From an uncultured Chitinophaga sp. (GTDB taxonomy: Bacteria; Bacteroidota; Bacteroidia; Cytophagales; Cyclobacteriaceae): a stretch of DNA of 64,000 nt. Of the stretch, positions 1 to 64,000 are shown piece by piece. The notes beneath the pieces are model-generated. The model was not told the origin of the DNA. It worked only from the letters and a program-made list of their open reading frames with translations, and did no database searches. Position 1 is the stretch's first letter, and each line of letters begins with the position of its first letter. The stretch spans positions 3,901 to 67,900 of the forward strand of contig CBIHOZ010000009.1 of NCBI GenBank assembly GCA_966211525.1. The letters run 5' to 3'. Made by a program: the position numbers and the translations under genes.

Positions 1-1362
1 ATTCTTCAACACATAATTTATAGGAACAAGCTTATTATTGACTTTGGCACCTATACATTTAGAACCCACTTGCGTGTGAATCTCAAAAGCAAAATCAAGT
101 GCCGTAGCACCGTAAGGCAATGTTTTTAAGTCTCCTTTTGGAGTAAATACAAATACTTCTTCACTGAACAGATTTCCGCGGAAGTCGTCTACGAAATCAA
201 GTGCCGAATGATTATTCTGTTCGAGCAGGTCGCGTACGCGTGCCAGCCATTTCTCAAGATTCGATTCTGCTGTAGTGTTCGTGTCTTTATATTTCCAGTG
301 TGCAGCATAACCTTTCTCGGCGATTTCATCCATACGCTTGCTTCGGATTTGAACTTCAACCCATTGACCATTCTTGGCCATTACGGTTGTGTGCAGTGAC
401 TCATAGCCATTTGATTTTGGCGTACTGATCCAGTCTCGAAGACGATCAGGGTTGGGAGTATAGTAATCAGTAACAATGGAGTATACCTGCCAGCAAAGTG
501 CTTTCTCATGCTCCATGGTTGTATCCAGGATGATACGAATGGCAAAAAGATCAAACACTTCTTCGAAGGGAATGTTTTGCTTGCGCATTTTATTCCAGAT
601 GGAGTGAATCGATTTTGGTCTGCCTTTAATTTCATATTCAATACCCAGCTTATCCAGTTCCTCTTTAATAGGAATCATAAACTGTTTAATGAATTTATTA
701 CGGGCAGCTTTGGTAGCATCGATCTTTTGCGCGATCGAACTATATATAGGCCTGTCGGTAAAGCGCAGGTATAAATCTTCGAGCTCTGTTTTAATCGCGT
801 TAAGGCCCAGGCGGTGCGCCAGCGGTGCATAGAGATATATAGTTTCGTTGGCGACCTTAAGCTGTTTATTGCGCGGCATGCTGTCGAGCGTGCGCATATT
901 ATGCAGACGATCAGCAAGTTTGATCAGAATAACGCGCACATCTTCCGATAGCGTGAACAACATTTTACGGAAGTTCTCGGCTTGCTGGGATGTTCCGTAT
1001 TCAAATACACCACGGATTTTAGTAAGACCGTCAATAATGCGGGCTATTTTTTTTCCGAACATCCGCTCGATGTCGGTGAGCTCGATGTCAGTATCCTCCA
1101 CTACATCGTGCATGAGTGCAGAAATAATGGAAGTTGTACCGAGACCGATTTCCTCCACGCATATTTCTGCTACGGCCAGTGGATGAAAAATAAATGGTTC
1201 ACCAGATTTTCTGCGCATGTCTTTGTGCGCATCCAGCGAAAGCGTAAAAGCTTTCTTTATCAGTTTAGCATCACCGTCTTTTAAGATCGGTTTTGCCTTG
1301 CGTAGTAATCTCCTATATCGACTAATGATCTCTTTTTTCTCCTGCTCGGCATCGATTACCAT
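1..1362 (-). CDS. relA: RelA/SpoT (p)ppGpp synthetase/hydrolase, 3' end outside window
   Basis: Hand translation from ATG at 1362 gives MVIDAEQEKKEIISRYRRLL...RRKSGEPFIFHPLAVA...ALMHDVVEDTD (HD domain). The frame stays open to base 1, ending ...GAKVNNKLVPYNYVLKN (TGS). Absent from the ORF track because its stop lies outside the window. Confidence 0.93.
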   Translation of the reverse strand, partial: MVIDAEQEKKEIISRYRRLLRKAKPILKDGDAKLIKKAFTLSLDAHKDMRRKSGEPFIFHPLAVAEICVEEIGLGTTSIISALMHDVVEDTDIELTDIERMFGKKIARIIDGLTKIRGVFEYGTSQQAENFRKMLFTLSEDVRVILIKLADRLHNMRTLDSMPRNKQLKVANETIYLYAPLAHRLGLNAIKTELEDLYLRFTDRPIYSSIAQKIDATKAARNKFIKQFMIPIKEELDKLGIEYEIKGRPKSIHSIWNKMRKQNIPFEEVFDLFAIRIILDTTMEHEKALCWQVYSIVTDYYTPNPDRLRDWISTPKSNGYESLHTTVMAKNGQWVEVQIRSKRMDEIAEKGYAAHWKYKDTNTTAESNLEKWLARVRDLLEQNNHSALDFVDDFRGNLFSEEVFVFTPKGDLKTLPYGATALDFAFEIHTQVGSKCIGAKVNNKLVPINYVLKN

Positions 1363-1464
1363 CTTGAGTATCTATATTTTTAGCGGAATTTTGCGGTTTT
1401 TGACCACAATTCCCGAAGTTTTTGAATTAAAATCGTAAACTATTCTTTATTTCTGAATATTCTA

Positions 1465-1472
1465 TAAATTTG
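1465..1472 (+). promoter_or_regulatory. Bacteroidota sigma70 -7 element (TAAATTTG) for tRNA-Leu/tig
   Basis: Matches TAnnTTTG, 12 nt upstream of the tRNA 5' end. Confidence 0.65.
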
Positions 1473-1483
1473 CGCCTCCAATT

Positions 1484-1568
1484 CCGGATGTGGCGTAATT
1501 GGTAGCCGTGCCAGACTTAGGATCTGGTGCCGCAAGGCGTGGGGGTTCGAGTCCCTCCATCCGGACCA
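1484..1568 (+). tRNA. tRNA-Leu (anticodon TAG), CCA encoded
   Basis: Acceptor stem CCGGATG/CATCCGG, anticodon arm CCAGA-CTTAGGA-TCTGG, long variable arm, GGTTCGAGTCC T-loop, 3' ACCA. Position upstream of tig is typical. Confidence 0.96.
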
Positions 1569-1648
1569 TCTAACCCTCTATGTTCGTAACAACACACGGG
1601 CATTGAGGGTTTCTGGTTTCTTAGGTAAACAATCAAAAGTTATAAGCT

Positions 1649-2995
1649 TTGGAAATAACACTGAACAAAAAGAACAACACTGAAGGTGTAATTAAAATTA
1701 AATTAACCGAAGGTGATTATCAACCCCACGTTGAAGAAAAAGTAAAAGATTATTCGCGCAAAGCGAACATCAAAGGCTTTCGTCAGGGTAAAGTTCCCAG
1801 TGGTGTAATCAAAAAAATGTTCGGCAAATCTATCCTTGTAGATGAGATCAACCATCTGCTGTCACACAAGCTTTCTGATTATATTAAAGATAACCAGATA
1901 AAGATTCTGGGTGATCCTCTTCCTAACCAGGAGAAAGCAAAGCAAATTGATTGGGATACTCAGAAAGATTTCGAGTTTGAATACCAGATTGGTATGGTAG
2001 ACGATTTTACTTACGAAGTTTCTTCGAAAGTAAAAGTAAAATCATACCCGATTGAGGTTGATAAGAATACTATCGATGAAACCCTTACCGACCTGAAGAA
2101 GCGTTTCGGTAAAGTAAGCGATCCTGAAACATCAGAAGCTGATGATAACCTCTTCGGTGAACTGCGTGCTAAAGAAGGCGACTTTAAAAAAGAACACGCT
2201 TTCATTGCTATTGAGAAAGTTGAAAAGAAAGAGCAGAAGAAATTCCTCGGCCTGAAGAAAGACGAAGAAGTTGAATTTGAAGTAAGCAAGATCTTTTCAG
2301 AAGATGCACAGGTAGCACAATTACTCGGCGTGTCTGACGAAGAAGCGAAAGCTGCCAAAGGAAAGTATATCTTCAAAGTAGCAAACATCAGCCGTGTAGA
2401 ACCTGCTGCTGTTAACACCGAGCTGTTCGATCGCGTATTTGGTAAAGACGTTGTTAAAACTGAAGAAGAGTTTATCACCAAGGTAAAAGAAACAATCTCA
2501 GAAAACTACAAGCGCGAGTCAGAGCATTTCCTGGATCATAATATCGAAGACTATTTTATATCCAATACTTCTATCAATCTGCCTGATGACTTCCTGAAAT
2601 CATGGTTACTGTCAAGCAGCAATGGTGAGGTAACAGAAGAAGTTCTCAACAAAGAATTCGAACACTATAAAAGAGGTTTGAAGTGGGATCTTGTGAAGAA
2701 CCGCATCGCTGACGATAACAAGATTACTGTTGAAGCCGAAGAAGTTCGTAACAAGGCAAAAGAATTGATCGCAGCGCAATTTGGCGGTTCAGCTTTTGTT
2801 GAACAATTAGGCGACCGCCTGGATGGTATTGCAGACAACTATCTTCAAAATGAAAACGGTCAGAACTTTATGCGTTTGTACAACCAGTTACGTGGCGATA
2901 AAATTCTGAAGTTCATTAAGGATAACATCACGGTTGAAGAGAAAAAAGTATCGGTTGAGGAGTTCAAGAAAATTGTAGCTGAACACAAACACTAG
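1649..2995 (+). CDS. tig: Trigger factor
   Basis: GFRQGKVP ribosome-binding signature; upstream of clpP-clpX; TTG start. Confidence 0.95.
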   Translation: MEITLNKKNNTEGVIKIKLTEGDYQPHVEEKVKDYSRKANIKGFRQGKVPSGVIKKMFGKSILVDEINHLLSHKLSDYIKDNQIKILGDPLPNQEKAKQIDWDTQKDFEFEYQIGMVDDFTYEVSSKVKVKSYPIEVDKNTIDETLTDLKKRFGKVSDPETSEADDNLFGELRAKEGDFKKEHAFIAIEKVEKKEQKKFLGLKKDEEVEFEVSKIFSEDAQVAQLLGVSDEEAKAAKGKYIFKVANISRVEPAAVNTELFDRVFGKDVVKTEEEFITKVKETISENYKRESEHFLDHNIEDYFISNTSINLPDDFLKSWLLSSSNGEVTEEVLNKEFEHYKRGLKWDLVKNRIADDNKITVEAEEVRNKAKELIAAQFGGSAFVEQLGDRLDGIADNYLQNENGQNFMRLYNQLRGDKILKFIKDNITVEEKKVSVEEFKKIVAEHKH

Positions 2996-3048
2996 TATTT
3001 CAACAGCCGGCATTACGGCTGAACAATAAAGTATTCGCATTTTTCGTC

Positions 3049-3097
3049 AATGGTTTTAGTTCGTGAAGTGATCCGGACTAAAACCATTTTCTTTTTA
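3049..3097 (+). terminator. Intrinsic terminator after tig
   Basis: AATGGTTTTAGT...ACTAAAACCATT stem followed by a T-rich tail. Confidence 0.6.
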
Positions 3098-3192
3098 AAT
3101 GGGTTTAAGAACGAAAGGGTTGGAATTTTGAACTTGGATGGCTAAGATTACCATTATTTCAATCCTCACTAAAGTAATTATCCTTTTATTAT

Positions 3193-3867
3193 ATGCATTA
3201 TAACAATGAATTCAGAAAGTATGCCGTACATCACCTGGGCATGAGCGGCAATACAGTTGACAGTTACGCGCAGCAAATCCAGAACATGACTCAGTATGTT
3301 ATAGAAGAACGTCCTGGAAACTTTCGTGCAATTGATGTATTCACACGCCTTATCTCTGACCGTATTATTTTCCTGGGAATGGGTATTGATGACCAGATCG
3401 CTAACCTGATCACGGCTCAATTACTTTTCCTCGAGTCTTCCGATCCTAAAAAAGATATCATCATGTATATCAACAGTCCGGGCGGATCTGTATATGCCGG
3501 CCTTGGTATCTATGACACGATGCAATATATAAACCCGGATGTTGCCACGATCTGCACAGGATTGGCTGCTTCCATGGGTGCAGTATTGCTTACTGCGGGC
3601 GCGGCTAAAAAGAGATCAGCGCTGGTACACGCACGTGTGATGATTCACCAGCCGATGAGCGGTATGCAAGGACAAGCTTCTGATATGGAAATATCGCTGA
3701 AACAGACGCTTGAGGTTAAAAAAGATCTTTACAACATTCTGGCCAAGCATAGCGGTGCCAAGTACGAGAAGATTGAAAAAGATTCTGATCGCGACTACTG
3801 GATGCGCGCTGCTGAAGCCAAAGAATATGGATTAATAGACGAAGTACTGGAACGTAAGAAAATCTAA
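3193..3867 (+). CDS. clpP: ATP-dependent Clp protease proteolytic subunit
   Basis: [15 protein letters not shown] (catalytic Ser), MIHQP, DRDYWM motifs. Confidence 0.97.
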
Positions 3868-3960
3868 CTTTTCCGCACGATTTCCATCCAACCGATGTTC
3901 AGAATATTCAGTACCTTTGAGGTTGTTCTGAGCATCGGTTTTCAATTTTAAAAATAATTT

Positions 3961-5196
3961 ATGGCTGAAGTTACCTGTTCGTTTTGTGGAAGAAGTAAGA
4001 AGGATGTAGACCTGATGATTTCAGGTATACACGCACACATCTGTGATAAATGTGTAACCCAGGCCAATCAAATTCTTAGCGAGGAAAAGAAAAGTAAAAC
4101 AGAGGCCGGCTTCTCTCCTAATTTTAAGCTGGTTAAACCCCGCGAGATCAAAAAATTCCTGGATGAATATGTGATCGGACAAGACGAAGCTAAAAAAGTA
4201 ATGTCCGTTGCAGTATATAATCACTACAAGCGCTTAATGCAGCGCAAGCTGGATAGTGATGTAACGATCGAAAAATCAAACATCATTATGGTAGGTGAAA
4301 CCGGAACCGGAAAAACTTACCTCGCCCGTACGCTGGCTAAAATTCTTCAGGTTCCTTTTTGTATTGCCGATGCTACAGTGCTTACCGAAGCCGGTTACGT
4401 TGGTGAAGATGTTGAAAGTATATTAACACGTCTTCTGCAGGCTGCAGACTATAATGTTGAAGCTGCCGAGCGTGGTATAGTATATATTGATGAGATTGAT
4501 AAGATAGCCCGCAAATCTGATAACCCTTCTATTACCCGAGATGTTAGCGGTGAAGGTGTACAGCAGGCGCTTCTTAAACTGTTAGAAGGTACGGCAGTAA
4601 ACGTTCCTCCTCAGGGTGGACGTAAACATCCGGATCAGAAAATGATCACGGTAAATACTGAAAATATACTTTTCATCTGCGGTGGTGCATTTGAAGGTAT
4701 ATCCCGATTTATTGGTAACCGCTTGAATACTCGTCCGCTGGGATTTGTTGCCGGCCATGATGGTTTACATCCCGGTGAGATCGATAAGGATAACCTCTTA
4801 AAATTCATAACAGCCCAGGATCTGAAAAGCTTCGGGCTTATTCCTGAATTGATCGGTCGTTTGCCAGTTGTTTCATTCCTCAACCCCCTTGATCGCGAAA
4901 CGCTTCAAAGAATTCTTACCGAGCCAAAGAATGCGCTCATCAAACAGTATAAAAAGCTGTTTGAAATGGAAGAGATTCAGGTTGAATTCAAAGAAGGTGC
5001 CGTGGACTTTATCGTTGAAAAAGCGATGGAGTATAAATTAGGTGCGCGCGGTTTACGTGGTATCTGTGAAGCGATCATTAACGATGCCATGTTCGAATTA
5101 CCATCTGAAAAGAATACCGACAGACTGGTTATTACACGCGCTTACGCGGAAGAAAAATTCAGTAAGTCACAATACAGCAAACTAAAAGTTGCTTAA
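3961..5196 (+). CDS. clpX: Clp protease ATP-binding subunit ClpX
   Basis: CSFCG zinc finger, GETGTGKT Walker [15 protein letters not shown]. Confidence 0.97.
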
Positions 5197-5221
5197 GTAA
5201 AATATACCGATGGTGAGATGT

Positions 5222-6334
5222 TTACGCCTGTAAATATCTCACCATTAATTTTGCTGTATTCTCAGATGCAGATCCTATATCCAGAATACGGATAATTTCA
5301 TCATAGTTGCTCAGCATGTTTGTTCTGTAAACTTCATCATTCAGAAGCAGATTTACTTCTTCAGAAACCTTTTCCTGATTGGCATCGCCTTGGATCATTT
5401 CTTTTACAACTTCTTTATCTGCGATGAGATTTACCAGCGATATATAGGGGACTTTAATTAGTCTTTTCACAATCTGATACGTAAGGAAGCTGGTTCTATA
5501 TACAACAACCTGCGGAACCCGAAAGAGTGCAGTCTCCAACGTAGCTGTTCCTGATGTTACGATGGCTGCTTTGACATGCAGCAACAAGTTGTACGTATCT
5601 TCAAATACAAATTTTACATTGGGCAATGCTTTCAATTCGCTATACATAGCCTGATCAAGATTGCTTACGGCTGCTACAGCAAACTGCGTTGTCGGAAATT
5701 TCTTCACAACACTCGCCATTAATGGAATAATGGTTTTCAATTCCTGCTTACGACTCCCCGGCAAAAGAGCCACCAATGGTAAGTTGGTATCGAACGAGTA
5801 TCGTGTTAAAAATTGCTCATCGGGAACATGTGCTTTCACTGCGTCAAGCACGGGATTACCAACGTAGTCAACATCCCAATCAAATTTTTTAAAGAACGGT
5901 TTTTCAAAGGGAAGTATAACAAACAGTCGATCTACATTCTGTTTTAATTCCAAAGCGCGGCTCTGATACCACGCCCATACTTTAGGTGGTATATAGTAGA
6001 AAACCCGAATGCCTTGCTTCTTACCAAATTTAGCAATGCGTCTGTTGAAGCCTCCATAGTCAATCAGGATAATAACATCAGGCTGAAACTGGAGTATGTC
6101 TTCCTTACATTTTTTTATATAGTTGGAGATCTTGTTAAGATTGGTGAGTACTTCTACGAGGCCCATAAAAGCCAGATCCTTATAGTGCACGGTAAGATCG
6201 ACACCAGCCTGCTGCATATTCTCTCCACCAAATCCGCGTAACGAAGCATTCGTATCCTGCTTACGCAGCGCCTTGACTAAATTCCCTCCGTGCAAATCAC
6301 CTGATCGTTCTCCTGCTATGATGTAATACCGCAT
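5222..6334 (-). CDS. lpxB: Lipid-A-disaccharide synthase
   Basis: AGERSGDLHG, YVGNPVLD, LLPGSRKQE, SGTATLE motifs. Confidence 0.95.
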   Translation of the reverse strand: MRYYIIAGERSGDLHGGNLVKALRKQDTNASLRGFGGENMQQAGVDLTVHYKDLAFMGLVEVLTNLNKISNYIKKCKEDILQFQPDVIILIDYGGFNRRIAKFGKKQGIRVFYYIPPKVWAWYQSRALELKQNVDRLFVILPFEKPFFKKFDWDVDYVGNPVLDAVKAHVPDEQFLTRYSFDTNLPLVALLPGSRKQELKTIIPLMASVVKKFPTTQFAVAAVSNLDQAMYSELKALPNVKFVFEDTYNLLLHVKAAIVTSGTATLETALFRVPQVVVYRTSFLTYQIVKRLIKVPYISLVNLIADKEVVKEMIQGDANQEKVSEEVNLLLNDEVYRTNMLSNYDEIIRILDIGSASENTAKLMVRYLQA

Positions 6335-6381
6335 TGTTTAAAAGGCGCTGGTTATAGGGCACGAAGTACGATTTTTAAGTG

Positions 6382-6801
6382 CTATTCGCCAAAATACTCC
6401 ACGTAGTTTCGCGGAGTTTCATAGAGTCTGATGCAATGAAGTTTACCGTATGATGTGATGCCGGGTAATTTGGCATCCAGAATTTTCCAGATTTCTACAA
6501 CCAGGTTTTCACAACTAGCCAGTTTACCGTGCATGAAGTCTACATCGGTATTAAGATTCTTGTGATCAAGTTTTTCAATTACTTCTTGTCTGATCAGTGT
6601 GCTCAGTTTCTTGAGGTCAACCACAAAACCCGTATCGGGATCAGGTTTACCCTTCACTGTCACGATGAGATCAAAATTGTGGCCGTGCCAGTTCTCATTA
6701 GCACATGGCCCAAACACCTCAACATTTTTTTCTTTAGACCATTGAGGATTATAAAGTTTATGCGCAGCGTTGAAATGTTCTTTGCGGGAGATGTGGAGCA
6801 T
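6382..6801 (-). CDS. queD: 6-carboxytetrahydropterin synthase (PTPS/QueD)
   Basis: FNAAH, HGHN, LDHKNLN, ETPRNY motifs; TACATTTG promoter element on the minus strand at 6816-6823. Confidence 0.88.
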   Translation of the reverse strand: MLHISRKEHFNAAHKLYNPQWSKEKNVEVFGPCANENWHGHNFDLIVTVKGKPDPDTGFVVDLKKLSTLIRQEVIEKLDHKNLNTDVDFMHGKLASCENLVVEIWKILDAKLPGITSYGKLHCIRLYETPRNYVEYFGE

Positions 6802-6867
6802 ATCGTACTTCGCTGCAAATGTAAAGCAAATTCTGAAATCCCTCGCGGTGTTTTAGGGCACCGAACA

Positions 6868-7572
6868 TTAGATAAAAAATTGCATGAGTTTTTTTAAGTC
6901 ATCCTCTTGCTTGAGATTTAGTTTATTCTCTTTAATGTATTTCATCAAGTCGTCATACTTCTCGCCAAATTGACTTGCAAATTTTTTGGCAGATGAGCGT
7001 ACCTCGTATAGCCTATCTCCATTGGCCAGATAATAAACTTTGTCTTTTATCAAGCGGTCTTCACGAACCCCGGCATCCAATGAAGCGACATAATTCGCCT
7101 TTACTAATTTTAGCGATGTCTTTTCAAAAAGTTTCCATTCCCCATCCTCAATTACTCTCAAAAAGCCGTCAACTTTTGTTTCATCGAACGTATAATCGTG
7201 ACCATTCACATATTTAACACGCCCTTGGGAAACATCGTTAAGGACAAAGCTTTGCACTTTAGCTGCAATCAATACTTTTATCTGATCTTTAACCTTTAAT
7301 TCAAGATCATTGGTGGATAAATCGACACGAGCAAAATAGCCGGATAAAGTTGTTTCAGCATTTACCAAGGTTATATCAGCAAGTGTCCACTCACTATTGA
7401 GATATACATCGCCTTTGGCTTCATGCTTTGCGGGAGGAAGTTGTGTAACAAAACCTCCTGGAGAAGTTTGTATGTCTAATCCTTTGCCAGGCATATTACC
7501 CACAACCTGACCGTATCCTGTACTACACAACAGAGTAAGCAGAGTTAAAAAAAGAACAGCAGAGGTTTTCAT
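6868..7572 (-). CDS. Secreted hypothetical protein
   Basis: 234-aa ORF with a signal peptide; no family recognised with confidence. Confidence 0.7.
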   Translation of the reverse strand: MKTSAVLFLTLLTLLCSTGYGQVVGNMPGKGLDIQTSPGGFVTQLPPAKHEAKGDVYLNSEWTLADITLVNAETTLSGYFARVDLSTNDLELKVKDQIKVLIAAKVQSFVLNDVSQGRVKYVNGHDYTFDETKVDGFLRVIEDGEWKLFEKTSLKLVKANYVASLDAGVREDRLIKDKVYYLANGDRLYEVRSSAKKFASQFGEKYDDLMKYIKENKLNLKQEDDLKKLMQFFI

Positions 7573-7588
7573 AAAATATTATTTATAC

Positions 7589-7619
7589 AAAAGGGAATCG
7601 CTGGTGCGATTCCCTTTTT
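7589..7619 (-). terminator. Terminator of the susC/susD operon
   Basis: AAAAGGGAATCGC-TGGT-GCGATTCCCTTTT perfect hairpin with A/T tails. Confidence 0.8.
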
Positions 7620-7639
7620 AATTTTTAATCTATATACAG

Positions 7640-8485
7640 TTACTCGTCTTTAGTGATCACTTCACTTACAACTCTATCACCTCCTGCACCCGCATATTTG
7701 TAGTTCAACGTAAATGACTTAGTTGCAGGATCATAGAAATTATCACCGTTAGGTACAGTGCCTGGACTTGCCGGAGCTATCGGAATTATTTCAACCGAGT
7801 TATCATCAGGGTTTACTCTTAGCCACATTTTCCAACCATTACCACCAAGATCAGCGTACTCTGTTTCGCAGGTCTGTGCGTCTATTGGAGCTAGCGTTTT
7901 AGCCCGGTTAATATCTCTAGGACCAGCTGTCGGATGAACAAATTTACCCTCAGAATGATAAGAACCAGAGTATAAGTTGGCAACAGCAACAGTTATGGTC
8001 GAGTTATTGCGAAGTTCACGACCATCCTCCATTACTGATACCAAGCGGAATAACCAATAGTCACCAATCACCAGGTCACTCTCATCTTCCGGAAGGGAGC
8101 CATCTTCAAAGGTAATTCCCTCTTTAAGAGAAGCGTATGTTTGATTAACTGAAACTTCTTTGGCGTCACCAACATTCTCACCATTTACAGGCAATGTTAA
8201 TGCGAGCACCTCACCACTGGTTTCCTGTAGCTCATCATCATTGCAATTCATACAAAATGACTTGTACAGTTTTATTGACTCAACACCCGGACCTTTCGGA
8301 ACTTCGATTACAATATCAAGACTCGGGGTGTTATTCAACACGTATGACAAGTTTGATGAAGCTGGAACCAACAGTCCTCCCACTTTCGCGTCTGTAGTTA
8401 CCAACTCATCAGGATCAGTACAGGCATTTATACTGGTCAGAAGAGCAAGTGCCAAGGCACCTGCCTTATATTTTTTCAATATCAT
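7640..8485 (-). CDS. Surface lipoprotein associated with susC/susD
   Basis: Lipobox (SINAC) followed by acidic TDPDE; third gene of the operon. Confidence 0.75.
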   Translation of the reverse strand: MILKKYKAGALALALLTSINACTDPDELVTTDAKVGGLLVPASSNLSYVLNNTPSLDIVIEVPKGPGVESIKLYKSFCMNCNDDELQETSGEVLALTLPVNGENVGDAKEVSVNQTYASLKEGITFEDGSLPEDESDLVIGDYWLFRLVSVMEDGRELRNNSTITVAVANLYSGSYHSEGKFVHPTAGPRDINRAKTLAPIDAQTCETEYADLGGNGWKMWLRVNPDDNSVEIIPIAPASPGTVPNGDNFYDPATKSFTLNYKYAGAGGDRVVSEVITKDE

Positions 8486-8503
8486 AATATCGCAGATTTA
8501 AGG

Positions 8504-10000
8504 TTAGTTAACATCCCACCAAACATGAGTATTCATATTATCAGCTCCCTGAGCAGATATTGCATCATTTAAATTGGAAGCGTTTCGGGTGGTTTCATCT
8601 AAAGGATATGGAACACGTACTGGTATTTTACCTCCATTAACTCCTGCCGCAGCGGGCGTAAGCACAGGATAATCCAGTCTTCTCCATTCAAACCAAGCCT
8701 GAAGCCCTTGGTCAAATAGCGCTATATACTTTTGAGTTGCTATGCTTTCAATTGCATTAGCTGCATCATAAGGGTTATTAGCGACATAATCTTCAATGGC
8801 TTCAGTGAGCTCTTCCGGTTCGTAACCAATCTCATCCTCAAAGTATGTTCTATATTGCTCCATGGAGCCTTCGATACCTGCGTTGTAATACTCTTCAGCA
8901 TCTGCATCTCCGCCTGGTATATAATTTCTATGTGCCGCTTCTGCCAGTATAAACTGAAGTTCTGCATAGCTCATTAGTACTCCTGGGGTTTCAGCTGCTG
9001 TAAAATAATTACCAAGTTTAGACGTATTGGCAAGTCCATTGCCATTATACTTGGCAGCATCAGCAGAAGTTAAGCCGTTAGGTAAACCTACATATGCACC
9101 CGTAGCTGCAGGCTGAGCATATACTTCCAAACGAGGGTCGCCAAGATCTATAAGTAAATCAATGATTGTTTTACTTACTCTATGATCATCTCTGGTTTTA
9201 CGGTTTTCATTTATAGGATTGTTGTTGGGAGCAGATCCGAGGTAATTCAGTTGAGCATTTTCGCCAGCTTCAAAAACCGGATATGCATCGCTACCAACCA
9301 TCTTCGTCATTTCAGTTGTAACAAATGCCTCGTCTCTTGCAGACATTCTTAACAATAATCTCAATCTGAGTGAGTTCGCAAACTTTTTCCAAAGTTCGAT
9401 ATCATTGTCAAACAATATATCACCGGCTATCTCTTCACCGTCTGGATCAAGTAAAGTATTTGCTTGTTCCAAGTTTGCAATAAGACTTCTATATATAGAC
9501 TCTTGTGAATCATACTTCGGGCTTAAAATTCCACCGTCAGCTACATCTCCTTTGAATGCTTCAGAATATGGCACATTACCAAACAAGTCTGTTGTCACTG
9601 AAATAATGTATGATTTCAAAACAAGTGCAACACCTTGATAATTGTCATGACCTTCCTTTACTGCGATCTTATAGATCGTTTCAGCATCCTGGCCATTTGC
9701 CGCATAGAAACTGCTCCATGCATTGTTCAATGTACCTACGCGGAAGAGATATCTATCTTCATCCGTATACTGCACCTTTGCCATATGCTGAACCCAACCT
9801 GAACCGATTTCATGCCCAAGTCCTATTTCAAATACACGATCCGCTAATGATTCAATCGTATTTGTAAGAAGCAATTCGGCTGAAGCCTGATCGCCGGTAG
9901 GAGCATTCGGGTTTGTATTCAATTCATCAAAGTTCTCGGTACATGCGGAAAGCAACACTACCAGAGTCGTGATGAAATAATATTTTATATACTTATTCAT
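8504..10000 (-). CDS. SusD/RagB family nutrient-binding lipoprotein
   Basis: Lipobox LLSAC, LVTTDLFGNVPYSEA-like and WFEWRRLDYP motifs, C-terminal WWD; directly downstream of susC. Confidence 0.92.
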   Translation of the reverse strand: MNKYIKYYFITTLVVLLSACTENFDELNTNPNAPTGDQASAELLLTNTIESLADRVFEIGLGHEIGSGWVQHMAKVQYTDEDRYLFRVGTLNNAWSSFYAANGQDAETIYKIAVKEGHDNYQGVALVLKSYIISVTTDLFGNVPYSEAFKGDVADGGILSPKYDSQESIYRSLIANLEQANTLLDPDGEEIAGDILFDNDIELWKKFANSLRLRLLLRMSARDEAFVTTEMTKMVGSDAYPVFEAGENAQLNYLGSAPNNNPINENRKTRDDHRVSKTIIDLLIDLGDPRLEVYAQPAATGAYVGLPNGLTSADAAKYNGNGLANTSKLGNYFTAAETPGVLMSYAELQFILAEAAHRNYIPGGDADAEEYYNAGIEGSMEQYRTYFEDEIGYEPEELTEAIEDYVANNPYDAANAIESIATQKYIALFDQGLQAWFEWRRLDYPVLTPAAAGVNGGKIPVRVPYPLDETTRNASNLNDAISAQGADNMNTHVWWDVN

Positions 10001-10023
10001 ATAAATCTTTAGTTAATTTTTAA

Positions 10024-13000
10024 CTACTGTAGTTTGAAGCTAACGTTGAAGCCAATGCTTCTTGCAGAAGGAAGTTGACCAAACTCCAATCCCTGAACGT
10101 TAGTGTTGCTAAATGCAGTTTCTGGATCAATATGCGGCACCTTGCTGTAGAGTATAGCTAAATTTCTTCCGATCAGGGACACGTTAAGATCACGGAATGG
10201 AAGTTTTTCGAAAATGCTATTAGGAATTGTATAACCCAGTCTTATTTCTCTGAGTTTTATAAAGCTTGCATCAAACACACTTCCTTCTGCGACTGAATTT
10301 GAGAAGGCTGCTTTATTATACTCTTCAGCAGTAACAACAACATCATTCGGCTGGTATACTGGCGCATCGTCTGTACCAACGTTCATAACTCCCGCACCGG
10401 TGATACCTTCTTCTCTTCCTTTCAAAGTTTCATCAAGAACCCCGGCATAACGTCCCCAAGTTGTTGTCATCGTATAAAGGTCACCTCCACGCTTACCGTC
10501 AACCAACACAGACAAGTTTATTCCTTTATAGCTAAACTGATTCATTACGCCACCGGTCCAATCGGGAGTATAATTGCCCAGAACTTTTGCTGTCGGATCT
10601 ATTACAGGAAGCCCGGCTTCATGAATAATTCTGCCTTCAGGATCTCTTAAGTATCCGTATCCCACTAATGAACCAAATTTCTCTCCTGGTATAGCAGCAA
10701 CTTGCATACTCCAATATGTACCCAGTACATAGCTATCAACACCAGGTGCGAGAGACTCAACCCGGTTAACGTTTCTCGCAAAGTTCACAGTGATATCCCA
10801 CTGGAAGCCGCTTGCTGAACGAACAGGTGTGCCTGTTAATGCGACTTCAATACCTTTATTGGTAATTTCACCAGCATTTATATTCTTGGTTAAATATCCT
10901 GAAGCAGCTGATACCGGGATGCTAATGATCTGATCAGTTGTCTTAGCATCGTAGTAGGTAACATCCAATCCTATTCGATTACTTAAAAATCTAACTTCTG
11001 CACCAATTTCAATTGAAGAAGTGAACTGAGGATTTAATTCGTTGTTTGGAAGTTCGTTAGGCACAAACTGGTTTGGCAACTTAGTAGCAGCATTCCATGA
11101 ATCACCAAAGCTCATATAGTTTACCAATTTATAAGGATCGGTATCAGAACCTACTTTTGCCCAACCGGCTCTCACTTTTGCAAATGAAAGAGTCTCTGAC
11201 TGCATACCCAGCAAATCCGAGAGAACCGCGCTTACACTCACAGAAGGATAGAAGTAAGAATTGTTTCCATCAGGCAACGTGCTTGACCAGTCATTTCTAC
11301 CTGTGAAATCCAAGAACAATGAATTGAGGTAAGAAATCTGACCTGAGAAGTACAAGCTATTTATGCGTTTCTTTCTGTAGGCACTTGTTGTTCTGAGAGG
11401 AACTCTTGAGTTATTAAGAGTATAAACATCAGGAACAGCAAGCTCATCTGCGTTACCAGTTATTTGACTGGTAGTCTGATCCATTCTGTTACCACCAAGG
11501 TTTAAAGAGAAACCTACGTCCTCACTGAAATTCTTGTTAATCGAAACCAAGAAATCTGTATTAACTTCAGAGAAACTCAGTGATGTTTCGCTATAAGATC
11601 CATACGGACCATCGATATCTCCGAAAGCAGTTCTGCTAGAGTTTTTATTGGTATAGTAATCTGTACCTGTTCTAACAAACGCACTTAACCAGTCAGTAAA
11701 TTGATAGTTCGCACGGATGTTACCAAAGATGCGATTTCTATCAACCGGATTCAGGTTCTCATTAAGTGTAAAGTAAGGGTTGTTATGGTAGTTATAGTTC
11801 CAGCTATACTTGCTACCATCTTCGTTCTGATAGTTTTTCAAAGCGGCTATATCAACCTGTCTTCCAAACCAAATAAACTGCTGCATTACATTTTGTGCAC
11901 TGTAACCGTAACCAGGCAGGTTATCGCTATGTGTATTTACATAATTAGCAACCGTACTGATACTAAACTTATCGGTAAGACTTGCATTGGCGTTTAACGC
12001 TATGGTATTTTTATCTTGGTCAGTGTTTGGCACCATACCTTTTTGACGCTGATTGGTATAAGATAATCTTACACCTACTTTGTCTGATCCACCAGTAATT
12101 GCCACACTATTTGAAACTGTCGTGCCGGTTTCAAAAAAGTCCTTCACGTTGTCAGGATGTGAAACCCATGGAGTAGGTTGACGTACTCCATTTACTACAG
12201 GGGAATTGAATTGAGGAAGCATTAAGCCTGCATCAAGTTTAGGTCCCCAGCTTTCATCTGTGCCATCATTGATACCTCCGCCGGCACCGTTCACGAAACT
12301 AAACTGACCACCTGATCCTTGTCCATATTGGTTTTGAAAATCAGGAAGCTTTAATGGATTTTCGAAGGTAACGTTCGAATTTACCTGTATACCTAAACCT
12401 GATCCTTTACGTCCTGATTTTGTTGTCACCAGAATTACACCATTTGAAGCGCGCGACCCATACAATGCTGCTGCGTTAGGACCTTTCAGCACAGTGATTG
12501 ATTCAATATCATCCGGGTTCAAATCAGCAGCACCGTTACCACGATTGGCGCCTTCGGTACCTGTATCTGATCCTGTTCCCCCAGTAACATCTGAAAGACC
12601 GCCAAAGCTATTATTACTAATGGGTACACCGTCAACTACAAACAGTGGTTGGTTATTACCAAAAGAGTTCGCACCGCGAATTACTATACGAGATGATGAA
12701 CCCACAGCGCCTGATGAGCTAGTGATGTTTACACCTGCAATTTTTCCTGTTAGTGAATTGACAATATTAGTTTCTCTTGCCTTAAGAAGTTCATCGCTGT
12801 TTACCTCCTGAACAGAGTATCCTAGTGCTTTTTTCTGTTGTTCAACACCAAAAGCGGTCACAACAACTTCACTCAATTGCTGTACGTCTTGAGCCATCTG
12901 CACGTCAACGTTGCTCCTGCTTCCAATTTCAATCTCTTGTGAAACCAGGCCAATAAACGTGAAAACTAAAATTCCCCCTTGGGAAGGGGCGCTCACAGAG

Positions 13001-13185
13001 TAGTTACCATTTACATCCGTAACTGTACCATTAGTAGTACCCTTTACCACAACGTTTACCCCCGGAAGACCTGATCCATCTTCAACAGAGGTAACCCGAC
13101 CGGAGACTGTTCGCTCCTGTGCCCACAATTCGCTACTGGCGAATGCAAACACCGCTGTTAAGCATACGAGTAGAATTCTCTTCAT
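10024..13185 (-). CDS. SusC/RagA family TonB-dependent transporter
   Basis: N-terminal carboxypeptidase-like domain, QPLFVVDG, DLNPDDIESITVLKGPNAAALYGSRASNGVILVTTK plug signature. Confidence 0.96.
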   Translation of the reverse strand: MKRILLVCLTAVFAFASSELWAQERTVSGRVTSVEDGSGLPGVNVVVKGTTNGTVTDVNGNYSVSAPSQGGILVFTFIGLVSQEIEIGSRSNVDVQMAQDVQQLSEVVVTAFGVEQQKKALGYSVQEVNSDELLKARETNIVNSLTGKIAGVNITSSSGAVGSSSRIVIRGANSFGNNQPLFVVDGVPISNNSFGGLSDVTGGTGSDTGTEGANRGNGAADLNPDDIESITVLKGPNAAALYGSRASNGVILVTTKSGRKGSGLGIQVNSNVTFENPLKLPDFQNQYGQGSGGQFSFVNGAGGGINDGTDESWGPKLDAGLMLPQFNSPVVNGVRQPTPWVSHPDNVKDFFETGTTVSNSVAITGGSDKVGVRLSYTNQRQKGMVPNTDQDKNTIALNANASLTDKFSISTVANYVNTHSDNLPGYGYSAQNVMQQFIWFGRQVDIAALKNYQNEDGSKYSWNYNYHNNPYFTLNENLNPVDRNRIFGNIRANYQFTDWLSAFVRTGTDYYTNKNSSRTAFGDIDGPYGSYSETSLSFSEVNTDFLVSINKNFSEDVGFSLNLGGNRMDQTTSQITGNADELAVPDVYTLNNSRVPLRTTSAYRKKRINSLYFSGQISYLNSLFLDFTGRNDWSSTLPDGNNSYFYPSVSVSAVLSDLLGMQSETLSFAKVRAGWAKVGSDTDPYKLVNYMSFGDSWNAATKLPNQFVPNELPNNELNPQFTSSIEIGAEVRFLSNRIGLDVTYYDAKTTDQIISIPVSAASGYLTKNINAGEITNKGIEVALTGTPVRSASGFQWDITVNFARNVNRVESLAPGVDSYVLGTYWSMQVAAIPGEKFGSLVGYGYLRDPEGRIIHEAGLPVIDPTAKVLGNYTPDWTGGVMNQFSYKGINLSVLVDGKRGGDLYTMTTTWGRYAGVLDETLKGREEGITGAGVMNVGTDDAPVYQPNDVVVTAEEYNKAAFSNSVAEGSVFDASFIKLREIRLGYTIPNSIFEKLPFRDLNVSLIGRNLAILYSKVPHIDPETAFSNTNVQGLEFGQLPSARSIGFNVSFKLQ

Positions 13186-13577
13186 ACTGTAAAATTTAGG
13201 TTAATGAAAATTTAAATACGCGATCAAACTTATAACAAAATAATAACTCCCGAAAGGTGAGTACCTCAAAATTTAGTATTTTAACATTAAAAAAATACCT
13301 CTACTGAGGTTATTTTAAATCATTAAGCTAATTGTTGTTAGTATTTAAAAAATGTTTAAACAATTTACAGGCGTTTTTTGCAATTGGGTGATAAACAGGT
13401 AGTAATAACCTGTAATTTACAGAGCAGTTCTTATCAACGCTTCCATCAGCTGATACGAAAGCTCCGAAAACTCTACCTATTTGGTGTAAGTAGGCTTTTA
13501 ATAATACGTTCGCAATGGATATACGGCAACTGCACGGTTTCTTTTGAAACCTGTTGATGTCGAGAGCCGGATGTTAA

Positions 13578-15512
13578 TCACTTGATGATCTTGAACTCGA
13601 TTCTGCGATTGAGTTGTCGCGAGGCCTCTGTATCGTTTGGCGCGATGGGTTGATCAGGGCCGTAGCCTTTCGGCGTAAGCCTGCTCTTCTCAATTCCGTT
13701 GGTGGTAAGATAATTATATACTGCTGAGGCACGTTTTTCAGAAAGCTGTTTGTTGTAAGTAGCAGAACCTAAGTTATCCGTATGGCCACCAATCTCCACT
13801 CTGATCTTAGGATTCTCGGTAAGGAAGCGGATTATTTTTTTAAGCTCGGTAATCGAGTTATCCTTCAACTCATATTTATCCAGGTCAAAGAAAATGTTGT
13901 TCAGGATAACCGTTGAACCTACTGAAGCCTTCTCTAAATCTATATCCAGCACGATCGGCTGAAAATCGAAAGACTCTTTATAGTTAAAGTGCAGACTCTT
14001 GAACAGGTATTGTTTCTTGTTAACATATAAAGCATAGTCTGCGCCTTGTGTTAACACGATCAGATACTCCCCGGTAACTGAATCGGATTGCACTAATGAC
14101 TCCGTATGGTTTTTCGATATATTAATGAGTTCTATATGGGCACTGAGTACTTGCCTTGTCTTCTTATCGCGAACTATACCCGTTACATAATTACTCCTAT
14201 ATTTTACCTGGCTCTCTTCGGGAATCTGCATCTCAAATATTCTGCTTCTTGTTGAACCCGGACTTACAATTTCTTCATGTGAATAATATCCCTTTTTACC
14301 ATCAGCCGTGATGAACAAAGAGAATTGATCATCGTGGTTGTTGATGGGAGCGCCTATATTTTTAGGAGCAGACCAACCTGTTGAATCTTTCTCTACCGAG
14401 TATAAATCGTAGCCACCAAAACCCGGCAAACCATTCGATGCAAAATATAGTGTCTTATTATTTGCATGGATGAATGGAGAGATCTCATCAAACGCTGAGT
14501 TTATTGGCTTGCCTGCATTGACAGCCTTTGTCCATTTTCCAAATTCATCCTGTGTTGACATCCATATATCTCTCCTGCCCAATCCAGATCTTCTGTCGGA
14601 TACAAAATATAGCGTTCGCCCATCAGCAGAAAGTGTTGGCTGCGATTCCCACGCACCACTGTTTACGTTCGGACCAAGATTTTTAGGTTCTGTCCAATCG
14701 TCTCCTATCTTTTTACTCTCATATAGATCACAACTGCCGAATCCTTCACGGCCTATACACGATGTAAAGATCAAGTTGCGTCCATCGGCAGATATAGCGC
14801 ACGTTCCTTCATTTAAACGTGTGTTGATATTTTTAGAAATGGAAACCGGAGTAGTCCATCTTCCTTGTGAATTCTTCTTTGATACAACCAGGTCTTCATC
14901 GGCATTGGGATCGTTGCTTATCCTACGCGTAAAAATCAATTGCTGCTGATCTGCCGTGAGCACCGGAAAATACTGCATCGGAAAAGCATTTACCGTATCG
15001 CTCAATGGCTTTTGTTTATAGGCTGATGCGTTGTCTTTATTCTTAAATGCAAACTCGGCACTTTTGAATAACGAAGCTGCCCGATCGACCTTCTGTCTGT
15101 TTTGTGTCTCGTTATTAACAAAGGCACTCAGCACCTTCATTGCTTTCTCGTATTCGCCAATCGATATATAGGCTTCACCCATATCATACCAGAATACTTT
15201 TTGCTTGCGCAGATCGTTTGTCAGGCTCAGCCCCTTCTCAAAATTTTTCAGCGCATCGGCATAGCTCTTCATGTTAAGATACACGAGCCCGAGGCGATAG
15301 TACGCTTCCACAAAATTCTCGTCTTTCTCGATCGCCTGATTTAGCAAGCTTATTGCCTGACTGAATTGTCCGCGTACACGATAGTTGTCGGCTTGTGTAT
15401 AGAATTCAATTGCCTTTTTTGACTTGGTGCTTAGTTGTACCTGGGCTGTAGCAGATAATGCGAACAGTATAAAGAAAAAAATAAAAAGGCGTTTCATTGA
15501 AGCGGTGTTCAT
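13578..15512 (-). CDS. OmpA family protein with TPR and PD40 repeats (PorE-like architecture)
   Basis: N-terminal TPRs, PD40 repeats (SQPTLSADGRTLYFVSDR), C-terminal OmpA (GHTDN...LSEKRA...NRRIEF). Confidence 0.88.
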   Translation of the reverse strand: MNTASMKRLFIFFFILFALSATAQVQLSTKSKKAIEFYTQADNYRVRGQFSQAISLLNQAIEKDENFVEAYYRLGLVYLNMKSYADALKNFEKGLSLTNDLRKQKVFWYDMGEAYISIGEYEKAMKVLSAFVNNETQNRQKVDRAASLFKSAEFAFKNKDNASAYKQKPLSDTVNAFPMQYFPVLTADQQQLIFTRRISNDPNADEDLVVSKKNSQGRWTTPVSISKNINTRLNEGTCAISADGRNLIFTSCIGREGFGSCDLYESKKIGDDWTEPKNLGPNVNSGAWESQPTLSADGRTLYFVSDRRSGLGRRDIWMSTQDEFGKWTKAVNAGKPINSAFDEISPFIHANNKTLYFASNGLPGFGGYDLYSVEKDSTGWSAPKNIGAPINNHDDQFSLFITADGKKGYYSHEEIVSPGSTRSRIFEMQIPEESQVKYRSNYVTGIVRDKKTRQVLSAHIELINISKNHTESLVQSDSVTGEYLIVLTQGADYALYVNKKQYLFKSLHFNYKESFDFQPIVLDIDLEKASVGSTVILNNIFFDLDKYELKDNSITELKKIIRFLTENPKIRVEIGGHTDNLGSATYNKQLSEKRASAVYNYLTTNGIEKSRLTPKGYGPDQPIAPNDTEASRQLNRRIEFKIIK

Positions 15513-15555
15513 TAACAGGCAGAATACTATTTACAAAAATGATTCTTGCCTAAAA

Positions 15556-16152
15556 CTAAAAAACTATGTTGGATACGTCAATCTCATCGCCGTCAAATTC
15601 AAACATGGCGTTGATGAGCTTAAAAGATTGGAACGTGCGGATATCCTCCATCCGAATATCATCTTCCTGGATAATATTCTGTTCCAGCAATTTCTGGCGT
15701 TGGGTGCCCTTCAACAAAGCTGACCACGGTGTAACCCAGTGATTGTTTTTTCTGAACACAATATTCGAATACGATGAGTCGGTAACAAACCCGCGCTTTA
15801 CAATCAATATATCATCACAATCCTTACGGAGCTCATACAAACGATTAATCAATTTCCGATCGGTATACTTGAACTCGTAATTGATGCGATCGTGCTCTAC
15901 CACGCGCAGACTTTGTATCTTTTTATATTGATAAGGCTGAAACTCTATCTCACGCGAAGTATCATCATATACAATGCGGCATTTAAAAAGTCCCTGCGTT
16001 GGGACGTCTACCTTTGAGAGAAATATTTCGAGGTCAACATGATCGTGCACACCACAAAGTGATTTCAACGAACGATTCATGCGCTGCTCATGATGCGATA
16101 AGTTGTAAAATGTTCCGTCCAGTAATTTTATCGATTCAATCAACAGGGACAT
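15556..16152 (-). CDS. Aminotransferase class IV / 4-amino-4-deoxychorismate lyase-like (PabC)
   Basis: H..RM, YKYTDR, LLKGTQR motifs; overlaps the pabB stop. Confidence 0.8.
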   Translation of the reverse strand: MSLLIESIKLLDGTFYNLSHHEQRMNRSLKSLCGVHDHVDLEIFLSKVDVPTQGLFKCRIVYDDTSREIEFQPYQYKKIQSLRVVEHDRINYEFKYTDRKLINRLYELRKDCDDILIVKRGFVTDSSYSNIVFRKNNHWVTPWSALLKGTQRQKLLEQNIIQEDDIRMEDIRTFQSFKLINAMFEFDGDEIDVSNIVF

Positions 16153-17104
16153 ATACTTTATCTATGGTTTCCTGATACTCTGCCTCCGCTATACTTTGTG
16201 TTGTTATTCCTCCACCACTCCGGTAAAAAAATGTGCCGTTCTTTTTTTCGATGAAACGAATCATTACACCGCAATCCAGGTTTTCGCCATCAAAATATCC
16301 TACAACGCCTGTATAATAGCCTCGTTTTTCCTGCTCGGCCTGCTGTATAATCTCTACCGTTTTGGTTTTAGGAGCTCCGCTAATGGAACCTGCCGGAAGT
16401 AACGTCACCAGTATATTTCCCAACGCTGAGCGATAGTCGTCAGGCAGATCGCCAACAATTTCAGAGCTCACCTGTAACAAATTCTTGTTACTGGTTTTTA
16501 TCTCTTCAATATAGCGAAAACGATTAACGTTTACATGCATGGCTACCTGACTAAGATCGTTCCGGATCAAATCAACAATGGTTGTATGCTCAGCTTCTTC
16601 TTTCCGGTTGCTCAGAATTACTTCGCGCGCATTCGGGTACGAAGCATCGATGGTGCCTTTCATCGGGTATGAAAAAATTTTCTTGCCCTTTATCTGAATG
16701 AATGTCTCGGGAGAAAATACCAGCAGCTCGTCCTTCATCCAGATTTTGTACCGGGCGCGACTCTGGTAAAACAAATCCTCTAATGAAGCATATAGGGTTA
16801 TCGGAGTTTTCACAGTGAGGTTTGTAAGGAATGAATCGCCATACGCCAACCGATCGTATACCAGATCGAATTTTTTCTTATATACTTCGAATGAGACCGG
16901 TGATATATCTATACGACCCGGCACGTTTCGAGGATCGGCCGTTGTATTTGTGAAGCCGTTGATATTATATCGAAATATACTGCTATCAATATCATCAAGC
17001 CTTTTAATGACGGGTTTCTCCATTTCGAAATCCACCATAAACAAAAAAGGGACTTTATCTCGTCCCCATGTATTCATTGTCTCGATGAACGTTGCTAAAG
17101 TCAT
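16136..17104 (-). CDS. pabB: Aminodeoxychorismate synthase component I
   Basis: SPETF, PMKGT, EHTTIVDLIRNDL, PAGSISGAPK, RGYYTG, SGGGIT motifs. Confidence 0.92.
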   Translation of the reverse strand: MTLATFIETMNTWGRDKVPFLFMVDFEMEKPVIKRLDDIDSSIFRYNINGFTNTTADPRNVPGRIDISPVSFEVYKKKFDLVYDRLAYGDSFLTNLTVKTPITLYASLEDLFYQSRARYKIWMKDELLVFSPETFIQIKGKKIFSYPMKGTIDASYPNAREVILSNRKEEAEHTTIVDLIRNDLSQVAMHVNVNRFRYIEEIKTSNKNLLQVSSEIVGDLPDDYRSALGNILVTLLPAGSISGAPKTKTVEIIQQAEQEKRGYYTGVVGYFDGENLDCGVMIRFIEKKNGTFFYRSGGGITTQSIAEAEYQETIDKVYVPVD

Positions 17105-17105
17105 C

Positions 17106-17738
17106 TTACGGAATATTCATATACTTATGTACCTGTAATGACACCTGCCACTGTGGATGTGCCTTTACATAGTCGATGATCAGCGGCAGCATTTCTTTTT
17201 CTTTCGACCACTCCGGCTGCAAATATAGCTGGCACGAAGAGCGAACTTTAGACGCAAATCCTTCTGCCCAACTGAAATCACTTTTGTTATATATAATTAC
17301 TTTGAGTTCATCTGCTTTTTCAAATATAGTCGGGTCTGGATTTTTGAATTTCTTCGGAGAGAAACAAACCCAATCCCACGTTCCGGTTAACGGATATACT
17401 CCGGATGTCTCAATGTGCGTTCGAACGCCTGTATCCTTTATAGCTTTAGTAAGTCCGGTAAGATCATACATAACGGGCTCGCCCCCGGTAATAACAGCAA
17501 TGGGAGTACCGCTTGCTTTAACGCGCGAAGCCATCTCCTTCACATCAACCAACGGATGGGCTTGAGCATCCCACGATTCTTTTACATCGCACCAAACACA
17601 ACCTACATCGCATCCACCCAAACGAAGAAAATAAGCAGCAGAGCCCTGATAATACCCTTCTCCCTGAATGGTATAAAAATCCTCCATTAAAGGAAGGGCT
17701 AGCTGTTTTGTTTCGTTAATAGTTTCCGGCATTGGCAT
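17106..17738 (-). CDS. queE: 7-carboxy-7-deazaguanine synthase (radical SAM)
   Basis: FYTIQGEG, GCDVGCVWCD, ITGGEP, SLQVHK. Start placed at ATG 17738 (17732 also possible) rather than the ORF-track 17819, which overlaps folD. Confidence 0.92.
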   Translation of the reverse strand: MPMPETINETKQLALPLMEDFYTIQGEGYYQGSAAYFLRLGGCDVGCVWCDVKESWDAQAHPLVDVKEMASRVKASGTPIAVITGGEPVMYDLTGLTKAIKDTGVRTHIETSGVYPLTGTWDWVCFSPKKFKNPDPTIFEKADELKVIIYNKSDFSWAEGFASKVRSSCQLYLQPEWSKEKEMLPLIIDYVKAHPQWQVSLQVHKYMNIP

Positions 17739-17766
17739 TGGGCCATTAGCCCGATGGAAATATATA

Positions 17767-18660
17767 CTATGGATTCTGGAGTTCTGTAGCGCGCAGCGTA
17801 TTGAACAACAACGAAGCAATGGTCATGGGTCCAACACCACCCGGAACAGGCGTAATGTACGATGCCTTCGGAGCTACCGCTTTAAAATCAACATCGCCTT
17901 TTATAGCCCAGCCTTTCGGGTATTCCGGACCTTCCACACGCGTTGTACCTATATCTATCACCACGGCTCCTTCTTTCACCATGTCTGCTGTGATCAGCCC
18001 CGGTTTACCAACGGCAACCAGGAGTATATCTGCAGCGCGTGTAAAGGTCGGCAGGTCTTTGGTATACTTATGACAGATCGTTACGGTAGCGTGTCCAATC
18101 TCGGTAAGCATCATGCTGAGTGGAGCACCGGTTATACGACTCGCTCCTACTACTACGGCATGTTTACCTTCCGTTTCAATGTTATACCTGCGCAACAATT
18201 CCATTACTCCAAACGGAGTAGCAGGCATCAGCAAAGGCTTTTTCGAAATTATACTTCCGAAGTTGTGATTGGTGAATCCATCAACATCTTTATCCGAGCG
18301 GATCTTTTCAGTAACACGCTCTACAGAGATATGCGGAGGTAATGGAAGCTGAACGATAAAGCCATCCACATCGTCATCGTTATTGACATGATCGATGTGT
18401 TTAAGCAATTTTTCTTCGCTGATGGTATCAGCAAAGCGCATCATGGTATAATGAAAGCCAACCGATTTACATGCCTTTACTTTATTATCGACATACGTCT
18501 GACTGGCACCATCATCACCAACGAGAATGATTGCGAGGTGCGGCACTTTCTTGCCTGCCTCTTTACGTTCGGCTACTTTCTGCGCAATTTCATTTTTGAT
18601 GTCGACTGCTATCTTCTTGCCATCAATAAGCGTATAGGATGTCTGTACGGTGTCCTGCAT
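17767..18660 (-). CDS. folD: Methylenetetrahydrofolate dehydrogenase/cyclohydrolase
   Basis: IVQLPLP, KDVDG, PATPFG, VIDIG, TPVPGGVGPMT. Confidence 0.96.
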   Translation of the reverse strand: MQDTVQTSYTLIDGKKIAVDIKNEIAQKVAERKEAGKKVPHLAIILVGDDGASQTYVDNKVKACKSVGFHYTMMRFADTISEEKLLKHIDHVNNDDDVDGFIVQLPLPPHISVERVTEKIRSDKDVDGFTNHNFGSIISKKPLLMPATPFGVMELLRRYNIETEGKHAVVVGASRITGAPLSMMLTEIGHATVTICHKYTKDLPTFTRAADILLVAVGKPGLITADMVKEGAVVIDIGTTRVEGPEYPKGWAIKGDVDFKAVAPKASYITPVPGGVGPMTIASLLFNTLRATELQNP

Positions 18661-18678
18661 TTATACTATATCTGAATA

Positions 18679-20463
18679 TTAATCGATCTTTAAAACTGCC
18701 ATGAACGCTTCCTGCGGAACTTCTACGGTTCCGATCTGACGCATGCGCTTTTTACCTTTCTTCTGCTTTTCCAAAAGTTTACGCTTACGCGATATATCAC
18801 CACCGTAACATTTCGCGATCACGTTCTTGCGTATAGCACTAATGGTTTCGCGTGCTACGATCTTCTGTCCTATAGCAGCCTGAATTGCCACTTCAAACAT
18901 GTGGCGAGGTATTAGTTCTTTCAGTTTTTCGCAAAGCTTTCTTCCCCATTCCTGCGACTTACCACGGTGAACGATAGCGCTCAACGCATCTACCTTATCA
19001 CCGTTCAACATCACATCCAGCTTTACCATGTCTGATTCACGGAAGCCGATAAGATGATAGTCAAGAGAAGCATAGCCGCGTGATATAGACTTAAGCTTGT
19101 CAAAGAAGTCGAATACAATTTCTGATAACGGCATTTCAAACGACATCTCTACGCGATCGGTAGTAAGATAATTCTGGTTCTTGATGATACCACGCTTATC
19201 CATACACAGCGTAATGATAGGACCTATATATTCAGCTTTTGAAATGATCTGAGCTTTGATATAGGGCTCTTCTATACTTTTCAGTTTTGTAGGATCAGGC
19301 ATTTCAGACGGAGCATTGATGCTGACTTCTGAACCATCGGTAAGGTATGCTTTGAACTGTACAGAAGGCACGGTAGTTATAACCGTCATGTTGAACTCAC
19401 GTTCCAAACGCTCCTGTATAATTTCCATGTGCAACATGCCGAGGAATCCGCAGCGGAAACCAAAGCCTAATGCAGCAGATGTTTCAAGCTCCCATACCAG
19501 TGAAGCATCGTTGAGCTGAAGTTTTTCCATCGCATCGCGAAGTTCTTCAAACTCTGAAGTCTCTACCGGATATATACCTGCAAATACCATCGGCTTAACC
19601 TGTTCAAATCCTTTCAGGGATTCGCCCGGATTTGTCGTACTGGTAATGGTATCCCCTACGTGCACTTCGCTGGCAACTTTGATCCCTGAAATCAGATAGC
19701 CTACATTCCCCGCGCTTATTTCATTACGTGGCTGCTTATCGAGTTTCAGTACACCAATCTCATCTGCGTTATATTCTTTGTTGGTGCTGATGAATTTTAC
19801 CTTATCACCTTTCTTGATCGATCCATTGAAAACGCGGAAGTAAATTTCAATTCCTCTGAACGAGTTGAACACCGAGTCGAAGATCATGGCCTGCAACGGA
19901 GCATTTGTATTTCCTTTCGGAGGGCGAACGCGGTGCACTACAGCCTTCAATATTTCTTCAATACCTTTCCCTTCTTTCGCGCTGGCACGAATTACATCTT
20001 CGCGTTTGCAGCCGATCAGTTCTACGATCTCGTCTGTTACCTCCTCCGGCATAGCATGCGGAAGATCGATCTTGTTCATCACCGGAATAATTTCCAGGTC
20101 ATGCTCAAGCGCGAGGTATAAATTAGATATAGTTTGTGCTTCAATTCCCTGACTGGCATCTACAATCAAAAGAGCTCCTTCACAGGCTGCTATTGAACGC
20201 GAAACTTCGTAAGAGAAGTCAACGTGGCCCGGAGTATCAATCAGGTTCAGAATATATTCTTTGCCATCCAGTTTATAGTTCATCTGGATCGCGTGCGCCT
20301 TGATGGTGATTCCTTTTTCTTTTTCCAGATCCATGTTGTCAAGAACCTGGGCCTCCATCTGGCGTTCATTCAATGTGCCCGTAAACTCAAGCAGGCGGTC
20401 AGCCAGCGTGCTTTTACCGTGGTCGATATGGGCTATTATGCAAAAATTGCGGATGTTTTCCAT
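18679..20463 (-). CDS. lepA: Elongation factor 4 (LepA)
   Basis: [38 protein letters not shown]; TACTTTTG promoter element on the minus strand at 20494-20501. Confidence 0.98.
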
Positions 20464-20593
20464 TCCCGTCTGCTCCTCAAAAATTTAGGAATGCAAAAGT
20501 AGGAAATTATTGGCGGATTAAACTGTAGATCAGGAGGGTTTGAACTATAAATCTGCACGATTTCATTCGCCAAATCAGTTCGCTCGGACAACT

Positions 20594-21886
20594 TTACAAT
20601 TCAACGTTTTCATCACCCTCCTTGTAAGGAAGATATACAAGAATTAAGCTCAGCATCTCGTTCTTAGTTCCCATCAAGCCATCGGAGAAAACAATCTTGG
20701 GAGGCGAGTTCGGGTTACTAGGGTTTCGGGCAGTATTGTCATATACGCCCTCAACTGTCAGCACGGCACCCTTTGGAATTTTCATCAGCTTTTTAAATTT
20801 ATAAGCTTCCTGCCAATTGAAGTCCCATTCATTTATGCGAACCAATGGCACCGTGTCATGTGCTACAGTTGTATAGTATGCCGTAAATTTTTTGCCAATG
20901 AGGTGCATGTGTGGCCAGACGTACATTAACGACAGAGGCTCTACAATTTCCATCCGAATGTAAAATGTTTTTACTTCCTCAGGAAAGATCATGAGTGATG
21001 GTGTGATCTCGCCTATACCGCCTGAACCAATGCTTAGTGTACTGACAGCTCTTTCGACCGGAGTCTTTGAAAAGAACAATTTCAGGGAAGATCGTTCCGT
21101 TTTTCTTGCTGCAGATGGAGCATAGTGATTTGTTAAAACAATCACACCACGCTTCGGCAACTTGAAGCCCAGTCCTTTAGAGAAAGAAATCGGAGTTGCC
21201 CCAGGAACCCAACCGTTATAATATATCAAGTTTTTAGTGAGTTCACTTAGACGGTTAGTATATGCGGCAAGATTATTTGCATTTAAAGAAAGTGTATCGC
21301 GCGAAATATCCATAGAAGGGTCTACAGCGTAGATGCCAAAATTAGCATGATGAATAAGTTTTAAATTATCAGATATATACTCGATTGACTCAACACTTTG
21401 TTCCTTTTCAAATTCGAAAGGAATGATCGAAAGAATGAAATTTTCTTTCAGGTCGCCTTCGATTATAAATGGTTTATGAACACTTATAACCGCATCAGCA
21501 TTTCGCTGAGCAAGAGACTCGCTGCTTTTTATTTTTCTCTCACTCTTTCCTTCTTTACCCTGTGGTGCTCCGTCTTCTGCCCACTTTTTTATTTTTTCGA
21601 TCTCTTCATTTGTCAGGAGTTTTTCATTTGCAAATGATCGGTATGAATGGTCGGCTTTCCACGGGGGCATGTACCTTGTGCCTGTAACACGTTCAATCAT
21701 TGAAGCACGTTTTGCAACATCGTCATAAGTGAGAAGAGAAAACGGGGCAGCTGTTCCGGGTCTGTGGCAGGGAGCACAGCGCTGCTGAATAATAGGCGCG
21801 ATATGTTCAAAAAAGGTGATCTTCTTTTGTGCGTTGGCAAATCCGAACGATAACAAAAGCAGAATGACGCCTGATATTTTAATCAT
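20594..21886 (-). CDS. Secreted c-type heme plus copper type II (PHM/DBM-like) monooxygenase-fold protein
   Basis: Signal peptide; CAPCH at residues 37-41; IHHAN, TNHY, PHMHL and NEML match the order of PHM copper ligands. Confidence 0.72.
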   Translation of the reverse strand: MIKISGVILLLLSFGFANAQKKITFFEHIAPIIQQRCAPCHRPGTAAPFSLLTYDDVAKRASMIERVTGTRYMPPWKADHSYRSFANEKLLTNEEIEKIKKWAEDGAPQGKEGKSERKIKSSESLAQRNADAVISVHKPFIIEGDLKENFILSIIPFEFEKEQSVESIEYISDNLKLIHHANFGIYAVDPSMDISRDTLSLNANNLAAYTNRLSELTKNLIYYNGWVPGATPISFSKGLGFKLPKRGVIVLTNHYAPSAARKTERSSLKLFFSKTPVERAVSTLSIGSGGIGEITPSLMIFPEEVKTFYIRMEIVEPLSLMYVWPHMHLIGKKFTAYYTTVAHDTVPLVRINEWDFNWQEAYKFKKLMKIPKGAVLTVEGVYDNTARNPSNPNSPPKIVFSDGLMGTKNEMLSLILVYLPYKEGDENVEL

Positions 21887-21895
21887 GCCGGAAAT

Positions 21896-22447
21896 TTACC
21901 TGGATTTTTTTGTTGACGGATGTTGTATCACACACCCCACACTCTCAGTCTTTTTCACAACCGGAGATTGCCCCTCCAGCACAGCCTTAATGGCATCGAT
22001 CAGGTAATGTTCAGTGATGTGCTGGCGGTATTTGCCGAGATCAAAAAACCAGTTGTCGATAGCGCCCTGGTAATAGATGTGATTACGGTCGTTGATTAAA
22101 AAAACTTCGGGCGTTATTGTTGCGCGATACTTTTTTACCAGTTTATAATCAGCATCGGTCACAACGGGAAAATTAATCTGGTACTCGCTGATAAACTGGT
22201 CGATCTCTTCCTGTTTAATATTTCCGGGGACAACACCTTTTATGGAAACTTTGGTGTGGAAGAGGCTGTCAATGTGTTTTAACTCTCCGATATATTTCTG
22301 ACTTATCGGACAATCTGTTGCCAAGAAAACAACAGCTGTAAGCGGTTGAACAGCTTGTGTTGCTTTGCTATCCGTGCGCTGTGCCTTCACGTTGTAAGAC
22401 GCAACCACCCCGCATAACAAAGCAACAACAACCGCTAAATATTTCAC
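21896..22447 (-). CDS. Redoxin (AhpC/TSA-like thioredoxin fold) secreted protein
   Basis: TDCPIS, ATITPEVFL, YQGAIDN, GCVI motifs. Confidence 0.8.
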   Translation of the reverse strand: MKYLAVVVALLCGVVASYNVKAQRTDSKATQAVQPLTAVVFLATDCPISQKYIGELKHIDSLFHTKVSIKGVVPGNIKQEEIDQFISEYQINFPVVTDADYKLVKKYRATITPEVFLINDRNHIYYQGAIDNWFFDLGKYRQHITEHYLIDAIKAVLEGQSPVVKKTESVGCVIQHPSTKKSR

Positions 22448-22471
22448 TGAATTATATTTTTGCGTGGAATG

Positions 22472-22798
22472 CTATACGGCAAAACTTTCACCGCATCCGC
22501 AAGTGCGGCTTGCATTTGGATTGATGAACTGGAATCCTTTACCATTCAAGCCATCAGTAAAATCAAGCGTGGTGCCGAGCAGGTATAGCAAGCTCTTTTT
22601 ATCTACCAGAATCTTGATGCCTTTATCTTCGAACACCTGATCTGCAGGATTGATCTGATCATCAAAACCTAAATCATACATTAACCCTGAACATCCGCCA
22701 CCCTTCACGGAAACACGAACGTTGTGATTATCGGTTCTTCCTTCTTCTGTACGAAGCGCCACTAGTCTGGCTTTTGCTTTATCTGTTACCTGTATCAT
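22472..22798 (-). CDS. iscA: HesB/IscA iron-sulfur cluster assembly protein
   Basis: GGGCSG and CGCGESF motifs. Confidence 0.93.
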   Translation of the reverse strand: MIQVTDKAKARLVALRTEEGRTDNHNVRVSVKGGGCSGLMYDLGFDDQINPADQVFEDKGIKILVDKKSLLYLLGTTLDFTDGLNGKGFQFINPNASRTCGCGESFAV

Positions 22799-22967
22799 TT
22801 CGAAATAGGATTTAAGTCTGTTTAATAATTTCGTGATCGTCTGTTTACTACAATCACAAAAAATGCCGAAAATATGCTCTTTAAGTAGTTAATCTCTTAA
22901 AGTTTCAAAGGCTAAACTTCCGATTGTGACAAAAAGTTTCTTCTTTGAAACTACAAAGGTAACAATT

Positions 22968-23384
22968 ATGGAAAAACTGGAACACATTGGCGTAGCCGTT
23001 AAAAACATTGAACAAGCCAACAAATTATTTGCAGCCTTGCTGGGCCGCGAACACTACAAAATTGAAGAAGTGGCCTCGGAAGGTGTGCGAACTTCTTTCT
23101 TTGAACTTTCGGGCGTAAAGATCGAATTGCTGGAAGCAACACGTGAAGACTCGCCCATTGCAAAATTTATTGAAAAACGTGGAGAAGGAATTCACCACCT
23201 GGCATTTGAAGTAAAAAATATTGAAGAGGGAATTCAGAACTACCAGGCCAAAGGTTTCGAACTGATCAACCCGGTACCGAAAAAAGGAGCTGACAATAAA
23301 CGTATTTGCTTCCTCCACCCCAAGTCGACACAAGGCGTGCTCGTTGAACTATGTGAGGAAATCAAAGACACATCTGCAAAATAA
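22968..23384 (+). CDS. mce: Methylmalonyl-CoA epimerase
   Basis: LEHIGVAV, GEGIHHLAF, FLHPKST..VLVELC; start placed at ATG 22968. Confidence 0.92.
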   Translation: MEKLEHIGVAVKNIEQANKLFAALLGREHYKIEEVASEGVRTSFFELSGVKIELLEATREDSPIAKFIEKRGEGIHHLAFEVKNIEEGIQNYQAKGFELINPVPKKGADNKRICFLHPKSTQGVLVELCEEIKDTSAK

Positions 23385-23493
23385 AAAATGGAATCATTGT
23401 TATAAGCTGCTACAACCGCCTTTGATATTCAGGCATAATCTTACTTTTGCAGCATGAAGGAAGGCCTGTCTGCAGAAGTTTCTTTTTAAAGGT

Positions 23494-24540
23494 ATGAGCG
23501 AATCAAGATCAGAAATAAGTCAACTCGGTGAGTTTGGTCTCATCGATCGGATCAGTAAAAATTTTACACTTCAAAACCAGTCGTCTGTTAAAGGCATTGG
23601 CGATGATGCAGCTGTGATCGATGCGGGCGATGATTACCTGTTGATCTCAACCGATATGCTGGTAGAAGGCATTCACTTCGACCTGGCCTATATGCCGCTG
23701 CAACATTTAGGCTATAAAGCTGTAGCGGTAAATGTATCGGATATAGCGGCCATGAATGGCAAAGCCGAACAGATCACCGTGAGTCTTGCGCTCACCAATC
23801 GTTTCTCGGTTGAAGCTATTGATGCACTGTATCAAGGTATAAAGGCTGCATGCGATAACTATAAAGTTGATTTGGTAGGAGGCGATACAACTTCTTCGGT
23901 TGCCGGGCTGGTAATTTCGATCAGCGTTACCGGTCGTGTTAAAAAAGACCAGGTGGTATACAGAAGCGGTGCGAAGCCGAATGATATAGTCTGCGTAACG
24001 GGCGATCTGGGTGCTGCCTTCATGGGACTACAAGTATTGGTGCGCGAGAAAGAAGTATACGAAGCGGACCCAAGCATGCAACCCGATCTTGAAAAGTTTG
24101 AATACCTGGTGAGTCGCCAGTTAAAACCGGAAGCCCGTACTGAAATTATTTACGACCTGGAAGAGCGAGGTGTAAAACCTACTTCGATGATTGATGTATC
24201 GGACGGACTTGCGTCTGAACTTCTTCATATCGTTAAGAATTCAGGTGCCGGTATAAGAATCTTTGAAGATAAAATACCAATCGATCAACTTACGTTTGAG
24301 ACAGCGATAGAATTTAAACTCGATCCTATCACCTGTGCGTTGAACGGTGGCGAAGACTACGAATTACTTTTCACGATCGATCAAAACGATTACGAAAAAT
24401 TAAAGAACCATCCTGATATTCACAGCATCGGGTATATGCACGATAAGAAAGACCAGAATGTCATGATCAGTAAACAAGGTACAGTGGTACCGTTGCGTGC
24501 ACAAGGCTGGAATCACTTCACGAGTAATCCGCAGACTTAA
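23494..24540 (+). CDS. thiL: Thiamine-monophosphate kinase
   Basis: GIGDDAAV, TDMLVEGIHF, MIDVSDGL, GGEDYEL; TACTTTTG promoter element at 23442-23449. Confidence 0.95.
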   Translation: MSESRSEISQLGEFGLIDRISKNFTLQNQSSVKGIGDDAAVIDAGDDYLLISTDMLVEGIHFDLAYMPLQHLGYKAVAVNVSDIAAMNGKAEQITVSLALTNRFSVEAIDALYQGIKAACDNYKVDLVGGDTTSSVAGLVISISVTGRVKKDQVVYRSGAKPNDIVCVTGDLGAAFMGLQVLVREKEVYEADPSMQPDLEKFEYLVSRQLKPEARTEIIYDLEERGVKPTSMIDVSDGLASELLHIVKNSGAGIRIFEDKIPIDQLTFETAIEFKLDPITCALNGGEDYELLFTIDQNDYEKLKNHPDIHSIGYMHDKKDQNVMISKQGTVVPLRAQGWNHFTSNPQT

Positions 24541-24902
24541 TCTTCCGGATACGGTATAAATAAGAAGTTGGTGAATTCTTTGTCTACCACAAACAGACAG
24601 CAGAATTCATCCGGATTTTTATAAGCTTCCTGAAAAGGTTCTACTTTTTCTTTTTCAACAATACCACGCTGCAGAAATTCATCGAGGAACGAAGCGAAGT
24701 AATTCCAGTCCGTACCATTTTGTATCTGGTCAAAAAGTAATTGTCCTATAGGCTGAGCTTCCTTGCAGATAGGAAAGATCGGGTAATCAAAACCTGCTTT
24801 ACGGATCTGGTATGAAGCCTCACGCAACGCATCGGCCACACGTACAAAGTCCTGCGAAATAGTTCCCAGATATTTACCACTCAGCTCCGGATCGTTATGC
24901 AT
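24537..24902 (-). CDS. Conserved hypothetical protein
   Basis: 121-aa ORF with coding-like composition, convergent with thiL. Confidence 0.7.
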   Translation of the reverse strand: MHNDPELSGKYLGTISQDFVRVADALREASYQIRKAGFDYPIFPICKEAQPIGQLLFDQIQNGTDWNYFASFLDEFLQRGIVEKEKVEPFQEAYKNPDEFCCLFVVDKEFTNFLFIPYPED

Positions 24903-24953
24903 AATTGTTTTGAATTAGAAGACGCAAAAATAACACGGGTATACGGCATCAGT

Positions 24954-25541
24954 TCAGTAACTCTTTAAAAAATTCTCTGCGTGTTGTTTAAGTTCAGGGA
25001 AGAATAACTCAAACTCCGCTTTGAACTCATCGTAATACTTCTGCAGATCGATTGCGGCTTCATCCATACGCGATTCATACGGAGTTCTTCGCGACATACC
25101 CGTTAACGCCCGGTTAATACCTTCTATACGTGCATAGTGTACAAGCCAGTTACCGCGAATCATATAGGGCAACATTCGTTTTACACCATCGGGCAGCATG
25201 GCATCATGTGCTTCGATCGTGGCATAAGCGTGCTCGGCAAAATCAGGAAGTAAATCGCTATGATATTGGTCCCAGTATTTAGCGAGGTAGTGATCATAAA
25301 AAACATCTACAATAACACCTGCATAATGTCGATACCCCGGACGCAACCGGTCTTTACTCTGCTTTACAACGGCATGCTTATCGGTAAACTCATCAATGGC
25401 ACGATGCAGCTCTATACCTTTCACAATCGGTGTACTAAACTGCTGAAGCAGATTTCTGCCTTTAACAAAATCGCCAATGAAATTACCTACCATAACTTCA
25501 GGGTCGCTACCAGACAAATAAAGATGTGCAAGAAAGTTCAT
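24954..25541 (-). CDS. ACP phosphodiesterase-like (AcpH/DUF479)
   Basis: MNFLAHLYLS, GNFIGDFVKG, LHRAIDEFTD, VDVFYDHYLA. Confidence 0.88.
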   Translation of the reverse strand: MNFLAHLYLSGSDPEVMVGNFIGDFVKGRNLLQQFSTPIVKGIELHRAIDEFTDKHAVVKQSKDRLRPGYRHYAGVIVDVFYDHYLAKYWDQYHSDLLPDFAEHAYATIEAHDAMLPDGVKRMLPYMIRGNWLVHYARIEGINRALTGMSRRTPYESRMDEAAIDLQKYYDEFKAEFELFFPELKQHAENFLKSY

Positions 25542-25662
25542 TGCCTATAAAGGTATTGGTATTTATATTAAGTTTAAGATGATTTATTTAGTGCCGGCAT
25601 TATACCACCAAGTAGTATGCCCGACTAAATATTACATTTTTTGATTAACGATTATTCCCCCA

Positions 25663-26061
25663 ATGGCCGTACTAAACCAAATGAAATTACTGATCAGTCT
25701 GGCGCAGATCGATGGCAAGGTTGCCGAACGTGAACAATACTATATCATTAACATTGGCCGGGCCAACGGTTTTTATCCGGACGAAATCAAACCGCTGTTC
25801 GATCAGCAACACAAACTTACCATACCCGAGAATCTCACGGCAGATCAAAAATTCAATTATATAGTGAGCCTCGTACAGTTGATGAAGATTGATGAGCGCA
25901 TGTATAAAGAAGAAATTATGTTCTGCTCAAAAATTGCCGTGAACCTTGGCTACGATCAGGGCGTGATGTTCGATTTGATGCTGCACGTAAAAGCCGGAGA
26001 TATGAGTGAATCAGAATTACGCGAGCTTAGAAATATAACCGATAAACATTTGTCACAATAA
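25663..26061 (+). CDS. TerB-family protein
   Basis: LAQIDGKVAEREQ and MKIDERMYKEE repeats resemble the TerB acidic motifs. Confidence 0.7.
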   Translation: MAVLNQMKLLISLAQIDGKVAEREQYYIINIGRANGFYPDEIKPLFDQQHKLTIPENLTADQKFNYIVSLVQLMKIDERMYKEEIMFCSKIAVNLGYDQGVMFDLMLHVKAGDMSESELRELRNITDKHLSQ

Positions 26062-26090
26062 ATCCTGACCCCAACCCAACCTCATTAACC

Positions 26091-27368
26091 ATGAAAAAGC
26101 TTTGTATCATTTTGTGTGCCGCATGTATAGTCTTTAGTGCTGCTGCACAACGAACGGTTATCCACTGTGGCAACCTCATTGATGGAAAAGCAAACGATGT
26201 GCAGCCACAGATGACGATCGTTGTTGAAGGCAACAAGATCATTTCCATTGAAAAGGGATTTACCAAACCGGGTAGTTCTGACAAGCTGATAGACCTCAGC
26301 AAGAAAACTGTTTTACCGGGACTGGTCGACATGCACGTGCACCTGGAAGGTGAAACCAATAAAGATCAGAACCTTCAGCGCTTTACATTGAATGATGCAG
26401 ATATAGCTTTCCGCTCAACGGTATTTGCAAAGAAGACTTTGCTTGCAGGCTTTACAACGGTGCGCGACCTCGGCGGTTCGGGAGTAAATATAGCATTGCG
26501 CAATGCGATCAATCAGGGGTTGGTTGTGGGACCAAGAATATTTACTGCTGGTAAATCTATAGCAACTACAGGAGGACATGCAGATCCGACAAACGGTTAT
26601 CGTAAGGACCTGATGGGAGACCCGGGACCAAAGGAAGGTGTTGTAAATGGTGTTGAAGATGCGAGACAAGCTGTGAGACAACGCTATAAGGATGGCTCTG
26701 ACATGATCAAGATCACGGCAACCGGCGGTGTATTGAGTATAGCTAAAGATGGAAGCAATCCTCAGTTTACCGATGAAGAATTGAAAGCCATTATCGAAAC
26801 TGCAAAAGACTATAACATGCATACTGCGGCACACGCGCATGGAGCTGAAGGTATGAAGCGCGCAGTACTTGCCGGTATAACAACGATCGAGCACGGCACA
26901 AAAATGACAGACGAGGTTATGGATCTGATGATACAAAAAGGAACCTACTTTGTGCCCACTATATCGGCCGGTAAATTTGTAGCGGAGCAGGCAAAGGTCC
27001 CGGGATATTATCATCCACTGGTTGTACCGAAAGCTTTGGAAATTGGTCCGCAGATACAACAGACTTTTAGCAAAGCCTATAAACGCGGTGTAAAAATTGC
27101 CTTTGGTACAGACGCGGGTGTATTTCCGCATGGAGATAATGGAAAAGAATTTACCTATATGGTGGAGGCTGGTATGCCTGCGATGGAGGCTATAAAATCG
27201 GCTACAGTTGTACCCGCTGGTATATTAGGTGTTTCTGATAAGATCGGAACGCTGGAAGCAGGAAAGTTTGCAGATATAGTAGCCACCGATGAAAATCCGT
27301 TGAAGAACATCAAGACGATGGAGAAGGTAAGTTTCGTGATGAAAGAAGGTGTGGTATATAAACCGTAA
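26091..27368 (+). CDS. Secreted metal-dependent amidohydrolase (Xaa-Pro dipeptidase-like)
   Basis: PGLVDMHVH, GFTTVRDLG, AAHAHG, TIEHG, FGTDAG. Confidence 0.88.
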   Translation: MKKLCIILCAACIVFSAAAQRTVIHCGNLIDGKANDVQPQMTIVVEGNKIISIEKGFTKPGSSDKLIDLSKKTVLPGLVDMHVHLEGETNKDQNLQRFTLNDADIAFRSTVFAKKTLLAGFTTVRDLGGSGVNIALRNAINQGLVVGPRIFTAGKSIATTGGHADPTNGYRKDLMGDPGPKEGVVNGVEDARQAVRQRYKDGSDMIKITATGGVLSIAKDGSNPQFTDEELKAIIETAKDYNMHTAAHAHGAEGMKRAVLAGITTIEHGTKMTDEVMDLMIQKGTYFVPTISAGKFVAEQAKVPGYYHPLVVPKALEIGPQIQQTFSKAYKRGVKIAFGTDAGVFPHGDNGKEFTYMVEAGMPAMEAIKSATVVPAGILGVSDKIGTLEAGKFADIVATDENPLKNIKTMEKVSFVMKEGVVYKP

Positions 27369-27785
27369 TCAGTCTACGGTAGCAATACATTTCAACTCAA
27401 TAGCGATGGGGGTAGGCAGCGCGTTTACCTCCACCGTTGTGCGGCACGGTTGATTCTCTTTAAAGTACGATGCATATATCTTGTTAAACACCGGAAAATC
27501 CTTTTTCATGTTAGTGAGGAACACGGTTATATCTACAAGATTCTCCCAACGCGAACCTGACGACTCCAATATCAACTTCACATTCTCAAACACTGCGTGA
27601 CATTGCTCTTCAATGTTATAGCGCACTATATTTCCTTCCTCATCCAGTGTAACGCCAGGTATATCTTTCGATCCTTTTTTACGAGGTCCTACACCGGAAA
27701 GAAAAAGCAGGTTACCTACTTTCTTCGCATGCGGGTATGCCCCAACGGGCTCGGGAGCTTTGTCGCTATGTATACTCTCTTGCAT
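27369..27785 (-). CDS. RidA/YjgF family deaminase (2-aminomuconate deaminase-like)
   Basis: GAYPHA, FLSGVGP, PCRTTVEV..LPTPIAIELK. Confidence 0.85.
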   Translation of the reverse strand: MQESIHSDKAPEPVGAYPHAKKVGNLLFLSGVGPRKKGSKDIPGVTLDEEGNIVRYNIEEQCHAVFENVKLILESSGSRWENLVDITVFLTNMKKDFPVFNKIYASYFKENQPCRTTVEVNALPTPIAIELKCIATVD

Positions 27786-27791
27786 AACGGT

Positions 27792-28598
27792 CTACTCTAT
27801 GCCAAATACCAAACTTCCCGTATAACTTCTCCAATCGGCTTGCCCGTCCTTAGACGGAACCATATATATTACCTGTACCATCCACATGCCTTTACTGCTG
27901 ATGCGTGTTTCCATGGTTCCGTTTTGCTCGGTATATATATTCTGTAATGTGGTGAGTCCTTCTTTGCGATTCCATACTTTAACACGGGCACCGAACAACG
28001 GCTTTTTATTCCCCAGAATTTTAAAGCGGATGTTATCTCCGAGCTTCAGAGAATATGGATTTTGTTCGGGGACTATTTCGATCGGAAAGCCCACGGCTAT
28101 TTTATACCCATCGTCTTTTTTGGCGCCTACCTGTACTAACAGCTTGGTATATTTTGCACTGGATTCTTTACCAGGTTTACCCGACGCACCGGCCTTTTCA
28201 CGGGCTGCATACGCATCGTCAAGACCGTTTTCCTTCAGGTATGTATTAAATTTCCCGGCTTCCAATTCGGTAAATGCAAAAGACGTTTGCATCGCCAACA
28301 CATGTGTGCCCTCTTCCTTCAACTCAATATCAAGATGATCTTTCTTTCCTTCTACAACGGTGGGTTTCAGATAAGACACTCCGGCTAGCCGATGATGCTC
28401 AAGCTTCTCGATAGACGCTTTTTTTATTTCTACCGGCTCACCCATAAAATTTTCGCCACTAACAAAATTTATCTTCGCCTTTTCTCCCAGGGAGTAAATA
28501 AACTTCAGCGGTTGCATCCAGAATTCCTGTGCTGCCACAGCCGATACAACCATCATCAGTAACACCAATGTAGCATAGCGTTTATTCACTCTCTTCAT
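27792..28598 (-). CDS. DUF4198-like periplasmic protein
   Basis: Signal peptide, AQEFWMQP, YTKLLVQVG, IEIVPEQNPY. Confidence 0.7.
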   Translation of the reverse strand: MKRVNKRYATLVLLMMVVSAVAAQEFWMQPLKFIYSLGEKAKINFVSGENFMGEPVEIKKASIEKLEHHRLAGVSYLKPTVVEGKKDHLDIELKEEGTHVLAMQTSFAFTELEAGKFNTYLKENGLDDAYAAREKAGASGKPGKESSAKYTKLLVQVGAKKDDGYKIAVGFPIEIVPEQNPYSLKLGDNIRFKILGNKKPLFGARVKVWNRKEGLTTLQNIYTEQNGTMETRISSKGMWMVQVIYMVPSKDGQADWRSYTGSLVFGIE

Positions 28599-28606
28599 AG
28601 GGCAAT

Positions 28607-29908
28607 CTATATTTTGCTGTTCATGATCTCTTCAATCTCTTCAACTTCTACCGGAATGTTTTGCATCAAATCATGTACACCGTTCTTTTCAATCACCACA
28701 TTATTCTCAATGCGAATTCCGAAACCTTCTTCCCGTATATATATACCGGGCTCCACCGTCCAAACCTGCCCCACCTGCATTTTGTGATACATGCTGCCTA
28801 CATCGTGCACATCCAGTCCGAGCTGGTGGCCGGTGCCGTGCATAAAATACTTCATGAATAAAGGCTTGTCTTTATCCTGGTTCTTAACATCTTTCTTATC
28901 GAGCAACTTCAGACCTATCAATTCACTCTCCGTTATCTTCTGTATCTCTTTGTGATAGTCGTAATATTTTTCACCCGGTCTTAACATCTTAAACGCTGCA
29001 CGTTGCACACGCAGTACAGCATTGTATACATCTTTCTGACGCTGCGTAAATTTTCCGTTAACAGGAATAGTGCGTGTAAGGTCAGCGTTGTAATTGGCAT
29101 ACTCTGCTCCTACATCCAACAATAATACATCACCATCTTTACAAGGCTTGTTGTTCTCGATATAGTGCAACACACAGGAGTTGGCACCCGATGCTATAAT
29201 CGGCTCATACGCAAAACCGCGTGAACCATGGCGTAAAAATTCGTGCGCAAACTCTGCCTCTATTTCATATTCAATTACACCGGGCTTTACAAACTTCAAC
29301 ACACGTCTGAAAGCTTTTTCCGTTATATCACACGCACGTTGTAATTGATCAAGTTCATATTTCGATTTTATACTCCGCAGGCGATGCATAATCGGAGCCA
29401 GACGTTCATAACGATGCAACGGATATTTATCCTGACACCATTTAACAAAGCGGGCTTCACGCGATTCAACCGCTACATCTGCACGGTAGTGATCGTTGGT
29501 ATTGAGGTATACATGTTCAACATCGCCCATTACCATCAGCATGTTGAAGATCTTTGCAAAGTCTGACATCCAAATGACAGTTTCAATACCCGTTTGCTCG
29601 CGCGCCTCGTCTTTGGTGAGCTTGTGCCCTTCCCACACGGAAATCAGTTCACTTGTCTCACGCAGAAAAAGTATCTCCCTGTATTTCTTATCCGGAAAAT
29701 CAGGACAGAGTACCAGGATCGTTTCTTCCTGATCAACACCGGTGAGATAGAACAGATCGCTGTTCTGGCGGAAACGCATCGTGCCATCCGAGTTCGTTGG
29801 CATAATGTCATTTGCATTCACTACAACCAGTGAATTGGACTTTAACTCCTTCACTAAATTTTTACGGTTTGTTTCAAAGAGTTCTTTGTTGATGCTTTTG
29901 TATCTCAT
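28607..29908 (-). CDS. Xaa-Pro aminopeptidase (M24B)
   Basis: FRQNSDLFYLTG, DVGAEY..Y.ADLTRT, HGTGHQLGLDVHD, TVEPGIY. Confidence 0.92.
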   Translation of the reverse strand: MRYKSINKELFETNRKNLVKELKSNSLVVVNANDIMPTNSDGTMRFRQNSDLFYLTGVDQEETILVLCPDFPDKKYREILFLRETSELISVWEGHKLTKDEAREQTGIETVIWMSDFAKIFNMLMVMGDVEHVYLNTNDHYRADVAVESREARFVKWCQDKYPLHRYERLAPIMHRLRSIKSKYELDQLQRACDITEKAFRRVLKFVKPGVIEYEIEAEFAHEFLRHGSRGFAYEPIIASGANSCVLHYIENNKPCKDGDVLLLDVGAEYANYNADLTRTIPVNGKFTQRQKDVYNAVLRVQRAAFKMLRPGEKYYDYHKEIQKITESELIGLKLLDKKDVKNQDKDKPLFMKYFMHGTGHQLGLDVHDVGSMYHKMQVGQVWTVEPGIYIREEGFGIRIENNVVIEKNGVHDLMQNIPVEVEEIEEIMNSKI

Positions 29909-29970
29909 AGTGTATTTATTACTTTCACTTACTCTAGTCAGGAGTACGCGTGCAATTTAACCAAAACTCT

Positions 29971-31284
29971 ATGAAGCTGACCAACCCATTTTACAAGACT
30001 GTTATTCTTTTTGTGATGATCACAACGGTGGCGTATACGCAAGGCAAATATGAACCGACACCTGAAAATAAAAAGAACCGCGAGTGGTTTCAGGATGCCA
30101 GGTTCGGGCTATTTATCCACTGGGGTGTATATAGTGTATTAGGCGATGGCGAATGGGTAATGAACCAGCAACAGATTCCGATCAAGATGTATGAAAAAAT
30201 TCCGGCATTCTTTAATCCCACCGAGTTCGATGCCAGGGCCTGGGTACAAATGGCAAAAGCAGCCGGCATGAAATATATAACCATTACCAGTAAACATCAC
30301 GATGGGTTTGCCATGTGGGATAGTAAAGTATCAGACTATAATATCGTAAAGCGAACACCGTATGGTAAAGATGTATTGAAGATGCTGGCTGACGAATGCC
30401 ATAAGGAAGGTATAAAACTGTTCTTCTACCACTCGCAACTCGACTGGCATCATCCGGACTATTTTCCGAGAGGAAATACAGGAGGCAACTGGACCGGTCG
30501 CCCGGAAAATGGTGAGTGGTATAAATACCTGGACTATATGGACGCTCAACTGACGGAGTTGTTAACCAACTATGGAGAGGTGGCCGGTATATGGTTCGAT
30601 GGTATGTGGGACAAGAAGGATGCTGACTGGCGTTTAAACAAAACGTATTCACTCATTCATAAACTTCAGCCGGGTGCACTGGTCGGCAGTAACCACCACG
30701 TTGCACCCTTCGATGGTGAAGATTTCCAAATGTTTGAAAAAGATCTTCCCGGTCACAACACAACTGGTTTTTCACCTGAACAAAAAATAGGTGATCTCCC
30801 GAAAGAAACATGTGAGACAATCAATTACTCCTGGGGATTTAACCTGAAAGATCAAAGTCATAAAAGCCGTAAAGACCTGATTCAATACCTGGTAAAAGCA
30901 GCTGGCTACAATGCCAATTTTCTGTTAAACGTTGGTCCGATGCCCAATGGTAAAATTCAGGATGAACACATCGCGAGACTGAAAGAGATGGGCGAATGGC
31001 TTACGGCCAATGGTGAAACGATTTACGGAACGCGAGGCGGACCGTTAACTGCGCGCGACTGGGGCGTAAGCACACAAAAAGGAAATAAAGTATATATACA
31101 TATTCTCGATTGGCAAGACGAATCGCTGGTGATACCATCATGGGGAAAAAAGATAAAATCAGCGAAGCTCTTTAAAGACAAAAGTGCCGTTAAGTTTATT
31201 GAGAATGATTTTGGTATTACCCTGAAAGTGCCCAAAGCCAAACTTGATGAAGTAGACACAATTGTTGAGCTGGAGCTTAAGTAA
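29971..31284 (+). CDS. Alpha-L-fucosidase (GH29)
   Basis: FGLFIHWG, SKHHDGF, IWFDG, NFLLNVGP; start placed at ATG 29971. Confidence 0.92.
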   Translation: MKLTNPFYKTVILFVMITTVAYTQGKYEPTPENKKNREWFQDARFGLFIHWGVYSVLGDGEWVMNQQQIPIKMYEKIPAFFNPTEFDARAWVQMAKAAGMKYITITSKHHDGFAMWDSKVSDYNIVKRTPYGKDVLKMLADECHKEGIKLFFYHSQLDWHHPDYFPRGNTGGNWTGRPENGEWYKYLDYMDAQLTELLTNYGEVAGIWFDGMWDKKDADWRLNKTYSLIHKLQPGALVGSNHHVAPFDGEDFQMFEKDLPGHNTTGFSPEQKIGDLPKETCETINYSWGFNLKDQSHKSRKDLIQYLVKAAGYNANFLLNVGPMPNGKIQDEHIARLKEMGEWLTANGETIYGTRGGPLTARDWGVSTQKGNKVYIHILDWQDESLVIPSWGKKIKSAKLFKDKSAVKFIENDFGITLKVPKAKLDEVDTIVELELK

Positions 31285-31336
31285 AAAATATATGCTTACA
31301 ACGGCATGGCTATCTAATCCATAACGTCAGCAGCAT

Positions 31337-31367
31337 AAAAAAGGGCATCACACGTGATGCCCTTTTT
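31337..31367. terminator. Bidirectional terminator
   Basis: AAAAAGGGCATCAC-AC-GTGATGCCCTTTTT between convergent genes. Confidence 0.8.
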
Positions 31368-31393
31368 AGTATTCCATACTTATAATATATACT

Positions 31394-31864
31394 TTATGAC
31401 GATGTGCCCACCGGCTCATTCACCTGGTCGCTGCGTACCCAGTTCAGCAATACAAACGTTATGAACAGGCCGGAAAATATACCCTCCAGCAACACCATAA
31501 ACGAAGCTATATAGGCATTCAGATAAGGCCCCATCGGTTCGTGTTCAATTATATACTGCATCAGGTCATTATTGAAACGCAAAAACACAAACAGAAAGAG
31601 CGAAAAAGTGGATGCCCCAATTGCAGACGTTGCAACACCAATGGTAAGTCCACGGAAATAATTCAGGTGGCCATCGTGTGTTCGGGAATATTGCTTCATA
31701 GCATAATATACCCCTGCCAGCATAATCAACAGGTTGAGTAATCGTAACTCAATAACCTGCAGTAAACCTACCGCATACATTAAGAAAAAGTATACGATCA
31801 ATCCCAGTGCTATGAGTGTACCATATATTTCCGGGATACGAGTTGATCTGTTCCAGATATTCAT
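31394..31864 (-). CDS. DUF4199-like membrane protein (paralog 2)
   Basis: Four hydrophobic segments, LNYFRGL..G; clear paralog of 31957-32427. Confidence 0.75.
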   Translation of the reverse strand: MNIWNRSTRIPEIYGTLIALGLIVYFFLMYAVGLLQVIELRLLNLLIMLAGVYYAMKQYSRTHDGHLNYFRGLTIGVATSAIGASTFSLFLFVFLRFNNDLMQYIIEHEPMGPYLNAYIASFMVLLEGIFSGLFITFVLLNWVRSDQVNEPVGTSS

Positions 31865-31956
31865 ATAATCAAAGGATTGTTTATATGCTATCTGAAAATA
31901 TTATGCCCGCAATAAAGTCTGTTGGCCTGGCAGTGCGATGAGGAACATCCTACACG

Positions 31957-32427
31957 CTAACTTGATTTACCAATGGGTTGGTTTACTTCATCAGTGTGTA
32001 CCCAGTTGAGCAATACAAATGTTACCAGCAACCCTGAGAAAAATCCTTCGAGTACAACAATAAAGGCAGTCATGTAGGCATTGAGATAACGCCCCATCGG
32101 TTCTTTATCGATGATCGACTGCATCATTGCAGAATCAATCTTCATATAGAAGAAGAGAAATATACCGAAGAACAGCGAACCTACTCCGGCTGTTTCAACA
32201 CCGGTTATCAGACCTCTGAAATAGTTGAGGCGTTCCGTATGTGTCTCTTTGAATTTTTTAAGCGCAGCATATACCCCGGCCGTTAGAATGACAAGGTTAA
32301 GCAAGCGTAATTCAATGTGATGACTGAGGCCGGCAGCTTTCATAATAATGAAGTATAAAATCAGACCGGCGGCAATACGCAATCCATATTTTTCAGGAAT
32401 GCGATCAGGGTTAGATAGGAAACTCAT
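31957..32427 (-). CDS. DUF4199-like membrane protein (paralog 1)
   Basis: Same length (156 aa) and shared blocks IELRLLNL, LNYFRGL, EPMG.YLNAY. Confidence 0.75.
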   Translation of the reverse strand: MSFLSNPDRIPEKYGLRIAAGLILYFIIMKAAGLSHHIELRLLNLVILTAGVYAALKKFKETHTERLNYFRGLITGVETAGVGSLFFGIFLFFYMKIDSAMMQSIIDKEPMGRYLNAYMTAFIVVLEGFFSGLLVTFVLLNWVHTDEVNQPIGKSS

Positions 32428-32534
32428 ATATGATGCATTGTTAGGTATATATAAATTTTTCGATTTTTTATGATAATTGCAAACGTTTTCATTGGATATT
32501 TTGAACTACATTTACCATGCTAAACCTATAAACC

Positions 32535-33056
32535 ATGAAGAAGATATTACTCGGCCTTTTGGGTATTATTATCCTGTTAATCATTGTTGGATTTTTTCTT
32601 CCATCCAGAATTGAAGTCACCAGAAGTCTGACCATTCACGCATCACCGGAAGCAACTTTCGAGCAGGTTAATAATCTGAAAAACTGGGAGAAGTGGTCGT
32701 ACTGGTATTCATTGGATCCTACAACGAAATTAACCTATGGCGATCAACAAGCGGGTACAGGAGCGTGGTATAGCTGGACAAGCGAAGATATGGGACAAGG
32801 TAAATTAACCATTACCGAAAGTAATCCTTCTTCTGCCATTAAAGCTGATCTTGATTTTATGGAACAAGGCACTGCCAAATGCTGGTATACATTTGAACCG
32901 GTTAGCGACAGCACGAAAGTAACCATGGGTTTCTCAACCGAGTTTGGTATGAATCCTTTTATGCGCTGGATGGGTGCTACCATGTTTGAAAGCGAAATGA
33001 ACAAAGCATTTGATCACAACCTGAACAAGATCAAAGAGCTCACCGAAGGAAAGTAA
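32535..33056 (+). CDS. SRPBCC family protein
   Basis: VNNLKNWEKWSYW..DP, GAWYSW; N-terminal anchor. Confidence 0.8.
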   Translation: MKKILLGLLGIIILLIIVGFFLPSRIEVTRSLTIHASPEATFEQVNNLKNWEKWSYWYSLDPTTKLTYGDQQAGTGAWYSWTSEDMGQGKLTITESNPSSAIKADLDFMEQGTAKCWYTFEPVSDSTKVTMGFSTEFGMNPFMRWMGATMFESEMNKAFDHNLNKIKELTEGK

Positions 33057-33081
33057 ATATATCTAAACCTAAACCATACAG

Positions 33082-33125
33082 GCAGGAGGTATAGCGCGAG
33101 TCGCTTATACTTTCTGCTTTTTTTA
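33082..33125 (+). terminator. Intrinsic terminator
   Basis: Imperfect GCAGGAGGTATAGCG...CGCTTATACTTTCTGC stem followed by a T run. Confidence 0.6.
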
Positions 33126-33200
33126 TGTATTCCATTCAAAGCATTTGCGCTTTATACTTTAATCTTTTTGCTTTAGCTTGGCGCCTCTAAAGTTTATACC

Positions 33201-33488
33201 ATGACATTCGAAGATTTTAAGAACTCGCTTACGCAAACAAATCCACCCGCTGTAAGCGATCTTCTGAAAGCGCTTTGGTTTGAAGGAAAAGGCGATTGGG
33301 AATCTGCTCACAACATCGCACAGGATATTCATAACAATGATGGCTCGTGGATACATGCTTACCTGCATCGTGTAGAAGGCGACCTGGGTAATGCTTCTTA
33401 TTGGTACAGCAGAGCGAATCGTAAAATGCCGACATCGAGTTTAAAGGATGAGTGGAGTACTATTGTAAAAGAATTACTGGAACGATAG
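33201..33488 (+). CDS. Conserved hypothetical protein
   Basis: GDWESAHNIAQ, WIHAYLHRVEGDLGNASYWY, a widespread small protein of unknown function. Confidence 0.8.
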   Translation: MTFEDFKNSLTQTNPPAVSDLLKALWFEGKGDWESAHNIAQDIHNNDGSWIHAYLHRVEGDLGNASYWYSRANRKMPTSSLKDEWSTIVKELLER

Positions 33489-33495
33489 TATATGG

Positions 33496-34482
33496 CTATA
33501 TTTCATGCGCTCTGACTTTTATAGCAGGATCAGCTTTTTTAATCGCATCGAGTTCTCTTCTTCGAAGCTTTAACTCTTCTTCAGAAGGCTTATAAAAAAG
33601 TAACTCGCTTAAGTCGGGCTGGCCGGCATCTACCCACGCGGTATACCACATATCGGCAGTAAGTTTTATAGCAGCACGCATTCTTCGCTCTACCATGCCG
33701 TGTAGTATTTTATGATAGGCATCGGCATACTCTCTGGAATATACTTTCAACGTTTGCCTTCCTTTTGTTTCAAATGAATATTTATAGCTGATCAACGAAT
33801 CGGCTAAATGTTTTTCTTCCTTTAGCACAGAATCAACCGCCAGATGCGAGCCCTTCACTGCTTCCCACGCAGCCAGTTGCGGATTGACTATATACGTAGC
33901 TTTCCCTATAAAGAAATTATACTCATCCGAGAACAACTCCGGTAATCGTGATTCCCACAAAGCATGAATCCCCTCCTGCCCGGTAAGTTGTCCGTTATAG
34001 TTTTCGGTTGTATGCAGGGGTACGTGCGCATCGCCTATATAATGACCGATCTCAGCAGATATTTTCAGAATTTGGTCCGGGTCGCGAATCAGAAAAGCAT
34101 CTTTTAAACGATAGTACATCCGGTTAATGTGCCAGGGCAATATACCGTAAGACTTCAGGGTATCTTCGGTGAGTTGAGCAACGGCATCATTCCAATACCG
34201 TGGCAGAGTATAAATAGCACTATCGCCATAGTGGTCCAGATCTATATAGTGTCGCGGAGCTTCATCCACTACCGTAAACCGTCTTCGGTCGGGATTAACA
34301 GATGCCTCAGTAATATACCCTATATTCGCTTTGTAGAATCCGATCATTTCGGGTGGCAATGCAAATACCGCCAAACGGTTTATGCGCTGATGCCCGAAAA
34401 AGCCCCAGCCACCAAACAGGAAGAATATACCGATAAAAACAAGACGCTTGCTATAGCAATAAATAGCCGACAACTTTAACAT
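33496..34482 (-). CDS. S1/P1 nuclease / zinc-dependent phospholipase C family
   Basis: WGFFGH, HYIDLD, GHYIGDAHVPLH, HALWES. Confidence 0.82.
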   Translation of the reverse strand: MLKLSAIYCYSKRLVFIGIFFLFGGWGFFGHQRINRLAVFALPPEMIGFYKANIGYITEASVNPDRRRFTVVDEAPRHYIDLDHYGDSAIYTLPRYWNDAVAQLTEDTLKSYGILPWHINRMYYRLKDAFLIRDPDQILKISAEIGHYIGDAHVPLHTTENYNGQLTGQEGIHALWESRLPELFSDEYNFFIGKATYIVNPQLAAWEAVKGSHLAVDSVLKEEKHLADSLISYKYSFETKGRQTLKVYSREYADAYHKILHGMVERRMRAAIKLTADMWYTAWVDAGQPDLSELLFYKPSEEELKLRRRELDAIKKADPAIKVRAHEI

Positions 34483-34536
34483 ACAACGGAGAAGAATTAT
34501 ACTTGCAAGGCCAAGTTACACAAAATATACATCGCA

Positions 34537-36168
34537 ATGAAAAACCTCACCACCCTATTCGTCATTTTACTCGTTGCCGTAAATCTCTATGGTAAGGATT
34601 ATCCGAAAAATGAAAACATCGACATCCGGAAATATAGCTTTGAATTAACCCTGCACGACTCGATCGATGTGGTTGAAGGCAGAGCCACCATAACTATATT
34701 TTTCAAAAAGCAGGTAAATGACTTCGAACTCGACCTGGTAAATAAAGATGCTAACGGAGCAGGCATGGACGTGACAGCTGTTACCGTAGAGAATAACCCG
34801 GTAAAATTCACACATCAAAACGACCGGCTGAAAATTATACTTTCAACGCCTGCTAAAGCCACATCTACCAGTAATATTATCGTAACGTATAAAGGCATAC
34901 CGCGCGATGGTCTTATCATCTCCAAGAATAAATATGGAGATCGCACGTTCTTTGGCGATAACTGGCCGAACCGTGCGCATCACTGGTTGCCTACTATTGA
35001 TCATCCATATGATAAAGCCGCTGTTGATTTTATAGTTACCGCTCCGCCTAAATATGAAGTGATCGGCAACGGTGTCAAGATTGAAGAAAGTTATTTAGGC
35101 AACCGAAAGAAATTAACACACTGGCATGAAGAAACAGAACTCGCTACTAAAGTAATGGTAATTGGTGCTGCACGTTTTGCTATACAGCAGAGTGGCATGG
35201 TAAATGGTTTTGAAGTAACAAGCTGGGTATATCCGCAAAATCGCGAAGAAGGTTTCGATTCCTATAAATATGCACCTCGCATTCTTGATTTCTTTCATGC
35301 ACATATAGGGCCATATTCCTATAAGAAACTTGCCAACGTTCAATCCAAAACACGCTATGGCGGAATGGAGAATGCTAGCAATATTTTTTACTTTGAAAAC
35401 TCAGTCGCTATAGGACCTGATGCTGATGGCAACGCCAACAAAATTGAATCACTTGTAGCGCATGAAATAGCACACCAATGGTTTGGTAACTCAGCATCTG
35501 AAACAGACTGGCATCACATATGGCTGAGTGAAGGCTTTGCTTCTTACCTGACACATCTATATATGGAGTTTACGTACGGGCGCGATCGCATGACGGAAGA
35601 GCTTCGCGATGACCGTCAGCGGGTGATCGAATTTTATCAGAAAACAAAACTCCCGGTTGTGTTTCCGTCACTCCCCGAAAACCTGATTGAAATTCTGAGT
35701 GTGAACTCGTATCAAAAAGGAAGCTGGGTGTTACACATGCTTCGCGCTGAAGTTGGTGATGAAGCTTTCTGGAAAGGTCTTCGGGATTATTATAGAATAT
35801 ACCGGAACAGCAACGCCTCCACTGAAAATTTCAAAAAGGTAATGCAGGAGGCTTCCGGAAAATCGCTGGATGTTTTCTTTAATCAGTGGCTTTACAAACC
35901 TGGTCATCCGGTGCTCGAGTGGAACTGGACGTACGATTCAAAAAGTCAGTCTTTAGAAGTTACAGTAGATCAAACACAATCCGGAGATGTTTTCAATGTA
36001 CCGCTGGAGTTAGGATTTTATGATGCGAACCAGACATTACTTCACGTTGAGACCGTACGTCTTGATAAAAAATCAAATAAATTCAGCATTAAAATGGGCC
36101 GAAAACCCGCGAAAATCGAGCTTGATCCTAATACTAACCTGCTTTATTTGGCGAAACTGAAGAATTGA
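34537..36168 (+). CDS. M1 family aminopeptidase
   Basis: GGMEN, HEIAH...WLSEG, YQKGSWVLHMLR. Confidence 0.92.
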   Translation: MKNLTTLFVILLVAVNLYGKDYPKNENIDIRKYSFELTLHDSIDVVEGRATITIFFKKQVNDFELDLVNKDANGAGMDVTAVTVENNPVKFTHQNDRLKIILSTPAKATSTSNIIVTYKGIPRDGLIISKNKYGDRTFFGDNWPNRAHHWLPTIDHPYDKAAVDFIVTAPPKYEVIGNGVKIEESYLGNRKKLTHWHEETELATKVMVIGAARFAIQQSGMVNGFEVTSWVYPQNREEGFDSYKYAPRILDFFHAHIGPYSYKKLANVQSKTRYGGMENASNIFYFENSVAIGPDADGNANKIESLVAHEIAHQWFGNSASETDWHHIWLSEGFASYLTHLYMEFTYGRDRMTEELRDDRQRVIEFYQKTKLPVVFPSLPENLIEILSVNSYQKGSWVLHMLRAEVGDEAFWKGLRDYYRIYRNSNASTENFKKVMQEASGKSLDVFFNQWLYKPGHPVLEWNWTYDSKSQSLEVTVDQTQSGDVFNVPLELGFYDANQTLLHVETVRLDKKSNKFSIKMGRKPAKIELDPNTNLLYLAKLKN

Positions 36169-36203
36169 TTGAGCGCAGGCATTGCAAATCCGGCAAAAGC
36201 CCT

Positions 36204-36211
36204 TACCTTTG
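36204..36211 (+). promoter_or_regulatory. Sigma70 -7 element (TACCTTTG) of rpsT
   Basis: TAnnTTTG consensus with TTG about 20 nt upstream. Confidence 0.7.
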
Positions 36212-36234
36212 CAGTCCTTATTTGAAAACGAACT

Positions 36235-36489
36235 ATGGCAAACCATAAGTCAGCAGAAAAAAGAATCCGTGCGAATGAAATTAAGCGTGTAAGAAACCGC
36301 TACCAGCACAAGACTACGCGTTCATTTATCAAAAGACTGAAGTCTGCAACTGCGAAGACTGAAGCTCTGGGTCTTTTGAAAGAAGTTTCTTCGATGATCG
36401 ATAAACTTGCTAAGAAGAATATCATTCATTGGAAAAAAGCTGCGAACCAAAAGTCTAAGCTTACCAAGCTAGTTAACAAACTCGCTTAA
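36235..36489 (+). CDS. rpsT: 30S ribosomal protein S20
   Basis: MANHKSAEKRIR...IHWKKAANQKSKL. Confidence 0.97.
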   Translation: MANHKSAEKRIRANEIKRVRNRYQHKTTRSFIKRLKSATAKTEALGLLKEVSSMIDKLAKKNIIHWKKAANQKSKLTKLVNKLA

Positions 36490-36521
36490 GAACTTACGTT
36501 CTTAACGGTCTATACTATAGA

Positions 36522-36554
36522 GACCCCGCTTCACCAAGCGGGGTTTTACTTTTT
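36522..36554 (+). terminator. rpsT terminator
   Basis: ACCCCGCTT-CACC-AAGCGGGGT followed by a T-rich tail. Confidence 0.8.
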
Positions 36555-36648
36555 GTACCTGACGCACAATGTTATAGGTTAAAATGTGGCTTCTCGCTGG
36601 AGAGGTTATTTCAAGGTTCAAACATTTTTATAGCTTTGTGCTAAACCG

Positions 36649-37356
36649 TTGTATAGTATGCAGATTCTGGAAGAGAAAACTCTTGGTATCAAGAGCTGGT
36701 CGCCCGAAGACCGTCCTCGTGAAAAATTAATTCTTAAAGGCAGAGCATCACTTTCTGATGCAGAACTTATTGCAATTCTTCTTGGCACCGGCACAGCAAC
36801 GATGAGTGCCGTTGATCTTGCCAAGCGAATTTTACTTTGCGCTGATAACAACATCAACAGGCTTGCACAGCTTACCGTGAAGGATCTTGTGAAGATAAAA
36901 GGTGTAGGTGAAGCTAAAGCAATCACCATCATTGCAGCACTCGAACTTGGCCGAAGACGAAAGAGCAATGATGCCGATAAACCGACTATCACGTCTTCAC
37001 AGCATGCGTTCGATGTGCTAAAGTCTGATCTCACCGATATACCACACGAAGAATTCTGGACCATTTTACTCAACCGCGGCAATCGCGTTATAAAAAAACA
37101 GAAGATAAGTTTAGGTGGTGTGGCGGGTACAGTGGCCGATCCAAAGATCATTTTCAAACTTGCCCTCGATGAGTTAGCCTGCGGCATTATACTGGCACAC
37201 AATCATCCTTCCGGAAATCTCGATGCCAGTGTTGCCGATCTTGACCTGACGAGAAAATTAAAAGAAGGCGCCCGGCTGCTCGACATCCAAATCCTTGATC
37301 ACCTGATCATTGCTGAGAACCGATACTTCAGCTTTGCTGATGAAGGATTGCTTTGA
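36649..37356 (+). CDS. radC: RadC/JAB domain protein (full-length chromosomal type)
   Basis: RPREKL, LSDAELIAILL, AHNHPSG, ILDHLII. Confidence 0.92.
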   Translation: MYSMQILEEKTLGIKSWSPEDRPREKLILKGRASLSDAELIAILLGTGTATMSAVDLAKRILLCADNNINRLAQLTVKDLVKIKGVGEAKAITIIAALELGRRRKSNDADKPTITSSQHAFDVLKSDLTDIPHEEFWTILLNRGNRVIKKQKISLGGVAGTVADPKIIFKLALDELACGIILAHNHPSGNLDASVADLDLTRKLKEGARLLDIQILDHLIIAENRYFSFADEGLL

Positions 37357-37484
37357 TCGATCTGCTCACAATAATTTTTCGCTTTTAACATTGAATAACT
37401 TAGTCCGCAGAGTTTACTGCGGAGTATAAGTAAGGGCACAGTTTTTACGTTTCCTTACTTGTTTCTAAGTTTGAAGCTGTTAAG

Positions 37485-38750
37485 ATGAAAAAGAAACGCT
37501 CTCTCCTCATCGTGTTACTGATCATTACTTTGCCCTTGCTGCTGGCACAAGTGTGGAAAGAGAATGAAGAAACACGTGAGCCGGCACCCGCGCCAGCTCC
37601 GCCAACGGTAAAGCCATACGTCAACCCGGTGTTTGCAAGTTTCATGAGCGATTACGAGCGGGAGATCGAAACACTTCTGCATGTATCGGGTATACCCGGA
37701 GCTGCTATTGCTGTTGTTAAAGATTCATCGATCATCTATATAAAGGGCTTTGGTGTAAAGTCTGCTGGCAAAACAGATTCTATAGATGTAAACACTGTTT
37801 TCCGTATAGCATCCGTATCAAAATGTTTTGCAGCGTTTCTTACCGGAACGTTAGTAGCGGATAGCACTTTAAGATGGGACGATCCGGTAATTAAATATGT
37901 ACCTTCCTTTGCACTCAAGTCGCCAGAATATACTAGGCTTCTTACGTTACGCCACGTGCTATCACATACTACAGGTTTACCCTACCACACCTATACCAAC
38001 CTGGTTGAAGAAGGTATTGACTTACCATCACTTCTAGAGAAGGTGAAAGATGTTAATGTTCCCAATCCTCCCGGCACACAGTATAGCTATCAAAATGTAG
38101 CCTATAGCGTCATTGGTGAAGTGATCAACGCAGCCACACACAAAACATACGATGCACTGATGAAAGAGCGTGTATTCACTCCGTTGAATATGGCTACTGC
38201 ATCCATGGACTATACCAGTCTCATAACCAACGAAAACATTGCGCGCCCGCACCTGATGAGGCGCGGCCAGTGGCGTGAAGCCTCCATCAACAATACATAC
38301 TATAATGTAGCACCTGCCGGTGGCGTCAACGCCAGTATAACAGACATGGCGAACTGGATGATTGCGCTACTCGGAAACCGCGAAGACGTTATCACCAAAG
38401 AAACACTCAACCAGTTATTCACACCACAAATTAAAGCTCCCTCTAAAAACAGAAACTACGGACGTACAAACCACGTAAGCAGTTCATACTATGGCCTTGG
38501 ATGGCGTATACTATATTACCCTGACGATACATTGGTATACCACGGTGGCTATGTAAACGGATATCGAAGTGAAGTAGCGGTAAACATGAAAGATCACATT
38601 GCCATTTGCCTGCTATCTAACGGACCCGGTATAGTTGCCGACACCGGTATACCTGTATTTCTGAATATGTATAAAGCGCATCGCGATTCGATACTCGCAT
38701 ACGACAACCGGCAACGCCTGACCCTTACGAAGAACTCTCCTACTCCATGA
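37485..38750 (+). CDS. Serine hydrolase (beta-lactamase/AmpC-like family)
   Basis: ASVSK (SxxK), YSYQN, HGG motifs. Confidence 0.85.
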   Translation: MKKKRSLLIVLLIITLPLLLAQVWKENEETREPAPAPAPPTVKPYVNPVFASFMSDYEREIETLLHVSGIPGAAIAVVKDSSIIYIKGFGVKSAGKTDSIDVNTVFRIASVSKCFAAFLTGTLVADSTLRWDDPVIKYVPSFALKSPEYTRLLTLRHVLSHTTGLPYHTYTNLVEEGIDLPSLLEKVKDVNVPNPPGTQYSYQNVAYSVIGEVINAATHKTYDALMKERVFTPLNMATASMDYTSLITNENIARPHLMRRGQWREASINNTYYNVAPAGGVNASITDMANWMIALLGNREDVITKETLNQLFTPQIKAPSKNRNYGRTNHVSSSYYGLGWRILYYPDDTLVYHGGYVNGYRSEVAVNMKDHIAICLLSNGPGIVADTGIPVFLNMYKAHRDSILAYDNRQRLTLTKNSPTP

Positions 38751-39367
38751 AGAAACAAAGTATATTTATCATCGCCATTGTTATTGTAATTATTGTTAGT
38801 CTGCTGTATTCTTTTTTAGGAAGCAACGATCAGTCTGCCTACATTGAAGAGATCAGGAAAGAGCGCGAAGAGAAAGATCACTTCATGCGAACGTCTAAAG
38901 AATCTCCGTTTGCCGGTAAGACCGAAAGTTTTAAAGGTTTGAAATATTACGATGCAGACATCCGCTATAAAATCACAGCCGATCTCACTCCTATACAAAA
39001 CAAAAAAGTTGTCCTGCTCAGCACGAGCGATGGTAAAGAAGAGCGCTACGTTGAGTATGCTTATGCTGAGTTTGATCTCAACGGCTATCACAACAAACTG
39101 CTGATACTGGAGATGATCGACATCGGCCCTGTGCGCGGTAAACTCTTTCTTCCGTTTGGCGATGAAACCAGCGCAGGCGAAACCTACGGAGCCGGCCGTT
39201 ACCTCGATGTAGAAAAAGTGCAGGGCAGCAATACCATTACACTGGATTTTAATAAGGCCTATAATCCTTATTGTGCTTACGCAGAGGAGTTTTCGTGTCC
39301 ATTTCCACCCGCTGAAAATTTATTGAAAGTTGCTATACGCGCAGGCGAGAAAGTTTATCACAATTGA
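38747..39367 (+). CDS. DUF1684 family protein
   Basis: FLPFGDETS..ETYGAGRYL, DFNKAYNPYCAY...CP.PP.EN. Confidence 0.88.
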   Translation: MKKQSIFIIAIVIVIIVSLLYSFLGSNDQSAYIEEIRKEREEKDHFMRTSKESPFAGKTESFKGLKYYDADIRYKITADLTPIQNKKVVLLSTSDGKEERYVEYAYAEFDLNGYHNKLLILEMIDIGPVRGKLFLPFGDETSAGETYGAGRYLDVEKVQGSNTITLDFNKAYNPYCAYAEEFSCPFPPAENLLKVAIRAGEKVYHN

Positions 39368-39479
39368 ATCACCTTTTTTGATCTTTCACTTTAGTCAGTT
39401 CGGGCTAAACGCTTATTTTTGAAGTCTTAATTTATGTTACCCGAATAATGTTGTTCCGGGTAGCTTTACAAACAGACTT

Positions 39480-41894
39480 ATGACCATTTCGTACAACTGG
39501 CTGAAAGAATACATCGATATCCCTGAATCGGCAGAGGACATTGGAAAAGTGCTTACCTCTACCGGACTTGAAGTTGAGAAAGTAGAAGAGCATGAAACCG
39601 TTAAAGGCGGACTAAAGGGATTGGTGATCGGCACCGTAGTTACCTGTGCCAAGCACCCCAATGCAGATAAACTTTCAGTTACTACTGTTGATGTTGGTGG
39701 AGATAAAATTCTTCCCATCGTATGTGGTGCTCCCAACGTAGCGGCTGGTCAGCGTGTTGTAGTAGCCGTGCCGGGCACAACGGTATATCCGAGCAAGGGC
39801 GAACCGTTCACCATCAAGAACGCCAAGATTCGTGGCGAACAATCTGAAGGAATGATCTGCGCTGAAGATGAAGTTGGTTTAGGAGAAAGTCATGCAGGTA
39901 TCATGGTATTGAAAACTGATGTACCGAACGGGACACCTGCGGCACAGTACTTCAAAATTCAATCAGACTATATACTTGAAATTGGTTTAACACCGAACCG
40001 TGCTGATGCTGCATCACACATTGGTGTAGTGCGCGATATAAAAGCTTCAAAGAACAGAGCTATAAAATTACCTTCGGTTGATTCATTCAAGGTTGATAAC
40101 AAGAACCTGGTTATACCGGTTGAGGTTGAGAACAAAGAAGCTTGTCCGCGTTACTCAGGACTCACTATATCGGGTATAAAAGTTACCGAGTCGCCTGACT
40201 GGTTGAAGAACCGTTTGCTGTCAATCGGTCTCACTCCGATCAATAACATTGTTGATATCACAAACTATATCTGCCACGAATTCGGGCAACCGATGCACGC
40301 GTTCGATGCAGACCAAATCACCGGTGGTAAAGTAATTGTAAAGACACTTCCTGCGGGTTCCAAATTCACTACGCTCGATAACAAAGAGCGCACCCTGCTT
40401 GCCAACGACCTGATGATCTGCAACGCGCAGGAAAGTATGTGTATAGCCGGTGTATTTGGTGGAACGAAATCAGGCATCACAGAGAACACCAAGAATATAT
40501 TCCTGGAGAGCGCATACTTCTCGGCCGACTATATCCGTAAAACGTCACTGCATCACCAGTTGAAGACTGATGCATCGTTCCGTTTCGAGCGTGGCACCGA
40601 TCCTAACATTACGGTATATGCGTTGAAGCGTGCTGCGTTACTGGTAAAAGAACTTGCCGGAGGACAAATCTCTTCCGACATCGTTGATATATACCCGACA
40701 CCAATTGAGAACAGAGTATTCGAGGTAAAGGATAAAAACATTCATCGCCTCATCGGTAAAGTTATACCACGTGATGAAATGTTTGGTATTCTCGAACGAT
40801 TGGACATTAAGATCACAGCTAAAACAGACGATACATTTACGGTATCTGTTCCGCCTTATCGTGTAGATGTTTTACAGGAAGCCGATATAACCGAAGAGAT
40901 ACTTCGCATTTATGGTTTCAACAACATCGAACTATCGGATACAGCGAGTACCGATTACCTGGCAGAGTTTCCGGTTAAGAGTATCGATAAGTATAAACGC
41001 AACATTGGCGAGATGCTGATCGGTAATGGCTTCTATGAAATCTGGACCAACTCACTTACCAATCAATCGTACCAGGAAAAGAACAAACTTACCTTTAAAG
41101 GTGAAGCAGTTGAGATATTGAACAAGCTGAGCGAAGAGCAAGGTATACTTCGCCAGACTTTATTGTTCACCGGCCTCGAGGTGTGTGCCTATAACATTAA
41201 CCGCAAGCAGAAAGACCTGAAGCTATACGAGTTCGGCAAGATATACTATAAGGAAGCCGGTAAGTATAACGAAGAAGAGCGCCTGGTGCTGTTCATGACC
41301 GGCAATGTTGAAACTGAAAACTGGCGACATAAAACGCAGTCTGTTACGTATTACGACCTGGCACAGCAAGTACAACATGTATTGCAGAAGAGCGGGGTTA
41401 CAAATGTGAAACAGGAGACGATTAAAGATCAATTGCTGGAATACGGCTCAAAACTTTTAAGGGGTAACGAAGAAATTGGCAAGCTTGGAAAAGTAAAACC
41501 TGCATTGCTGAAAGATTTTGGAGTGAAGCAGGAAATATTTTATGCAGAGCTAAATACGTCCTTGCTTTTCCAGGCGGCAAACCCTAAGTTAGTAATTAAA
41601 GAAGTTGCAAAGTTTCCTGAAGTAAGGCGTGACTTGTCGCTTGTACTCGACAAGCAGGTAAACTTCAACGAGATAAGCAACGTAGTACTGAATACAGAGA
41701 AGCGGCTCATCAAGAACATCATCGCGTTTGATGTATACGAAGGCGAGAATATCCCGCAAGGTAAAAAAGCGTATGCGCTTGGCTTTACCCTGCTGGATGA
41801 AACCAAGACGCTTACCGATGATGAGATCGACAAGACAATGAACCGCCTGATGAAAGCGTTTGAGGATAAGCTCGGTGCTGTTATCAGGAAGTAA
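39480..41894 (+). CDS. pheT: Phenylalanine-tRNA ligase beta subunit
   Basis: HPNADKL, VCGAPNV, TPNRADA, RFERG, FPEVRRDLSL. Confidence 0.97.
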   Translation: MTISYNWLKEYIDIPESAEDIGKVLTSTGLEVEKVEEHETVKGGLKGLVIGTVVTCAKHPNADKLSVTTVDVGGDKILPIVCGAPNVAAGQRVVVAVPGTTVYPSKGEPFTIKNAKIRGEQSEGMICAEDEVGLGESHAGIMVLKTDVPNGTPAAQYFKIQSDYILEIGLTPNRADAASHIGVVRDIKASKNRAIKLPSVDSFKVDNKNLVIPVEVENKEACPRYSGLTISGIKVTESPDWLKNRLLSIGLTPINNIVDITNYICHEFGQPMHAFDADQITGGKVIVKTLPAGSKFTTLDNKERTLLANDLMICNAQESMCIAGVFGGTKSGITENTKNIFLESAYFSADYIRKTSLHHQLKTDASFRFERGTDPNITVYALKRAALLVKELAGGQISSDIVDIYPTPIENRVFEVKDKNIHRLIGKVIPRDEMFGILERLDIKITAKTDDTFTVSVPPYRVDVLQEADITEEILRIYGFNNIELSDTASTDYLAEFPVKSIDKYKRNIGEMLIGNGFYEIWTNSLTNQSYQEKNKLTFKGEAVEILNKLSEEQGILRQTLLFTGLEVCAYNINRKQKDLKLYEFGKIYYKEAGKYNEEERLVLFMTGNVETENWRHKTQSVTYYDLAQQVQHVLQKSGVTNVKQETIKDQLLEYGSKLLRGNEEIGKLGKVKPALLKDFGVKQEIFYAELNTSLLFQAANPKLVIKEVAKFPEVRRDLSLVLDKQVNFNEISNVVLNTEKRLIKNIIAFDVYEGENIPQGKKAYALGFTLLDETKTLTDDEIDKTMNRLMKAFEDKLGAVIRK

Positions 41895-42014
41895 ATTTTA
41901 ACGCATAGATCAACGGCATAGAGCGGCAGCTATAGCAGGCTATACTGCAGCTTCGAACGATAACTGTAATTACCAACGGCTATAAGGGCTAAACCCTCGG
42001 CGAAAAGAACGGAA

Positions 42015-42311
42015 ATGGATCAAGAACTCTTAAAGTCTAATCTTACGGGGTTAGAGCGAAAAATTGTGGTGCTCATTAACGAGCACAAAAATCTGAAAGA
42101 GGAAATAAAGAACCTGAAAGCCGAAAATCAGGAGCTGAAGTCTGCAATTAAAGTCCGCGATGAGCAAATCAGCAGTTTTCATAATCAACTGAAAATCACT
42201 AAAATTGTGGATAATTTAAACCCGGAAGACGGAAGTGTTCTGGAGTTAAAGAAAAAAGTGGACGAATACATTCGTGAGATAGACAAGTGCATCGCTCACT
42301 TAAGCAGATAA
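42015..42311 (+). CDS. Coiled-coil protein (ZapB-like position)
   Basis: Coiled coil ending EIDKCIAHL; lies between pheT and zapA. Confidence 0.75.
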   Translation: MDQELLKSNLTGLERKIVVLINEHKNLKEEIKNLKAENQELKSAIKVRDEQISSFHNQLKITKIVDNLNPEDGSVLELKKKVDEYIREIDKCIAHLSR

Positions 42312-42332
42312 AAAAGGCAACCCCGTAAGAAA

Positions 42333-42623
42333 TTGATGGAGGAACTTTCTATAAAAATAAAGATAGCCGACCGTGAATACCCTATGAAGGTGAAGCGATC
42401 TGATGAAGAGCGGGTACGACTGGCGGGTAAACTCATCAATGAGAAATTAAAATCTTACCGGGAGCAATTTGGGATAGATGACAAGCAAGACTTACTAGCG
42501 ATGGTAGCGTTCGATTGCCTTGTAGATAAAATGGCAGCCGATGAAACGCACCAGGTTATTGACCAGACTGTGTTTGAGAAAGTAAATCAACTCAACCACC
42601 TGGTGTCCCAATCCATTCTGTAA
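42333..42623 (+). CDS. zapA: Cell division protein ZapA
   Basis: IKIADREYPMKV, DKQDLLAM; pheT-zapA-rny synteny. Confidence 0.88.
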   Translation: MMEELSIKIKIADREYPMKVKRSDEERVRLAGKLINEKLKSYREQFGIDDKQDLLAMVAFDCLVDKMAADETHQVIDQTVFEKVNQLNHLVSQSIL

Positions 42624-42695
42624 TTTTCTTTACTCCTATTACTTTCTGAGCCAAGGCGGCATACCGGGGTAGTATATATAACCCCTAATTTTTTT

Positions 42696-44267
42696 ATGTC
42701 TCTCTTTTACGTCATAGTTATTGCCAGCAGCATTGTGGCAACTATCGTGTTGAGTATTGTTATCGGGTCCATCCTTTCCAGCAAAAAAATGAAAAGGAAT
42801 GTGGAAGACGCAGACGACCGCGCCAAGCTGATCATTAAAGAAGCTGAAATCGCAGCCGAGAATTTGAAGAAGGACAGGATCCTGGAAGCAAAAGAAAAGA
42901 TCCTGAAGATGCGCTCGGAGTTTGAAGAAGAAGCAAACAAGAAGAAGAACGTTATCATCAGCAACGAACAAAAGATCAAGCAGCGCGAGCAAACGCTAAG
43001 CAAGGAAATTGAAAGTTTAAAACGTAAGGAAGGCGAGCTTGACGACATCCGTACTGACCTGGCAGCACAGCTCGAGCATGTTAAGAAACGCAAGGAAGAA
43101 CTTGATAAATTCAACCAGCAGAAAATTCAGGTTCTTGAAAACATCTCCAAGCTTACAGCCGATGAAGCACGCGAGCAACTTATTGCATCGCTGAAAGATG
43201 AAGCACAAACCCGCGCTTCAAGCTATATCAAAGACATTATGGAGCAGGCTAAACTTACTGCTACCAAAGAAGCCAAGAAGATTGTTGTTGAAACCATTCA
43301 GCGCACCGCTACCGAGCATGCTGTTGAAAACTGCGTTTCGATCTTTAACATCGAGAGCGATGATATTAAAGGTAAAGTAATTGGTCGCGAAGGACGAAAT
43401 ATACGCGCCCTTGAAGCAGCAACCGGTGTTGAAATTATAGTAGACGATACTCCGGAAGCCATTATCATTTCAGGTTTCGACCCGGTGCGCAGAGAGATCG
43501 CACGTCTGTCGCTACACCGCCTCGTGCAAGACGGCCGTATACACCCAGCCCGTATCGAAGAGATTGTAGCAAAGACTACCAAGAACATTGAAGATGAAAT
43601 TGTAGAGATCGGTGAGCGCACCGTGATAGATTTAGGTATACATGGTCTTCACCCCGAGCTGGTAAAGATGGTAGGCCGCATGCGCTATCGTTCATCCTAC
43701 GGACAAAACCTGTTGCAGCACTCACGCGAAGTTGCCAACCTCTGCGCTATCATGGCGAGCGAACTTGGCCTCAACGTGAAGCAAGCCAAACGTGCCGGCC
43801 TGTTGCACGATATAGGTAAAGTATGGCCGGAAGAACTCGAGAAGCCACACGCTATAGTAGGTATGGAGCTTGCGCAGAAGTATAAAGAGCACCCGGTAAT
43901 TTGCAACGCTATAGGCGCTCACCACGATGAGATTGAAATGACGAGCATCATCTCTCCTATCGTGCAGGCCTGCGATGCTATAAGCGGTGCACGCCCTGGT
44001 GCAAGACGCGAAGTGATGGAGCAATACATCAAGCGCTTGAAAGAACTCGAAGAACTTGGCTTAAGCTTCGATGGTGTAGAGAAATGCTATGCTATACAAG
44101 CCGGCCGCGAGCTGCGCGTAATAGTAGATGCCGAGAAAGCAACAGACGACCGCGCCAACCAGTTAAGCTTCGACATATCGCAGAAAATTGAACGCGACAT
44201 GCAATATCCCGGACAGGTAAAAGTTACCGTAATCCGCGAGATGCGCAGCGTAGCGTACGCGAAGTAA
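42696..44267 (+). CDS. rny: Ribonuclease Y
   Basis: N-terminal TM and coiled coil, KH domain ([13 protein letters not shown]), HD domain (LLHDIGK). Confidence 0.97.
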
Positions 44268-44293
44268 TTTTATAGTTACTCGCTATATACTTT

Positions 44294-44326
44294 AAAATAA
44301 GCCCCGGTTATCGGGGCTTATTTTTT
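44294..44326 (+). terminator. rny terminator; left boundary of the accessory region
   Basis: AAAATAAGCCCCG-GTTAT-CGGGGCTTATTTT. Confidence 0.85.
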
Positions 44327-44403
44327 ATACTGACTTATGATTTATCTTCCCTAAAAAGATTAATTGATGATATTACATTTCTTTGCATAGAAGATAACTT
44401 TAT

Positions 44404-44634
44404 ATGAAATCACGACTGAATCTTAGCATAGAACAAAATCTTTTAAATCAAATAAAACGATATGCTGACTCTAATCAAGTAAGCATCTCTGAACTTGTTG
44501 AAGAATACTTCAAAAGTGTTATACACCAAAAAACGCTCAACAACATCATCGATCTTGTTGAGAGATTACCGAACCATTCAATTTCTCCTTCGCAGAATTT
44601 GAAAAAAGGGTTCTATGAAGATTACAATAAATGA
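44404..44634 (+). CDS. DUF6364-like ribbon-helix-helix antitoxin, no toxin adjacent
   Basis: MKSRLNLSIEQNLLNQIKRYA...SISELVEEYF is an RHH pattern. Confidence 0.7.
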   Translation: MKSRLNLSIEQNLLNQIKRYADSNQVSISELVEEYFKSVIHQKTLNNIIDLVERLPNHSISPSQNLKKGFYEDYNK

Positions 44635-44652
44635 AATCAGTTATAGGCGGTT

Positions 44653-44826
44653 ATGAATAGAGAAAAAGTGATTGCTGTGCTTCAGGAACTTCCGCAGGAA
44701 TTTAACCTTGAAGAGCTAATAGATAAACTCATCTTTGTAGAAAAAGTAGAGCAAGGATTAAAACAACTCGATCAAGGAGAAAGTGTCCTTCACCAGAATG
44801 TAAAGGACATAATACCGTTGGCATAG
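44653..44826 (+). CDS. Small putative antitoxin (57 aa, not in ORF track)
   Basis: Hand translation MNREKVIAVLQELPQEFNLEELIDKLIFVEKVEQGLKQLDQGESVLHQNVKDIIPLA; resembles small proteins usually found upstream of RelE/ParE toxins. Confidence 0.6.
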   Translation: MNREKVIAVLQELPQEFNLEELIDKLIFVEKVEQGLKQLDQGESVLHQNVKDIIPLA

Positions 44827-44857
44827 AACTATCCGTAACGTATTTACATTGCTTACG

Positions 44858-45169
44858 CTAAGCTTTTTCTCTGTGCCCCTTTGAGCCTCCTTCGAGCCCT
44901 CCGTGCAATTGGATTTCGTTGTCATCATCATCCGCCTCATGCCACCCACGAGTTTCCTTCGCAGCCCTATCCAGCAACTCGAATAGCAGCGTAAGATCAT
45001 CCATCCAACTATCAAACTCTGGCGACAGAAAGTCTTTGTTATGCCCTATATATTCAATCAATAACGTGCGCAGGCACCGGTTAAGCCGCTCCGGCGGAGT
45101 ATATAACATAAAATGGTGAAAGGCCTCCGCCAACCGTTCACTAACAATCCGTTCATCTGTGTGTGACAT
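44858..45169 (-). CDS. Hypothetical protein divergent from XRE regulator
   Basis: 103-aa ORF; acidic C-terminus runs into a CACAGAG-type repeat. Confidence 0.55.
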   Translation of the reverse strand: MSHTDERIVSERLAEAFHHFMLYTPPERLNRCLRTLLIEYIGHNKDFLSPEFDSWMDDLTLLFELLDRAAKETRGWHEADDDDNEIQLHGGLEGGSKGHREKA

Positions 45170-45286
45170 ATAACATTAAGGTTTAATGGCGGCAAATAGC
45201 ACCCCGCTTAAAAAGTACCGCACCACACGACAAAATATATAACGACCTCGAAGGGTTGTTTTTTACCTATCAACTATTTTTTACAT

Positions 45287-45715
45287 TTGAGTATGACAGA
45301 GAAACTTCACATTGGCAGAAAAGTAGCACGCCTGCGCGAGTTACGAGGCATAAAACAAGAAACGTTAGCTGAACAGTTAGGCATTAGCCAACAGGCTGTT
45401 TCCAAGTTAGAGCAAAGTGAGAATATCGAAGATACTACGCTCGATCGCTTAGCAAAAGCATTGGGATTCACCTCGGATGCTATAAAGAACTTCAGCGAAG
45501 AATCTATACTATATAACATTCAGAATAATTACGAAGGTGCTACCAATAACGTTGTACAACAATATCAATGCACCTTCAATCCTCTTGATGAGTATAGGAA
45601 CGAAGTAAAAGAAAACAAACGCCTGAGCGAAGAAAATAAAAAACTATATGAATCTCTTTTGAAAGAGAAAGATGAAAAGATTGCGTTGTTGAAGAAGATG
45701 TTGGAGGGGAAGTAG
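45287..45715 (+). CDS. XRE family HTH transcriptional regulator
   Basis: RELRGIKQETLAEQLGISQQAVSKLE helix-turn-helix with a C-terminal coiled coil. Confidence 0.9.
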   Translation: MSMTEKLHIGRKVARLRELRGIKQETLAEQLGISQQAVSKLEQSENIEDTTLDRLAKALGFTSDAIKNFSEESILYNIQNNYEGATNNVVQQYQCTFNPLDEYRNEVKENKRLSEENKKLYESLLKEKDEKIALLKKMLEGK

Positions 45716-45747
45716 TTTTAAAGTTTAAACCTTACCAAAAGTAAGTC

Positions 45748-46374
45748 GTGATGACAACCTTAAGAGAGTTTGAAAAAGAAATTAGAGAAAGAGAAAAACT
45801 CCTTAAAAACATTCTTTTACACAAAAGGGATTTTGAATTTCTCAATACCCCTGGAACTCCTGAGCTTATTCGTTTTTTAGCAAAGCATCCTTTATTTGGC
45901 AGATCTAAAGATGCAATCTTCAAGCTTTTATGTATTGAAGTGCACAAACTTTTTTCCGATTTAAAATGCGACAAGTTCAAATTAACTCAACTACTAGAAA
46001 AGATTAAGGAAAATAGAAAAAAAGCAGAATGGAGCGACTGTCTCCAAAAACATGATATCGAACACGTAGAGAAGCTAATCACTCGAGGATTAAGAAATGA
46101 AGCTATAGCAGGACTTAGACGTTACAGGAATAAATACCTAGCACATACTGACATAGAAAAAACAGATGCAACATTTTTTTTAAGCCATTTTTACACGCTT
46201 ATCGAGACCGCATTGGAAGTTATCGATTTTTTGAGAAAGAAAGTTCTTAAAGAAGAATTTAACCTTGAACTATACATACCAGCAGATGGATTCGAAGAAT
46301 TTCGAAGTTTGGCAACAACAAATACTCAATCAGGGTCCCTCGTAGTTCCCAAGGCAAGTGACGCTAATACTTAG
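45748..46374 (+). CDS. HEPN-domain protein (AbiU2-like candidate)
   Basis: RNKYLAH matches the HEPN Rx4-6H motif in an all-helical ~200-aa protein. Confidence 0.6.
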   Translation: MMTTLREFEKEIREREKLLKNILLHKRDFEFLNTPGTPELIRFLAKHPLFGRSKDAIFKLLCIEVHKLFSDLKCDKFKLTQLLEKIKENRKKAEWSDCLQKHDIEHVEKLITRGLRNEAIAGLRRYRNKYLAHTDIEKTDATFFLSHFYTLIETALEVIDFLRKKVLKEEFNLELYIPADGFEEFRSLATTNTQSGSLVVPKASDANT

Positions 46375-46568
46375 TCAGTAAACTTTCAATTAATCATACC
46401 TAATCGCCATTTAGCCCCCATCACCCACTACAACTCTCAATAGCAGAATCGTTCAAGTAATTATATCTTAATCTAGCAATTTGTCTATACTATATGTGAC
46501 TAACGATTTTACTAAAAGACAAAGTGTAAATAACATTAAGATGGCCCATTCCTTTTTATCCGTAGAGA

Positions 46569-47006
46569 ATGCCCCACACAGAAAGAACAATCTGTGTAAC
46601 AGATTCTTTCCTCCGTCTCTTTATGTATTTGTTCATTGAAGCTATTAATAAAAGTGGACTAACGCAGAACCAACTTAACATCTATAATCATTATGAATTA
46701 GAGTTAAAGCAAGTGAACACCTCTTTCATTGACTTCAAACTACAGGAAATATATGAAGATACTGAATTAATGAGCTGGTATACTTTGGCTCTCGACACAC
46801 TATCTTCATCACTCGATTCGAATGGAAAGGCTATAGACAACAATTACTTAAATGAGATAAAAGAATTAAAAAAGAACGACAGTAACTACACCAGACCTAT
46901 TGAGATCGGCAAACTTAAAAACTTGATCAATGATTTATACTGGGTTCTTGGTAAAGAAAATATCTATCCGTCTGATGACTTTAAATGGTTCGAAAAACCA
47001 ATATGA
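46569..47006 (+). CDS. Hypothetical protein (immunity-like)
   Basis: 145-aa acidic cytoplasmic ORF; no family recognised. Confidence 0.6.
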   Translation: MPHTERTICVTDSFLRLFMYLFIEAINKSGLTQNQLNIYNHYELELKQVNTSFIDFKLQEIYEDTELMSWYTLALDTLSSSLDSNGKAIDNNYLNEIKELKKNDSNYTRPIEIGKLKNLINDLYWVLGKENIYPSDDFKWFEKPI

Positions 47007-47020
47007 CATTGCTCCTATAC

Positions 47021-47057
47021 GCACCATCACGGTCACTGGCCGCCGGGACTCTGATGC
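47021..47057 (+). repeat. Type-B hairpin repeat, degenerate
   Basis: GCACCATCACGGTCACTGGCCGCCGGGACTCTGATGC, 14 nt after the stop at 47006. Confidence 0.65.
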
Positions 47058-47058
47058 C

Positions 47059-47100
47059 TAGTAGCAGTATCGCTGTTTTGAGAAAGATATAGTTTGTAAT
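47059..47100 (+). repeat. Type-C 42-bp repeat, copy 1 (diverged)
   Basis: TAGTAGCAGTATCGCTGTTTTGAGAAAGATATAGTTTGTAAT aligns with 54132 and 54601. Confidence 0.55.
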
Positions 47101-47137
47101 TTCAACGTACCACGTTAGTAGACACTCCTTCTCCGCA

Positions 47138-47437
47138 ATGAAAAAACTGAAATCAATTTTAGGACTTTTAATAATTGCTTTACTCTCAGCTTCGTGTAAG
47201 AGTTATTACAACGATACAATTGACTGGATGGACAACATCGAATTGGGAACAAGCTTGGAGGACGTCAAGAGAAACCAACCCAACTTTGTTGAGATTGACT
47301 GGAGTAAACCTGACACACTTGATGAAGGATTAAGATTTAGAATTAAAAAAATTAAAGGGAGCAACGACATATTGAACATGAACCACTTTGTGGTGTTCTC
47401 TGACAATAAATATGCGGGACGAGAATCTATTAAATAA
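47138..47437 (+). CDS. Small lipoprotein
   Basis: Lipobox LSASC. Confidence 0.75.
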   Translation: MKKLKSILGLLIIALLSASCKSYYNDTIDWMDNIELGTSLEDVKRNQPNFVEIDWSKPDTLDEGLRFRIKKIKGSNDILNMNHFVVFSDNKYAGRESIK

Positions 47438-47463
47438 GATCATAGCGGCAGACATCAGTTTTT

Positions 47464-47570
47464 AAGTCTCCGAAGAGTCTCCCGCCTCGGGGACTCTTAC
47501 GGGAGCACGCACTTAGCAACAGGCAGCTTTTAAAAAACGCATAGTCCCGAAACGGAGACTATGCTTGGAC
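47464..47570 (+). repeat. Type-A 107-bp double-hairpin element, full copy
   Basis: AAGTCTCCGAAGAGTCTCCCGCCTCGGGGACTC...GCATAGTCCCGAAACGGAGACTATGCTTGGAC. Confidence 0.95.
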
Positions 47571-47661
47571 TGTCTTCTTCCCACGGGCCATAATATATCT
47601 GTCTACAAATGGATATAAACAATGAGATTGATATATTAGAATATTAGCGATAATATTTTAG

Positions 47662-48378
47662 ATGGGAATCTTCGACCTTTTCAAAAACAAGACAGCGGAA
47701 GACTACTTCGGAAAAGTAATCAGTTTTACGCTCGACAATATTAGCAAAGCAGTTTTGAGTAATTGCAAAAACGGTGATTATGTAAATCTTTGGACAAAGT
47801 CGGACATGGATAGAGTAATGATCTACGCACCAAATTCTATTGGTGGGTCTGGGCAATTAGGAGTGGTACCAAGCAAGTATGCTAAAATTATCAAAGCACA
47901 TATTCTTGGACAAAAAGATTATGGGATTTCCGGACCGTCAACAAATAATTATAACGCTTCAATAATAAATATATCTGGGGCAAGTTGTACAATCGGAATC
48001 AAGTTATACTCAACCAAAGAACACGAACGAATTATACAGGAAATGATTAATCGTGACAAGGCTGCAACAAAAGCGGACTTGGAGAAGAAGTATAAAATGA
48101 CCAAGCCTGTGGAAATTAAGTTTAATATAAAGAGAACTGACGTGACGAATTTTGACAACTTGAAACTTAAAGTCTTTGAGAAGGAATTTTATATTGAGTA
48201 TCCATATGACTTTAAACTACAATTAGTCGATGACCACAATCGAATTGTAGCTGAAACGGTTTCGCAGAAGGAAAAAGTAACGAGAATTGTAAAAGGCTTC
48301 TATAACGGACAGAAAATTAGTATCACCAAAATTGAAAAAGAGCGTGACTATCTGAAAACCACAATAAGTGGTGAGTAA
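47662..48378 (+). CDS. Hypothetical protein (possible HIRAN-like N-terminal fold)
   Basis: 238-aa ORF; GDYVNL...VMIY...QLGVVP pattern is reminiscent of HIRAN. Confidence 0.6.
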   Translation: MGIFDLFKNKTAEDYFGKVISFTLDNISKAVLSNCKNGDYVNLWTKSDMDRVMIYAPNSIGGSGQLGVVPSKYAKIIKAHILGQKDYGISGPSTNNYNASIINISGASCTIGIKLYSTKEHERIIQEMINRDKAATKADLEKKYKMTKPVEIKFNIKRTDVTNFDNLKLKVFEKEFYIEYPYDFKLQLVDDHNRIVAETVSQKEKVTRIVKGFYNGQKISITKIEKERDYLKTTISGE

Positions 48379-48474
48379 AAAGAACTACTTAAAATAGATG
48401 AGTACAATCCATATGAATAACAATAACGAAATATATTTTGGAGACAAAAAAAATATATACCCGAGAAGAAACTT

Positions 48475-48526
48475 AAGTCTCCGAAGAGTCTCCCGCCTCG
48501 GGGACTCTGGCGGAAGCACGCACTTA
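48475..48526 (+). repeat. Type-A element, 3'-truncated
   Basis: Identical left hairpin; similarity ends after GCACGCACTTA. Confidence 0.9.
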
Positions 48527-48580
48527 TTAGCACAAATCCTTGTCGTGATGAGTTCTTAAATTTTAATAATTTATACATAC

Positions 48581-48787
48581 ATGGACTATACTGCAATATT
48601 TAAACAAACCTATAATGATTTATTGCCAGACTCCCTGGAGACCGCGCTAATTGCCATGAAGATTGCAGGTGCATCGCAGATAGACAGCATCAGAGTAGTG
48701 ATGTCTGAGCTAAAAATAACTCTTCGGGAAGCGGATGCTTTAATCCTAAATTCCAAGACTTGGGAGGATAAGAAGGAGTTAACTTAG
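48581..48787 (+). CDS. Small hypothetical protein (immunity-like)
   Basis: 68 aa, GASQIDSIRVVMSELKITLREAD...NSKTW. Confidence 0.55.
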   Translation: MDYTAIFKQTYNDLLPDSLETALIAMKIAGASQIDSIRVVMSELKITLREADALILNSKTWEDKKELT

Positions 48788-48850
48788 AAATTAAGGAACG
48801 ACATCGCTGACATATGGAGCGGTCCTGAATAGCAGTATCGATCATAATTA

Positions 48851-48957
48851 AAGTCTCCGAAGAGTCTCCCGCCTCGGGGACTCTGTCGGAAGCACACACT
48901 TAGCAACGGCCAGCTTTTCAAAAACGCATAGTCCCGAAACGGAGACTATGCTTGGGC
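48851..48957 (+). repeat. Type-A element, full copy
   Basis: Both hairpins identical to the 47464 copy. Confidence 0.95.
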
Positions 48958-48997
48958 ACCAACGCTCAATATTTCTTTTTGAAACTTAGAGAGAAAG

Positions 48998-49879
48998 ATG
49001 AAAAAAATCATAATTGCAATTCTTGTTAGTATACTTTTCTCAAGTTGTTTTATTGGTGCAGGTACTCATGGAAAAATAGAAAGTTACCAACTGCCTTATT
49101 CTAATGAACATATTGTTAACGCTGTCGATCAATTTCTTTTAGCTAATCCTTTGTATTTTGAAAGTACTGAAGATAATGGTTGGATTTACATTAAGATACC
49201 TCCAGAGAACAACAGATTCGGATTCACCATTGGAGGTCAATCTGAAATCGTGTTAATAGCGGTAGGCAAAGAAAACGAAACAACTAAATGGAATAAAGAT
49301 CTCTCGTCTTCAGAGAAGAGAACGTTCTCTGAAATCTTCAAAGAGAAATTCGTAAACAAATTACACCCTGCAACTACATCTGAAGATTTACTTAAAAGCC
49401 CCTTTACTCTTACCATTAATAACAATGCGGATGCTGATTTATGGCCAGAGTATATTTTTACATCGGAGACACTAATAAGCTACCCGCTACCTTTTGAATT
49501 TGATAGTTTGAAACTTGATTACTTCGAGGATCTAGTTGTATCCTTTAGCAAACAGATAGGGCGTCAAATACAGGTAAATCAATTTTACAATATTTTCAGG
49601 ATAGACAAAGATTACTCAGGTTACATTGCAGACAGTATTTATATTACCAAGCTGTATCGCACAATAGGATGTAACAAAAAGGCCATAACCATTTTTGATA
49701 ACATTGCATGGGGCCAGTATATAGATGTTAAAAATCAACGTAACAGAATTCAAGACTATAAAAGATTACGCAAACAAAAAACAGAAAGAGGATATAGAGA
49801 AACAGATGTTTACTCTGAATTTTCAGAAGAACGCTGGATGCTGAGTGATAGACATCTAATTCGCAATCAAGATGATTGA
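48998..49879 (+). CDS. Lipoprotein, unknown function
   Basis: Lipobox LFSSC. Confidence 0.75.
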   Translation: MKKIIIAILVSILFSSCFIGAGTHGKIESYQLPYSNEHIVNAVDQFLLANPLYFESTEDNGWIYIKIPPENNRFGFTIGGQSEIVLIAVGKENETTKWNKDLSSSEKRTFSEIFKEKFVNKLHPATTSEDLLKSPFTLTINNNADADLWPEYIFTSETLISYPLPFEFDSLKLDYFEDLVVSFSKQIGRQIQVNQFYNIFRIDKDYSGYIADSIYITKLYRTIGCNKKAITIFDNIAWGQYIDVKNQRNRIQDYKRLRKQKTERGYRETDVYSEFSEERWMLSDRHLIRNQDD

Positions 49880-49888
49880 TGTTCTGAC

Positions 49889-49998
49889 GCACCATCAGAG
49901 TCACCGGGCCCGTCTCGGTGACTCTGGCCGAAGCACGCACTTAGCAACAGGCGCTCTTCAAAAGAAGCATAGTCCCGAAACGGAGACTATGCTTGGAC
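49889..49998 (+). repeat. Hybrid element: type-B left hairpin plus type-A right part
   Basis: GCACCATCAGAGTCACCG...CGGTGACTCT followed by GGCCGAAGCACGCACTTAGCAACAGGC...GCATAGTCCCGAAACGGAGACTATGCTTGGAC. Confidence 0.92.
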
Positions 49999-50224
49999 AG
50001 CAAGTGATTCTAAAGCAATCTTCCCTATTCGTTTTTCAAGCATAAAAAACTTCATTTTATTTTACCCATACGTTAACCATTAACGAGGTATTAATATTTA
50101 CATGTTGATAGTATAAGAGTAATTACCGGTAGAATAATTTGAGCAAAACCTGATTTTCCCGGTATAGTATATCATACATAAATGCGTGTTATTGTGTTCA
50201 ACAAACTAAAATTCGTATTTCTTT

Positions 50225-51400
50225 ATGTTAAAAAAAACTACGCTACCAACACTTTGTCTACTGTTAACATTTGCATTTAGTTGTAACGACCAAAGTGTGA
50301 TTGAACAACATGATACTGTTGTCCCATTCGATCCCAGTACAACTACAACTCTACCGCATGATACAGGTACACCAGCCTATACATTTAAGTTAACAAGCCA
50401 GGCTAGTATATATGCAAATGTAAAAAGTACTTTTTCCAATATAAAAGTTGACTCTGACCTGGTTTCAGTTAACAACGAAGGTGTAAAGATAGCCGACTTT
50501 TCGCGTCTGGATAATATACCCGCTAATCTGGCATTTCTAAAAAATGTAAAAGTTTTTGATGATGAAGCAGGCACAATGCAGGCATTGACAAACGAGGAGT
50601 TTAGACAATTAATGATCAATCAGCTTAACGCTTGCGAATTTTCCGATGCGTTCAAGCAAATATTTATAGACTTCTACGATTACATCAAAAACACGATGCC
50701 TACTAAATCTTATGAATCTTTTAACATAAAATGCAATAGTTTTATGGAAAGGGTAGCTATAGGCGCTTCCGCATCAAAATATACGGAACTGGAAAAATTT
50801 GCAGTTGTTCAGGTCTTTGCTCAGTTAAGACAACTGGTAAAGTATACCTACGAAAATCCAAGCTCAGCATGGAATAACACAGCAAATGGACGTAGCAGCT
50901 CTGGTGGTTGTTTGCCTAAGACAAAAGATGAGTGGAAGGCCATTGCGGAGGCTGCATTTACAGGTGGAGTGATGGCAGGTGTTAGCTTAGGAATCAAAGG
51001 CATCGAAGCCGGTGCTATAGCAACCACTGCTGCCGGTAATCCTGTTGCCGGGGGCGTTGTAGGTGGGATAATTGGCTTTACAATTGGCTTTACCAGTGGT
51101 GCAATTGGCAGTGGCAGTGTAAAACTAATGTTTGATTGCTTATGGAAAAAAGCCGCCAGCTTAAATGTGCCATTAACAACTTTTGTTTGTAGCGGAAAGG
51201 TATATCAAGCTTACACCAATTCAATTCCAACTGGATGTGAAGCTGGAGGAAATAGCATTATCACACAACAGCCTTATCAAGATCATGTTAAACGAATGCT
51301 AAAAGGAATTTTTGAGTTAGGTGTTGTACCGAACGCAGGCAAACAAAAGATTAATGTTAATGTGGAGAATGACATTAAATTTGTAGTATCAAACTTATGA
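50225..51400 (+). CDS. Lipoprotein with glycine-zipper hydrophobic segment (candidate antibacterial pre-pro-toxin)
   Basis: Lipobox FAFSC (Cys20); NGR at residues 221-223; GxxxG-rich stretch at about residues 247-297. Confidence 0.6.
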   Translation: MLKKTTLPTLCLLLTFAFSCNDQSVIEQHDTVVPFDPSTTTTLPHDTGTPAYTFKLTSQASIYANVKSTFSNIKVDSDLVSVNNEGVKIADFSRLDNIPANLAFLKNVKVFDDEAGTMQALTNEEFRQLMINQLNACEFSDAFKQIFIDFYDYIKNTMPTKSYESFNIKCNSFMERVAIGASASKYTELEKFAVVQVFAQLRQLVKYTYENPSSAWNNTANGRSSSGGCLPKTKDEWKAIAEAAFTGGVMAGVSLGIKGIEAGAIATTAAGNPVAGGVVGGIIGFTIGFTSGAIGSGSVKLMFDCLWKKAASLNVPLTTFVCSGKVYQAYTNSIPTGCEAGGNSIITQQPYQDHVKRMLKGIFELGVVPNAGKQKINVNVENDIKFVVSNL

Positions 51401-51642
51401 AACGTGTAATTAGCTTTTTAGGATACTTCGTTTTCTTCTTGGTATCCTTGTACGCATTAAGTCATGTTAGATTTTTTTCTACAACTGCAATGAACATGTC
51501 AGAAACAAAAAATATAGCGTGGCTTATAACCACCTCATTTGTATTGAGCTTGGGTTATACATTGACTAGCGAGAGGATAAAAAGATTCATTGGCAATACA
51601 ACAAAAAAAATAGTAGACAAAAAGAAGCATGATCCGAACTGA
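51397..51642 (+). CDS. Two-TM small membrane protein (candidate immunity)
   Basis: ATGA overlap with the upstream gene; two hydrophobic helices and a basic tail. Confidence 0.6.
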   Translation: MKRVISFLGYFVFFLVSLYALSHVRFFSTTAMNMSETKNIAWLITTSFVLSLGYTLTSERIKRFIGNTTKKIVDKKKHDPN

Positions 51643-51655
51643 GTATCAGACCTGA

Positions 51656-51683
51656 CTCCATCAGAGTCACCGGCCGGTGACTC
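51656..51683 (+). repeat. Type-B hairpin
   Basis: CTCCATCAGAGTCACCGGCCGGTGACTC, 13 nt after the stop. Confidence 0.85.
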
Positions 51684-51744
51684 CTTAAGCCTGCCCCAAA
51701 GACACCCAATCTCCATTTCAAAAGTTGAGATAATATTTTAAATT

Positions 51745-51851
51745 AAGTCTCCGAAGAGTCTCCCGCCTCGGGGACTCTTGCGGAAGCACACACTTAGCAA
51801 CAGGCGTTTTTCAAAACACGCATAGTCCCGAAACGGAGACTATGCTTCGAC
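51745..51851 (+). repeat. Type-A element, full copy
   Basis: Both hairpins identical to the consensus. Confidence 0.95.
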
Positions 51852-51889
51852 TGTCATAATCCTTAAATTGTAATTTGATTTTGCCAAAG

Positions 51890-52066
51890 ATGAGAAAAGA
51901 GATTGTGACTGATTCAACTCCAAAACCAGATGAGTCCTCAAAAGAGGATATCATTGAAAGACTGATAATAATTGAGAAAATAAAGAAAGGCCGGCAGCAA
52001 ATAAAAGAAGGTAATGTTAATACTGAAGACCAGGCAAGGGTAAAGCTAGATAAATGGTTACGTTGA
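51890..52066 (+). CDS. Small putative antitoxin, orphan
   Basis: MRKEIV...EDIIERLIIIEKIKKGRQQIKEG...KLDKW; same family pattern as 44653-44826 (LI..EK...G..Q...G). Start placed at ATG 51890. Confidence 0.55.
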   Translation: MRKEIVTDSTPKPDESSKEDIIERLIIIEKIKKGRQQIKEGNVNTEDQARVKLDKWLR

Positions 52067-52097
52067 TTTTCCTTCTAACACAGTGGCATCAAATTTT

Positions 52098-52565
52098 GTG
52101 AAACACATCTCCTATCTATACTTACTTATACTGGTAAGCTGTACCACGACCACATCATCTCTTCAAGAAGAAGAGAAAAAACTTGTCGGAAACTGGAAGG
52201 AGCCAGTAGATAATGGAGCGATACAAGGGTCGTATATGGAGTTCCATGAAGACCGCACTGGTGTTTTCGGACCAATCATTAATGTTAAGGGCAAAGTCGG
52301 AATTGCACCCTACTTGTCGTTCCTAATGAAAGACTGGCGAATACAAAACGACACACTTTCTATTCAATTCGAAATGCAGCCGGGTTACGCGGTCTATAGC
52401 CCCGATGGAAAGAAAATCAGAAAAAACGATAAGCCCAGTTATGTCCGCTATATTGTTTGGGAGGTGTCCGACACAGTGATTGTCCTGGAAGATCTCGTTA
52501 GTGAATTTCCAGGCATAAAGGAACGTCTGAAAAAGTCGGAGAAAATGGAACTTTTGAATGAGTAA
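52098..52565 (+). CDS. Lipoprotein (lipocalin-like candidate)
   Basis: Lipobox ILVSC; LVGNWKE motif; GTG start at 52098 (52083 also possible). Confidence 0.65.
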   Translation: MKHISYLYLLILVSCTTTTSSLQEEEKKLVGNWKEPVDNGAIQGSYMEFHEDRTGVFGPIINVKGKVGIAPYLSFLMKDWRIQNDTLSIQFEMQPGYAVYSPDGKKIRKNDKPSYVRYIVWEVSDTVIVLEDLVSEFPGIKERLKKSEKMELLNE

Positions 52566-52572
52566 ATTGCAT

Positions 52573-52589
52573 CTCCATCAGAGTTACCG
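52573..52589 (+). repeat. Type-B hairpin, left arm only
   Basis: CTCCATCAGAGTTACCG, 7 nt after the stop. Confidence 0.65.
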
Positions 52590-52670
52590 TCCGCTATATT
52601 TTAACTTGTTCCGTATGCAAACCCATATATATACTAATGATATTTCTATATTAGGGCAAGCCCGCAGGCA

Positions 52671-53189
52671 ATGAACAACATCAGAAAAGTACTTAGAGCA
52701 AAGCACTGGCAAATTTTTTCAATTTTGATGGGTATCTCATTTATTCAGGGATCGAGTCAAGGGTCCAGTAGTGGGATAAGCACCATCTTCTATATTCTGT
52801 ACATCGTTATTTATATTGGCTGGCTTTTAGTGCTAGGCATGGGATTAAAATCCATGCGACTGAATGTCGCGATGAATTATGCGCTCTTTTTAGCAACAGG
52901 GATTGCGCTTATTACGGTGGTCGTTTCTGTTAAAATTTTAGAAACAATGGGGTTGCTGAACAACTTCGAAAATGATGCAATAGCAATACCAATGCTGGTA
53001 CTCATACTTACTTCGTTAATCATAGTTTGCAGTTTCATTGCAAAGAACTTAAAAATAAATGAAAAGGGAGAGGACATTGATATTAATGATTACTTCGGAG
53101 ACATTCTCCGCTTGATATTCTGGCCTATAGGTATATGGAGTATTCAGCCTCGCATAAATAGATTAGCGGCCAAGTTGATCAGTCACTAA
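52671..53189 (+). CDS. Four-TM membrane protein
   Basis: Hydrophobic segments; C-terminal FWPIGIWSIQPRIN. Confidence 0.75.
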   Translation: MNNIRKVLRAKHWQIFSILMGISFIQGSSQGSSSGISTIFYILYIVIYIGWLLVLGMGLKSMRLNVAMNYALFLATGIALITVVVSVKILETMGLLNNFENDAIAIPMLVLILTSLIIVCSFIAKNLKINEKGEDIDINDYFGDILRLIFWPIGIWSIQPRINRLAAKLISH

Positions 53190-53221
53190 CTGGGCTATAA
53201 TGCATCATTTGCCTTTGCTAC

Positions 53222-53246
53222 CCTATCAGAGTCACCGATCCTCTGA
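53222..53246 (+). repeat. Type-B hairpin, internally deleted
   Basis: CCTATCAGAGTCACCGATCCTCTGA. Confidence 0.65.
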
Positions 53247-53315
53247 ATTGAAATAAGAAGGACTTATAGAATGGAGTATAGCAAAAATCACATTTAAAGC
53301 GAAACAATTTTAACT

Positions 53316-53489
53316 ATGAAACAATCAATACTCTATATTGTGCTTGGCGCCTTAATCATCATTGGTGGATTGCGTCAAAATGAACACAGATTAATTCCAG
53401 AGTTTCTGTACTATATATTCGGGGGTATATCACTGATCTTTGGAATATATAAATTATTAACTAACGAGCCTGACGACAAGCAGCAATAA
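53316..53489 (+). CDS. 57-aa two-TM membrane protein (not in ORF track)
   Basis: Hand translation MKQSILYIVLGALIIIGGLRQNEHRLIPEFLYYIFGGISLIFGIYKLLTNEPDDKQQ; the TAA stop overlaps the next repeat. Confidence 0.6.
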   Translation: MKQSILYIVLGALIIIGGLRQNEHRLIPEFLYYIFGGISLIFGIYKLLTNEPDDKQQ

Positions 53490-53595
53490 GTCTCCGAAGA
53501 GTCTTCCGCCTCGGGGACTCTAGCAGAAGCACACACTTAGCAACAGGCAGCTTTTCAAAAAACGTATAGTCCCGAAACGGAGACTATGCTTCGAC
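53488..53595 (+). repeat. Type-A element, full copy
   Basis: One substitution in each hairpin relative to the other copies. Confidence 0.95.
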
Positions 53596-53665
53596 TTTAG
53601 CAACATTCCGTGTAATAGGCGACCTACATCGTTATACACAAAAAAACATTTTAGACTTCTGAACC

Positions 53666-54127
53666 TTGACAACAATACATCTCGTAACCGAAATAGAAGC
53701 CGATATATATACCTGTTTTGACGCAGCGCGTGATATTGACATTCACAAGCTCTCAACAAAACAAACAAACGAAATTGCCATTGCCGGTCGCACAAGCGGG
53801 CTTTGCGAATTAGGTGACATGATAACATGGGAAGCAACACACTTCGGAATAAGACAACAATTAACCGTTGAGATTACCAAGTTCAACCGACCTTACTTCT
53901 TTGAAGATAAAATGCTGAAAGGCGCCTTTAAAAGTATGCAGCACAAACATTACTTCGAAGAGAAAGACGGCAAAACCATAATGATCGATAAATTCGAATA
54001 TGAAGTTCCGTATAGTATAGCAGGTAAAATCTTCAATACTATAATTTTAAAGCGCTACATGACTTCGTTTCTCGTAACCCGAAATCAGTTTATCAAATCC
54101 GTTGTAGAAGCGAAACGAGCACATTGA
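53666..54127 (+). CDS. SRPBCC family protein
   Basis: FDAARDIDIH, WEATHFGIRQ, GAFKSMQHKHYF; TTG start. Confidence 0.8.
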   Translation: MTTIHLVTEIEADIYTCFDAARDIDIHKLSTKQTNEIAIAGRTSGLCELGDMITWEATHFGIRQQLTVEITKFNRPYFFEDKMLKGAFKSMQHKHYFEEKDGKTIMIDKFEYEVPYSIAGKIFNTIILKRYMTSFLVTRNQFIKSVVEAKRAH

Positions 54128-54131
54128 TGCT

Positions 54132-54173
54132 TAATAGCAAAAATCACTATCTTGATAAGATATAGTTCATAAC
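54132..54173 (+). repeat. Type-C repeat, copy 2
   Basis: TAATAGCAAAAATCACTATCTTGATAAGATATAGTTCATAAC, 4 nt after the stop. Confidence 0.75.
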
Positions 54174-54182
54174 ACGTAACAA

Positions 54183-54596
54183 ATGAAAAGACCTCAAGAC
54201 TTCTTTACAATCTATAAGCAATCGGCATGGGATAAGGACACCGAAGGCATGATTGCATTGTACCATGACAGCGTTGTGATTTTTGACATGTGGACGAAAG
54301 GGTATCAAACAGGACTTACAGAATGGTCTAGCGTAATCAAAAATTGGTTAGGCTCATTAAGAGACGAAAGTGTAAATGTGATCTTTGAAATGATAGAACT
54401 TCACGAAGGTAACGATGCCGGGTTTGGAAGTGCTTTAATTACTTATCAAGCCATTTCAACGAACAACACAATTGTAAGAAGCATGAAAAACAGAATTACC
54501 GTAGGGTTTATCAAACAGAAAGATGAGTGGAGAGTAATTCATCAACACACATCTGCTCCTATCAACTCCAACCTTGAAGCTATTTTGAATATCTGA
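54183..54596 (+). CDS. SnoaL/NTF2-like (YybH-type) protein
   Basis: IALYHDSVVIFD, WRVIHQHTSAP. Confidence 0.8.
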   Translation: MKRPQDFFTIYKQSAWDKDTEGMIALYHDSVVIFDMWTKGYQTGLTEWSSVIKNWLGSLRDESVNVIFEMIELHEGNDAGFGSALITYQAISTNNTIVRSMKNRITVGFIKQKDEWRVIHQHTSAPINSNLEAILNI

Positions 54597-54600
54597 TATT

Positions 54601-54641
54601 TAGTAACAAAATCATTATCTTGAAAAAATATAGTCTATAAC
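54601..54641 (+). repeat. Type-C repeat, copy 3
   Basis: TAGTAACAAAATCATTATCTTGAAAAAATATAGTCTATAAC, 4 nt after the stop. Confidence 0.75.
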
Positions 54642-54692
54642 CTCAGCCACCCCAGCATAAAAATTTTTGACAGTTGGTTTAAAACAAAAGTT

Positions 54693-55256
54693 ATGAGAAA
54701 ACTAGTTGCATCAATCAACATGACGCTCGATGGGTTTTGTGATCACACATCTGCAATTGCCGATGACGAACTACATCAACACTATACCGACCTGTTATTT
54801 AACGCGGGCGACCTTCTGTACGGAAGAATAACATACCAGCTCATGGAAGACTACTGGCCAACGGTAGTTAAAAATCCCACCGGCAATAAACGCACGGACG
54901 ACTTCGCTGTGATCATAGAAAACATTCCCAAAACTGTTTTCTCCCGAACGCTGAGTAATGTAAAATGGAAAAATGTAAAACTTGCCAAGAGAAGTCTTGA
55001 AGAAGAAGTTTTAGAACTCAAGCAATCGAACGATCATGGAGGTAAAGACATTTTAGTGGGCAGTCCGAGTTTAATTGCAGCGCTGACAAAACTTAATCTG
55101 TTTGATGAATACCAACTCTGCGTTCACCCGATTATAGCGGGACAAGGTTTAACATTGTTTAAAAATATAACCGACAGCATGGTTCTTAAACTTGTAAAGA
55201 CAAAAACACTTGGTGGTGGCCAAATAGTACTTTACTATGAGCCAGTGAAAAAATGA
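54693..55256 (+). CDS. Dihydrofolate reductase family (RibD C-terminal-like) protein
   Basis: NMTLDGF, LYGRITYQLM, DEYQLCVHPIIAG.G. Confidence 0.88.
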   Translation: MRKLVASINMTLDGFCDHTSAIADDELHQHYTDLLFNAGDLLYGRITYQLMEDYWPTVVKNPTGNKRTDDFAVIIENIPKTVFSRTLSNVKWKNVKLAKRSLEEEVLELKQSNDHGGKDILVGSPSLIAALTKLNLFDEYQLCVHPIIAGQGLTLFKNITDSMVLKLVKTKTLGGGQIVLYYEPVKK

Positions 55257-55410
55257 TTAGTCTTCTTTTATTCTCATCGTAACATAAGCAAAGTATATTC
55301 TTCGATTTAAGAATTAGATTTATCGATCCTGCTACCAAACATCAGAATTCAGGAGACCGATGACTCTAATGGGGTATCTAGATATATACTCCTACTCAAA
55401 TGCAATTGAT

Positions 55411-56013
55411 ATGTATAAAAAAATCCCTATAGCGTTAATAACATTCCGACTAGTTATTGTTCCAGTAATTTTAGGGCTAACCTATTATCTCAGAGATGAA
55501 GCACGGTCAATAGTACTTGTCCTAATGTACCTGGGTTTGATATCCGACATACTTGATGGAATTGTTGCCAGACATTTGAATGTTTCGTCTCCAGCCTTGA
55601 GGCGTTTCGATAGTCAGACTGATATGTTATTCTGGCTGTCTATAGGAGTAAGCACCTGGCTACTACATCCAGATCTTATTGCGAATAATAATATAGCAGT
55701 AATTACAATTCTTGCCATGGAAGTGATCTGCTATATGGTGAGCCTGCTAAAATTTAAAAGGGAAACCTGCACACACGCATTTCTCTCAAAGCTCTGGGGA
55801 ATAACACTGCTTATCGCTTTTACTTCTTTGATTGGATTTGACTATGCAGGCCTCCCTTTTGCAATAGCGATTACTGTGGGATTAGTTGCGCACATTGACA
55901 GAATACTGATCACGCTGGTCCTCCCGGCATGGACACATGATATACCAAGTGCTTATCACGCTTATCTTATCAGGAAAGGGATTCCGTTTAAAAAGAATAA
56001 ATTATTCAATTAA
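55411..56013 (+). CDS. CDP-alcohol phosphatidyltransferase family protein
   Basis: SDILDGIVAR...RRFDSQTD motif; start placed at ATG 55411. Confidence 0.85.
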   Translation: MYKKIPIALITFRLVIVPVILGLTYYLRDEARSIVLVLMYLGLISDILDGIVARHLNVSSPALRRFDSQTDMLFWLSIGVSTWLLHPDLIANNNIAVITILAMEVICYMVSLLKFKRETCTHAFLSKLWGITLLIAFTSLIGFDYAGLPFAIAITVGLVAHIDRILITLVLPAWTHDIPSAYHAYLIRKGIPFKKNKLFN

Positions 56014-56034
56014 TATACATTATCAAACTATACA

Positions 56035-56445
56035 TCATTTTGTTGTAATAACAGCCTTTGTAAGTCTTCCCCAAGCCACAAAAGCAGCTATACCAATAAA
56101 CACTATATTTATTCCAATATGCGATGCTTCCCCACGAGCAACGTGAAAAACAATCGCACACACCATCAGTACACAAAGCACTATAGCAGCTATTGGTGTA
56201 AGCTTCGGTTTGATGCGAGATAAAGATGGAAGAATTAACCCCATCGCCCCCAGTATATCAACTACACCGGTAAATTTCACGAACGCCACCGGCACCTGTC
56301 CTGTCCATGGCCACATAGTAGATAACTTCACAATAGGTTCAAACAATTTTGTAAGGCCGGCCCAGAGTAACATGCTTGCCAAAAGAACTTGTAGTATCCA
56401 GAGCACAATATGAAGGGTTTTCGATTTCTTCGGTTCAGTTGTCAT
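56035..56445 (-). CDS. DoxX family membrane protein
   Basis: LWILQVLLA, GVVDILGAMGLILP, FHVARGE; start placed at ATG 56445. Confidence 0.82.
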   Translation of the reverse strand: MTTEPKKSKTLHIVLWILQVLLASMLLWAGLTKLFEPIVKLSTMWPWTGQVPVAFVKFTGVVDILGAMGLILPSLSRIKPKLTPIAAIVLCVLMVCAIVFHVARGEASHIGINIVFIGIAAFVAWGRLTKAVITTK

Positions 56446-56572
56446 CTCACTATATATTTTCTTCGTTTGATGAGGCAAACCTATCTATATTTACTTTCGA
56501 ATGTATAGTACTATCCCAGCGGATAGCACTATCCTGATGGATAGTAACGGAAATTAAAATCAAGGATTAGAA

Positions 56573-56911
56573 ATGCTGACAACAGGGAGATGCCCATCGA
56601 ATATGCTTTCCATACGGGATGCTTTGGAAGCGTTGGAAGGAAAGTGGAAGCTGCTTATATTATTTTCATTGTCATCGGGACCAAAGCGTTTCAAGCAGAT
56701 ATCAAAAGAAGTGAACGGCATCACCGACAAAATACTTTCAAAAGAGTTGAAAAGTCTGGAGACGAATAAACTTATAAAGCGCGAGGTATATGATACATTT
56801 CCTCCGACCGTAGAGTACTCCATTACTCCGCATGGTATGTCACTTGAAAAATTAATGGACGAGTTACATTATTGGGGGCTAGCGCATCGGAAAAAGATTA
56901 TGGGCAAGTAA
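56573..56911 (+). CDS. HxlR family winged-helix regulator
   Basis: LEGKWKLLI, ITDKILSKELK, PPTVEYSIT; divergent from doxX. Confidence 0.9.
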   Translation: MLTTGRCPSNMLSIRDALEALEGKWKLLILFSLSSGPKRFKQISKEVNGITDKILSKELKSLETNKLIKREVYDTFPPTVEYSITPHGMSLEKLMDELHYWGLAHRKKIMGK

Positions 56912-57070
56912 ATATAAAAATCGCGGCTTCGGCAGACCTGCACATCTTGGAAACGTGGCGTCCTTTAAACATTTTTGTGATCGGGTAAGTCCAAAGCTTT
57001 TAAAGATGTAACCATACCAAACGAATCTGTTACTCAACCACTTTATTATACATCCTCGTCTTCGCATTTC

Positions 57071-58012
57071 ATGAACCTCATTCAAGTGACTCTCTCTGTA
57101 TTTCTACTCCTTTCTTTAATCCAGCCAACGCAAGCACAAGACACCCGCTGCGAGTGTTGCTCAAACTCATCGTTAAAGCTCAGGGAAGATTACGAAGCTA
57201 TTTTTCCACGCCTTGTTATCAAGAAGAACGGTATCACAGAAGTGATGGTCTATACGAGTCCTTCTGATTCCACTCAGGCGTCTGGCACGCGCTATAAGGA
57301 ATTAAAATTCAAGTTCGATCAAAAAGGACAGGTTATAGCCAGAGTACACTATAATCAAAACGGAACGCCTCATTCAATCTATGAGTTTGAAAGAAATGGT
57401 TCCGGAAAAATATTCAGGCAAACCTTTAGCTATCTGGACAGCGTTGAACAGAAGTCAATAGAACCGGCTGCACCAGAGATCACCGACTATTTCTATAACC
57501 TGAAGGATAGACTTATCAAAACTAAAAAACGAAATACAAAAGGTCAGGTAATGCCTGACATTATGAGCGACTTCACAAAGTATGAATATGATAATACAGG
57601 CCGTACTACAAAAGTAACGTCACAATATTATTATGGTGAAAATGGACCGGCTACTTCATCGCGTGTTGTTATCTATACCTATAAAGACATCCACGGCCAG
57701 TCACAAACCTTTATTGACGGCAAGCTCTTTATTACAACAAAAACACAGTATACCAAAGGCTGGAAGCCGCTAACAGAAATAGGTTACGATGGTGACTCTA
57801 TAACTTTTGAAAGTAAATATGAGTACGACCAAAGTGGCAAGCCGACACGCTATGAAACAAAAAGCACAACTATAACCAGCGAATGTCCGCATAGAGGAAC
57901 CTACACAGATGTATATAGCTATAATGGTGACGGGTTGCTCAGTATTTTATCGCATAGCTATGAAGATAAGAAGTGTGTGATGGTGTTTGAGTATAAGAGT
58001 CCTTCGCTGTAG
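57071..58012 (+). CDS. Secreted protein with YD-like repeats
   Basis: Signal peptide; YEYDNTG, YEYDQSG, YSYNGDG repeats. Confidence 0.65.
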   Translation: MNLIQVTLSVFLLLSLIQPTQAQDTRCECCSNSSLKLREDYEAIFPRLVIKKNGITEVMVYTSPSDSTQASGTRYKELKFKFDQKGQVIARVHYNQNGTPHSIYEFERNGSGKIFRQTFSYLDSVEQKSIEPAAPEITDYFYNLKDRLIKTKKRNTKGQVMPDIMSDFTKYEYDNTGRTTKVTSQYYYGENGPATSSRVVIYTYKDIHGQSQTFIDGKLFITTKTQYTKGWKPLTEIGYDGDSITFESKYEYDQSGKPTRYETKSTTITSECPHRGTYTDVYSYNGDGLLSILSHSYEDKKCVMVFEYKSPSL

Positions 58013-58027
58013 AGTAAACGCAATTTC

Positions 58028-58345
58028 ATGAATTATCAGTCGGTTAACCTAAACATTCACTACAACGCAGGGAGTGAAATCTGGAATAAAATTTCTTCCA
58101 TATATGAACGAATGGACGGATGGCTAGGCTTTGGCAGGGGAGGGAATGAAGGCGAAGAAGGAATCCCTTATTGGTTTAGCTATAACGAGACAGAAAAACA
58201 TATCTCTGCATCAGTAGAGCCTGGCGGGCTTTCGTTTTCAGGACTAATGGAGGACGAGGAATGGGAACTCTGGATTGCCAAATTAAAATCTATCTCATCC
58301 GATATTCTCGGATTTAAAGTTGTCGATCCGGAGACTGGATCTTAA
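58028..58345 (+). CDS. Small acidic hypothetical protein (immunity-like)
   Basis: 105 aa, Trp-rich and acidic. Confidence 0.6.
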   Translation: MNYQSVNLNIHYNAGSEIWNKISSIYERMDGWLGFGRGGNEGEEGIPYWFSYNETEKHISASVEPGGLSFSGLMEDEEWELWIAKLKSISSDILGFKVVDPETGS

Positions 58346-58392
58346 GCTTAGCTACATTTAAATAGCTATATTCGTTCATTTTCCATTCATCC

Positions 58393-59109
58393 ATGCAGTC
58401 ACAAATAAAGTATATTCTAACGCTTGTAGCACTGGTATACAGCACCATTGCGAATTCGCAACGAGGCCATATTTATGTTTCCGAAGACAATAAAGGTTAT
58501 ACGGATAGTGAATTTCTAAAGCTTTGGTATGCCTCAGGTGAATTGGTGAATCTTGAAATTGTTAACCGAAAATCTGACAGTCTTTTCTTTAGACTAAAAC
58601 ACCATGATAACGCCAGTTACCTGAAAGATATATTAAAAGGCAGTAACTCCTGCGGTAGAAGGAAAAGTAAACCTGTCGATCAAATCAAGAAGGAACTATT
58701 GGCAGGCCAACTAGCTACTATAAAGCTTGTCTCGTTTAAATATCCCGACACCGTCTTTACCTTAAGCACTCCGAAAAAAGATGGTAAAGTTGACTTAGAT
58801 GCTATGTTCGAAGTGAAGACGCTGGGAAAGGATATAGAAGATATACTTCTTGATATTCTTGTTAACTACAGAAACATTAGTAAAATAGGGCAAGTCATAA
58901 TGTGTTATGAACCCAGAAATGCCATTCTTTTCGTAGATAAGACTGATAATATTTTAGGCTATATTGAAATATGCTTTGGTTGTCAGAAATATATAGCGAG
59001 TGAAAAAAGTCTGCAGGATTTAAGTTTCTGTGAGGATAAGTTCGAAGCACTTCGAAAAATATTTATGGCAGCAGGGATAAAGTATGGAATGAATTATCTT
59101 GAGTATTGA
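58393..59109 (+). CDS. Secreted hypothetical protein
   Basis: Signal peptide; C-terminal CYEPRNAILF...EICFGC. Confidence 0.7.
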   Translation: MQSQIKYILTLVALVYSTIANSQRGHIYVSEDNKGYTDSEFLKLWYASGELVNLEIVNRKSDSLFFRLKHHDNASYLKDILKGSNSCGRRKSKPVDQIKKELLAGQLATIKLVSFKYPDTVFTLSTPKKDGKVDLDAMFEVKTLGKDIEDILLDILVNYRNISKIGQVIMCYEPRNAILFVDKTDNILGYIEICFGCQKYIASEKSLQDLSFCEDKFEALRKIFMAAGIKYGMNYLEY

Positions 59110-59119
59110 AATAATCTCC

Positions 59120-59170
59120 CAACAGTCTGGAGACTGTTGCCAATGCTGGCACAAGTCGGAGACTTGCGCC
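59120..59170. repeat. REP-like hairpin doublet
   Basis: CAACAGTC-TGGA-GACTGTTG and GGCACAAGTC-GGA-GACTTGCGCC. Confidence 0.8.
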
Positions 59171-59195
59171 GGTTAATTTAACGACCTCCAGGTCA

Positions 59196-59495
59196 GTGAT
59201 AATACCAACAATGGAACAAAATAAAAAGGAGTTTGACATTATTACCAATCAACCGTATATGCTGCAACAAACAATTGATTGGTATAATAACATTTATAAA
59301 ACAGATTTTGAACTTGCCCGCTTTGTAAGGGATGAGATCAACTTTGCTACTATAGTATATGAAAAAGCTTCTGATTTTGATGTATTTCAATTAGGCGCTA
59401 ACTATGGAAGGCAATGTGAGGCTTTTGATAAGACATTCTCATCTTCTATACCACCGGATTATTTTAACGATAAAACAAAATATCCAAAACAATAA
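59196..59495 (+). CDS. Small hypothetical protein (immunity-like)
   Basis: About 95-99 aa, acidic; start uncertain (GTG 59196 or the later ATG). Confidence 0.55.
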   Translation: MIIPTMEQNKKEFDIITNQPYMLQQTIDWYNNIYKTDFELARFVRDEINFATIVYEKASDFDVFQLGANYGRQCEAFDKTFSSSIPPDYFNDKTKYPKQ

Positions 59496-59733
59496 TCAAC
59501 AGCATCCAATCTCTAAATCTTCCGCATAATCAATTACGGATTACTCTATTTGATCCAGGGTTTCCCGATATCCATAAAAGTATAGGTTTATGGAATAAAT
59601 ATATAGGAATTGTTGCTGACAAAAATTGAAATTACCACAGGAAGACTACATCAAATTTTATTTTGAAAGAGTAAAATTTATAGTCTGCTATTTCCCTATA
59701 TTCATGGTTTCAATAACCCTTGTATACCAGCCT

Positions 59734-60843
59734 ATGAACTTCCTGAAAAACATCCTCAATAAAAAAGAGGAGCCTATCCAATCTTACCAAGACTTCTGGA
59801 ATTGGTTTCTGAAAAACGAAAGAGATCTGTATAAAGTCATGAAAGAAAATCGAAATGTTAAAGAGAAGTTTTTCAATGTAATTTCTCCAAAACTAGACGA
59901 GCTTCGTGATGGTTATCATTTTACTACAGGAATGTCTGACGATGATATAGTGACGCTAACAATTACTGCCGATGGCGTAATCGAAAATATAGTATTTGTA
60001 GAAGAACTGGTGCAGGCCGCTCCAACGATAAAGGGATGGACAATAGTAGCGCTCAAGCGACCAGTAGACGAGGAAGGAATGGATATTGAAGAGGTGGCGA
60101 TCGACATGGGTGGCTATACGTTCGAGGCTTCCAATTTATCCTTTTACGCAATGGAAGACGCTAATCCTGACGAAATAGATATTACGGTTGTATACGGTGA
60201 TGACTTCGATGAGAAACGCGCATCAACCATCTCCAGCGGCACCTCTATTTTCTTAGAACATTATCTCGGTGAATTAAGATTTGCAACGGCCTTCGACAAT
60301 ATAACTGTAGTGGGTAAAAGTGAAGCCGAGAAGGAACCGGTTCCTATATTGAAGCTCCGTGACTTTTTGATCTGGCGTGAAAAAGAATTCATAGAGAAAT
60401 ATGAAGGATTACGACATAATACCGAGAACGATACTTACTCTGGTTTTACAGCAGAAACAAAAGAGGGTAAACCTGTTATAGCAGTTATCAATACCGATCT
60501 GCTCGCGTGGGACAGCAAAGCTTCTCATCCCTGGATTGCCATTATTGAGATTAACTACAACGGTGTCGAAGACAGTGGACTGCCTGATGAAGAAACACTC
60601 CATTTGTTAGACGATATTGAAAACAAAATAACTGAACAGCTGCAGGATTTTGAAGGTTACCTCAATGTTGGACGTGAGACTTCAAACGACATACGCGCTA
60701 TATTTTTTGCATGCAAAGACTTCAGAAAGCCATCCAAAGTCTTTGACGAAATCCAACATACATTCGCAGACTCATTTGAAATAAGCTTCGGTATTTTTAA
60801 AGACAAATACTGGAAATCTTTCAGTCGATTTGAGGCCGCTTAA
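59734..60843 (+). CDS. DUF695-like protein
   Basis: FWNWF, LTITADG, C-terminal YNG..SGLPDEE..LLDDIE...GRET; start placed at ATG 59734. Confidence 0.7.
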   Translation: MNFLKNILNKKEEPIQSYQDFWNWFLKNERDLYKVMKENRNVKEKFFNVISPKLDELRDGYHFTTGMSDDDIVTLTITADGVIENIVFVEELVQAAPTIKGWTIVALKRPVDEEGMDIEEVAIDMGGYTFEASNLSFYAMEDANPDEIDITVVYGDDFDEKRASTISSGTSIFLEHYLGELRFATAFDNITVVGKSEAEKEPVPILKLRDFLIWREKEFIEKYEGLRHNTENDTYSGFTAETKEGKPVIAVINTDLLAWDSKASHPWIAIIEINYNGVEDSGLPDEETLHLLDDIENKITEQLQDFEGYLNVGRETSNDIRAIFFACKDFRKPSKVFDEIQHTFADSFEISFGIFKDKYWKSFSRFEAA

Positions 60844-61140
60844 AATCTGAGTAGGTATCAACAAATGGTGATCAGCATAAACTCTGGTCACCGTTCCTGC
60901 TACAGCCTAGGGGTAGCGTTGTATCCCGATCCATACAGCATAGCTATCTCCCGTCATCATAGACATTGTCTCAAGTTTAATAGATATGTCCTATTGAAAC
61001 ATCGACCTGTAGAACGAAGAACATCGTCTGTTACTTTTCCAAAAATCACTTCGATAACAGGAACGATTTTATTTTTTATTCCAGCGGTATGCGTATTTAC
61101 TACTCAAAGCTATATTTTAGTGGTTACCCAAACCGCTGGC

Positions 61141-61872
61141 ATGAAACACTCCCCTTTCCTACCGATTGTCTTGCTCTGGCTTCTTGCGCAGGCAACCGTT
61201 GCACAGTCTTTTAAAAATGACACAACCTTTGTTGCTGCAGCCGTTGGCAGCGCGGTTAAAAATTATAACAATGCCATTCAAGGTCAGGCGCAGTTGTATA
61301 ATGGAAGTGATTACGCATTATACCTCTCGCTGAAAGAGGAACATCCGTACTTCGGAACAGACGACTGGGTGTTCGGTTCCGTATACTATGACGGCTACCT
61401 GTACGAAAATGTACCACTGTTGTACGACCTCTCTTCCGATCAACTGCTTACGGAAACCTACTACAGCAGCAGCGTTATGAAACTTACCAAAGACAAAGTC
61501 CGCTCTTTCACATTGCCGGACCAGCGTGTCTTCGTAAACCGGCCGGATACGAGCCTGTCGCCCGGGTATTACGAAGTACTTTACAACGGTAAGACTAGAG
61601 CATACGCGCGTCACATCAAGATCCTGCAGGAGACACTCACCTCGCAGGAGATCATTCACGAGTTTGATGAGAAAACACGATACTATATCTGCATGAACAA
61701 CCAGTGTCACGCTATAAAAAGTAAAGGTGCTCTGCTGAAACTATTTGGAGACAAGAAACGCGAAGCCGTTCAATATGTAAAACAAGGCAAGAAACTTCCG
61801 TACCGAAAAAACCGCCGGCAGTATATTACCCGCTTAGCTGAATTCCACGACCGTAGCCAAACAAACCCATGA
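61141..61872 (+). CDS. Secreted hypothetical protein upstream of a TonB-dependent receptor
   Basis: Signal peptide from ATG 61141; LYNGSDY, EHPYF, YDGYLYENVPLLYD. The ORF-track extension to 60865 looks non-coding. Confidence 0.75.
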   Translation: MKHSPFLPIVLLWLLAQATVAQSFKNDTTFVAAAVGSAVKNYNNAIQGQAQLYNGSDYALYLSLKEEHPYFGTDDWVFGSVYYDGYLYENVPLLYDLSSDQLLTETYYSSSVMKLTKDKVRSFTLPDQRVFVNRPDTSLSPGYYEVLYNGKTRAYARHIKILQETLTSQEIIHEFDEKTRYYICMNNQCHAIKSKGALLKLFGDKKREAVQYVKQGKKLPYRKNRRQYITRLAEFHDRSQTNP

Positions 61873-64000
61873 TTAAAAAACTACCCTATCTGTTACTTCT
61901 TCTCCTGGTGATGGCTACTACGGGATATAGCCAGCGTGCAACCCGTATCACCGCTCAGTTTTCAGGGGCAACGTTTGATCAGGTCGTAAGCAAAATCGAA
62001 GAACAAACCGATTATCGTTTATCGTACAATGCTTCATGGACCGATAGCCTTACCGTTAACCTCAACGCTTCCAATGAAGAGGTAACATCTGTACTGGATA
62101 AAATTCTGACCCAAACCGAACTCCATTACAATATATACCAGAACCAGATTTACATTACGCGTGAAAGACAGATCCTGACGGAACTTCCACTCGAGTTTTT
62201 TGGTCCTGAAGAAAACAAAACCAAAGCCGCACCTTCCTTTGACTATACCGATTTTGAACAACGCGAGAAAAAGAAAAAACTGGCCGAAGAAAAATTATAT
62301 ACTATTGGCCCGCGTACCGATAACCTGCAAGGCAAAGCTACAATAGCAGGTACTGTTCGGGATTCAAAATCAGGAGAGCCGGTAATCGGAGCTTCGGTTT
62401 ACGTGGAGAACCCGATGATCGGAGCTTCTACCGATCAGTTCGGCCACTACTCACTCACGCTTCCAAAAGGACAACATATACTGAAAGTAAAAAGCATCGG
62501 CATGAAGAATACCCATCGCCAGGTAATGCTCAATGCGAATGGAAGACTTGACATAGAGATTGAAGAAGATATAACACCGCTGAAAGAAGTAGTAGTTGAG
62601 TCTGATCGCGATGCGCGTGTAACCGGCATGCAGATGGGCATGGAAAAACTCGACATCAAGACCATGAAGCAAATGCCGCTCGCACTAGGCGAAACCGACA
62701 TCATGAAAGTTGTGCTGACATTACCCGGTGTACAAACCGTTGGTGAAGGTACCGTTGGTTTGAATGTACGCGGTGGCGCTACCAATCAGAATCTGATCCT
62801 CTACAACGATGCTACGGTATATAATCCATCGCACTTGTTTGGTTTCTTCTCTACGTTTAACCCGGATGTACTTAAAAATGTAGAGCTATATAAAAGCGGT
62901 ATAAATGCAGAGTATGGCGGGCGACTTTCTTCCGTGCTCGATGTACACACACGCGAAGGAAACCTGAAGAAACTTTCAGGTTCTGGTGGTATAAGTCCTA
63001 TCACCGGCAGATTTAGTCTCGAAGGTCCTATCATTAAAGACAAGACTTCATTCCTGCTGGGCGTACGCTCAACGTATTCCGACTGGATACTGGATAGGGT
63101 GAAGACGGATGAACTGAAGAGCAGCGATGCATCGTTCTATGATTTGAATGCGAGCATCAGTCACAAAATCGATGATGATAACAATATATACCTGTCGGGG
63201 TATATGAGTAAGGATAAATTCAAACTCAATTCTGATACAGCATATAAGTATAGCGACCGTAATGCCTCACTGAAATGGAAGCACGTTTTCAATTCCAAGC
63301 TATACGGTGTACTTACCGGTACCTATAGCCGCTATGAATATGCGGTTACCAGCAACTCCAGTCCTATCAACGCTTTTGAAATGGACTTTGCCATCAAGCA
63401 ATGGAACGCGAAGGCAGATATAAATTATTTCCCAAATGCAAAACATACCATTACAGCAGGTGCCAGTGTGACACGCTACGATTTGTCGCCCGGCAATTAT
63501 CAACCGTATGGTGCGGAGTCTATGGTAATTCCGGATGTACTGCAGGACGAACAAGGATTGGAGAGCGCTGTATATGTAGGTGAAAATTTTGACATAACAC
63601 CTACGTTTTCTGTTTATGCGGGCTTGCGCTATTCATACTATCAGAACTATGGTCCGCGGGAAGTATACCGCTATGCTCCGGGTGTGCCGCGCCAGGAATC
63701 TTCGATACAGGATACCGTGCAGTATGGTTCTGGTCCTATAGCAACCTATCATGGTGCAGAACCGCGGGTTTCAGTACGTTATCTCTTATCGGAGAGTGCC
63801 TCGCTGAAGTTCAGCTATAACCGTATGCGACAGTATATACAAATGCTGTCCAATACAACGGTGATTGCACCTACCGATATATGGAAGCTCAGCGATAGCT
63901 ACATCCGTCCGCAGGTAGGCGATCAGCTCTCCGTAGGTTTCTACAAAAATCTACGAGGTAACATGATCGAAGTATCACTGGAAGGATACTACAAGAAAAT
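61869..64000 (+). CDS. TonB-dependent receptor with N-terminal STN-like and carboxypeptidase-like domains, 3' end outside window
   Basis: Hand translation MIKKLPYLLL...; GETDIMKVVLTLPGV, NVRGGATNQNLILYND, YGGRLSSVLD plug motifs; frame open to the window end. Confidence 0.92.
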   Translation, partial: MIKKLPYLLLLLLVMATTGYSQRATRITAQFSGATFDQVVSKIEEQTDYRLSYNASWTDSLTVNLNASNEEVTSVLDKILTQTELHYNIYQNQIYITRERQILTELPLEFFGPEENKTKAAPSFDYTDFEQREKKKKLAEEKLYTIGPRTDNLQGKATIAGTVRDSKSGEPVIGASVYVENPMIGASTDQFGHYSLTLPKGQHILKVKSIGMKNTHRQVMLNANGRLDIEIEEDITPLKEVVVESDRDARVTGMQMGMEKLDIKTMKQMPLALGETDIMKVVLTLPGVQTVGEGTVGLNVRGGATNQNLILYNDATVYNPSHLFGFFSTFNPDVLKNVELYKSGINAEYGGRLSSVLDVHTREGNLKKLSGSGGISPITGRFSLEGPIIKDKTSFLLGVRSTYSDWILDRVKTDELKSSDASFYDLNASISHKIDDDNNIYLSGYMSKDKFKLNSDTAYKYSDRNASLKWKHVFNSKLYGVLTGTYSRYEYAVTSNSSPINAFEMDFAIKQWNAKADINYFPNAKHTITAGASVTRYDLSPGNYQPYGAESMVIPDVLQDEQGLESAVYVGENFDITPTFSVYAGLRYSYYQNYGPREVYRYAPGVPRQESSIQDTVQYGSGPIATYHGAEPRVSVRYLLSESASLKFSYNRMRQYIQMLSNTTVIAPTDIWKLSDSYIRPQVGDQLSVGFYKNLRGNMIEVSLEGYYKK

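Follow-up and report, generated by a model that had tools for sequence, protein, structure and literature searches.

The stretch of DNA analysed here (hereafter the window; 64,000 nt) comes from an Ohtaekwangia species (Cytophagales), a soil bacterium, and holds an island of approximately 16.5 kb (~44.33–60.9 kb) with ~27 small unrelated genes between rny and a TonB-receptor operon. Twenty-six of the island's ORFs lie on the + strand, and GC content is 36–40% at 44–60 kb vs 41–45% in the flanks and core. A sequence-only reading had described, at 46569–60843, a one-orientation ORF-repeat-ORF array with about 22 short ORFs, all on the + strand save a doxX; mapping of ORFs and repeats bore out both the array and the gene layout, with 22 short ORFs on the + strand and DoxX on the − strand, but the true left edge proved to be the rny terminator, at ~44.33 kb. 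A unit holds a single gene or a group of two to four, in some cases with a shared promoter-like P-box, and ends in a palindromic junction module of type C, D or A, the last usually followed by its inverted partner B; there is one site per cassette, 5–25 nt past the stop codon. The cargo is accessory, with toxin-antitoxin or Abi-like genes at the head; behind them come lipoproteins, small membrane proteins, genes with immunity-like domains and others without known relatives.

The conserved left anchor, rny (RNase Y; 42696–44267, +; Pfam RNase_Y_N, KH and HD), borders the array on its left side at all Ohtaekwangia loci examined, and its intrinsic terminator lies at 44300–44327. Two orphan antitoxin-like genes follow (44404–44826, +; a 76-aa DUF6364 protein and a 57-aa ORF, families F13 and F21), for which relatives carry the partner toxins PIN and ParE. 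F2 (44858–45169, −), a clade-restricted 103-aa three-helix protein encoded divergently from the HTH gene and kept at the head of every array, gave no fold match and no sign of being a recombinase. The XRE-family HTH protein F3 (45287–45715, +) is also kept at the array head, and 3′ of it lies a strain-specific gene, AbiU2 here and PIN_12 or unknown genes elsewhere. This HEPN AbiU2-like gene (45748–46374, +; Pfam HEPN_AbiU2, 3e-9), the first variable unit, is swapped for other genes in the related loci L001, L009, L014 and L015.

Beyond the right part of a decayed C site (46439–46480, +; nhmmer and alignment), cassette O1 (46569–47006, +; 145 aa, family F22), 94% identical in amino acids to an L001 copy that sits after F6, is followed by a full C site (47015–47105, +; nhmmer E 6e-25) made up of hairpin CATCACGGTCACTGGCCGCCGGGACTCTGATG and flank TAGTAGCAG, where runs X2 and X24 show alternative joints at position 47066. 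Cassette O2 (47138–47437, +), a 99-aa lipoprotein of which a 60-nt relic survives in L009, precedes an A+B module (47457–47574, +). The P-box AATGAGATTGATATATTAGAA (47621–47641, +), a kept promoter-like sequence found upstream of six cassette families and never in the core, stands before cassette O3 (47662–48378, +; 238 aa), whose domain distant relatives carry as a fusion with HIRAN or RNase_T and which recurs at 98% amino acid identity behind a different upstream neighbour in the metagenome contig L008. There follow an A hairpin without B (48471–48530, +), cassette O4 (48581–48787, +; 68 aa, F15), an A+B module (48844–48959, +) with a C right-flank relic just before it (48810–48845), cassette O5 (48998–49879, +; a 293-aa lipoprotein, F16) and a hybrid site (49884–50000, +) with a C-type left arm and stem, an A-type right flank and then B. 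The two-gene cassette of O6 (391-aa lipoprotein) and O7 (81-aa membrane protein; together 50225–51642, +), common to O. kribbensis and others and frameshifted in four relatives, is followed by a near-complete composite (51656–51855, +) of a C site (51656–51683) and A+B (51738–51855). Cassettes O8–O11 (51875–53489, +) enclose decayed C sites at 52566–52594 and 53213–53237 (nhmmer) and a P-box at 52636–52656, and meet an A+B module at 53484–53598 (+).

The next cassettes, SRPBCC-like (a weak, sub-threshold Pfam match), NTF2/SnoaL_3 and RibD_C (53666–55256, +), are older and widely shared, and the C sites that lie between them, at 54125–54170 and 54592–54637, shortened in the window, are intact in O. 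kribbensis. An inverted C site (55319–55381, −; nhmmer) stands at the start of the distal variable genes (55360–59109), which encode a CDP-alcohol phosphatidyltransferase, DoxX (−), HxlR and ORFs of 313, 105 and 238 aa; in O. kribbensis an insertion ahead of DoxX adds SUKH_6/SMI1_KNR4 and two more genes, and run X24 contains a joint from 55367 to 56044. The D doublet (59115–59175, +), made up of the short hairpins CAACAGTCTGGAGACTGTTG and GCACAAGTCGGAGACTTGCGC, precedes the last units (59196–60843, +). These are a 99-aa ORF, in place of which run X1 has 714 other bases, and a 405-aa DUF695 protein. A 243-aa gene and the TonB-dependent receptor (61141–64000, +) form the right anchor.

A+B positions were obtained by profile searches, and C copies and remnants by nhmmer. 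Hairpin A GAGTCTCCCGCCTCGGGGACTC and hairpin B GCATAGTCCCGAAACGGAGACTATGC each occur in five copies, all on the + strand, where shuffles expect none, whilst type C gave 12 matches vs 0.95 expected; the co-orientation claimed for the repeats holds for A and B but fails for the C copy at 55319–55381 (−). Both A and C have 10-nt arms (...AGAGTC / GACTCT...) around a 12-nt GC-rich centre, with differing flanks, and they are variants of one architecture, B being an inverted A-like hairpin; the A and B hairpins each carry a one-base bulge. Hybrid or decayed module copies are numerous, in some copies the arms lie a variable 10–21 nt apart, tandem modules without an intervening ORF occur, and module variants travel with particular cassettes. 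Profile searches of 1–46 kb gave no copy in the core, the earliest C remnant lying at 46439, and the doublet first noticed at 59.1 kb has two further copies in O. kribbensis (L023). Among 185,579 species genomes the hairpin B 20-mer was found at five loci, four in rny-side arrays and the fifth a lone hairpin B in Chryseolinea lacunae, and it was found in one metagenome contig besides; in O. kribbensis and O. koreensis the exact 20-mer matched array loci only. No repeats were found in the outgroup loci, in viral contigs or in plasmid or phage collections.

The sequence-only reading had likened the repeats to HUH/REP-type hairpins, and this likeness extends to architecture and no further. If the modules were selfish elements of the REP/BIME or MITE kind, spread by a RAYT or an IS200/IS605-type HUH enzyme between the genes of an independently variable island, this would account for the bulged imperfect palindromes, the inverted doublets formed by A with B, the inverted-terminal-repeat-like ends of the composite C...B and the placement just past stop codons, features shared with REP/BIME/REPIN families and their RAYTs. 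We nevertheless consider this improbable. REPs are dispersed in hundreds of copies, whereas the island repeats occupy one locus with fewer than 20 copies per array, and neither the high-copy extragenic dispersal of REPs nor the core-wide scatter that would mark an ordinary repeat family was seen in the core and flanking DNA searched. The GTAG or CGTC tag of the families described in PMC3733652 is absent from the palindrome foot, where the flanks read CCATC/CCGAAG...GATGC/GGCGG; all copies but one family share one orientation; module variants go with particular cassettes; neither the window nor the related loci gave a Y1 transposase, and the 64-kb window gave no RAYT (Y1 HUH) gene. An IS200/IS605-derived PATE is a mobile unit bounded by left and right subterminal hairpins on one strand that integrates on the 3′ side of an invariant tetra- or pentanucleotide. 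The hairpins here are co-oriented, with unit boundaries inside or at the hairpin edges, not outside them, and although the TTGAY left flank of the C site is conserved, the comparison yielded no definable cleavage motif.

As expected of sedentary chromosomal integrons and CALINs (attC clusters without an integrase) such as the Vibrio VCR arrays, the island combines one orientation, genes that are for the most part small, unrelated and in many cases of unknown function, a structured repeat of ~60–130 nt behind each gene with the repeats much alike within a lineage, content that differs among close strains, toxin-antitoxin genes and some pseudogene cassettes. Nothing beyond this layout fits, and a classical integron array or CALIN is scarcely credible. 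An attC site is an imperfect palindrome ended by R″ (RYYYAAC) and R′ (GTTRRRY) boxes; as the sequence-only reading had noted, such boxes are missing from every repeat, with just two box pairs in 16.7 kb vs 4.0 ± 1.8 in shuffles and none of them intergenic, and the palindrome lacks an attC-like unpaired central spacer between R and L boxes. The island is not an integron because the attC R boxes are absent. The integron integrase gene, intI, encodes a tyrosine recombinase with an IntI-specific insertion and lies adjacent to and divergent from the array; no such gene was found in the window (Pfam) or next to ~12 related arrays. A CALIN does not require intI, yet the attC sites that define it are lacking here. 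An Rfam scan of 44–64 kb, in a database that does not hold the attC model, gave nothing relevant. The island further differs in having no attI or Pc, in cassettes several of which bring their own promoter-like box, in at least four site types, often in tandem, with often irregular junctions, and in a sole mapped crossover at the palindrome centre rather than its base.

Membership of the Bacteroidales rAID-1 orphan-immunity arrays, with the XerD-like recombinase lost or encoded elsewhere, is very unlikely. rAID arrays consist of short co-oriented low-GC genes with conserved intergenic motifs (10.1101/471110; PMC12247911), and rAID-1 is defined by a XerD-like tyrosine recombinase on the 5′ side (≥44% identity to BF9343_RS08045) and at least two co-oriented downstream genes of GC ≤41%. 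The genes agree, given the 26 + strand ORFs and the GC of 36–40% at 44–60 kb, as do the phylum, the gene length of 100–300 codons and the presence of conserved intergenic motifs, and sister arrays hold the immunity-type domains SUKH_6/SMI1_KNR4 and DUF4304 and a weak sub-threshold MORN_2 match. Against this, no Phage_integrase-type gene occurs in the window or beside any array, and since none of ~12 arrays has an adjacent recombinase the island does not qualify as rAID-1. Ross et al. (2019, 10.1101/471110) place close homologues of the rAID recombinase in Bacteroidales only, whereas the host is a soil bacterium of the Cytophagales and the array keeps a fixed chromosomal position beside rny. 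Most cargo lacks an immunity-family match, the window's own cassettes have no Imm-family match, and the domain of one cassette has a link to HIRAN or an exonuclease.

In three outgroups rny is followed by a ~245-aa gene and the TonB receptor, with repeats absent, and since rny there runs straight into the TonB operon the island was added in the present lineage. It is lineage-specific and hypervariable in the Ohtaekwangia kribbensis/koreensis clade. Breakpoints at repeats in the rny-to-TonB interval of close relatives were what a cassette system predicted, and the relatives show gain, loss and replacement with breakpoints at the repeats and without a kept order; none has the same genes with repeats simply present or absent. 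Conspecific strains with 99.3–99.7% core identity carry unrelated proximal arrays. Loss, gain or replacement affects individual units lying between two modules and leaves a single module, and the indels are bounded by modules: the 1.7-kb O8–O11 block is missing from L009, where a single A+B remains, and in O. kribbensis strains two C(−) sites flank an extra 179-aa lipoprotein gene where the window has one site. One deletion, L015 vs L019, was cleanly mapped, with its crossover within 5 nt (CGGCC) at the palindrome centre and a conservative chimeric site as its product. Cassette order is cyclic (F22 before F15, F15 before F6, F6 before F22), and F6 with one and the same right half-site recurs behind at least four different cassettes. 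Many junctions are irregular, among them the hybrids (49884; L015 3748), half sites, the O2 relic and one cassette join in which F6 meets F22 without a site.

Whole blocks, including rny, have also been swapped between strains and species by homologous recombination in flanking conserved DNA. L017 and L009 are 80–90% identical over 8 kb and then 98–100% identical from rny through ~10 kb of array, and, judged by this step in identity, homologous recombination demonstrably moved the ~10-kb block of rny and array between species. Such replacement through the flanks at a fixed site between conserved genes, with strain-specific gene sets, recalls Neisseria minimal mobile elements and capsule or O-antigen loci; in the island, by contrast, palindromic modules of one dedicated family partition the interior into dozens of units, and turnover of individual units takes place at these modules.

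We tentatively favour, at a little under an even chance, a hypervariable cassette island whose palindromes are recombination hot spots for the host's own machinery, with no dedicated integrase. Units could be exchanged by recombination between 100–200-nt direct repeats or by a break at the centre of a hairpin or cruciform followed by rejoining. Host machinery acting at palindromes would make a dedicated integrase unnecessary, and the data do not require a capture enzyme, given the ~10-kb block moved between species by homologous recombination. No recombinase was found in the 64-kb window (Pfam, all island ORFs and 20 core ORFs) or beside the ~12 related arrays. The empty site in outgroups, the array-confined repeats, the module-bounded indels, the cyclic order, the observed homologous recombination and the shared cassettes as little as 91–93% identical within one species agree with host machinery, and the hybrids, half sites, relic and siteless join fit untargeted breakage and repair. 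Left unaccounted for are ~65 unrelated gene families flanked by the same private modules, all at one locus; in addition, palindrome architecture is kept across diverged site families although homology tracts need none, C and A sites recombined despite sharing just 6-nt blocks, and the L015/L019 crossover used 5 central nt despite adjacent identical stretches of 17 and 15 nt.

A possible, if doubtful, alternative is an integron-like platform in which the C and A palindromes are the sites of a dedicated site-specific recombinase, encoded elsewhere in the genome, that excises and inserts cassettes with crossover at the centre, and homologous recombination merely spreads the arrays. It would explain the single site behind each cassette 5–25 nt from the stop, the 10-nt inverted arms and 12-nt centre common to A and C despite unlike flanks, the conservative chimera crossed over inside CGGCC, the C/A hybrids, the alternation of a single site with site-gene-site, the recurring half-site with F6, the cyclic order, the many module-flanked families and the ORF-less tandem modules. 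No array, however, has a recombinase in cis, and the unequal hybrid junctions, decayed half sites and siteless join are hard to square with a precise site-specific system. Shared cassettes, largely collinear, are 87–94% identical vs 90.5% for the core; divergence so close to that of the core suggests slow turnover, which also counts against such a platform, as do the lack of strand bias (G·T vs A·C mismatches, 17 vs 16), the one compensatory pair and the variable inter-arm distance. The gene content of the island varies among strains at its repeats in the fashion of an integron, without integron sites or a nearby recombinase.

The palindromes probably also punctuate expression. No + strand terminator was found between cassettes, and the top terminator-like matches are the hairpin B copies, on the − strand, so that B reads as a predicted intrinsic terminator of antisense transcripts.

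The ORF map and direct reading showed short plus-strand genes running from the rny terminator (44300-44327) to 60843, with DoxX and one small gene (44858-45169) on the minus strand. Exact and near-exact searches recovered hairpin A (GAGTCTCCCGCCTCGGGGACTC) and hairpin B (GCATAGTCCCGAAACGGAGACTATGC) five times each, always on the plus strand and with no match in shuffled sequence, and a third repeat type, C, was present in the island; the array of short co-oriented ORFs with repeats proposed in the sequence-only reading was thus confirmed. Profile searches placed A followed by B at 47457, 48844, 51738 and 53484, A without B at 48471, a C/A hybrid followed by B at 49884, C at 47015 and 51656 and again, in decayed or truncated form, at 46439, 52566, 53213, 54125 and 54592, a single inverted C at 55319-55381, and module D, a doublet of shorter hairpins found twice more in O. 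kribbensis, at 59115-59175. No module copy was found within 1-46 kb of the window. Folding gave z-scores of approximately -4.1 to -4.6 on either strand. A and C share one architecture, namely 10-nt inverted arms (...AGAGTC / GACTCT...) around a GC-rich 12-nt centre that is palindromic in itself, and hairpin B resembles A but points the other way. The best-preserved unit, of about 200 nt, runs from C through a flank (TAGTAGCAGAAT...), A and a linker to B (51656-51855, and again in related locus L008). An Rfam scan of 44-64 kb gave chance-level matches only. For the CDP-alcohol phosphatidyltransferase ORF, the annotated start codon (ATG) falls within the inverted C palindrome (55360-55381); translation may really begin further downstream, where the O. 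kribbensis gene call puts it.

By its core genes the window belongs to Ohtaekwangia (Cytophagales). Over the 10 kb that end at rny, identity is 96.9% with a metagenome contig (L001), approximately 90.5% with O. kribbensis and 80.7% with O. koreensis. A 20-mer of hairpin B was found at just five loci when 185,579 species genomes were scanned (two in O. kribbensis, on two contigs of one array, and one each in O. koreensis, a related metagenome-assembled genome and Chryseolinea lacunae) and in 1 contig among 241 million metagenome records; searches of viral contigs (three patterns), plasmids and phages returned no copy of the repeat. The repeat lay within the array downstream of rny in every Ohtaekwangia genome seen, and the Chryseolinea lacunae copy is a lone exact hairpin B (L003, 7768-7794) in a 52%-GC region with neither an A nor a C partner. 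The confinement of the repeats to the array, expected earlier from the sequence alone, held, and their presence at so few loci and absence from the viral, plasmid and phage sets argue that they are not a dispersed REP or MITE. Elements of that type, which the locus resembles in hairpin form only (as with REP/BIME elements), are an improbable explanation. That the O. kribbensis array lies on two contigs was considered as a sign of rearrangement at a repeat, a reading that was rejected: the array is unbroken in metagenome contigs of the same species, contig 3 starts within it, and in contig 8 the repeat end coincides with an N. The CCUG 58938 assembly seems to contain a false join at an A+B repeat, with the N followed by unrelated core genes (L007 ~5594 / L016 ~14650; L023 position 1). 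The NTF2 cassette was rejected as a marker of other arrays because its family is widespread in Bacteroidota; in Cytophagales strain WSM2-2 the NTF2 gene sits among ordinary genes with no repeats.

At the rny locus of three outgroups (L012/L013, L026 and Chryseolinea soli, L027, with RNase Y identities of 93%, 91% and 92% respectively) no repeats were found, and rny leads within 150-270 nt into a gene for a protein of about 245 aa, a CarboxypepD_reg/TonB receptor and DUF4249. The window counterpart of the outgroup pair lies at 61141-64000 with 31% amino acid identity, indicating that the pair evolves fast. Given the empty outgroup site and the homologous pair beyond the array, the whole of ~44.33 to 60.9 kb is lineage-specific. 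The GC content of this island is 36-40%, against 41-45% outside it.

Contigs retrieved through RNase Y yielded approximately 12 arrays, whose ORFs were clustered and modules mapped. The array head after rny is conserved and comprises optional toxin-antitoxin pairs, the minus-strand gene F2 and an XRE-type HTH gene, F3, after which comes a strain-specific gene of nuclease type, HEPN AbiU2 in the window and PIN_12 or unknown 260-319-aa proteins elsewhere (45287-46374 in the window; same position in L007, L014, L015 and L020). In this respect F3 resembles an antitoxin or regulator whose partners can be exchanged. Beyond the head are cassettes with modules between them, and an older distal part (NTF2, RibD_C) is common to most arrays. 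Ten arrays held 33 gene families present in at least two arrays and a further 32 singletons. Five conspecific loci have 99.3-99.7% core identity, yet their proximal arrays are unrelated. The gain, loss and reordering at repeats anticipated by the cassette interpretation was borne out in these relatives, in which differences end at modules with one module copy left behind. Thus the O8-O11 block (1.7 kb) is flanked by two A+B modules in the window and L009 has a single A+B; the one inverted C site of the window corresponds in O. kribbensis strains to a pair of them flanking a gene for a 179-aa lipoprotein; and the one C site of L019 corresponds to two, spaced 428 nt apart, in L015. In L014 and L015 different genes lie between the same pair of A+B modules, and one and the same right half-site, with F6, stands behind at least four different upstream cassettes. 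Amongst orthologues 89-95% identical, the order of families is F22 then F15 in the window, F15 then F6 in L014 and F6 then F22 in L001, so that differential deletion from one ancestral order cannot account for everything. Of the words sampled from 46500-54700, individual public runs from soil and rhizosphere contain only 10-35%; the runs also show further joints at 47066->48851, 47066->48536 and 55367->56044, as well as one at 59175->59648 with 714 other bases between.

Two kinds of process can be seen, homologous recombination of large blocks and events at the palindromes. For the former, identity between L017 (O. kribbensis) and L009, from another species, is 80-90% in the initial 8 kb and then 98-100% in a stretch that starts at the end of pheT and takes in rny and approximately 10 kb of array (locus coordinates 8500-19000). 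Judging from this step in identity, the block is a recent inter-species homologous replacement that included an essential-type gene (rny). Shared cassettes within one species may be only 91-93% identical where the core is 99% identical, which is allelic replacement. For the latter, the single C site of L019 is a conservative chimera of both L015 C sites, with the crossover within 5 nt (CGGCC) at the palindrome centre even though identical stretches of 17 and 15 nt lie just to the right. Two independent hybrids (window 49884; L015 3748) join the left part of C to the right part of A, though A and C share only short blocks; for the 179-aa insertion divergence was too high for the crossover to be fine-mapped. 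We tentatively favour, at somewhat under even odds, the reading that host recombination drives island turnover, in which cassettes would be replaced by homologous exchange together with breakage and rejoining centred on the palindromes. Mismatches in the stems were balanced (17 G.T vs 16 A.C), with no strand bias, and compensatory changes numbered one; folding as RNA or one-strand DNA is therefore not demonstrated, and the strand test speaks neither for nor against single-stranded DNA or RNA hairpins.

The main alternative is a dedicated site-specific recombinase acting in trans, to which we give about one chance in three. Against a precise enzyme stand the unequal hybrids, several half sites or sites with internal deletions, the F6-F22 join in L001 that has no site, the 60-nt relic of O2 kept in L009, and shared cassettes that are mostly collinear with a divergence about that of the core. 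Pfam searches of all island ORFs, 20 core ORFs of the window and the related-locus ORFs detected no tyrosine, serine or HUH recombinase, and no recombinase was listed in precomputed Pfam tables for the 20-kb contexts of approximately 12 arrays. F2, present at every array head, was considered as a hidden recombination factor and rejected, being a clade-restricted protein (9 clusters) modelled as three helices (pLDDT 64) with no fold match among solved structures. An enzyme encoded elsewhere, as first proposed, is possible and is not required by the present data. A still bolder version, slightly less probable again, is that soil Cytophagales have a cassette-capture system not described before, in which accessory genes with promoters would be assembled at one chromosomal site through private palindromic sites; the recombinase would be encoded outside the array and be, for example, a housekeeping Xer-type, small serine or HUH enzyme.

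The textbook means of storing and reshuffling single genes in bacteria is the integron, and rAID-1 arrays hint at a Bacteroidota version of cassette shuffling. The locus is like sedentary integrons and CALINs in layout and dynamics but has neither attC R boxes nor intI; its short co-oriented genes of low GC and its recurring intergenic motifs agree with rAID-1, but it lacks the defining adjacent XerD-like recombinase, and its host is outside the Bacteroidales. Membership of either class retains a small remainder of probability. With minimal mobile elements and capsule-type loci it has in common a fixed site and exchange through flanking homology. Given its differences from each of these systems and from REP/BIME elements, we file it under none of them: it is a repeat-punctuated cassette array of a new sort, with the same architecture in another bacterial order, unrelated sites and no linked enzyme; the outgroups provide a clean control with the site empty, and natural variants are available by the dozen. 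Should there be a dedicated enzyme, cassette capture would have been invented independently, giving a functional integron analogue apart from IntI/attC and new recombination sites that might serve as tools; if there is none, palindromic intergenic modules and ordinary recombination suffice for integron-like gene turnover, which would bear on the possible origin of attC-ORF cassettes. On either reading, this common genus of soil and rhizosphere holds in its arrays a reservoir of approximately 65 unknown accessory gene families.

Read on the minus strand, hairpin B followed by GTTTTTT is the region's best intrinsic-terminator-like match (47539-47564, 48926-48951, 51820-51845 and 53566-53587), and would halt antisense transcription at every cassette boundary. 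rny carries a canonical plus-strand terminator, and no plus-strand terminators were found between cassettes. A conserved element, the P-box (AATGATATTCCTATATTAGAA, continuing (T)GTTG), lies upstream of six unrelated cassette families, 15-130 nt from the start codon (0 nt in one copy) and always on the plus strand (window 47621-47641 and 52636-52656; also L009, L010, L014, L015, L004 and L008), and was absent from the 42.7 kb of window core. It probably serves these families as a common promoter or operator, and may be controlled by the conserved HTH protein of the array head. The Bacteroidetes -7 promoter motif TAnnTTTG was not found upstream of cassettes, the near-matches (TATATTAG, TATTTTAG) occurring only upstream of O3 and O10, inside or beside their P-boxes. 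In metatranscriptome runs reads covered rny and left the array nearly uncovered; transcript ends are not readable from the contigs, which carry no strand information.

The window cargo begins with two orphan antitoxin-like genes and AbiU2. The former, DUF6364 and a 57-aa ORF (44404-44826), have no toxins, and relatives carry DUF6364 with PIN, or a 59-aa gene with ParE, at this position. Lipoproteins or secreted proteins (O2, O5, O6, O9, O18, O20) and small membrane proteins (O7, O10, O11) follow, together with NTF2, RibD_C, CDP-alcohol phosphatidyltransferase, DoxX, HxlR, DUF695 and a weak, sub-threshold SRPBCC-type match (O12); further cassette genes have no known relatives, and NCBIfam gave no match above noise for 20 cassette proteins. 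O3 (47662-48378) belongs to an uncharacterised family of 95 clusters whose domain, in relatives of 370-520 aa, is fused to an N-terminal HIRAN domain or to an RNase T exonuclease, which hints at a nucleic-acid or defence role. The gene for a 391-aa lipoprotein (50225-51400) is whole in the window and L009 and split by frameshift in L004, L014, L015 and L017. Sister arrays carry SUKH_6/SMI1_KNR4, DUF4304, PIN, ParE and PIN_12, and a weak, sub-threshold MORN_2. In the core region, two adjacent paralogous DUF4199 genes of 156 aa lie on the minus strand at 31394-32427.

Follow-up and report, generated by a model that had tools for sequence, protein, structure and literature searches.

In Pseudomonas fluorescens, the REPIN is an evolving entity of ~100 bp that consists of two inverted REPs with a short spacer and is cognate to a single-copy RAYT (PMC3116915). 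For the Bacteroidetes RAYTs of subclass 2.6 (Bertels group 5), 'atypical secondary structures' without the GT[AG]G motif have been described (PMC6006769). Miniature elements of the REP/REPIN type are, as such, a known kind. In the 64-kb window, i.e. the whole stretch of DNA that we analyzed, we find an element of ~107-109 bp that is very probably a REPIN, built from two inverted REP-type hairpins of a Bacteroidota RAYT (HUH-Y1) lineage. Its one unusual feature is the clustering of all copies, which lie amid the orphan genes of a strain-variable island.

The window contains five full copies and one half copy of the element. Every full copy has the same layout, with a foot and hairpin 1 on the plus strand, a 44-nt linker and then a similar hairpin on the minus strand. 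This anatomy is directly demonstrable in the sequence: the inverted pair of bulged-T hairpins, one per strand, that a preliminary description had recognized was confirmed in sequence, and window shuffles give an expectation of 0.00 matches for either hairpin. Hairpin 1 (GAGTC-T-CCCG-CCT-CGGG-GACTC) is found exactly at 47475, 48486, 48862 and 51756 and with one mismatch at 53499. Hairpin 2, which on the plus strand reads GCATAGTC-CCG-AAA-CGG-A-GACTATGC and displays its bulged T when read on the minus strand, is found exactly at 47539, 48926, 49967 and 51820 and with one mismatch at 53564. Five doublets show a plus-strand followed by a minus-strand match to our structure model, the two matches being 32 nt apart and the 44-nt linker separating the hairpin cores. 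Altogether 11 hairpins of 26-40 nt are present in the window, all at ORF ends or intergenic. The element is predicted to fold into two separate hairpins, both of which make up the minimum-energy fold (z-scores -2.6 to -5.5 as RNA or DNA). Its two arms belong to different REP subtypes (outer stems GAAGAGTC and GCATAGTC) with a mutual complementarity of only ~75%, and its ends are AAGTCTCCG... and ...GCTT[C/G]GAC.

Copy 1 (47464..47572, plus strand) possesses both hairpins, with structure-model scores of 40.2 bits (plus) and 54 bits (minus); its foot and hairpin 1 occupy 47464-47503 (core 47473-47498, plus), and its hairpin 2 and foot 47535-47572 (core 47539-47564, read on the minus strand). Copy 2 (48851..48959, plus) is matched by the structure model at 48851-48890 (plus) and 48922-48959 (minus), copy 3 (51745..51853, plus) has matches to hairpin 1, hairpin 2 and the structure model, and copy 4 (53488..53597, plus) carries one change per hairpin, its hairpin 1 being weak (21 bits). 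These four had been listed before and are indeed full copies. The fifth listed copy turned out to be a 5' half (48475..48526, plus; structure model 48475-48514, 44 bits), which comprises the foot, hairpin 1 and the first 14 nt of the linker without hairpin 2, and a copy at 49892..50000 (plus) had been missed. The latter is a hybrid with a normal linker and hairpin 2 (structure model 49963-50000, minus, 53 bits), in which CAGAGTCACCG-GGCCCGTCT-CGGTGACTCTG (49896-49926) stands in place of hairpin 1; this replacement (GAGTCACCG...CGGTGACTC) is fully paired and without a bulge, an A being paired with T at the 'bulge' position. The third AGTCTCCG that had been noted lies at 47465 and is no arm of its own, as it consists of hairpin 1's outer stem together with the 5' foot. 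The view that the linkers vary more than the hairpins needs tempering, as the linker too is rather well conserved, with GAAGCAC[A/G]CACTTAGCAAC in all full copies.

The architecture of the hairpin is constant in 68 hairpins from ~30 Bacteroidota loci: an unpaired K-T-C foot is followed, after one spacer nucleotide between the [G/T]-T-C and the stem of each REP, by a lower stem of 10 bp that ends in AGTC, a single extrahelical base after AGTC, an upper stem of 3-4 bp and a loop of 3 nt. In this relaxed set, on which no outer-stem requirement was imposed, Watson-Crick pairing at outer-stem pairs 1-6 exceeds that in all of 1000 column shuffles, each of these pairs occurring in 2-4 types, and positions -10 to -8 (K-T-C) are conserved yet unpaired. 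In alignment A4, 93.7% of the cells are paired versus 81.7% in shuffles, a fraction that is inflated for the AGTC/GACT and inner-pair columns because the hairpin sets were partly chosen by requiring AGTC/GACT and at least two inner pairs. Double-sided changes occur in 8 of the 14 pairs, and the covariation score is 0.25 versus 0.064 in shuffled alignments and at most 0.05 in slid controls. Bulge and stems, on whose conservation the preliminary description had made its reading depend, are demonstrably conserved in several Bacteroidota lineages, with compensatory changes in the lower stem and the upper stem alike. Of 61 hairpins, 51 have T as the extrahelical base, 7 have A, 2 have C and one has none. 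The aligned variants show a true extrahelical base rather than a T.G wobble: CTCG/CGAG and CCTG/CAGG form Watson-Crick pairs solely if the base is bulged out, and seven copies have A there.

The REPIN reading is supported by the fact that the same hairpin brackets RAYT genes elsewhere, in the convergent arrangement of the doublet. Such RAYT (HUH-Y1) genes are demonstrated at at least nine other loci (L013, L017, L021, L027, L029, L031, L033, L034 and L036), and L007 and L009 hold truncated RAYT copies. When Bacteroidota loci were recovered with the hairpin 18-mer alone, 7 of the 26 carried an ORF with HUH (NH[LI]H) and Y (YIH[DET]NP) motifs at most 200 nt from the hairpin. Against NCBIfam NF047646 'REP-associated tyrosine transposase', the RAYT ORFs give E values of 1e-15 to 5e-26, one of four lying above the curated cut-off of 80 bits and three below it at 57-60 bits; for those under the cut-off, Pfam Y1_Tnp is weak or absent. 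The best PDB match of the RAYT profile is 4ER8 TnpArep (E 2.8e-5), and the family comprises at least 5841 members and bears the JGI name RayT. Reciprocally, all four RAYT homologues that were picked by protein similarity alone (P0080, P0076, P0118 and P0139) are hairpin-flanked; P0139, at L036, was encoded in a MAG of Ohtaekwangia sp., the genus to which the window belongs (95% identity to O. kribbensis). In 7/7 RAYTs with both flanks available, one REP lies upstream on the coding strand and the other downstream on the opposite strand; RAYT-flanking REPs and window doublet thus share one convergent layout, with a plus REP upstream and a minus REP downstream. Furthermore, the upstream REP of L033 has the foot AAGTCCCCGAAGAGTC and is of the same subtype as the window's hairpin 1. 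In its layout, the doublet corresponds to a RAYT gene with flanking REPs in which the 44-nt linker replaces the gene. The same doublets are also present in L004, L014, L015, L019 and L030, and doublets with a shorter linker in L006, L016 and L029. The earlier suggestion of a substrate for a single-strand-specific enzyme, with REPIN and RAYT as one option, gains support from these hairpin-bracketed genes, the RAYT being itself an HUH enzyme of the kind whose absence beside the motif would have spoken against it. Neither the 64-kb window nor the Ohtaekwangia-type loci L004, L014, L015 and L019 contain a RAYT or other HUH gene, and any mobilization in the window would therefore have to be in trans.

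Compared with the E. coli REP/BIME elements and the REPtron (4ER8), the element shares short imperfect palindromes with an unpaired 5' foot, inverted pairs, a single HUH-Y1 gene between inverted copies, and an extragenic position 3' of genes, and our RAYT profile matches 4ER8. It differs in its K-T-C foot, GT[AG]G being absent, in the single extrahelical T placed strictly after AGTC, and in its copies, which appear few and clustered as opposed to hundreds and dispersed. The RAYT clade also differs, having very low sequence similarity to that of E. coli, such that a single-sequence search finds no match, and FE at the position of the 'WQ' motif in most members. With the P. fluorescens REPINs (PMC3116915), the element has in common the inverted REP pair, the short spacer and the length of ~100 bp, whereas the window copies lie within one 6-kb stretch between orphan genes with no RAYT nearby and their arms are two REP subtypes. 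The Bacteroidetes subclass 2.6 (PMC6006769) belongs to the same phylum and likewise has HUH NH[LIV]H and Y motif YIHxNP, and its non-GTAG hairpins flank genes and recur elsewhere in the genome; judged by motifs only, the present RAYT clade would fall into this subclass. Since a foot lacking GT[AG]G is already documented there, the K-T-C foot is compatible with a place in the wider REP family. Among the REPs in the accessible part of the supplementary table of PMC6006769, GAGTC-T-CCG does not occur.

Taking E. coli TnpA-REP and IS608 TnpA as models, we propose that in single-stranded DNA each strand would fold its own hairpin, that a RAYT supplied in trans would recognize the shape of the hairpin together with its flipped-out base and its foot, and that it would cut and rejoin at the outer feet, which would render the doublet a discrete unit open to copying, loss or exchange. 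That the hairpins are cleaved, that the bulged T has a role and that the element is still mobile in the window's genome are inferences. The copies likely also serve as homology patches for the reshuffling of island modules, and the G+T tract after hairpin 2 on the minus strand may stop antisense transcription.

We consider it unlikely that the primary role of the elements lies in RNA or transcription, with the hairpins as 3'-UTR stabilizers or as insulators between genes and hairpin 2 plus T tract as an antisense (minus-strand) terminator. E. coli REP/BIME elements stabilize upstream mRNA and offer a precedent for such a role, which would also suit the stable folds and the position of all copies directly 3' of co-oriented plus-strand ORFs. 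On the minus strand, a G and T4-6 come after hairpin 2, which scored as terminator-like in 4/5 copies, so that the previous statements that the hairpins lack a U tract and are not terminators hold for the plus strand but not fully for the minus strand. Against a primary RNA role, the sense strand has no U tract, whereas a canonical hairpin-plus-T terminator is in use after rny (44300-44325), the T tract is absent from the RAYT-flanking REPs of other genomes, and there is no Rfam match. Moreover, a conserved strand-specific extrahelical base and an unpaired foot on both strands fit recognition of single-stranded DNA by a protein better. An RNA-level role is compatible with the REPIN reading as an exapted side effect.

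The structure-model scan of all 64 kb placed every match inside 47464-53597 (6.1 kb) and none in the other 58 kb. Hence, the window copies are clustered, unlike classical REPIN populations; each reference genome contains the exact hairpin 18-mer 1-4 times, which is a minimum count since loops vary. Ohtaekwangia-like genomes have a variable island downstream of rny, and it is at the module junctions of this island that all copies are found. The region is of low GC (37-39%), with small co-oriented orphan ORFs and an element after each, every copy lying just 3' of a plus-strand ORF and co-oriented with it. Close relatives differ in island content, with junctions at the elements. The doublet behaves as a discrete unit in these sequence comparisons: homology breaks exactly at its outer ends (L030 versus 47461, L014 versus 51743, L019 at 5594), and contig joints in other samples fall on 47464/5 and 48472/3 with differing upstream partners. 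HSP ends at most 30 nt from a hairpin number 17 versus 5.5 expected (maximum 14 in 2000 randomizations), and O. kribbensis carries homologous modules on two different contigs. No clean empty/filled site pair was found, and transposition as opposed to recombination is therefore undemonstrated.

The variable content, the junctions, the excess of HSP ends, the modules on two contigs and an extra ORF between direct hairpin copies in L004 are also what one would expect if the elements were recombination sites of an attC-like cassette system, in which a site-specific recombinase inserts units of 'ORF plus element' into an array downstream of rny and excises them again. Indeed, integron attC/CALIN arrays likewise are variable chromosomal arrays with a structured repeat after each of their co-oriented, mostly orphan ORFs, and extrahelical bases mark the strand. 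We nevertheless regard this explanation as quite improbable. The element has no R/L boxes, no AAC/GTT core (R''/R' sites, RYYYAAC/GTTRRRY) and no IntI, and it forms two independent hairpins on opposite strands, not one long bulged bottom-strand hairpin. A tyrosine recombinase was not found in the window or beside the arrays of L004, L014, L015 and L019, and IntI was absent from Pfam scans of the island and its flanks and from the best 25 of 70 families from other ORFs; the analogy to IntI and attC drawn earlier is therefore one of resemblance only. Furthermore, breakpoints in the 44.3-47 kb part of the island are mostly away from hairpins, alignments end at mutually homologous repeats for trivial reasons, and the same hairpin is demonstrably part of RAYT loci. 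A bolder extension of the REPIN reading, which we think unlikely to be correct, is that REP doublets act as the joints of a cassette-like, HUH-enzyme analogue of the integron in Ohtaekwangia-like Cytophagales. If true, REPINs and a second REP type would bound single orphan genes that arrays beside rny and at a second locus acquire, lose and exchange, RAYT-catalyzed single-strand cut-and-join at the feet would be the driver, and REP doublets would be more than selfish repeats.

The ends of IS608-family elements are subterminal hairpins whose extrahelical T is recognized by TnpA. A non-autonomous MITE/PATE of IS200/IS605 moved by TnpA(IS200) instead of a RAYT would share with IS608/ISDra2 such single-stranded hairpins, read by an HUH-Y1 enzyme with flanking bases guiding cleavage, and the L006 RAYT has a weak IS200 match too (E 7.7e-6, below cut-off), but this is highly improbable: the left-end and right-end hairpins of IS200/IS605 form on one strand, co-oriented around tnpA/tnpB, while here the hairpins are mutually inverted around a linker or, in other genomes, a RAYT; the hairpin-adjacent genes are a better match to the RAYT than to the IS200 model; and the 64-kb window holds no tnpA/tnpB, no tnpB or IS-like multicopy unit being seen. 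The parallel to IS608 TnpA drawn before thus does not go beyond resemblance.

The second REP type, fam2, is represented at 47024..47099 (plus strand) by a degenerate hairpin, CCATCA(C)GGTCAC(T)GG-CCG-CCGGGACTCTGATG, with the tail CCTAGTAGCAGTATCG...GATATAGTTTGTAA, which has homologues in L014 (434), L015 (3097), L019 (5025) and L004 (5495). A fam2-type hairpin at 51664..51683, the perfect palindrome GAGTCACCGGCCGGTGACTC, lies 60 nt before copy 3. A degenerate remnant at 53225..53264 (plus) retains the 5' arm ATCAGAGTCACCG with a decayed 3' arm, and a degenerate element in reverse orientation (55300..55374, minus) overlaps the start of ORF 55360. The extra ORF of L004 encodes 179 aa and lies between two fam2 hairpins that are direct copies.

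The 107-109-bp element, made up of hairpin 1 on the + strand, a linker and hairpin 2 on the - strand, with arms of the REP subtypes GAAGAGTC/GCATAGTC, is not dispersed. A repeat finder run on the window returned a ~127-nt repeat in five copies and its 5' 57 nt in six, both families being confined to 47442-53592 on the + strand. Hairpin 1 (GAGTCTCCCGCCTCGGGGACTC) and hairpin 2 (GCATAGTCCCGAAACGGAGACTATGC) each have four exact occurrences and one with a single change, where shuffles of the window lead one to expect 0.00. The inverted pair of hairpins set out in the preliminary description, with copies at 47464, 48851, 51745 and 53488, is borne out on reading the sequence, with some corrections: an additional copy lies at 49892-50000, in which another hairpin, paired throughout (GAGTCACCG...CGGTGACTC), stands in for hairpin 1; the copy at 48475 is the 5' half alone; and the linker is well conserved too. 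The predicted fold of either strand, as DNA or RNA, consists of both hairpins (z-scores -2.6 to -5.5), and Rfam at the gathering threshold gave a single match in the whole window, a tRNA. Just outside the foot of the doublets, or overlapping it, the 5' flank often carries TTAA or a stop-codon-like TAA/TAG/TGA (e.g. 47461-47465, 48472-48476 and 51742-51746), as it does at REPs elsewhere (L016, L021, L024 and L029 among the homologous loci L001-L036 from other genomes and metagenomes); the motif may belong to the REP consensus or mark a site of targeting or cleavage.

Conservation of the fold was assessed with all hairpins oriented so that the extra base is 5'. In a census of 61 hairpins the extrahelical base is T in 51, A in 7 and C in two cases that are probably mis-oriented, and one hairpin has no bulge. 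The inner stem varies in a compensatory manner (CCG/CGG, CCCG/CGGG, CTCG/CGAG, CCTG/CAGG, CCGG/CCGG and CCC/GGG). A register in which the T forms a T.G wobble instead of a bulge was raised by the 49892 variant, where an A is paired with T, and is rejected because CTCG/CGAG and CCTG/CAGG pair only with the T extrahelical. Among 68 hairpins collected without requiring the outer stem, outer pairs 1-6 beat all 1000 column shuffles, with 2-4 pair types per position; pairing ends past these six, and the foot K-T-C, three bases further out, is conserved and unpaired. In an alignment of 48 distinct sequences, 93.7% of cells are paired (shuffles, 81.7%), both sides have changed in 8 of 14 pairs, and covariation scores 0.25, compared with 0.064 for shuffles and at most 0.05 for slid registers; the AGTC/GACT columns and part of the inner stem carry no weight here, since they were fixed by how the set was collected. 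The covariance model built from this alignment, applied to the whole window with filters off, yields ten significant matches, all within 47464-53597 and ordered as five +/- pairs, plus a lone + match at 48475; in the other loci it yields 98 matches in 241 kb.

A motif screen of the hairpin-recovered loci revealed ORFs with NH[LI]H...YIH[DET]NP directly adjoining the hairpin, and tblastn added further ORFs of such REP-associated tyrosine transposases (RAYTs), truncated copies among them. These ORFs align with the full length of NCBIfam NF047646, 'REP-associated tyrosine transposase' (E 1e-15 to 5e-26; one above and three below the curated cut-off), and weakly match Pfam Y1_Tnp. A profile of four RAYT sequences finds E. 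coli TnpArep (PDB 4ER8) as the best structure (E 2.8e-5), and a single-sequence PDB search with one RAYT gave no match. In the protein collection the family numbers at least 5841 members, many of them named RayT by JGI. The flanks carry the T-form hairpin with its foot, TTCTCCGCAGAGTC-T-CCG-TTT-CGG-GACTCTGCGG, upstream on the coding strand and its reverse complement downstream, an arrangement that the covariance model places at 7/7 RAYTs with both flanks available. Reciprocally, all four RAYTs chosen by protein similarity alone are hairpin-flanked: P0080 (L031/L032), P0076 (L033), P0118 (L034/L035) and P0139 (L036), the last from an Ohtaekwangia sp. MAG according to its annotation. The foot AAGTCCCCGAAGAGTC in the upstream REP of L033 is the subtype of window hairpin 1. 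Since the RAYT flanks share the convergent layout of the 107-bp element, the latter amounts to a RAYT locus stripped down to its two REPs with a linker between them.

REPs are amplified in tandem around RAYT loci. At the Ohtaekwangia RAYT, a unit of the REP and the first ~40 nt of the RAYT gene is amplified in tandem, three times, upstream (L036 4600-5020); four REPs spaced 171 nt lie downstream of another RAYT (L034 4597-5148), and three spaced 41 nt occur in L020 (1043-1162). In L017 (3285-3322) and L027 (7028-7046) the RAYT frame enters its downstream REP, and the hairpin therefore encodes the last residues of the protein. In one Cyclobacteriaceae genome (L031/L032 1-312) the RAYT sits among small co-oriented ORFs, a ParE toxin pair included, in a run that starts just past a XerC/D-like tyrosine recombinase gene.

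Both tests proposed for the REPIN/RAYT reading support it: the stems and bulge proved conserved, and RAYT genes were found flanked by the hairpin. Anatomy, conservation and the link with RAYTs are thus shown; we infer that the hairpins would be cleaved by RAYT chemistry, that the extrahelical T may play a role in this and that the elements might still be mobile in this genome, although the 64 kb hold no RAYT. Neither an integrase nor an HUH gene turned up in the window in Pfam searches of the island and its flanks and of the other ORFs (best 25 of 70 families), in the motif screen or with tblastn. The statement that neither hairpin has a U tract holds for the + strand; on the - strand G+T4-6 follows hairpin 2 (47539-47535 region and equivalents in the other copies; linker GCTTTTCAAAAACGC) and is terminator-like in 4/5 copies by a simple scan, so that hairpin 2 with its T tract could be an antisense terminator. 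RAYT-flanking REPs of other genomes lack such a tract. The proposed analogies to attC/IntI and to IS608 are not supported; for attC, inspection by eye showed no fit to RYYYAAC/GTTRRRY in either orientation.

The kind of system is already known, whereas the REP family itself is previously undescribed. [quoted passage not shown] 2018, PMC6006769); the REP table of that paper, as far as it was accessible, does not contain the GAGTC-T-CCG hairpin, and a literature search for the motif string and for RAYTs in Cytophagales found no prior description. Our data provide a concrete, testable DNA substrate (foot K-T-C, 10-bp stem, one flipped-out T and 3-4-bp stem) for a large, almost uncharacterised branch of Bacteroidota RAYTs, whose REPs figure in the literature only as such 'atypical secondary structures', and make the part of the extrahelical base in RAYT recognition directly assayable.

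When the 18-nt core of hairpin 2 was scanned against one genome per prokaryotic species, 26 of the 27 stretches found were from Bacteroidota (Ohtaekwangia, Chryseolinea, Cyclobacteriaceae, Flammeovirgaceae, Chitinophaga MAGs and others); the twenty-seventh, from Halobacillus, is a partial chance match. Across rny, identity of the window is 95% to O. kribbensis (L019), 90% to MAG UBA5867 (L014) and 87% to O. koreensis (L015); the window therefore derives from an Ohtaekwangia-like bacterium within Fulvivirgaceae, Cytophagales. It is exactly in these relatives that the full ~107-bp doublet occurs (L004, L014, L015, L019 and L030), while other genera have the hairpin singly or in doublets with shorter linkers. 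A metagenome scan with a 20-mer of the ATAG subtype returned one short contig only (L030), and thus no RAYT whose flanks carry exactly the window subtype.

A second REP family, CCATCAGAGTC-A-CCGG-CCG-CCGG-GACTCTGATG, has the hairpin architecture of the first with A at the bulge position and carries a tail of ~45 nt, CTTAGTAGCAGAATCG...ATATAGTCTATAA, behind it. Its copies, often decayed, lie in both orientations at 47024-47099, 51664-51683, 53225-53264 and 55300-55374(-), with tails alone near 46438, 54125 and 54601, and the family is also present in L004, L014, L015 and L019. A CATCAGAGTC-type hairpin adjoins a truncated RAYT in L007/L009.

The window is otherwise an ordinary Bacteroidota chromosome (trigger factor, clpP/X, lpxB, lepA, SusC/D, pheT, zapA and rny). 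Directly past the canonical hairpin-plus-T terminator of rny (44300-44325) starts a low-GC, strain-variable island (44300-60000; GC 0.36-0.40 vs 0.41-0.45) of small, mostly co-oriented ORFs, many of them without a Pfam, NCBIfam or PADLOC match; exact-protein look-ups of two likewise gave none. It includes toxin-antitoxin-like pairs, namely DUF6364 with a 57-aa ORF partner, a pair that in L001, a 95% identical metagenomic strain, is DUF6364 with PIN, and HTH_3 with HEPN/AbiU2. Each element lies directly 3' of an island ORF, and the noteworthy local feature is that the copies are confined to the gene junctions of this island. The clustering of doublets among strain-variable orphan genes is a natural case in which to ask whether REPINs shape accessory-gene islands.

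Downstream of rny, O. kribbensis, O. koreensis, UBA5867 and L001 also have a variable island, with differing gene content, and doublets, where present, lie at its joints. L030 corresponds to the window from 47461 onward and differs upstream; on the right L014 matches the flank of copy 51745, on the left that of the L019 copy; and in O. kribbensis the counterpart of 49.9-56 kb, again punctuated by doublets, is on another contig than rny. Contigs from other soil and rhizosphere samples contain 11-34% of the island's words, with joints on the exact doublet 5' end (47464/5 and 48472/3) and several different upstream partners. Of the ends of inter-genome alignments, 17 lie no more than 30 nt from a hairpin, where 5.5 are expected and 2000 randomisations never gave more than 14, although alignment ends are drawn to repeats for trivial reasons, and most breakpoints of the proximal, hairpin-free part of the island lie elsewhere. 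Apparent breakpoints inside hairpin loops (47038 and 51675) were judged to be alignment effects of variant loops, not crossovers, and comparison of L001 with L019/L014 gave no clean pair of filled and empty sites. On this evidence and its caveats, the REPs are likely recombination patches in a plastic island, and a dedicated cassette mechanism is an interesting possibility of low probability.

In O. kribbensis the island past rny measures only some 3.3 kb, after which come DUF2480, tsaB and a peptidase S41 gene. On its contig 3 (L004), which has an extra 179-aa ORF between two copies of the second REP type, the cassette part is 93% identical to window 49909-56017 and the neighbouring SnoaL/RibD_C/CDP-OH-transferase genes only 83-85%, a contrast that suggests rearrangement or separate histories. 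Outside the island, two tandem paralogous DUF4199 genes (31394-31864 and 31957-32427, - strand) contain a 163-nt direct repeat of 71% identity.

Follow-up and report, generated by a model that had tools for sequence, protein, structure and literature searches.

The repeat copy at positions 49886-49998 of the window (the whole 64-kb stretch of DNA analysed here) is a hybrid REP dimer, a heterodimer of a type-B hairpin and hairpin 2 of a type-A repeat, and it marks the join of two small gene cassettes in a fast-changing island. Its hybrid structure is found in independent contigs, its hairpins are homologous to REPs that adjoin genes for REP-associated tyrosine transposases (RAYT), and ends of these repeats are linked to neighbouring ORFs. 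The copy is very probably a hybrid of REP-family hairpins lying at a true recombination junction.

Structure of the hybrid copy

The stretch 49880-50000 reads TGTTCTGACGCACCATCAGAGTCACCGGGCCCGTCTCGGTGACTCTGGCCGAAGCACGCACTTAGCAACAGGCGCTCTTCAAAAGAAGCATAGTCCCGAAACGGAGACTATGCTTGGACAG. The hybrid copy starts 7 nt past the stop codon of a 293-aa ORF, and its opening letters, GACGCACCATCAGAGTCACCGG, form the type-B left module (49886-49907; all parts of the copy are given on the plus strand). Twenty-one of these 22 nt agree with the type-B consensus GACGCCCCATCAGAGTCACCGG, which is based on about 20 B copies taken from 10 related arrays; agreement with the type-A left arm, at 8 of 23 positions, is at the chance level. 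Bases 49886-49919 correspond to a type-B hairpin, and the type-A linker and hairpin 2 follow from 49927 on; the right part (49920-49993) is identical to the A consensus at 64 of 74 positions. Hairpin 1 of the copy (49896-49926) has a perfect 13-bp stem (49896-49908 paired with 49914-49926) and the loop CCCGT, and the A that is usually bulged in B hairpins pairs here with T49919.

The B-to-A switch falls in the interval 49919-49927, within the GACTCTG common to both types at the 3' foot of hairpin 1. T49919 is restricted to B variants in the window. The first A-specific base is G49927, directly after GACTCTG; from there the sequence tracks A (GC[C/G]GAAGCAC) and not B (ATGC...), continuing as GCCGAAGCACGCACTTAGCAAC... 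until hairpin 2 begins. The original prediction of a type-B left arm joined to a type-A right part, with the switch at or just after GACTC, was borne out in each of these respects. It is less likely that the crossover took place where the left arm meets the loop and that a G then changed to T, an alternative suggested by the loop and right arm CCCGTCTCGGTGACTC, which also resemble those of A (CCCGCCTCGGGGACTC).

The linker of the copy (49927-49964) is an unusual variant of the type-A linker (…CAGGCGCTCTTCAAAAGAAG). Compared with the linker ahead of the same gene pair in L029 and L034, two of the related loci (L numbers) used for comparison, its distal part shows 8 differences in 21 positions. 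The linker of the copy has CAGGCGCTCTT in common with a truncated A element at L029 11564-11587. Hairpin 2 (49965-49994; AAGCATAGTCCCG-AAA-CGG[A]GACTATGCTT) carries a bulged A at 49984 and is the inverted form of the hairpin-1 type.

The B 15-mer CCATCAGAGTCACCG occurs exactly at 49892 and 51658, and 12 matches with up to three mismatches were found against 0.95 expected; the hairpin-2 26-mer has 5 occurrences against 0 expected. The full 121-nt stretch folds with an energy of -28.1 kcal/mol (z = -5.2).

Two contigs span the junction with zero differences from the window, one of 364 nt in run X5 (49680-50043) and one of 188 nt in run X20 (49890-50077). X5 and X20 are public metagenome runs from different studies, and one of the samples may be the window's own source. 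The identical junction in the two runs rules out an assembly artefact.

Repeat types in the window

One bulged hairpin, with the core AGTC-[N]-CCG...CGG-GACT, occurs in three variants: hairpin 1 of type A, hairpin 2 of type A and the hairpin of type B. All three are bulged palindromes of 26-35 nt lying within intergenic spacers. Hairpin 1 of type A reads AAGAGTC[T]CCCG-CCT-CGGGGACTCTT, and hairpin 2 reads GCATAGTC[T]CCG-TTT-CGGGACTATGC on the bottom strand, the type-A kind of hairpin being GCATAGTC/GAAGAGTC. Canonical type B is CATCAGAGTC[A]CCGG-CCG-CCGGGACTCTGATG; it has a bulged A where type A has a bulged T, and an outer stem CATCAG/CTGATG. Type A consists of two bulged hairpins, inverted around a linker of about 40 nt, and is present in about 28 copies in 10 arrays. 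Type B usually stands 7-40 nt past the stop codon of a cassette, and its tail of about 60 nt (TAGTAGCAGAATNGTTCAAGTAATTATA...) is what had earlier been called type C. Type A is thus a REPIN/BIME-like doublet, laid out as a RAYT unit minus the gene, and type B is a sister REP with a tail of its own.

Full copies of type A were located in the window at 47464-47568, 48851-48955, 51745-51849 and 53488-53592, together with a copy truncated after CACTTA (48475-48526), which passes, at a TTAGCA microhomology, into the leader of the ORF that follows. Type B is represented by an imperfect hairpin with its tail (47019-47106), by a perfect 20-nt palindrome GAGTCACCGGCCGGTGACTC (51653-51681) whose right partner is unlike that in L002, L029 and Logan contigs, by a left arm alone (52570-52592) and by a hairpin with an internal deletion (53218-53245). 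All these copies are on the plus strand. As had been stated, B hairpins other than that of the hybrid copy continue into type C (47059) or into unique sequence (51682, 52593, 53241). Eleven of the 12 AGTC...GACT hairpins of the window lie within 47.4-53.6 kb, and none was found in the other ~57 kb.

Searches of Rfam at permissive E-values returned no family for any of the repeats. Inspection by eye found no T runs after the hairpins on either strand, which speaks against a reading as a known RNA or terminator.

RAYT genes beside the same hairpin in other Bacteroidota

A scan with the exact 18-nt core of hairpin 2 against one genome per species (185,579 species) yielded 27 loci. They come from Ohtaekwangia, Chryseolinea, Cyclobacteriaceae, Flammeovirgaceae, Chitinophaga and unclassified Bacteroidota, with one chance match in a Halobacillus genome (L024). 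Among 107 ORFs from the core loci, a Pfam census picked out Y1_Tnp, and BLAST and tblastn identified an HUH/Y protein of about 190 aa in 8 of the 27 loci (L004, L005, L007, L011, L015, L019, L025 and L027). The distance from the gene to the hairpin is about 20-200 nt in all but one of them. L004 is the exception: its exact-core copy is about 2.9 kb distant, and downstream of its gene, at about 120-230 nt, stand two related hairpins.

In L005, L007, L011, L015 and L019 the hairpin is present on both sides of the HUH/Y gene in inverted orientation. The 18-nt core of hairpin 2 in the hybrid copy is identical to that of the RAYT-adjoining hairpins of L011, L015, L019 and L027. B-like variants also occur beside RAYT genes, as AGTC[A]CC in L004 and as the CATCAG/CTGATG outer stem in L005 and L007. 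Since the same hairpin flanks a RAYT gene as inverted pairs in other Bacteroidota, the family is REP-like, and by homology to the RAYT-flanking hairpins of other genera the island hairpins belong to a REP family linked to RAYT. In this way an identical core in eight genomes ties a repeat family of soil Cytophagales, until now unannotated, to REP-associated tyrosine transposases.

The proteins of L004 and L027 matched NCBIfam NF047646 (REP-associated tyrosine transposase) with 91 and 108 bits, respectively, at a cut-off of 80 bits. Three other HUH/Y proteins scored 57-60 bits, under the 80-bit cut-off, with this model as a full-length and sole match. The HUH/Y proteins also match Pfam Y1_Tnp, and their homologs are named 'REP element-mobilizing transposase RayT' by JGI. 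The best PDB match was 4er8, E. coli TnpA-REP, and it was weak (E 0.09). Two RAYT motifs, (M)PNH[IL]H (or NH[ILV]H) and YIH[ENDT]NP (or YIHxNP), are in keeping with TnpA-REP subclasses 2.6/2.4, which centre on Bacteroidetes (Quentin et al. 2018, PMC6006769).

No RAYT was found by tblastn in the 64-kb window, and none was seen in the nine array loci of relatives. In O. kribbensis and O. koreensis the array contains every exact copy of the hairpin-2 core, so no RAYT gene of these two Ohtaekwangia genomes adjoins the exact 18-nt core. Such confinement to an array is unlike the dispersed distribution of REPs and would speak against REP identity. A metagenome scan with a 22-nt hairpin-2 pattern returned a single locus, L028.

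The cassette hotspot downstream of rny

The window carries housekeeping genes as far as rny (42696-44267), followed by a low-GC run of small co-oriented ORFs. On one side the hotspot is bounded by rny together with a 103-aa ORF and an Xre-type HTH gene, on the other by doxX/hxlR. It recurs in nine relatives, including O. kribbensis (L017, L035), O. koreensis (L013), UBA5867 (L012) and the metagenome contigs L029, L030, L033 and L034, which have the flanks of the hotspot in common and differ from one another in cassette content. Contig 3 of O. kribbensis begins within the array.

Between the window and L029, core genes are 95% identical, and at least six replacements or indels at the level of whole cassettes were counted; of the 10 block ends, 8 coincide with an element of type A, of type B or of the tail. 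Most of the breakpoints that separate close relatives thus coincide with these elements, which in this lineage appear to lie in one cassette hotspot. REP-type hairpins are here concentrated at the junctions of a fast-evolving cassette hotspot and not scattered.

The cassette upstream of the hybrid copy is the 293-aa ORF (48998-49879, plus strand), which has no Pfam family and an L029 ortholog with 92% aa identity. The downstream cassette (50225-51642, plus strand) comprises a 391-aa lipoprotein-like ORF and an overlapping 81-aa membrane ORF, and has 92.8-93.6% nt identity to L002 1929-3873 and L029 12583-14535. In L029 the orthologs of the 293-aa and 391-aa ORFs are separated by about 1.7 kb. 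Synteny around the hybrid copy breaks exactly there in three relatives.

An exact-protein look-up found no exact protein on record for the 293-aa and 81-aa ORFs, and Pfam searches of the cassette cargo at E up to 5 gave nothing credible. Cassettes with SUKH/SMI1_KNR4 and DUF4304 are present in the arrays of relatives, and immunity-type domains were found in those arrays only. No integrase or Xer-like gene is present within or beside any of the nine arrays.

Linkage of repeat ends to cassette genes

The right end of the repeat, consisting of hairpin 2 and the flank GACAGCA(A/G)GTGATTCT, stands ahead of the 391+81-aa pair in the window, in L029, L033, L034 and L035, and in a 1.8-kb contig of run X4. 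The left context of the pair varies: a B hairpin after the 293-aa ORF in the window, a full A left arm after a 241-aa ORF in L033-L035, an A left arm that has an internal deletion and is preceded by a minus-strand ORF in L029, and an A left arm with the 3' flank of a 99-aa ORF in X4. The combination of a constant right end with a variable left was also observed for four other cassettes (window/L028, window/L029 twice, window/L012). B left arms are kept with their upstream ORF (5 of 5 cases for the 81-aa ORF, 2 of 2 for a 145-aa ORF and 3 of 3 for a SnoaL ORF), and their right partners vary between strains.

The linker behaves differently. In the hybrid copy it reads CACGCAC...GGCGCTCTTCAAAAGAAGC, and in relatives the linker of the same gene pair reads CACTCAC...GGCAGCTTTTCAAAAACGC; co-inheritance with the downstream 391+81-aa pair is demonstrable from hairpin 2 onward only. 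In L029 and in a contig of run X9, what comes after the 293-aa ortholog is GACGCCC, the opening 7 nt of a B element left as a vestige, and then a whole A element.

According to the original prediction, the two halves of the repeat assort independently, each travelling with its neighbouring cassette, so that among relatives the right half should stay with its downstream ORF while the left varies. This held for hairpin 2 and its flank, which accompany the 391+81-aa pair in four left contexts, and for B arms and their upstream ORFs. It did not extend to the linker of the hybrid copy or to the 293-aa ortholog, which is followed by an A left arm.

Positions of the breakpoints

Two crossovers between type-A copies could be placed. 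The left arm of the copy at L029 14444 is marked by TTCCAC, in common with L035 3791, where L033 and L034 read TCCCAC and all have CCAC; the linkers of the L029 and L035 copies differ (CACGCAC..GCACC versus CACTCAC..GCAAC). The copy at window position 47492 and that of L028 have TA-CGG, CACGCAC and the downstream ORF in common and a different upstream flank. These patterns put both crossovers within, or to the left of, an interval from the loop of hairpin 1 to about 12 nt past GACTCT, the same interval in which the junction of the hybrid copy lies. The number of resolvable crossovers clustering in hairpin 1 is 3-4. The dinucleotide directly after GACTCT is hypervariable among copies that are otherwise 90-95% identical.

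Other breakpoints fall at the B apex, at TTAGCA in the linker (window 48526), within the A left arm and at the edges of elements, which makes hairpin 1 a hotspot and not a unique site. The proposal that recombination happens at the foot of hairpin 1 thus agrees with several crossovers in hairpin 1 and is too narrow for the breakpoints, truncations and internal deletions that are common elsewhere.

Three B-to-A fusions were found, with three junctions: that of the window, that of L017/L033 4675 (at the left arm/loop) and that of L029/X9 (after 7 nt of B). Three hybrid forms among about 28 A copies in 10 arrays, each with its own junction, indicate that B-left/A-right is not a propagating subfamily; its being a common independent subfamily genome-wide, with halves not linked to adjacent ORFs, was the finding named beforehand as contrary to the prediction.

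Truncations and deletions take several forms. At L029 12580-12600 the A left arm has lost the segment between its own direct repeats AGTCTCCG / AGTCTCCCG; L035 913 has a deletion in the linker, and at L029 11519-11690 a truncated A stands in tandem with a full one. Copies of B reduced to the left arm were seen at window 52573 and L030 3791, and the two B hairpins of the window that have lost their normal right side are perfect palindromes. A B hairpin, its tail and an A element form a common adjacent arrangement (L002 3675-3874, L029 14330-14520, window 51656-51849), in which ...GGACTCTG is directly repeated at a spacing of about 75-100 nt. Junctions known at the nucleotide level, among them three B/A fusions and several breaks at the apex, offer a means of weighing hairpin-stimulated illegitimate recombination against a hairpin-foot nuclease as the driver of cassette turnover.

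Origin of the hybrid copy

The molecular mechanism and the ancestral arrangement of the hybrid copy are what we infer from these comparisons. Taken as a whole, the best explanation, to which we give slightly better than even odds of being right, is that the hybrid REP dimer is a recombination scar of short-homology origin. The B hairpin ending the 293-aa cassette would have been fused in register to the A element heading the 391+81-aa cassette, at the 7-9 nt common to both hairpins at the 3' foot (CGG-N-GACTCTG). The event was most likely short-homology, hairpin-stimulated illegitimate recombination or a slipped-strand deletion between directly repeated hairpin arms; the DNA between the B and A arms would have been lost, and a dedicated recombinase would have been unnecessary. 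No relative was found in which the 293-aa ORF is followed by an intact B-tail-A arrangement (L029, L030, L031 and runs X9, X11, X21 and X22), so the proposed ancestral state was not observed.

As against an enzyme-catalysed process, the short-homology mechanism itself is given a probability a little under one half. It is favoured because truncations and deletions at short direct repeats are frequent and because 7-9 nt are common to any B and a downstream A. Nothing in the window or the nine arrays points to a dedicated recombinase. Perfect palindromes are the usual outcome of template switching in quasipalindromes, and those of the two window B hairpins fit this process. No other linker seen is like that of the hybrid copy, which would call for gene conversion or for more than one event. 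Crossover clustering and the hypervariable dinucleotide after GACTCT would also be expected from an enzyme that cleaves at hairpin feet, which weighs against a short-homology origin. So does the bulge, which is conserved and has no role in a purely replicative model; a conserved bulge is found in substrates of Y1 transposases and integron integrases.

An enzyme acting on the hairpins could also account for the join. A RAYT supplied in trans may have cleaved the single-stranded foot of a hairpin and rejoined the 3' flank of hairpin 1 of an A element to B, giving in-register hybrids and shuffling of cassettes; we regard this as unlikely, at perhaps half the weight of a coin toss. The hairpins are cognate RAYT flanks in 8 of 27 loci and have the conserved bulge, the hybrid junction and both A-by-A crossovers fall at the right arm or foot of hairpin 1, the two nucleotides past GACTCT vary, and B left arms part from their right partners at the hairpin in several strains. 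TnpA-REP of E. coli reportedly cuts and rejoins single-stranded REP DNA at CT beside the hairpin, which would suit such an exchange. Against it stand the missing RAYT in the window and the nine array loci, the two Ohtaekwangia genomes in which no RAYT gene adjoins the exact core, and the many junctions that are imprecise or lie off the hairpin feet; moreover, we know of no description of a RAYT moving whole genes between REPs. A bolder version, which we consider improbable, is that REP hairpins of the RAYT family have been turned into the recombination sites of a cassette platform downstream of rny in Ohtaekwangia-like Cytophagales, where a Y1/HUH enzyme in trans would insert, delete and reshuffle cassettes at hairpin feet and the B/A hybrid would be a direct product. 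If an enzymatic reading were true, there would be integron-like gene capture in a phylum nearly without integrons, and a cassette platform of this kind would parallel the integron in function while relying on an enzyme of another class.

A tyrosine recombinase in trans is very improbable, in our estimate. The hairpins would then be attC-like sites in a CALIN-like array, related to integrons or to rAID-1, and the hybrid an attC-by-attC product. Such a reading draws on co-oriented hairpin sites past the stop codons of single-gene cassettes, a cassette order that varies among relatives, conserved arms with an extrahelical base and variable loops, the SUKH/SMI1_KNR4 and DUF4304 cassettes of relatives, and the intergenic repeats of Bacteroidales rAID-1, described as 'reminiscent of integrons' and next to a XerD-like recombinase. 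It has to contend with nine arrays that have no integrase or Xer-like gene in or beside them, with sites that lack GTTRRRY/RYYYAAC boxes and are homologous to RAYT-flanking REPs and not to attC, with the near absence of classical integrons from Bacteroidetes, and with breakpoints that occupy no single fixed position. A classical integron is ruled out, there being neither an integrase nor attC boxes. Finally, the copy could have arisen with no recombination at all, as an A element with a left arm altered by point mutations or as a member of an independently spreading B-left/A-right subfamily, which seems barely credible. The A and B left arms do have the core AGAGTC-N-CC-G in common (10 of 16 positions), and heterodimeric REP pairs are normal in some genomes. 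This conflicts with a left 22 nt that matches B almost throughout and A at the chance level, with other B/A hybrids that differ in junction and right half, and with flanking synteny that breaks exactly at the hybrid copy in three relatives.

Comparison with known systems

By homology and apparently by mode of action, the island element belongs with the REP/BIME/REPIN elements of RAYT (TnpA-REP) systems. Like these, it consists of short, imperfect, extragenic bulged palindromes occurring as singlets and as inverted doublets with a spacer of 20-100 nt, among which heterodimers are known, and the same hairpin stands, inverted, on both sides of a RAYT gene in relatives. Unlike them, the island copies are few and, in the window and the two Ohtaekwangia genomes, confined to one accessory array rather than dispersed; no RAYT was seen near them, they have no GTAG/CGTC tag, and they coincide with the gain and loss of cassettes between close relatives. 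Dispersal and a cognate RAYT within one genome, both of which define the family, may be lacking here.

The array behaves in an integron-like way. It resembles attC sites, CALINs and the Vibrio cholerae repeats (VCRs) in its co-oriented hairpin sites with extrahelical bases after cassette ORFs, in the high similarity of sites within one chromosomal array and in a strain-variable cassette order, and, like a CALIN, it has no adjacent integrase. It differs in having no IntI, attI or R/L boxes, in its scattered breakpoints and in the homology of its sites to REPs of the Y1 transposase family. Inspection of all A and B copies found no attC architecture (R''-L''...L'-R' with RYYYAAC / GTTRRRY boxes), and no IntI-type (Phage_integrase) gene was found in the island of the window or in L029, L030, L033, L034 and L035.

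rAID-1 (recombinase-associated acquired interbacterial defence) comprises arrays of gut Bacteroidales with a XerD-family recombinase and integron-reminiscent intergenic repeats (Ross et al. 2019, bioRxiv 10.1101/471110). The island is likewise a chromosomal array in Bacteroidota, made up of numerous small ORFs that are low in GC, run in one direction and have repeats in the spaces between them, and SUKH/SMI1_KNR4 immunity-type domains occur in the arrays of its relatives. In contrast to rAID-1, the head of the island (rny, the 103-aa ORF and the Xre-type HTH gene) has no XerD-family recombinase, and most of the cargo has no recognisable immunity family. By recombinase and by site architecture, the island is neither an integron nor rAID-1.

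Mixed dimers of REP variants ('heterodimers', 'hybrid dimers') and BIME mosaics have been described in other bacteria. The hybrid copy is a clear example of this known kind of repeat mosaic and not a new system, and in itself a minor finding.

The dRS3 repeats of Neisseria are CGTC-1 REPs, clustered as mosaics. The neisserial intergenic mosaic elements (NIMEs) are built from dRS3 repeats and are mostly non-coding mosaics; they differ from the island in sequence family and phylum, and the island units each carry an ORF. Set beside IS200/IS605-type elements or MITEs, the architecture of type A resembles a RAYT unit minus its gene.

Conserved flanks and variable cargo of the hotspot

The cassette hotspot (window 45716-56013) occupies a conserved chromosomal position, with rny, a 103-aa ORF and an Xre-HTH gene on one side and doxX/hxlR on the other. 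Its set of small cassettes and their order differ in each of nine relatives, the loci compared being the window, UBA5867 (L012), O. koreensis (L013), O. kribbensis (L017, L035) and the metagenome contigs L029, L030, L033 and L034. SUKH_6/SMI1_KNR4, DUF4304, PIN_12 and DUF6615 cassettes are present in the relatives' hotspots, which suggests that the cargo includes immunity or defence genes.

The O. kribbensis assembly contains an N within an A repeat (L017:5594), and its contig 3 starts within the array (L035 position 1). The array was probably split or mis-joined at repeats in this assembly; the uninterrupted form of the arrangement is visible in L033.

Directly 3' of the rny terminator, a DUF6364 antitoxin-like gene and a 57-aa ORF are inserted in the window (44330-44861) and are missing from L029 and L017. 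In L030 (483-1137) a PIN toxin gene comes next after DUF6364; the window has no such gene. Hairpin elements do not border this indel.

Type A repeats and the hybrid copy

Type A copies are 90-95% conserved except for the two bases directly 3' of GACTCT, which vary in nearly all copies and form an internal loop within the long stem of hairpin 1. TA, GG, GT, TG, AG, GA, CG and AA were seen at this site across the window and relatives; the window positions are 47497-47498, 48508-48509, 48884-48885, 49925-49926, 51778-51779 and 53521-53522.

The hybrid copy (49886-49998), a B left arm fused to the A right part, has an unusual CAGGCGCTCTT linker. The sole other occurrence seen was in L029 (11519-11690), where a truncated A, comprising the left arm, hairpin 1 and the linker as far as CAGGCGCTCTT, forms a direct tandem with a full A. 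Downstream of the hybrid, the 391-aa lipoprotein-like gene is whole in the window, L029 and L034. In O. kribbensis (L035:2202-3418) and L033 (11119-12292) it is fragmented, reading as two or three ORFs.

Type B hairpins and RAYT-like genes

The two B hairpins of the window that lack the normal B right side (49896-49926 and 51662-51681) are perfect palindromes, in which the otherwise bulged A pairs with T. The bulge is kept in orthologous B copies of L029, L033, L034 and L035, with loops of 11-12 nt that differ by strain. Inverted B-type hairpins also occur, at window 55336-55372 and, in L034 and L035, between RibD_C, a 156-aa ORF and a CDP-OH_P_transf gene. One of them lies across the CDP-alcohol phosphatidyltransferase start codon, at a synteny break relative to L029.

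At eight loci of other Bacteroidota, the bulged hairpin of this family adjoins RAYT-like genes (~190 aa, HUH + Y). It flanks the gene as an inverted pair at L019:1389-2106, L015:2606-3316, L011:6901-7834, L005:180-552 and L007:753-1126, and lies alongside it at L004:3-748, L027:1747-2518 and L025:6486-7052. The right hairpin of L015 falls within the 3' end of the RAYT-like ORF, a placement also reported for TnpA-REP subclass 2.4 (PMC6006769).

Outside the hotspot, past the conserved hxlR flank, two more small AGTC...GACT hairpins lie between two ORFs (window 59110-59195). These hairpins, CAACAGTC-TGGA-GACTGTTG and GC(A)CAAGTC-GGA-GACTTGCGC, may be minimal relatives of the hotspot's REP-hairpin family.

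Follow-up and report, generated by a model that had tools for sequence, protein, structure and literature searches.

We describe a two-gene cassette in the genome of a soil Bacteroidota (Ohtaekwangia), in which the gene of a lipoprotein with a glycine-zipper helical hairpin is followed by the gene of an 81-aa protein with two transmembrane (TM) helices. The cassette was analyzed within a window of 64,000 nucleotides, which is the whole stretch of DNA under study; all features given below lie on its + strand. The lipoprotein family is an unannotated and undescribed family of Bacteroidota, and the comparison of related loci at the sequence level supports the view that the two genes form a conserved, co-evolving module. 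As to function, the sequences, the structural model and analogy point to a lipid-anchored, membrane-active bacteriocin and an inner-membrane immunity protein as candidate roles of the pair, a reading that we hold tentatively and consider quite possible.

The lipoprotein ORF (50225–51400) encodes 391 aa and begins with the signal peptide MLKKTTLPTLCLLLTFAFS, directly ahead of C20. Signal peptide and lipobox (FAFS-C20) take up residues 1–20 (50225–50284). The lipobox cysteine proposed in the first-pass annotation was confirmed, and the protein is a signal-peptidase-II lipoprotein; Cys20 is invariant in all 19 aligned members. The lipidated Cys20 is directly followed by NDQSVIE, a stretch that is polar, then acidic, contains no basic residue and weakly resembles the Bacteroidota surface lipoprotein export signal (LES, as defined in PMC5080379). 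Acidic but never basic residues follow the lipid-carrying cysteine in 20 out of 20 family members, a pattern similar to that of the export signal. However, the window protein has just one acidic residue at positions +2 to +6 after the cysteine, so its surface exposure is uncertain.

The structure of the lipoprotein was modeled with AF2 using a 19-sequence alignment, while an earlier version built from a 5-sequence alignment (pLDDT 42) was set aside. The model (pLDDT 74.9, pTM 0.78) shows a single compact, mostly helical fold. Based on the alignment and the model, residues 21–216 (50285–50872) form a variable N-terminal part consisting of a disordered Pro/Thr-rich tether (21–49), a small alpha/beta element (59–119) and four helices (123–210), with Glu190 of an ExEKF motif being invariant. 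This part is followed by a flexible linker of variable length and sequence (residues 217–228, 50873–50908; pLDDT below 50), the conserved glycine-zipper hairpin (residues 229–305, 50909–51139; pLDDT about 90) and a conserved C-terminal subdomain (residues 306–391 and the stop codon, 51140–51400), in which a beta-hairpin with the invariant Cys322, as well as Cys338, a VPNxG motif (368–372) and two helices are found. The proposal that the N-terminal domain of about 200 aa acts as a pro-part holds in so far as the linker sets it apart from the zipper part; on the other hand, both parts are predicted to be packed together in the one compact fold, and therefore the N-terminal domain is not an obviously separable pro-domain.

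The family core opens with Cys229 and an amphipathic helix, continues via a GNP turn into a helix with a five-fold GxxxG pattern and closes with Cys305; the small Cys-containing C-terminal domain comes next. Four conserved cysteines are present, and the core is embedded in the compact, mostly helical fold. In the window protein, the amphipathic helix (236–266) carries G248xxxG252xxxG256, the turn is made up of G271-N-P273, and the second helix (273–302) carries G276xxxG280xxxG284xxxG288xxxG292. A disulfide between Cys229 and Cys305 probably staples the hairpin. Glycine accounts for 21% of residues 229–305 compared to 3% of residues 21–228, and the longest uncharged run extends over 38 aa (262–299). 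The dense GxxxG spacing that had drawn attention to the protein was borne out: residues 229–305 contain eight GxxxG motifs, starting at 248, 252, 259, 276, 277, 280, 284 and 288, a count reached in only 14 of 10,000 shuffles of these 77 residues. Since the key glycines are invariant or almost so across 19 relatives with 23–84% identity, the glycine zipper is a selected feature and not an accident of composition.

The 81-aa gene (51397–51642) starts within an ATGA overlap with the lipoprotein stop codon, as had been described, and is thereby translationally coupled to the lipoprotein gene. Its product, a two-TM inner-membrane protein and the candidate immunity protein, contains no lipobox and consists of MKR, TM1, a loop, TM2 and a basic amphipathic tail (RIKRFIGNTTKKIVDKKK), with hydrophobic stretches at about 5–24 and 40–56, basic termini and a net charge of +8. 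The small partner proteins have the motif (R/K)FIGNTxK(K/R)IxDK in common. With respect to the question whether homologues keep the small TM neighbor, the answer was clear: a homologous small two-TM gene lies 0–64 nt 3' of the lipoprotein gene in 13 out of 13 distinct loci read. The ATGA overlap is found in the window and in L001, L013 and L015, the loci whose called gene coordinates overlap by 4 nt. Conversely, all relatives of the small protein with a readable context are placed behind a lipoprotein homologue, and neither the cassette's own genome nor the contexts read yielded an orphan small gene.

The pair is bracketed by repeats, as the first-pass annotation had noted. On the left lies a hybrid REP-like hairpin repeat (repeat families D1/D2/D3; 49887–49996). 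In the alignment of the window with L006, the homology to O. kribbensis begins inside this repeat at about 49918, which we therefore take as the left edge of the cassette. The repeat is followed by an AT-rich leader or promoter region of 228 nt (49997–50224) that is near-identical in O. kribbensis and travels with the cassette. On the right, a type-B GC-rich hairpin (GAGTCACCGG/CCGGTGACTC; 51656–51676 or 51656–51684), likely a terminator, is located 14 nt past the stop codon of the 81-aa gene; since the O. kribbensis homology stops there, the right edge was set at this hairpin (about 51676). A type-A double-hairpin repeat of 127 nt (51723–51849) separates the cassette from the next one. The cassette unit with hairpin repeats at both ends thus measures 1.76 kb, the two genes alone 1.4 kb. 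An interpretation of the flanking repeats as integron attC sites was dropped in favor of REP-like hairpins, as no integrase was found in the window.

In O. kribbensis the cassette sits between other neighbors and homology is confined to window positions of about 49918–51676; judging from this sequence comparison, the lipoprotein and partner genes move as one 1.76-kb unit. An IS3 transposase gene was seen 3' of the cassette in one metagenome contig. The locus shows REP-type hairpins as seams for the exchange of two-gene cassettes among close genomes. The lipoprotein family is very rare, with 34 clusters among 1.84 billion representatives. The cassette was present in two of the 20 Ohtaekwangia species genomes and missing from the other 18, the order-level sample of 401 genomes yielded one strong and four marginal matches, and in the phylum-level sample 2 of 401 Bacteroidota genomes (about 0.5%) were positive. 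A profile search for related loci with the 5-sequence alignment returned one locus per large collection, and a word-index search with distant members returned five proteins, with low-complexity candidates dominating. Altogether, the data support the module being a rare, patchy accessory cassette of variable islands.

Both ORFs are real genes under purifying selection: compared to an 84%-identical metagenomic copy, dN/dS was 0.085 for the lipoprotein gene and 0.115 for the small gene, and this comparison gave no sign of diversifying selection. In O. kribbensis a 1-nt deletion parts the lipobox from the body of the lipoprotein, and the lipoprotein gene of L023 lacks the first ~150 codons, each next to an intact small gene. 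These two cases are anecdotes and could be due to sequencing or assembly errors.

The two proteins and 19 family members were searched against Pfam, NCBIfam, PADLOC and PHROG, and nothing above threshold was found. A sequence-profile search against PDB gave no match, and Foldseek returned nothing significant against PDB (best E-value 0.49, TM-score about 0.1) or BFVD (best E-value 0.26). AhlB/SmhB rows in the Foldseek search against PDB were discarded as noise (probability at most 0.03). None of the 19 members matched PF05433 and a single match to PF13488 had an E-value of 5.9. Three members gave sub-threshold matches over the hairpin to TraT (PF05818), with a best E-value of 0.15; the lone scored match reached 8.7 bits against a cut-off of 31 bits. 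Hence, in the searches run, there was no sequence or fold similarity to known toxin or immunity families. This result, together with the lack of an orphan small gene and of diversifying selection, was counted against the toxin reading. With real bacteriocins, immunity genes are often found as orphans or as acquired copies. By tblastn, no copy was found in 72,556 plasmids, and 50,697 phage records contained no match; these results speak against a role like that of TraT or one in phage lysis.

An unlikely alternative is that the lipoprotein resides in the envelope like SlyB, YfgH or TraT, with a hairpin oligomer in the cell's own outer membrane serving envelope stabilization under stress or surface exclusion, and the small protein being an assembly or regulatory partner. 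The combination of a lipid anchor and a glycine-zipper helical hairpin follows the general SlyB/YfgH design, and lipoproteins of this kind may be benign outer-membrane stabilizers, which was also counted against the toxin reading. The weak TraT matches over the hairpin, the single compact fold, which differs from a pro-domain plus toxin, and the lack of homology to toxins point in the same direction. However, the PF05433, PF13488 and TraT results all stayed far from a family assignment, and genes of the SlyB type are widespread core stress genes, whereas the lipoprotein family occurs in only a tenth of the congeners and is scarce in the phylum. Carriage in a hairpin-bounded cassette, the broken lipoprotein genes next to intact partners and the missing plasmid copies, the last with regard to TraT-like exclusion, likewise speak against this alternative. 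In addition, we know of no obligatory, translationally coupled inner-membrane partner for SlyB, YfgH or TraT. For glycine-zipper lipoproteins, sequence alone cannot currently tell a membrane toxin from a membrane stabilizer. A role in phage defense or superinfection exclusion appears improbable; here the surface lipoprotein would sense or block phages, or act as an abortive-infection membrane effector restrained by the small protein. Defense genes are also rare, patchy and cassette-borne, the island around the cassette holds an XRE and HEPN/AbiU2 pair, and a 172-aa membrane protein of the island weakly matches two-TM and PycTM effectors of PADLOC. Against this stand the empty PADLOC and PHROG searches for both proteins, the empty phage records and the lack of a sensor or nuclease-type partner conserved across the 13 loci. 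Moreover, abortive-infection effectors normally act from the cytoplasmic side, for which an exported lipoprotein would be an odd location.

The first-pass annotation had suggested a pre-pro-toxin that is released by cleavage after R223; an Arg-specific protease would make this cut, in the manner of BcpT and the C11 proteases. The NGR-SSS stretch was indeed found at residues 221–226 (N221-G222-R223-S224-S225-S226), just ahead of Cys229, and R223 lies within the sole long internal segment predicted to be disordered. An Arg at most 10 residues before the conserved Cys is present in 13 of 25 members, mostly in a G-R context, compared to 5.9 expected (p about 0.002, with the relatedness of the members ignored), and BcpT activity requires a cut after Arg. 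On the other hand, R223 is not conserved, as 12 of the 25 members have Ser/Gly/Thr linkers devoid of Arg. Furthermore, the lipoprotein contains no LTR motif, no C11 (fragipain or doripain-type) peptidase was found in its own genome, and the structural model packs the N- and C-terminal parts into one fold. Thus, the disorder and Arg enrichment of the linker stood up, while conservation of the site and a C11 protease did not; the sequences weakly support cleavage after R223, and we regard maturation in this manner as rather unlikely.

The toxin-immunity reading is preferred because the partner is conserved, the spread is rare and patchy, the genes move as a unit, the pattern of decay spares the small gene and both genes are real, and because of the structure, the export signal and the precedents. 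If so, Sec/Lol export would take the lipoprotein to the outer membrane, and the acidic residues after the lipid-carrying Cys suggest an onward route to the cell surface or vesicles. In the producer, amphipathic helices would shield the hydrophobic hairpin within the fold and so keep it in a soluble form. Contact with a related cell would then expose the hairpin, perhaps via a cut in linker 217–228, and the exposed hairpin would enter the target membrane, oligomerize by its glycine zippers and dissipate the membrane barrier. The 81-aa partner would reside in the inner membrane of the producer, both termini being predicted as cytoplasmic by the positive-inside rule, and could neutralize incoming or mis-inserted hairpins through helix-helix binding.

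A bolder claim, which we consider possible but doubtful, is that the family represents one branch of an undescribed class of Bacteroidota interbacterial weapons without a dedicated secretion machine. These would be lipid-anchored, self-shielded alpha-helical toxins whose active part is the disulfide-stapled glycine-zipper hairpin, delivered by ordinary lipoprotein and surface export (or vesicles), with co-evolving two-TM immunity proteins and carriage in REP-hairpin cassettes. If the toxin reading is true, bacterial warfare would gain both a new protein fold and a new logic of delivery, in which the lipoprotein route replaces a dedicated secretion system and a membrane hairpin is hidden in a soluble fold. 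The few Bacteroidota bacteriocins known so far come from gut Bacteroidales, and their range would then be widened to soil Cytophagales. With just two genes in 1.4 kb, the module makes an easy test case.

A similar layout is known from the BcpT/BcpI system of Phocaeicola vulgatus and P. dorei, in which the gene of a lipoprotein toxin is followed by a small gene that confers immunity (PMC9308784). BcpT, a protein of 499 aa that binds lipid A-core, becomes active once it is cleaved within LTR motifs after R65 and R199, and BcpI is a 57-aa lipoprotein (PMC9308784). The statement that BcpT contains glycine zippers could not be traced to the BcpT paper, which has no mention of the term and gives the mechanism as unknown (PMC9308784). 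Shared with BcpT are the SPII lipoprotein of several hundred residues in Bacteroidota, the very small gene directly downstream (in BcpI, the immunity gene), mobile-element carriage and patchy distribution; listed as shared, too, is the BcpT feature of an N-terminal part of ~200 residues serving as intramolecular chaperone or inhibitor of the C-terminal active part. Unlike BcpT, however, the family has no LTR motif and its host no C11 protease, and the partner is an 81-aa two-TM inner-membrane protein and not a 57-aa lipoprotein. No sequence relation to BcpT was detected and no named relative occurred among the family hits, the comparison with BcpT itself being based on its published description. 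BcpT is plasmid-borne, and the search of the 72,556 plasmids, a set that may or may not include pBCPT, gave no match. BcpT is an architectural analogue only.

The contact-dependent glycine-zipper bacteriocins CdzC and CdzD of Caulobacter comprise 84–86 aa, have dedicated type I export and form SDS-resistant aggregates, and their immunity protein CdzI is small with three TM helices (PMC5380434). Both systems have extended GxxxG zippers, which in Cdz make up the hydrophobic core of an antibacterial protein retained at the surface. The zipper of the window protein is instead a hairpin within a 391-aa Sec/SPII-exported lipoprotein, no T1SS genes are adjacent, and neither the cassette nor the 13 related loci contain ABC or MFP genes. 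CdzI is a small multi-pass membrane immunity protein without homologues, while the partner described here is a conserved candidate with two TM helices. With the "glycine zipper 2TM" outer-membrane lipoproteins SlyB and YfgH (bioRxiv 10.64898/2025.12.22.696046), the family shares a lipoprotein glycine-zipper hairpin able to sit in a membrane and drive oligomerization. It differs from them by far longer helices (about 30 residues each), other flanking domains, the four conserved cysteines, the lack of PF05433/PF13488 assignment, an accessory and rare rather than core distribution, and a small inner-membrane partner that is always coupled. TraT is set apart by the lack of both a match above cut-off and plasmid carriage.

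Finally, the colicins A/E1 and the alpha-pore-forming toxins of the ClyA/AhlB type differ from the window lipoprotein in fold, as no match was found among PDB structures, and the window lipoprotein is lipid-anchored, with no recognizable receptor or translocation domains. What they have in common is the design of an uncharged helical hairpin of about 40 residues that is kept soluble in a bundle of amphipathic helices, and immunity to pore-forming colicins is provided by a small inner-membrane protein.

The lipoprotein gene (window 50225-51400, + strand) encodes 391 residues with a signal peptide and a lipobox (FAFS followed by C20), and its stop codon is overlapped as ATGA by the start codon of a gene for an 81-aa protein with two transmembrane (TM) segments (51397-51642, +). 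Both reading frames, the overlap and the two-TM partner are exactly as described in the first-pass annotation. Compared with one metagenomic copy of 84% identity, dN/dS was 0.085 for the lipoprotein gene and 0.115 for the small gene, indicating that both are functional coding genes, and no sign of diversifying selection was seen in either. Searches of Pfam, NCBIfam, PADLOC, and PHROGs gave no match to either protein. A word-index search of 5.8 billion proteins recovered only four relatives, and when 1.84 billion cluster representatives were searched exhaustively with an HMM, 34 were obtained. The pair is a real, conserved, and undescribed two-gene family.

Every full-length family member is a lipoprotein with an invariant lipidation cysteine, followed by a polar residue and then by one to three acidic residues, basic ones being absent. 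This pattern is similar to the surface-export signal of Bacteroidota lipoproteins (SDDDD, SDDFE, or QKDDE, requiring at minimum two acidic residues together with one that is polar or basic; PMC5080379). As the window lipoprotein has a single acidic residue in positions +2 to +6, its exposure on the cell surface is no more than plausible. Conservation across the family is weak in the N-terminal 200 residues, except for an ExEKF motif with an invariant E190. The conserved core starts at Cys229 and continues with W237 and an amphipathic helix bearing G248xxxG252xxxG256, a G-N-P turn (271-273), and a second helix with G276xxxG280xxxG284xxxG288xxxG292, F285 and F289, which is followed by Cys305; at its C-terminal end are a beta-hairpin with the invariant Cys322, Cys338, and a VPNxG motif. 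Glycine makes up 21% of residues 229-305 versus 3% of residues 21-228. The dense GxxxG spacing noted earlier proved non-random, since the eight motifs within residues 229-305 were matched in only 14 of 10,000 shuffled versions of this segment. The longest uncharged stretch of the protein comprises residues 262-299 (38 aa).

The partner gene was present on the same strand, 0-64 nt 3' of the lipoprotein gene, in every locus with readable DNA or gene calls, so homologues lacking it, which would have counted against the original toxin-immunity proposal, were not encountered. Among these related loci the small gene encodes 77 aa in L001, 64 aa in L002 and L018, 67 aa in L003/L004/L007 and L013/L014, 110 and 60 aa in contigs P0005 and P0012, 73 aa in L015, 94 aa in L016, and 81 aa in L006 (Ohtaekwangia kribbensis CCUG 58938), overlapping the lipoprotein gene in L001, L006, L013/L014, and L015; L028, from a different class-level lineage, encodes 75 aa. 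Two further paired loci, L022 and L024, were found starting from the small protein. In the sequences compared (nine in an alignment, together with L022-L024 and L028) there are two TM helices, a common layout and a common C-terminal motif, ERIKRFIGNTTKKIVDKKK in the window and FFRKFIGNTVKRIFDKEPK in L013. With 18 clusters, the small-protein family is of similar rarity to the lipoprotein family, and the own genome holds no extra copy of the gene; the coupling is therefore conserved within the family, and the two genes co-evolve. With hydrophobic stretches at about residues 5-24 and 40-56, basic ends, and a net charge of +8, the 81-aa protein is predicted by the positive-inside rule to form an N-in/C-in hairpin in the inner membrane. 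The module may exist in a larger version in the distant Bacteroidota genome G756 (L028:773-3077), where the genes for the 304-aa lipoprotein homologue and the 75-aa two-TM protein have a divergent XRE-type regulator ahead of them and a gene for a 209-aa multi-TM protein behind them.

The lipoprotein was modeled with AlphaFold2 from 19 sequences (mean pLDDT 74.9, pTM 0.78). Residues 18-49 are disordered in the model, consistent with a tether, and are followed by a small alpha/beta element (59-119), four helices (123-210), and a disordered linker (217-228). The glycine-rich core is modeled as two hairpin helices, 236-266 and 273-302 (pLDDT about 90), with a helix (304-312), a beta-hairpin (318-329), and two terminal helices downstream. 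By its high pTM, the model joins the N- and C-terminal parts in one body, from which we infer that the soluble form probably keeps the hydrophobic hairpin shielded and that Cys229 and Cys305, at its two feet, could staple it. Foldseek found nothing significant for the model in PDB (best E 0.49, TM about 0.1) or BFVD.

The linker is the only long disordered internal segment of the model, and the NGR-SSS motif (N221-G222-R223-S224-S225-S226) was found in it as reported, immediately ahead of Cys229. Cleavage after R223, as originally suggested, is weakly supported. An arginine, mostly as G-R, lies within 10 residues ahead of the conserved cysteine in 13 of 25 members versus 5.9 expected, a count that ignores relatedness. 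However, the other 12 have Ser/Gly/Thr linkers without arginine, the protein contains no LTR motif, and no C11 peptidase was found in its own genome. Arg-specific maturation is unlikely; processing somewhere within the linker is possible.

The repeats reported to bracket the pair were located at 49887-49996, 51656-51676, and 51723-51849. The cassette recurs in O. kribbensis CCUG 58938 at 97% nucleotide identity. Homology between the two begins within a hybrid repeat (about 49918) and stops in a type-B hairpin (about 51676), and beyond these ends the neighbouring genes differ; the pair is therefore a cassette of 1.76 kb whose seams are REP-like hairpins. Both copies lie in one variable island, upstream of common SnoaL and RibD_C genes. 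Within Ohtaekwangia, the genus to which the genome studied here belongs, 2 of 20 species genomes have the cassette, as do 2 of 401 genomes in a phylum-wide sample; it was absent from five other genera of the family. An order-level sample of 401 genomes gave one strong match, the own genome, and four marginal partial ones (E 8e-7 to 6e-4). Plasmid and phage collections gave no match. The small gene of a metagenome contig (L022:354-2103) shares 91% identity with that of the window and is followed, 350 nt downstream, by an IS3-family transposase gene (HTH_Tnp_1 and rve).

In two copies the lipoprotein gene is broken. In O. kribbensis (L006:2202-3418, L025/L026) it has lost 1 nt after about codon 36, so that a 69-aa ORF carries the signal peptide and lipobox and a 336-aa ORF the body, a split also visible as a divided match in the genus-wide genome search; the 81-aa partner gene is intact. 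Another single nucleotide is missing from the run of A residues that follows the start codon of the window gene, and this copy therefore starts at an upstream ATG. In a farmland or grassland metagenome (L023:369-1275), the lipoprotein gene lacks about the first 150 codons, hence the signal peptide and lipobox, and the 64-aa partner gene is intact, which points to decay of this copy or to a chimeric assembly.

The island (44300-56000) follows rny (RNase Y, 42696-44267) and is a series of small + strand genes, most of them orphans, spaced by two kinds of hairpin repeat. Several encode lipoproteins (47138-47437, 48998-49879, and 52083-52565). At its head (45287-46374) is a gene for an XRE-family HTH protein and, after it, one for a HEPN/AbiU2-domain protein (PF18734, E 3e-9). 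A 172-aa multi-TM protein (52671-53189) has weak PADLOC matches ('2TM effector', E 0.005; PycTM, E 0.015) and is a possible membrane effector of defence type, unless these matches are noise. O. kribbensis carries other cassettes between the same flanks (SnoaL 54183-54596, RibD_C 54693-55256).

The best-supported reading, although unproven and in our estimate somewhat short of probable, is that the pair is a toxin-immunity module. Directly observed in its favour are the protein architecture, the conserved pairing of the genes, their rare and patchy occurrence, their behaviour as a cassette, the purifying selection, and the two decayed copies. We infer localisation, shielding, insertion, and immunity as follows: the lipoprotein would be exported via Sec/SPII/Lol, probably to the surface or vesicles, with its glycine-zipper hairpin held soluble within the helical fold; the hairpin would then open, insert and, by way of the zipper, oligomerise in the target-cell membrane, while the two-TM protein would shield the producer's inner membrane. 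Four observations sit poorly with the main rival, an envelope-resident lipoprotein of the SlyB/YfgH/TraT type: the family has no Pfam membership, it is distributed as an accessory element, its inner-membrane partner is obligatory, and its copies decay in the pattern described; this rival nevertheless agrees with the 'lipoprotein plus zipper hairpin' design and with the predicted single compact fold, and we consider it rather unlikely. A phage-defence module, for which the neighbourhood is the sole argument, is more improbable still.

Two systems serve as precedents for the toxin-immunity reading. BcpT is a lipoprotein in which an N-terminal fragment (18-199) masks the toxic C-terminal fragment, and its immunity gene lies directly downstream (PMC9308784). 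The BcpT paper gives no support for the glycine zippers initially ascribed to this toxin: the term does not occur in it, and the mechanism is stated to be unknown (PMC9308784). The Cdz glycine-zipper bacteriocins have a small three-TM immunity protein, CdzI (PMC5380434). The module resembles both systems in outline, but differs from BcpT/BcpI in its lack of LTR sites, C11 protease, and lipoprotein immunity, and from Cdz in its lack of T1SS export and small size. Since these defining features were not found, it is a member of neither. The best-supported but unproven placement is within a known kind, bacteriocin plus immunity, as an undescribed family.
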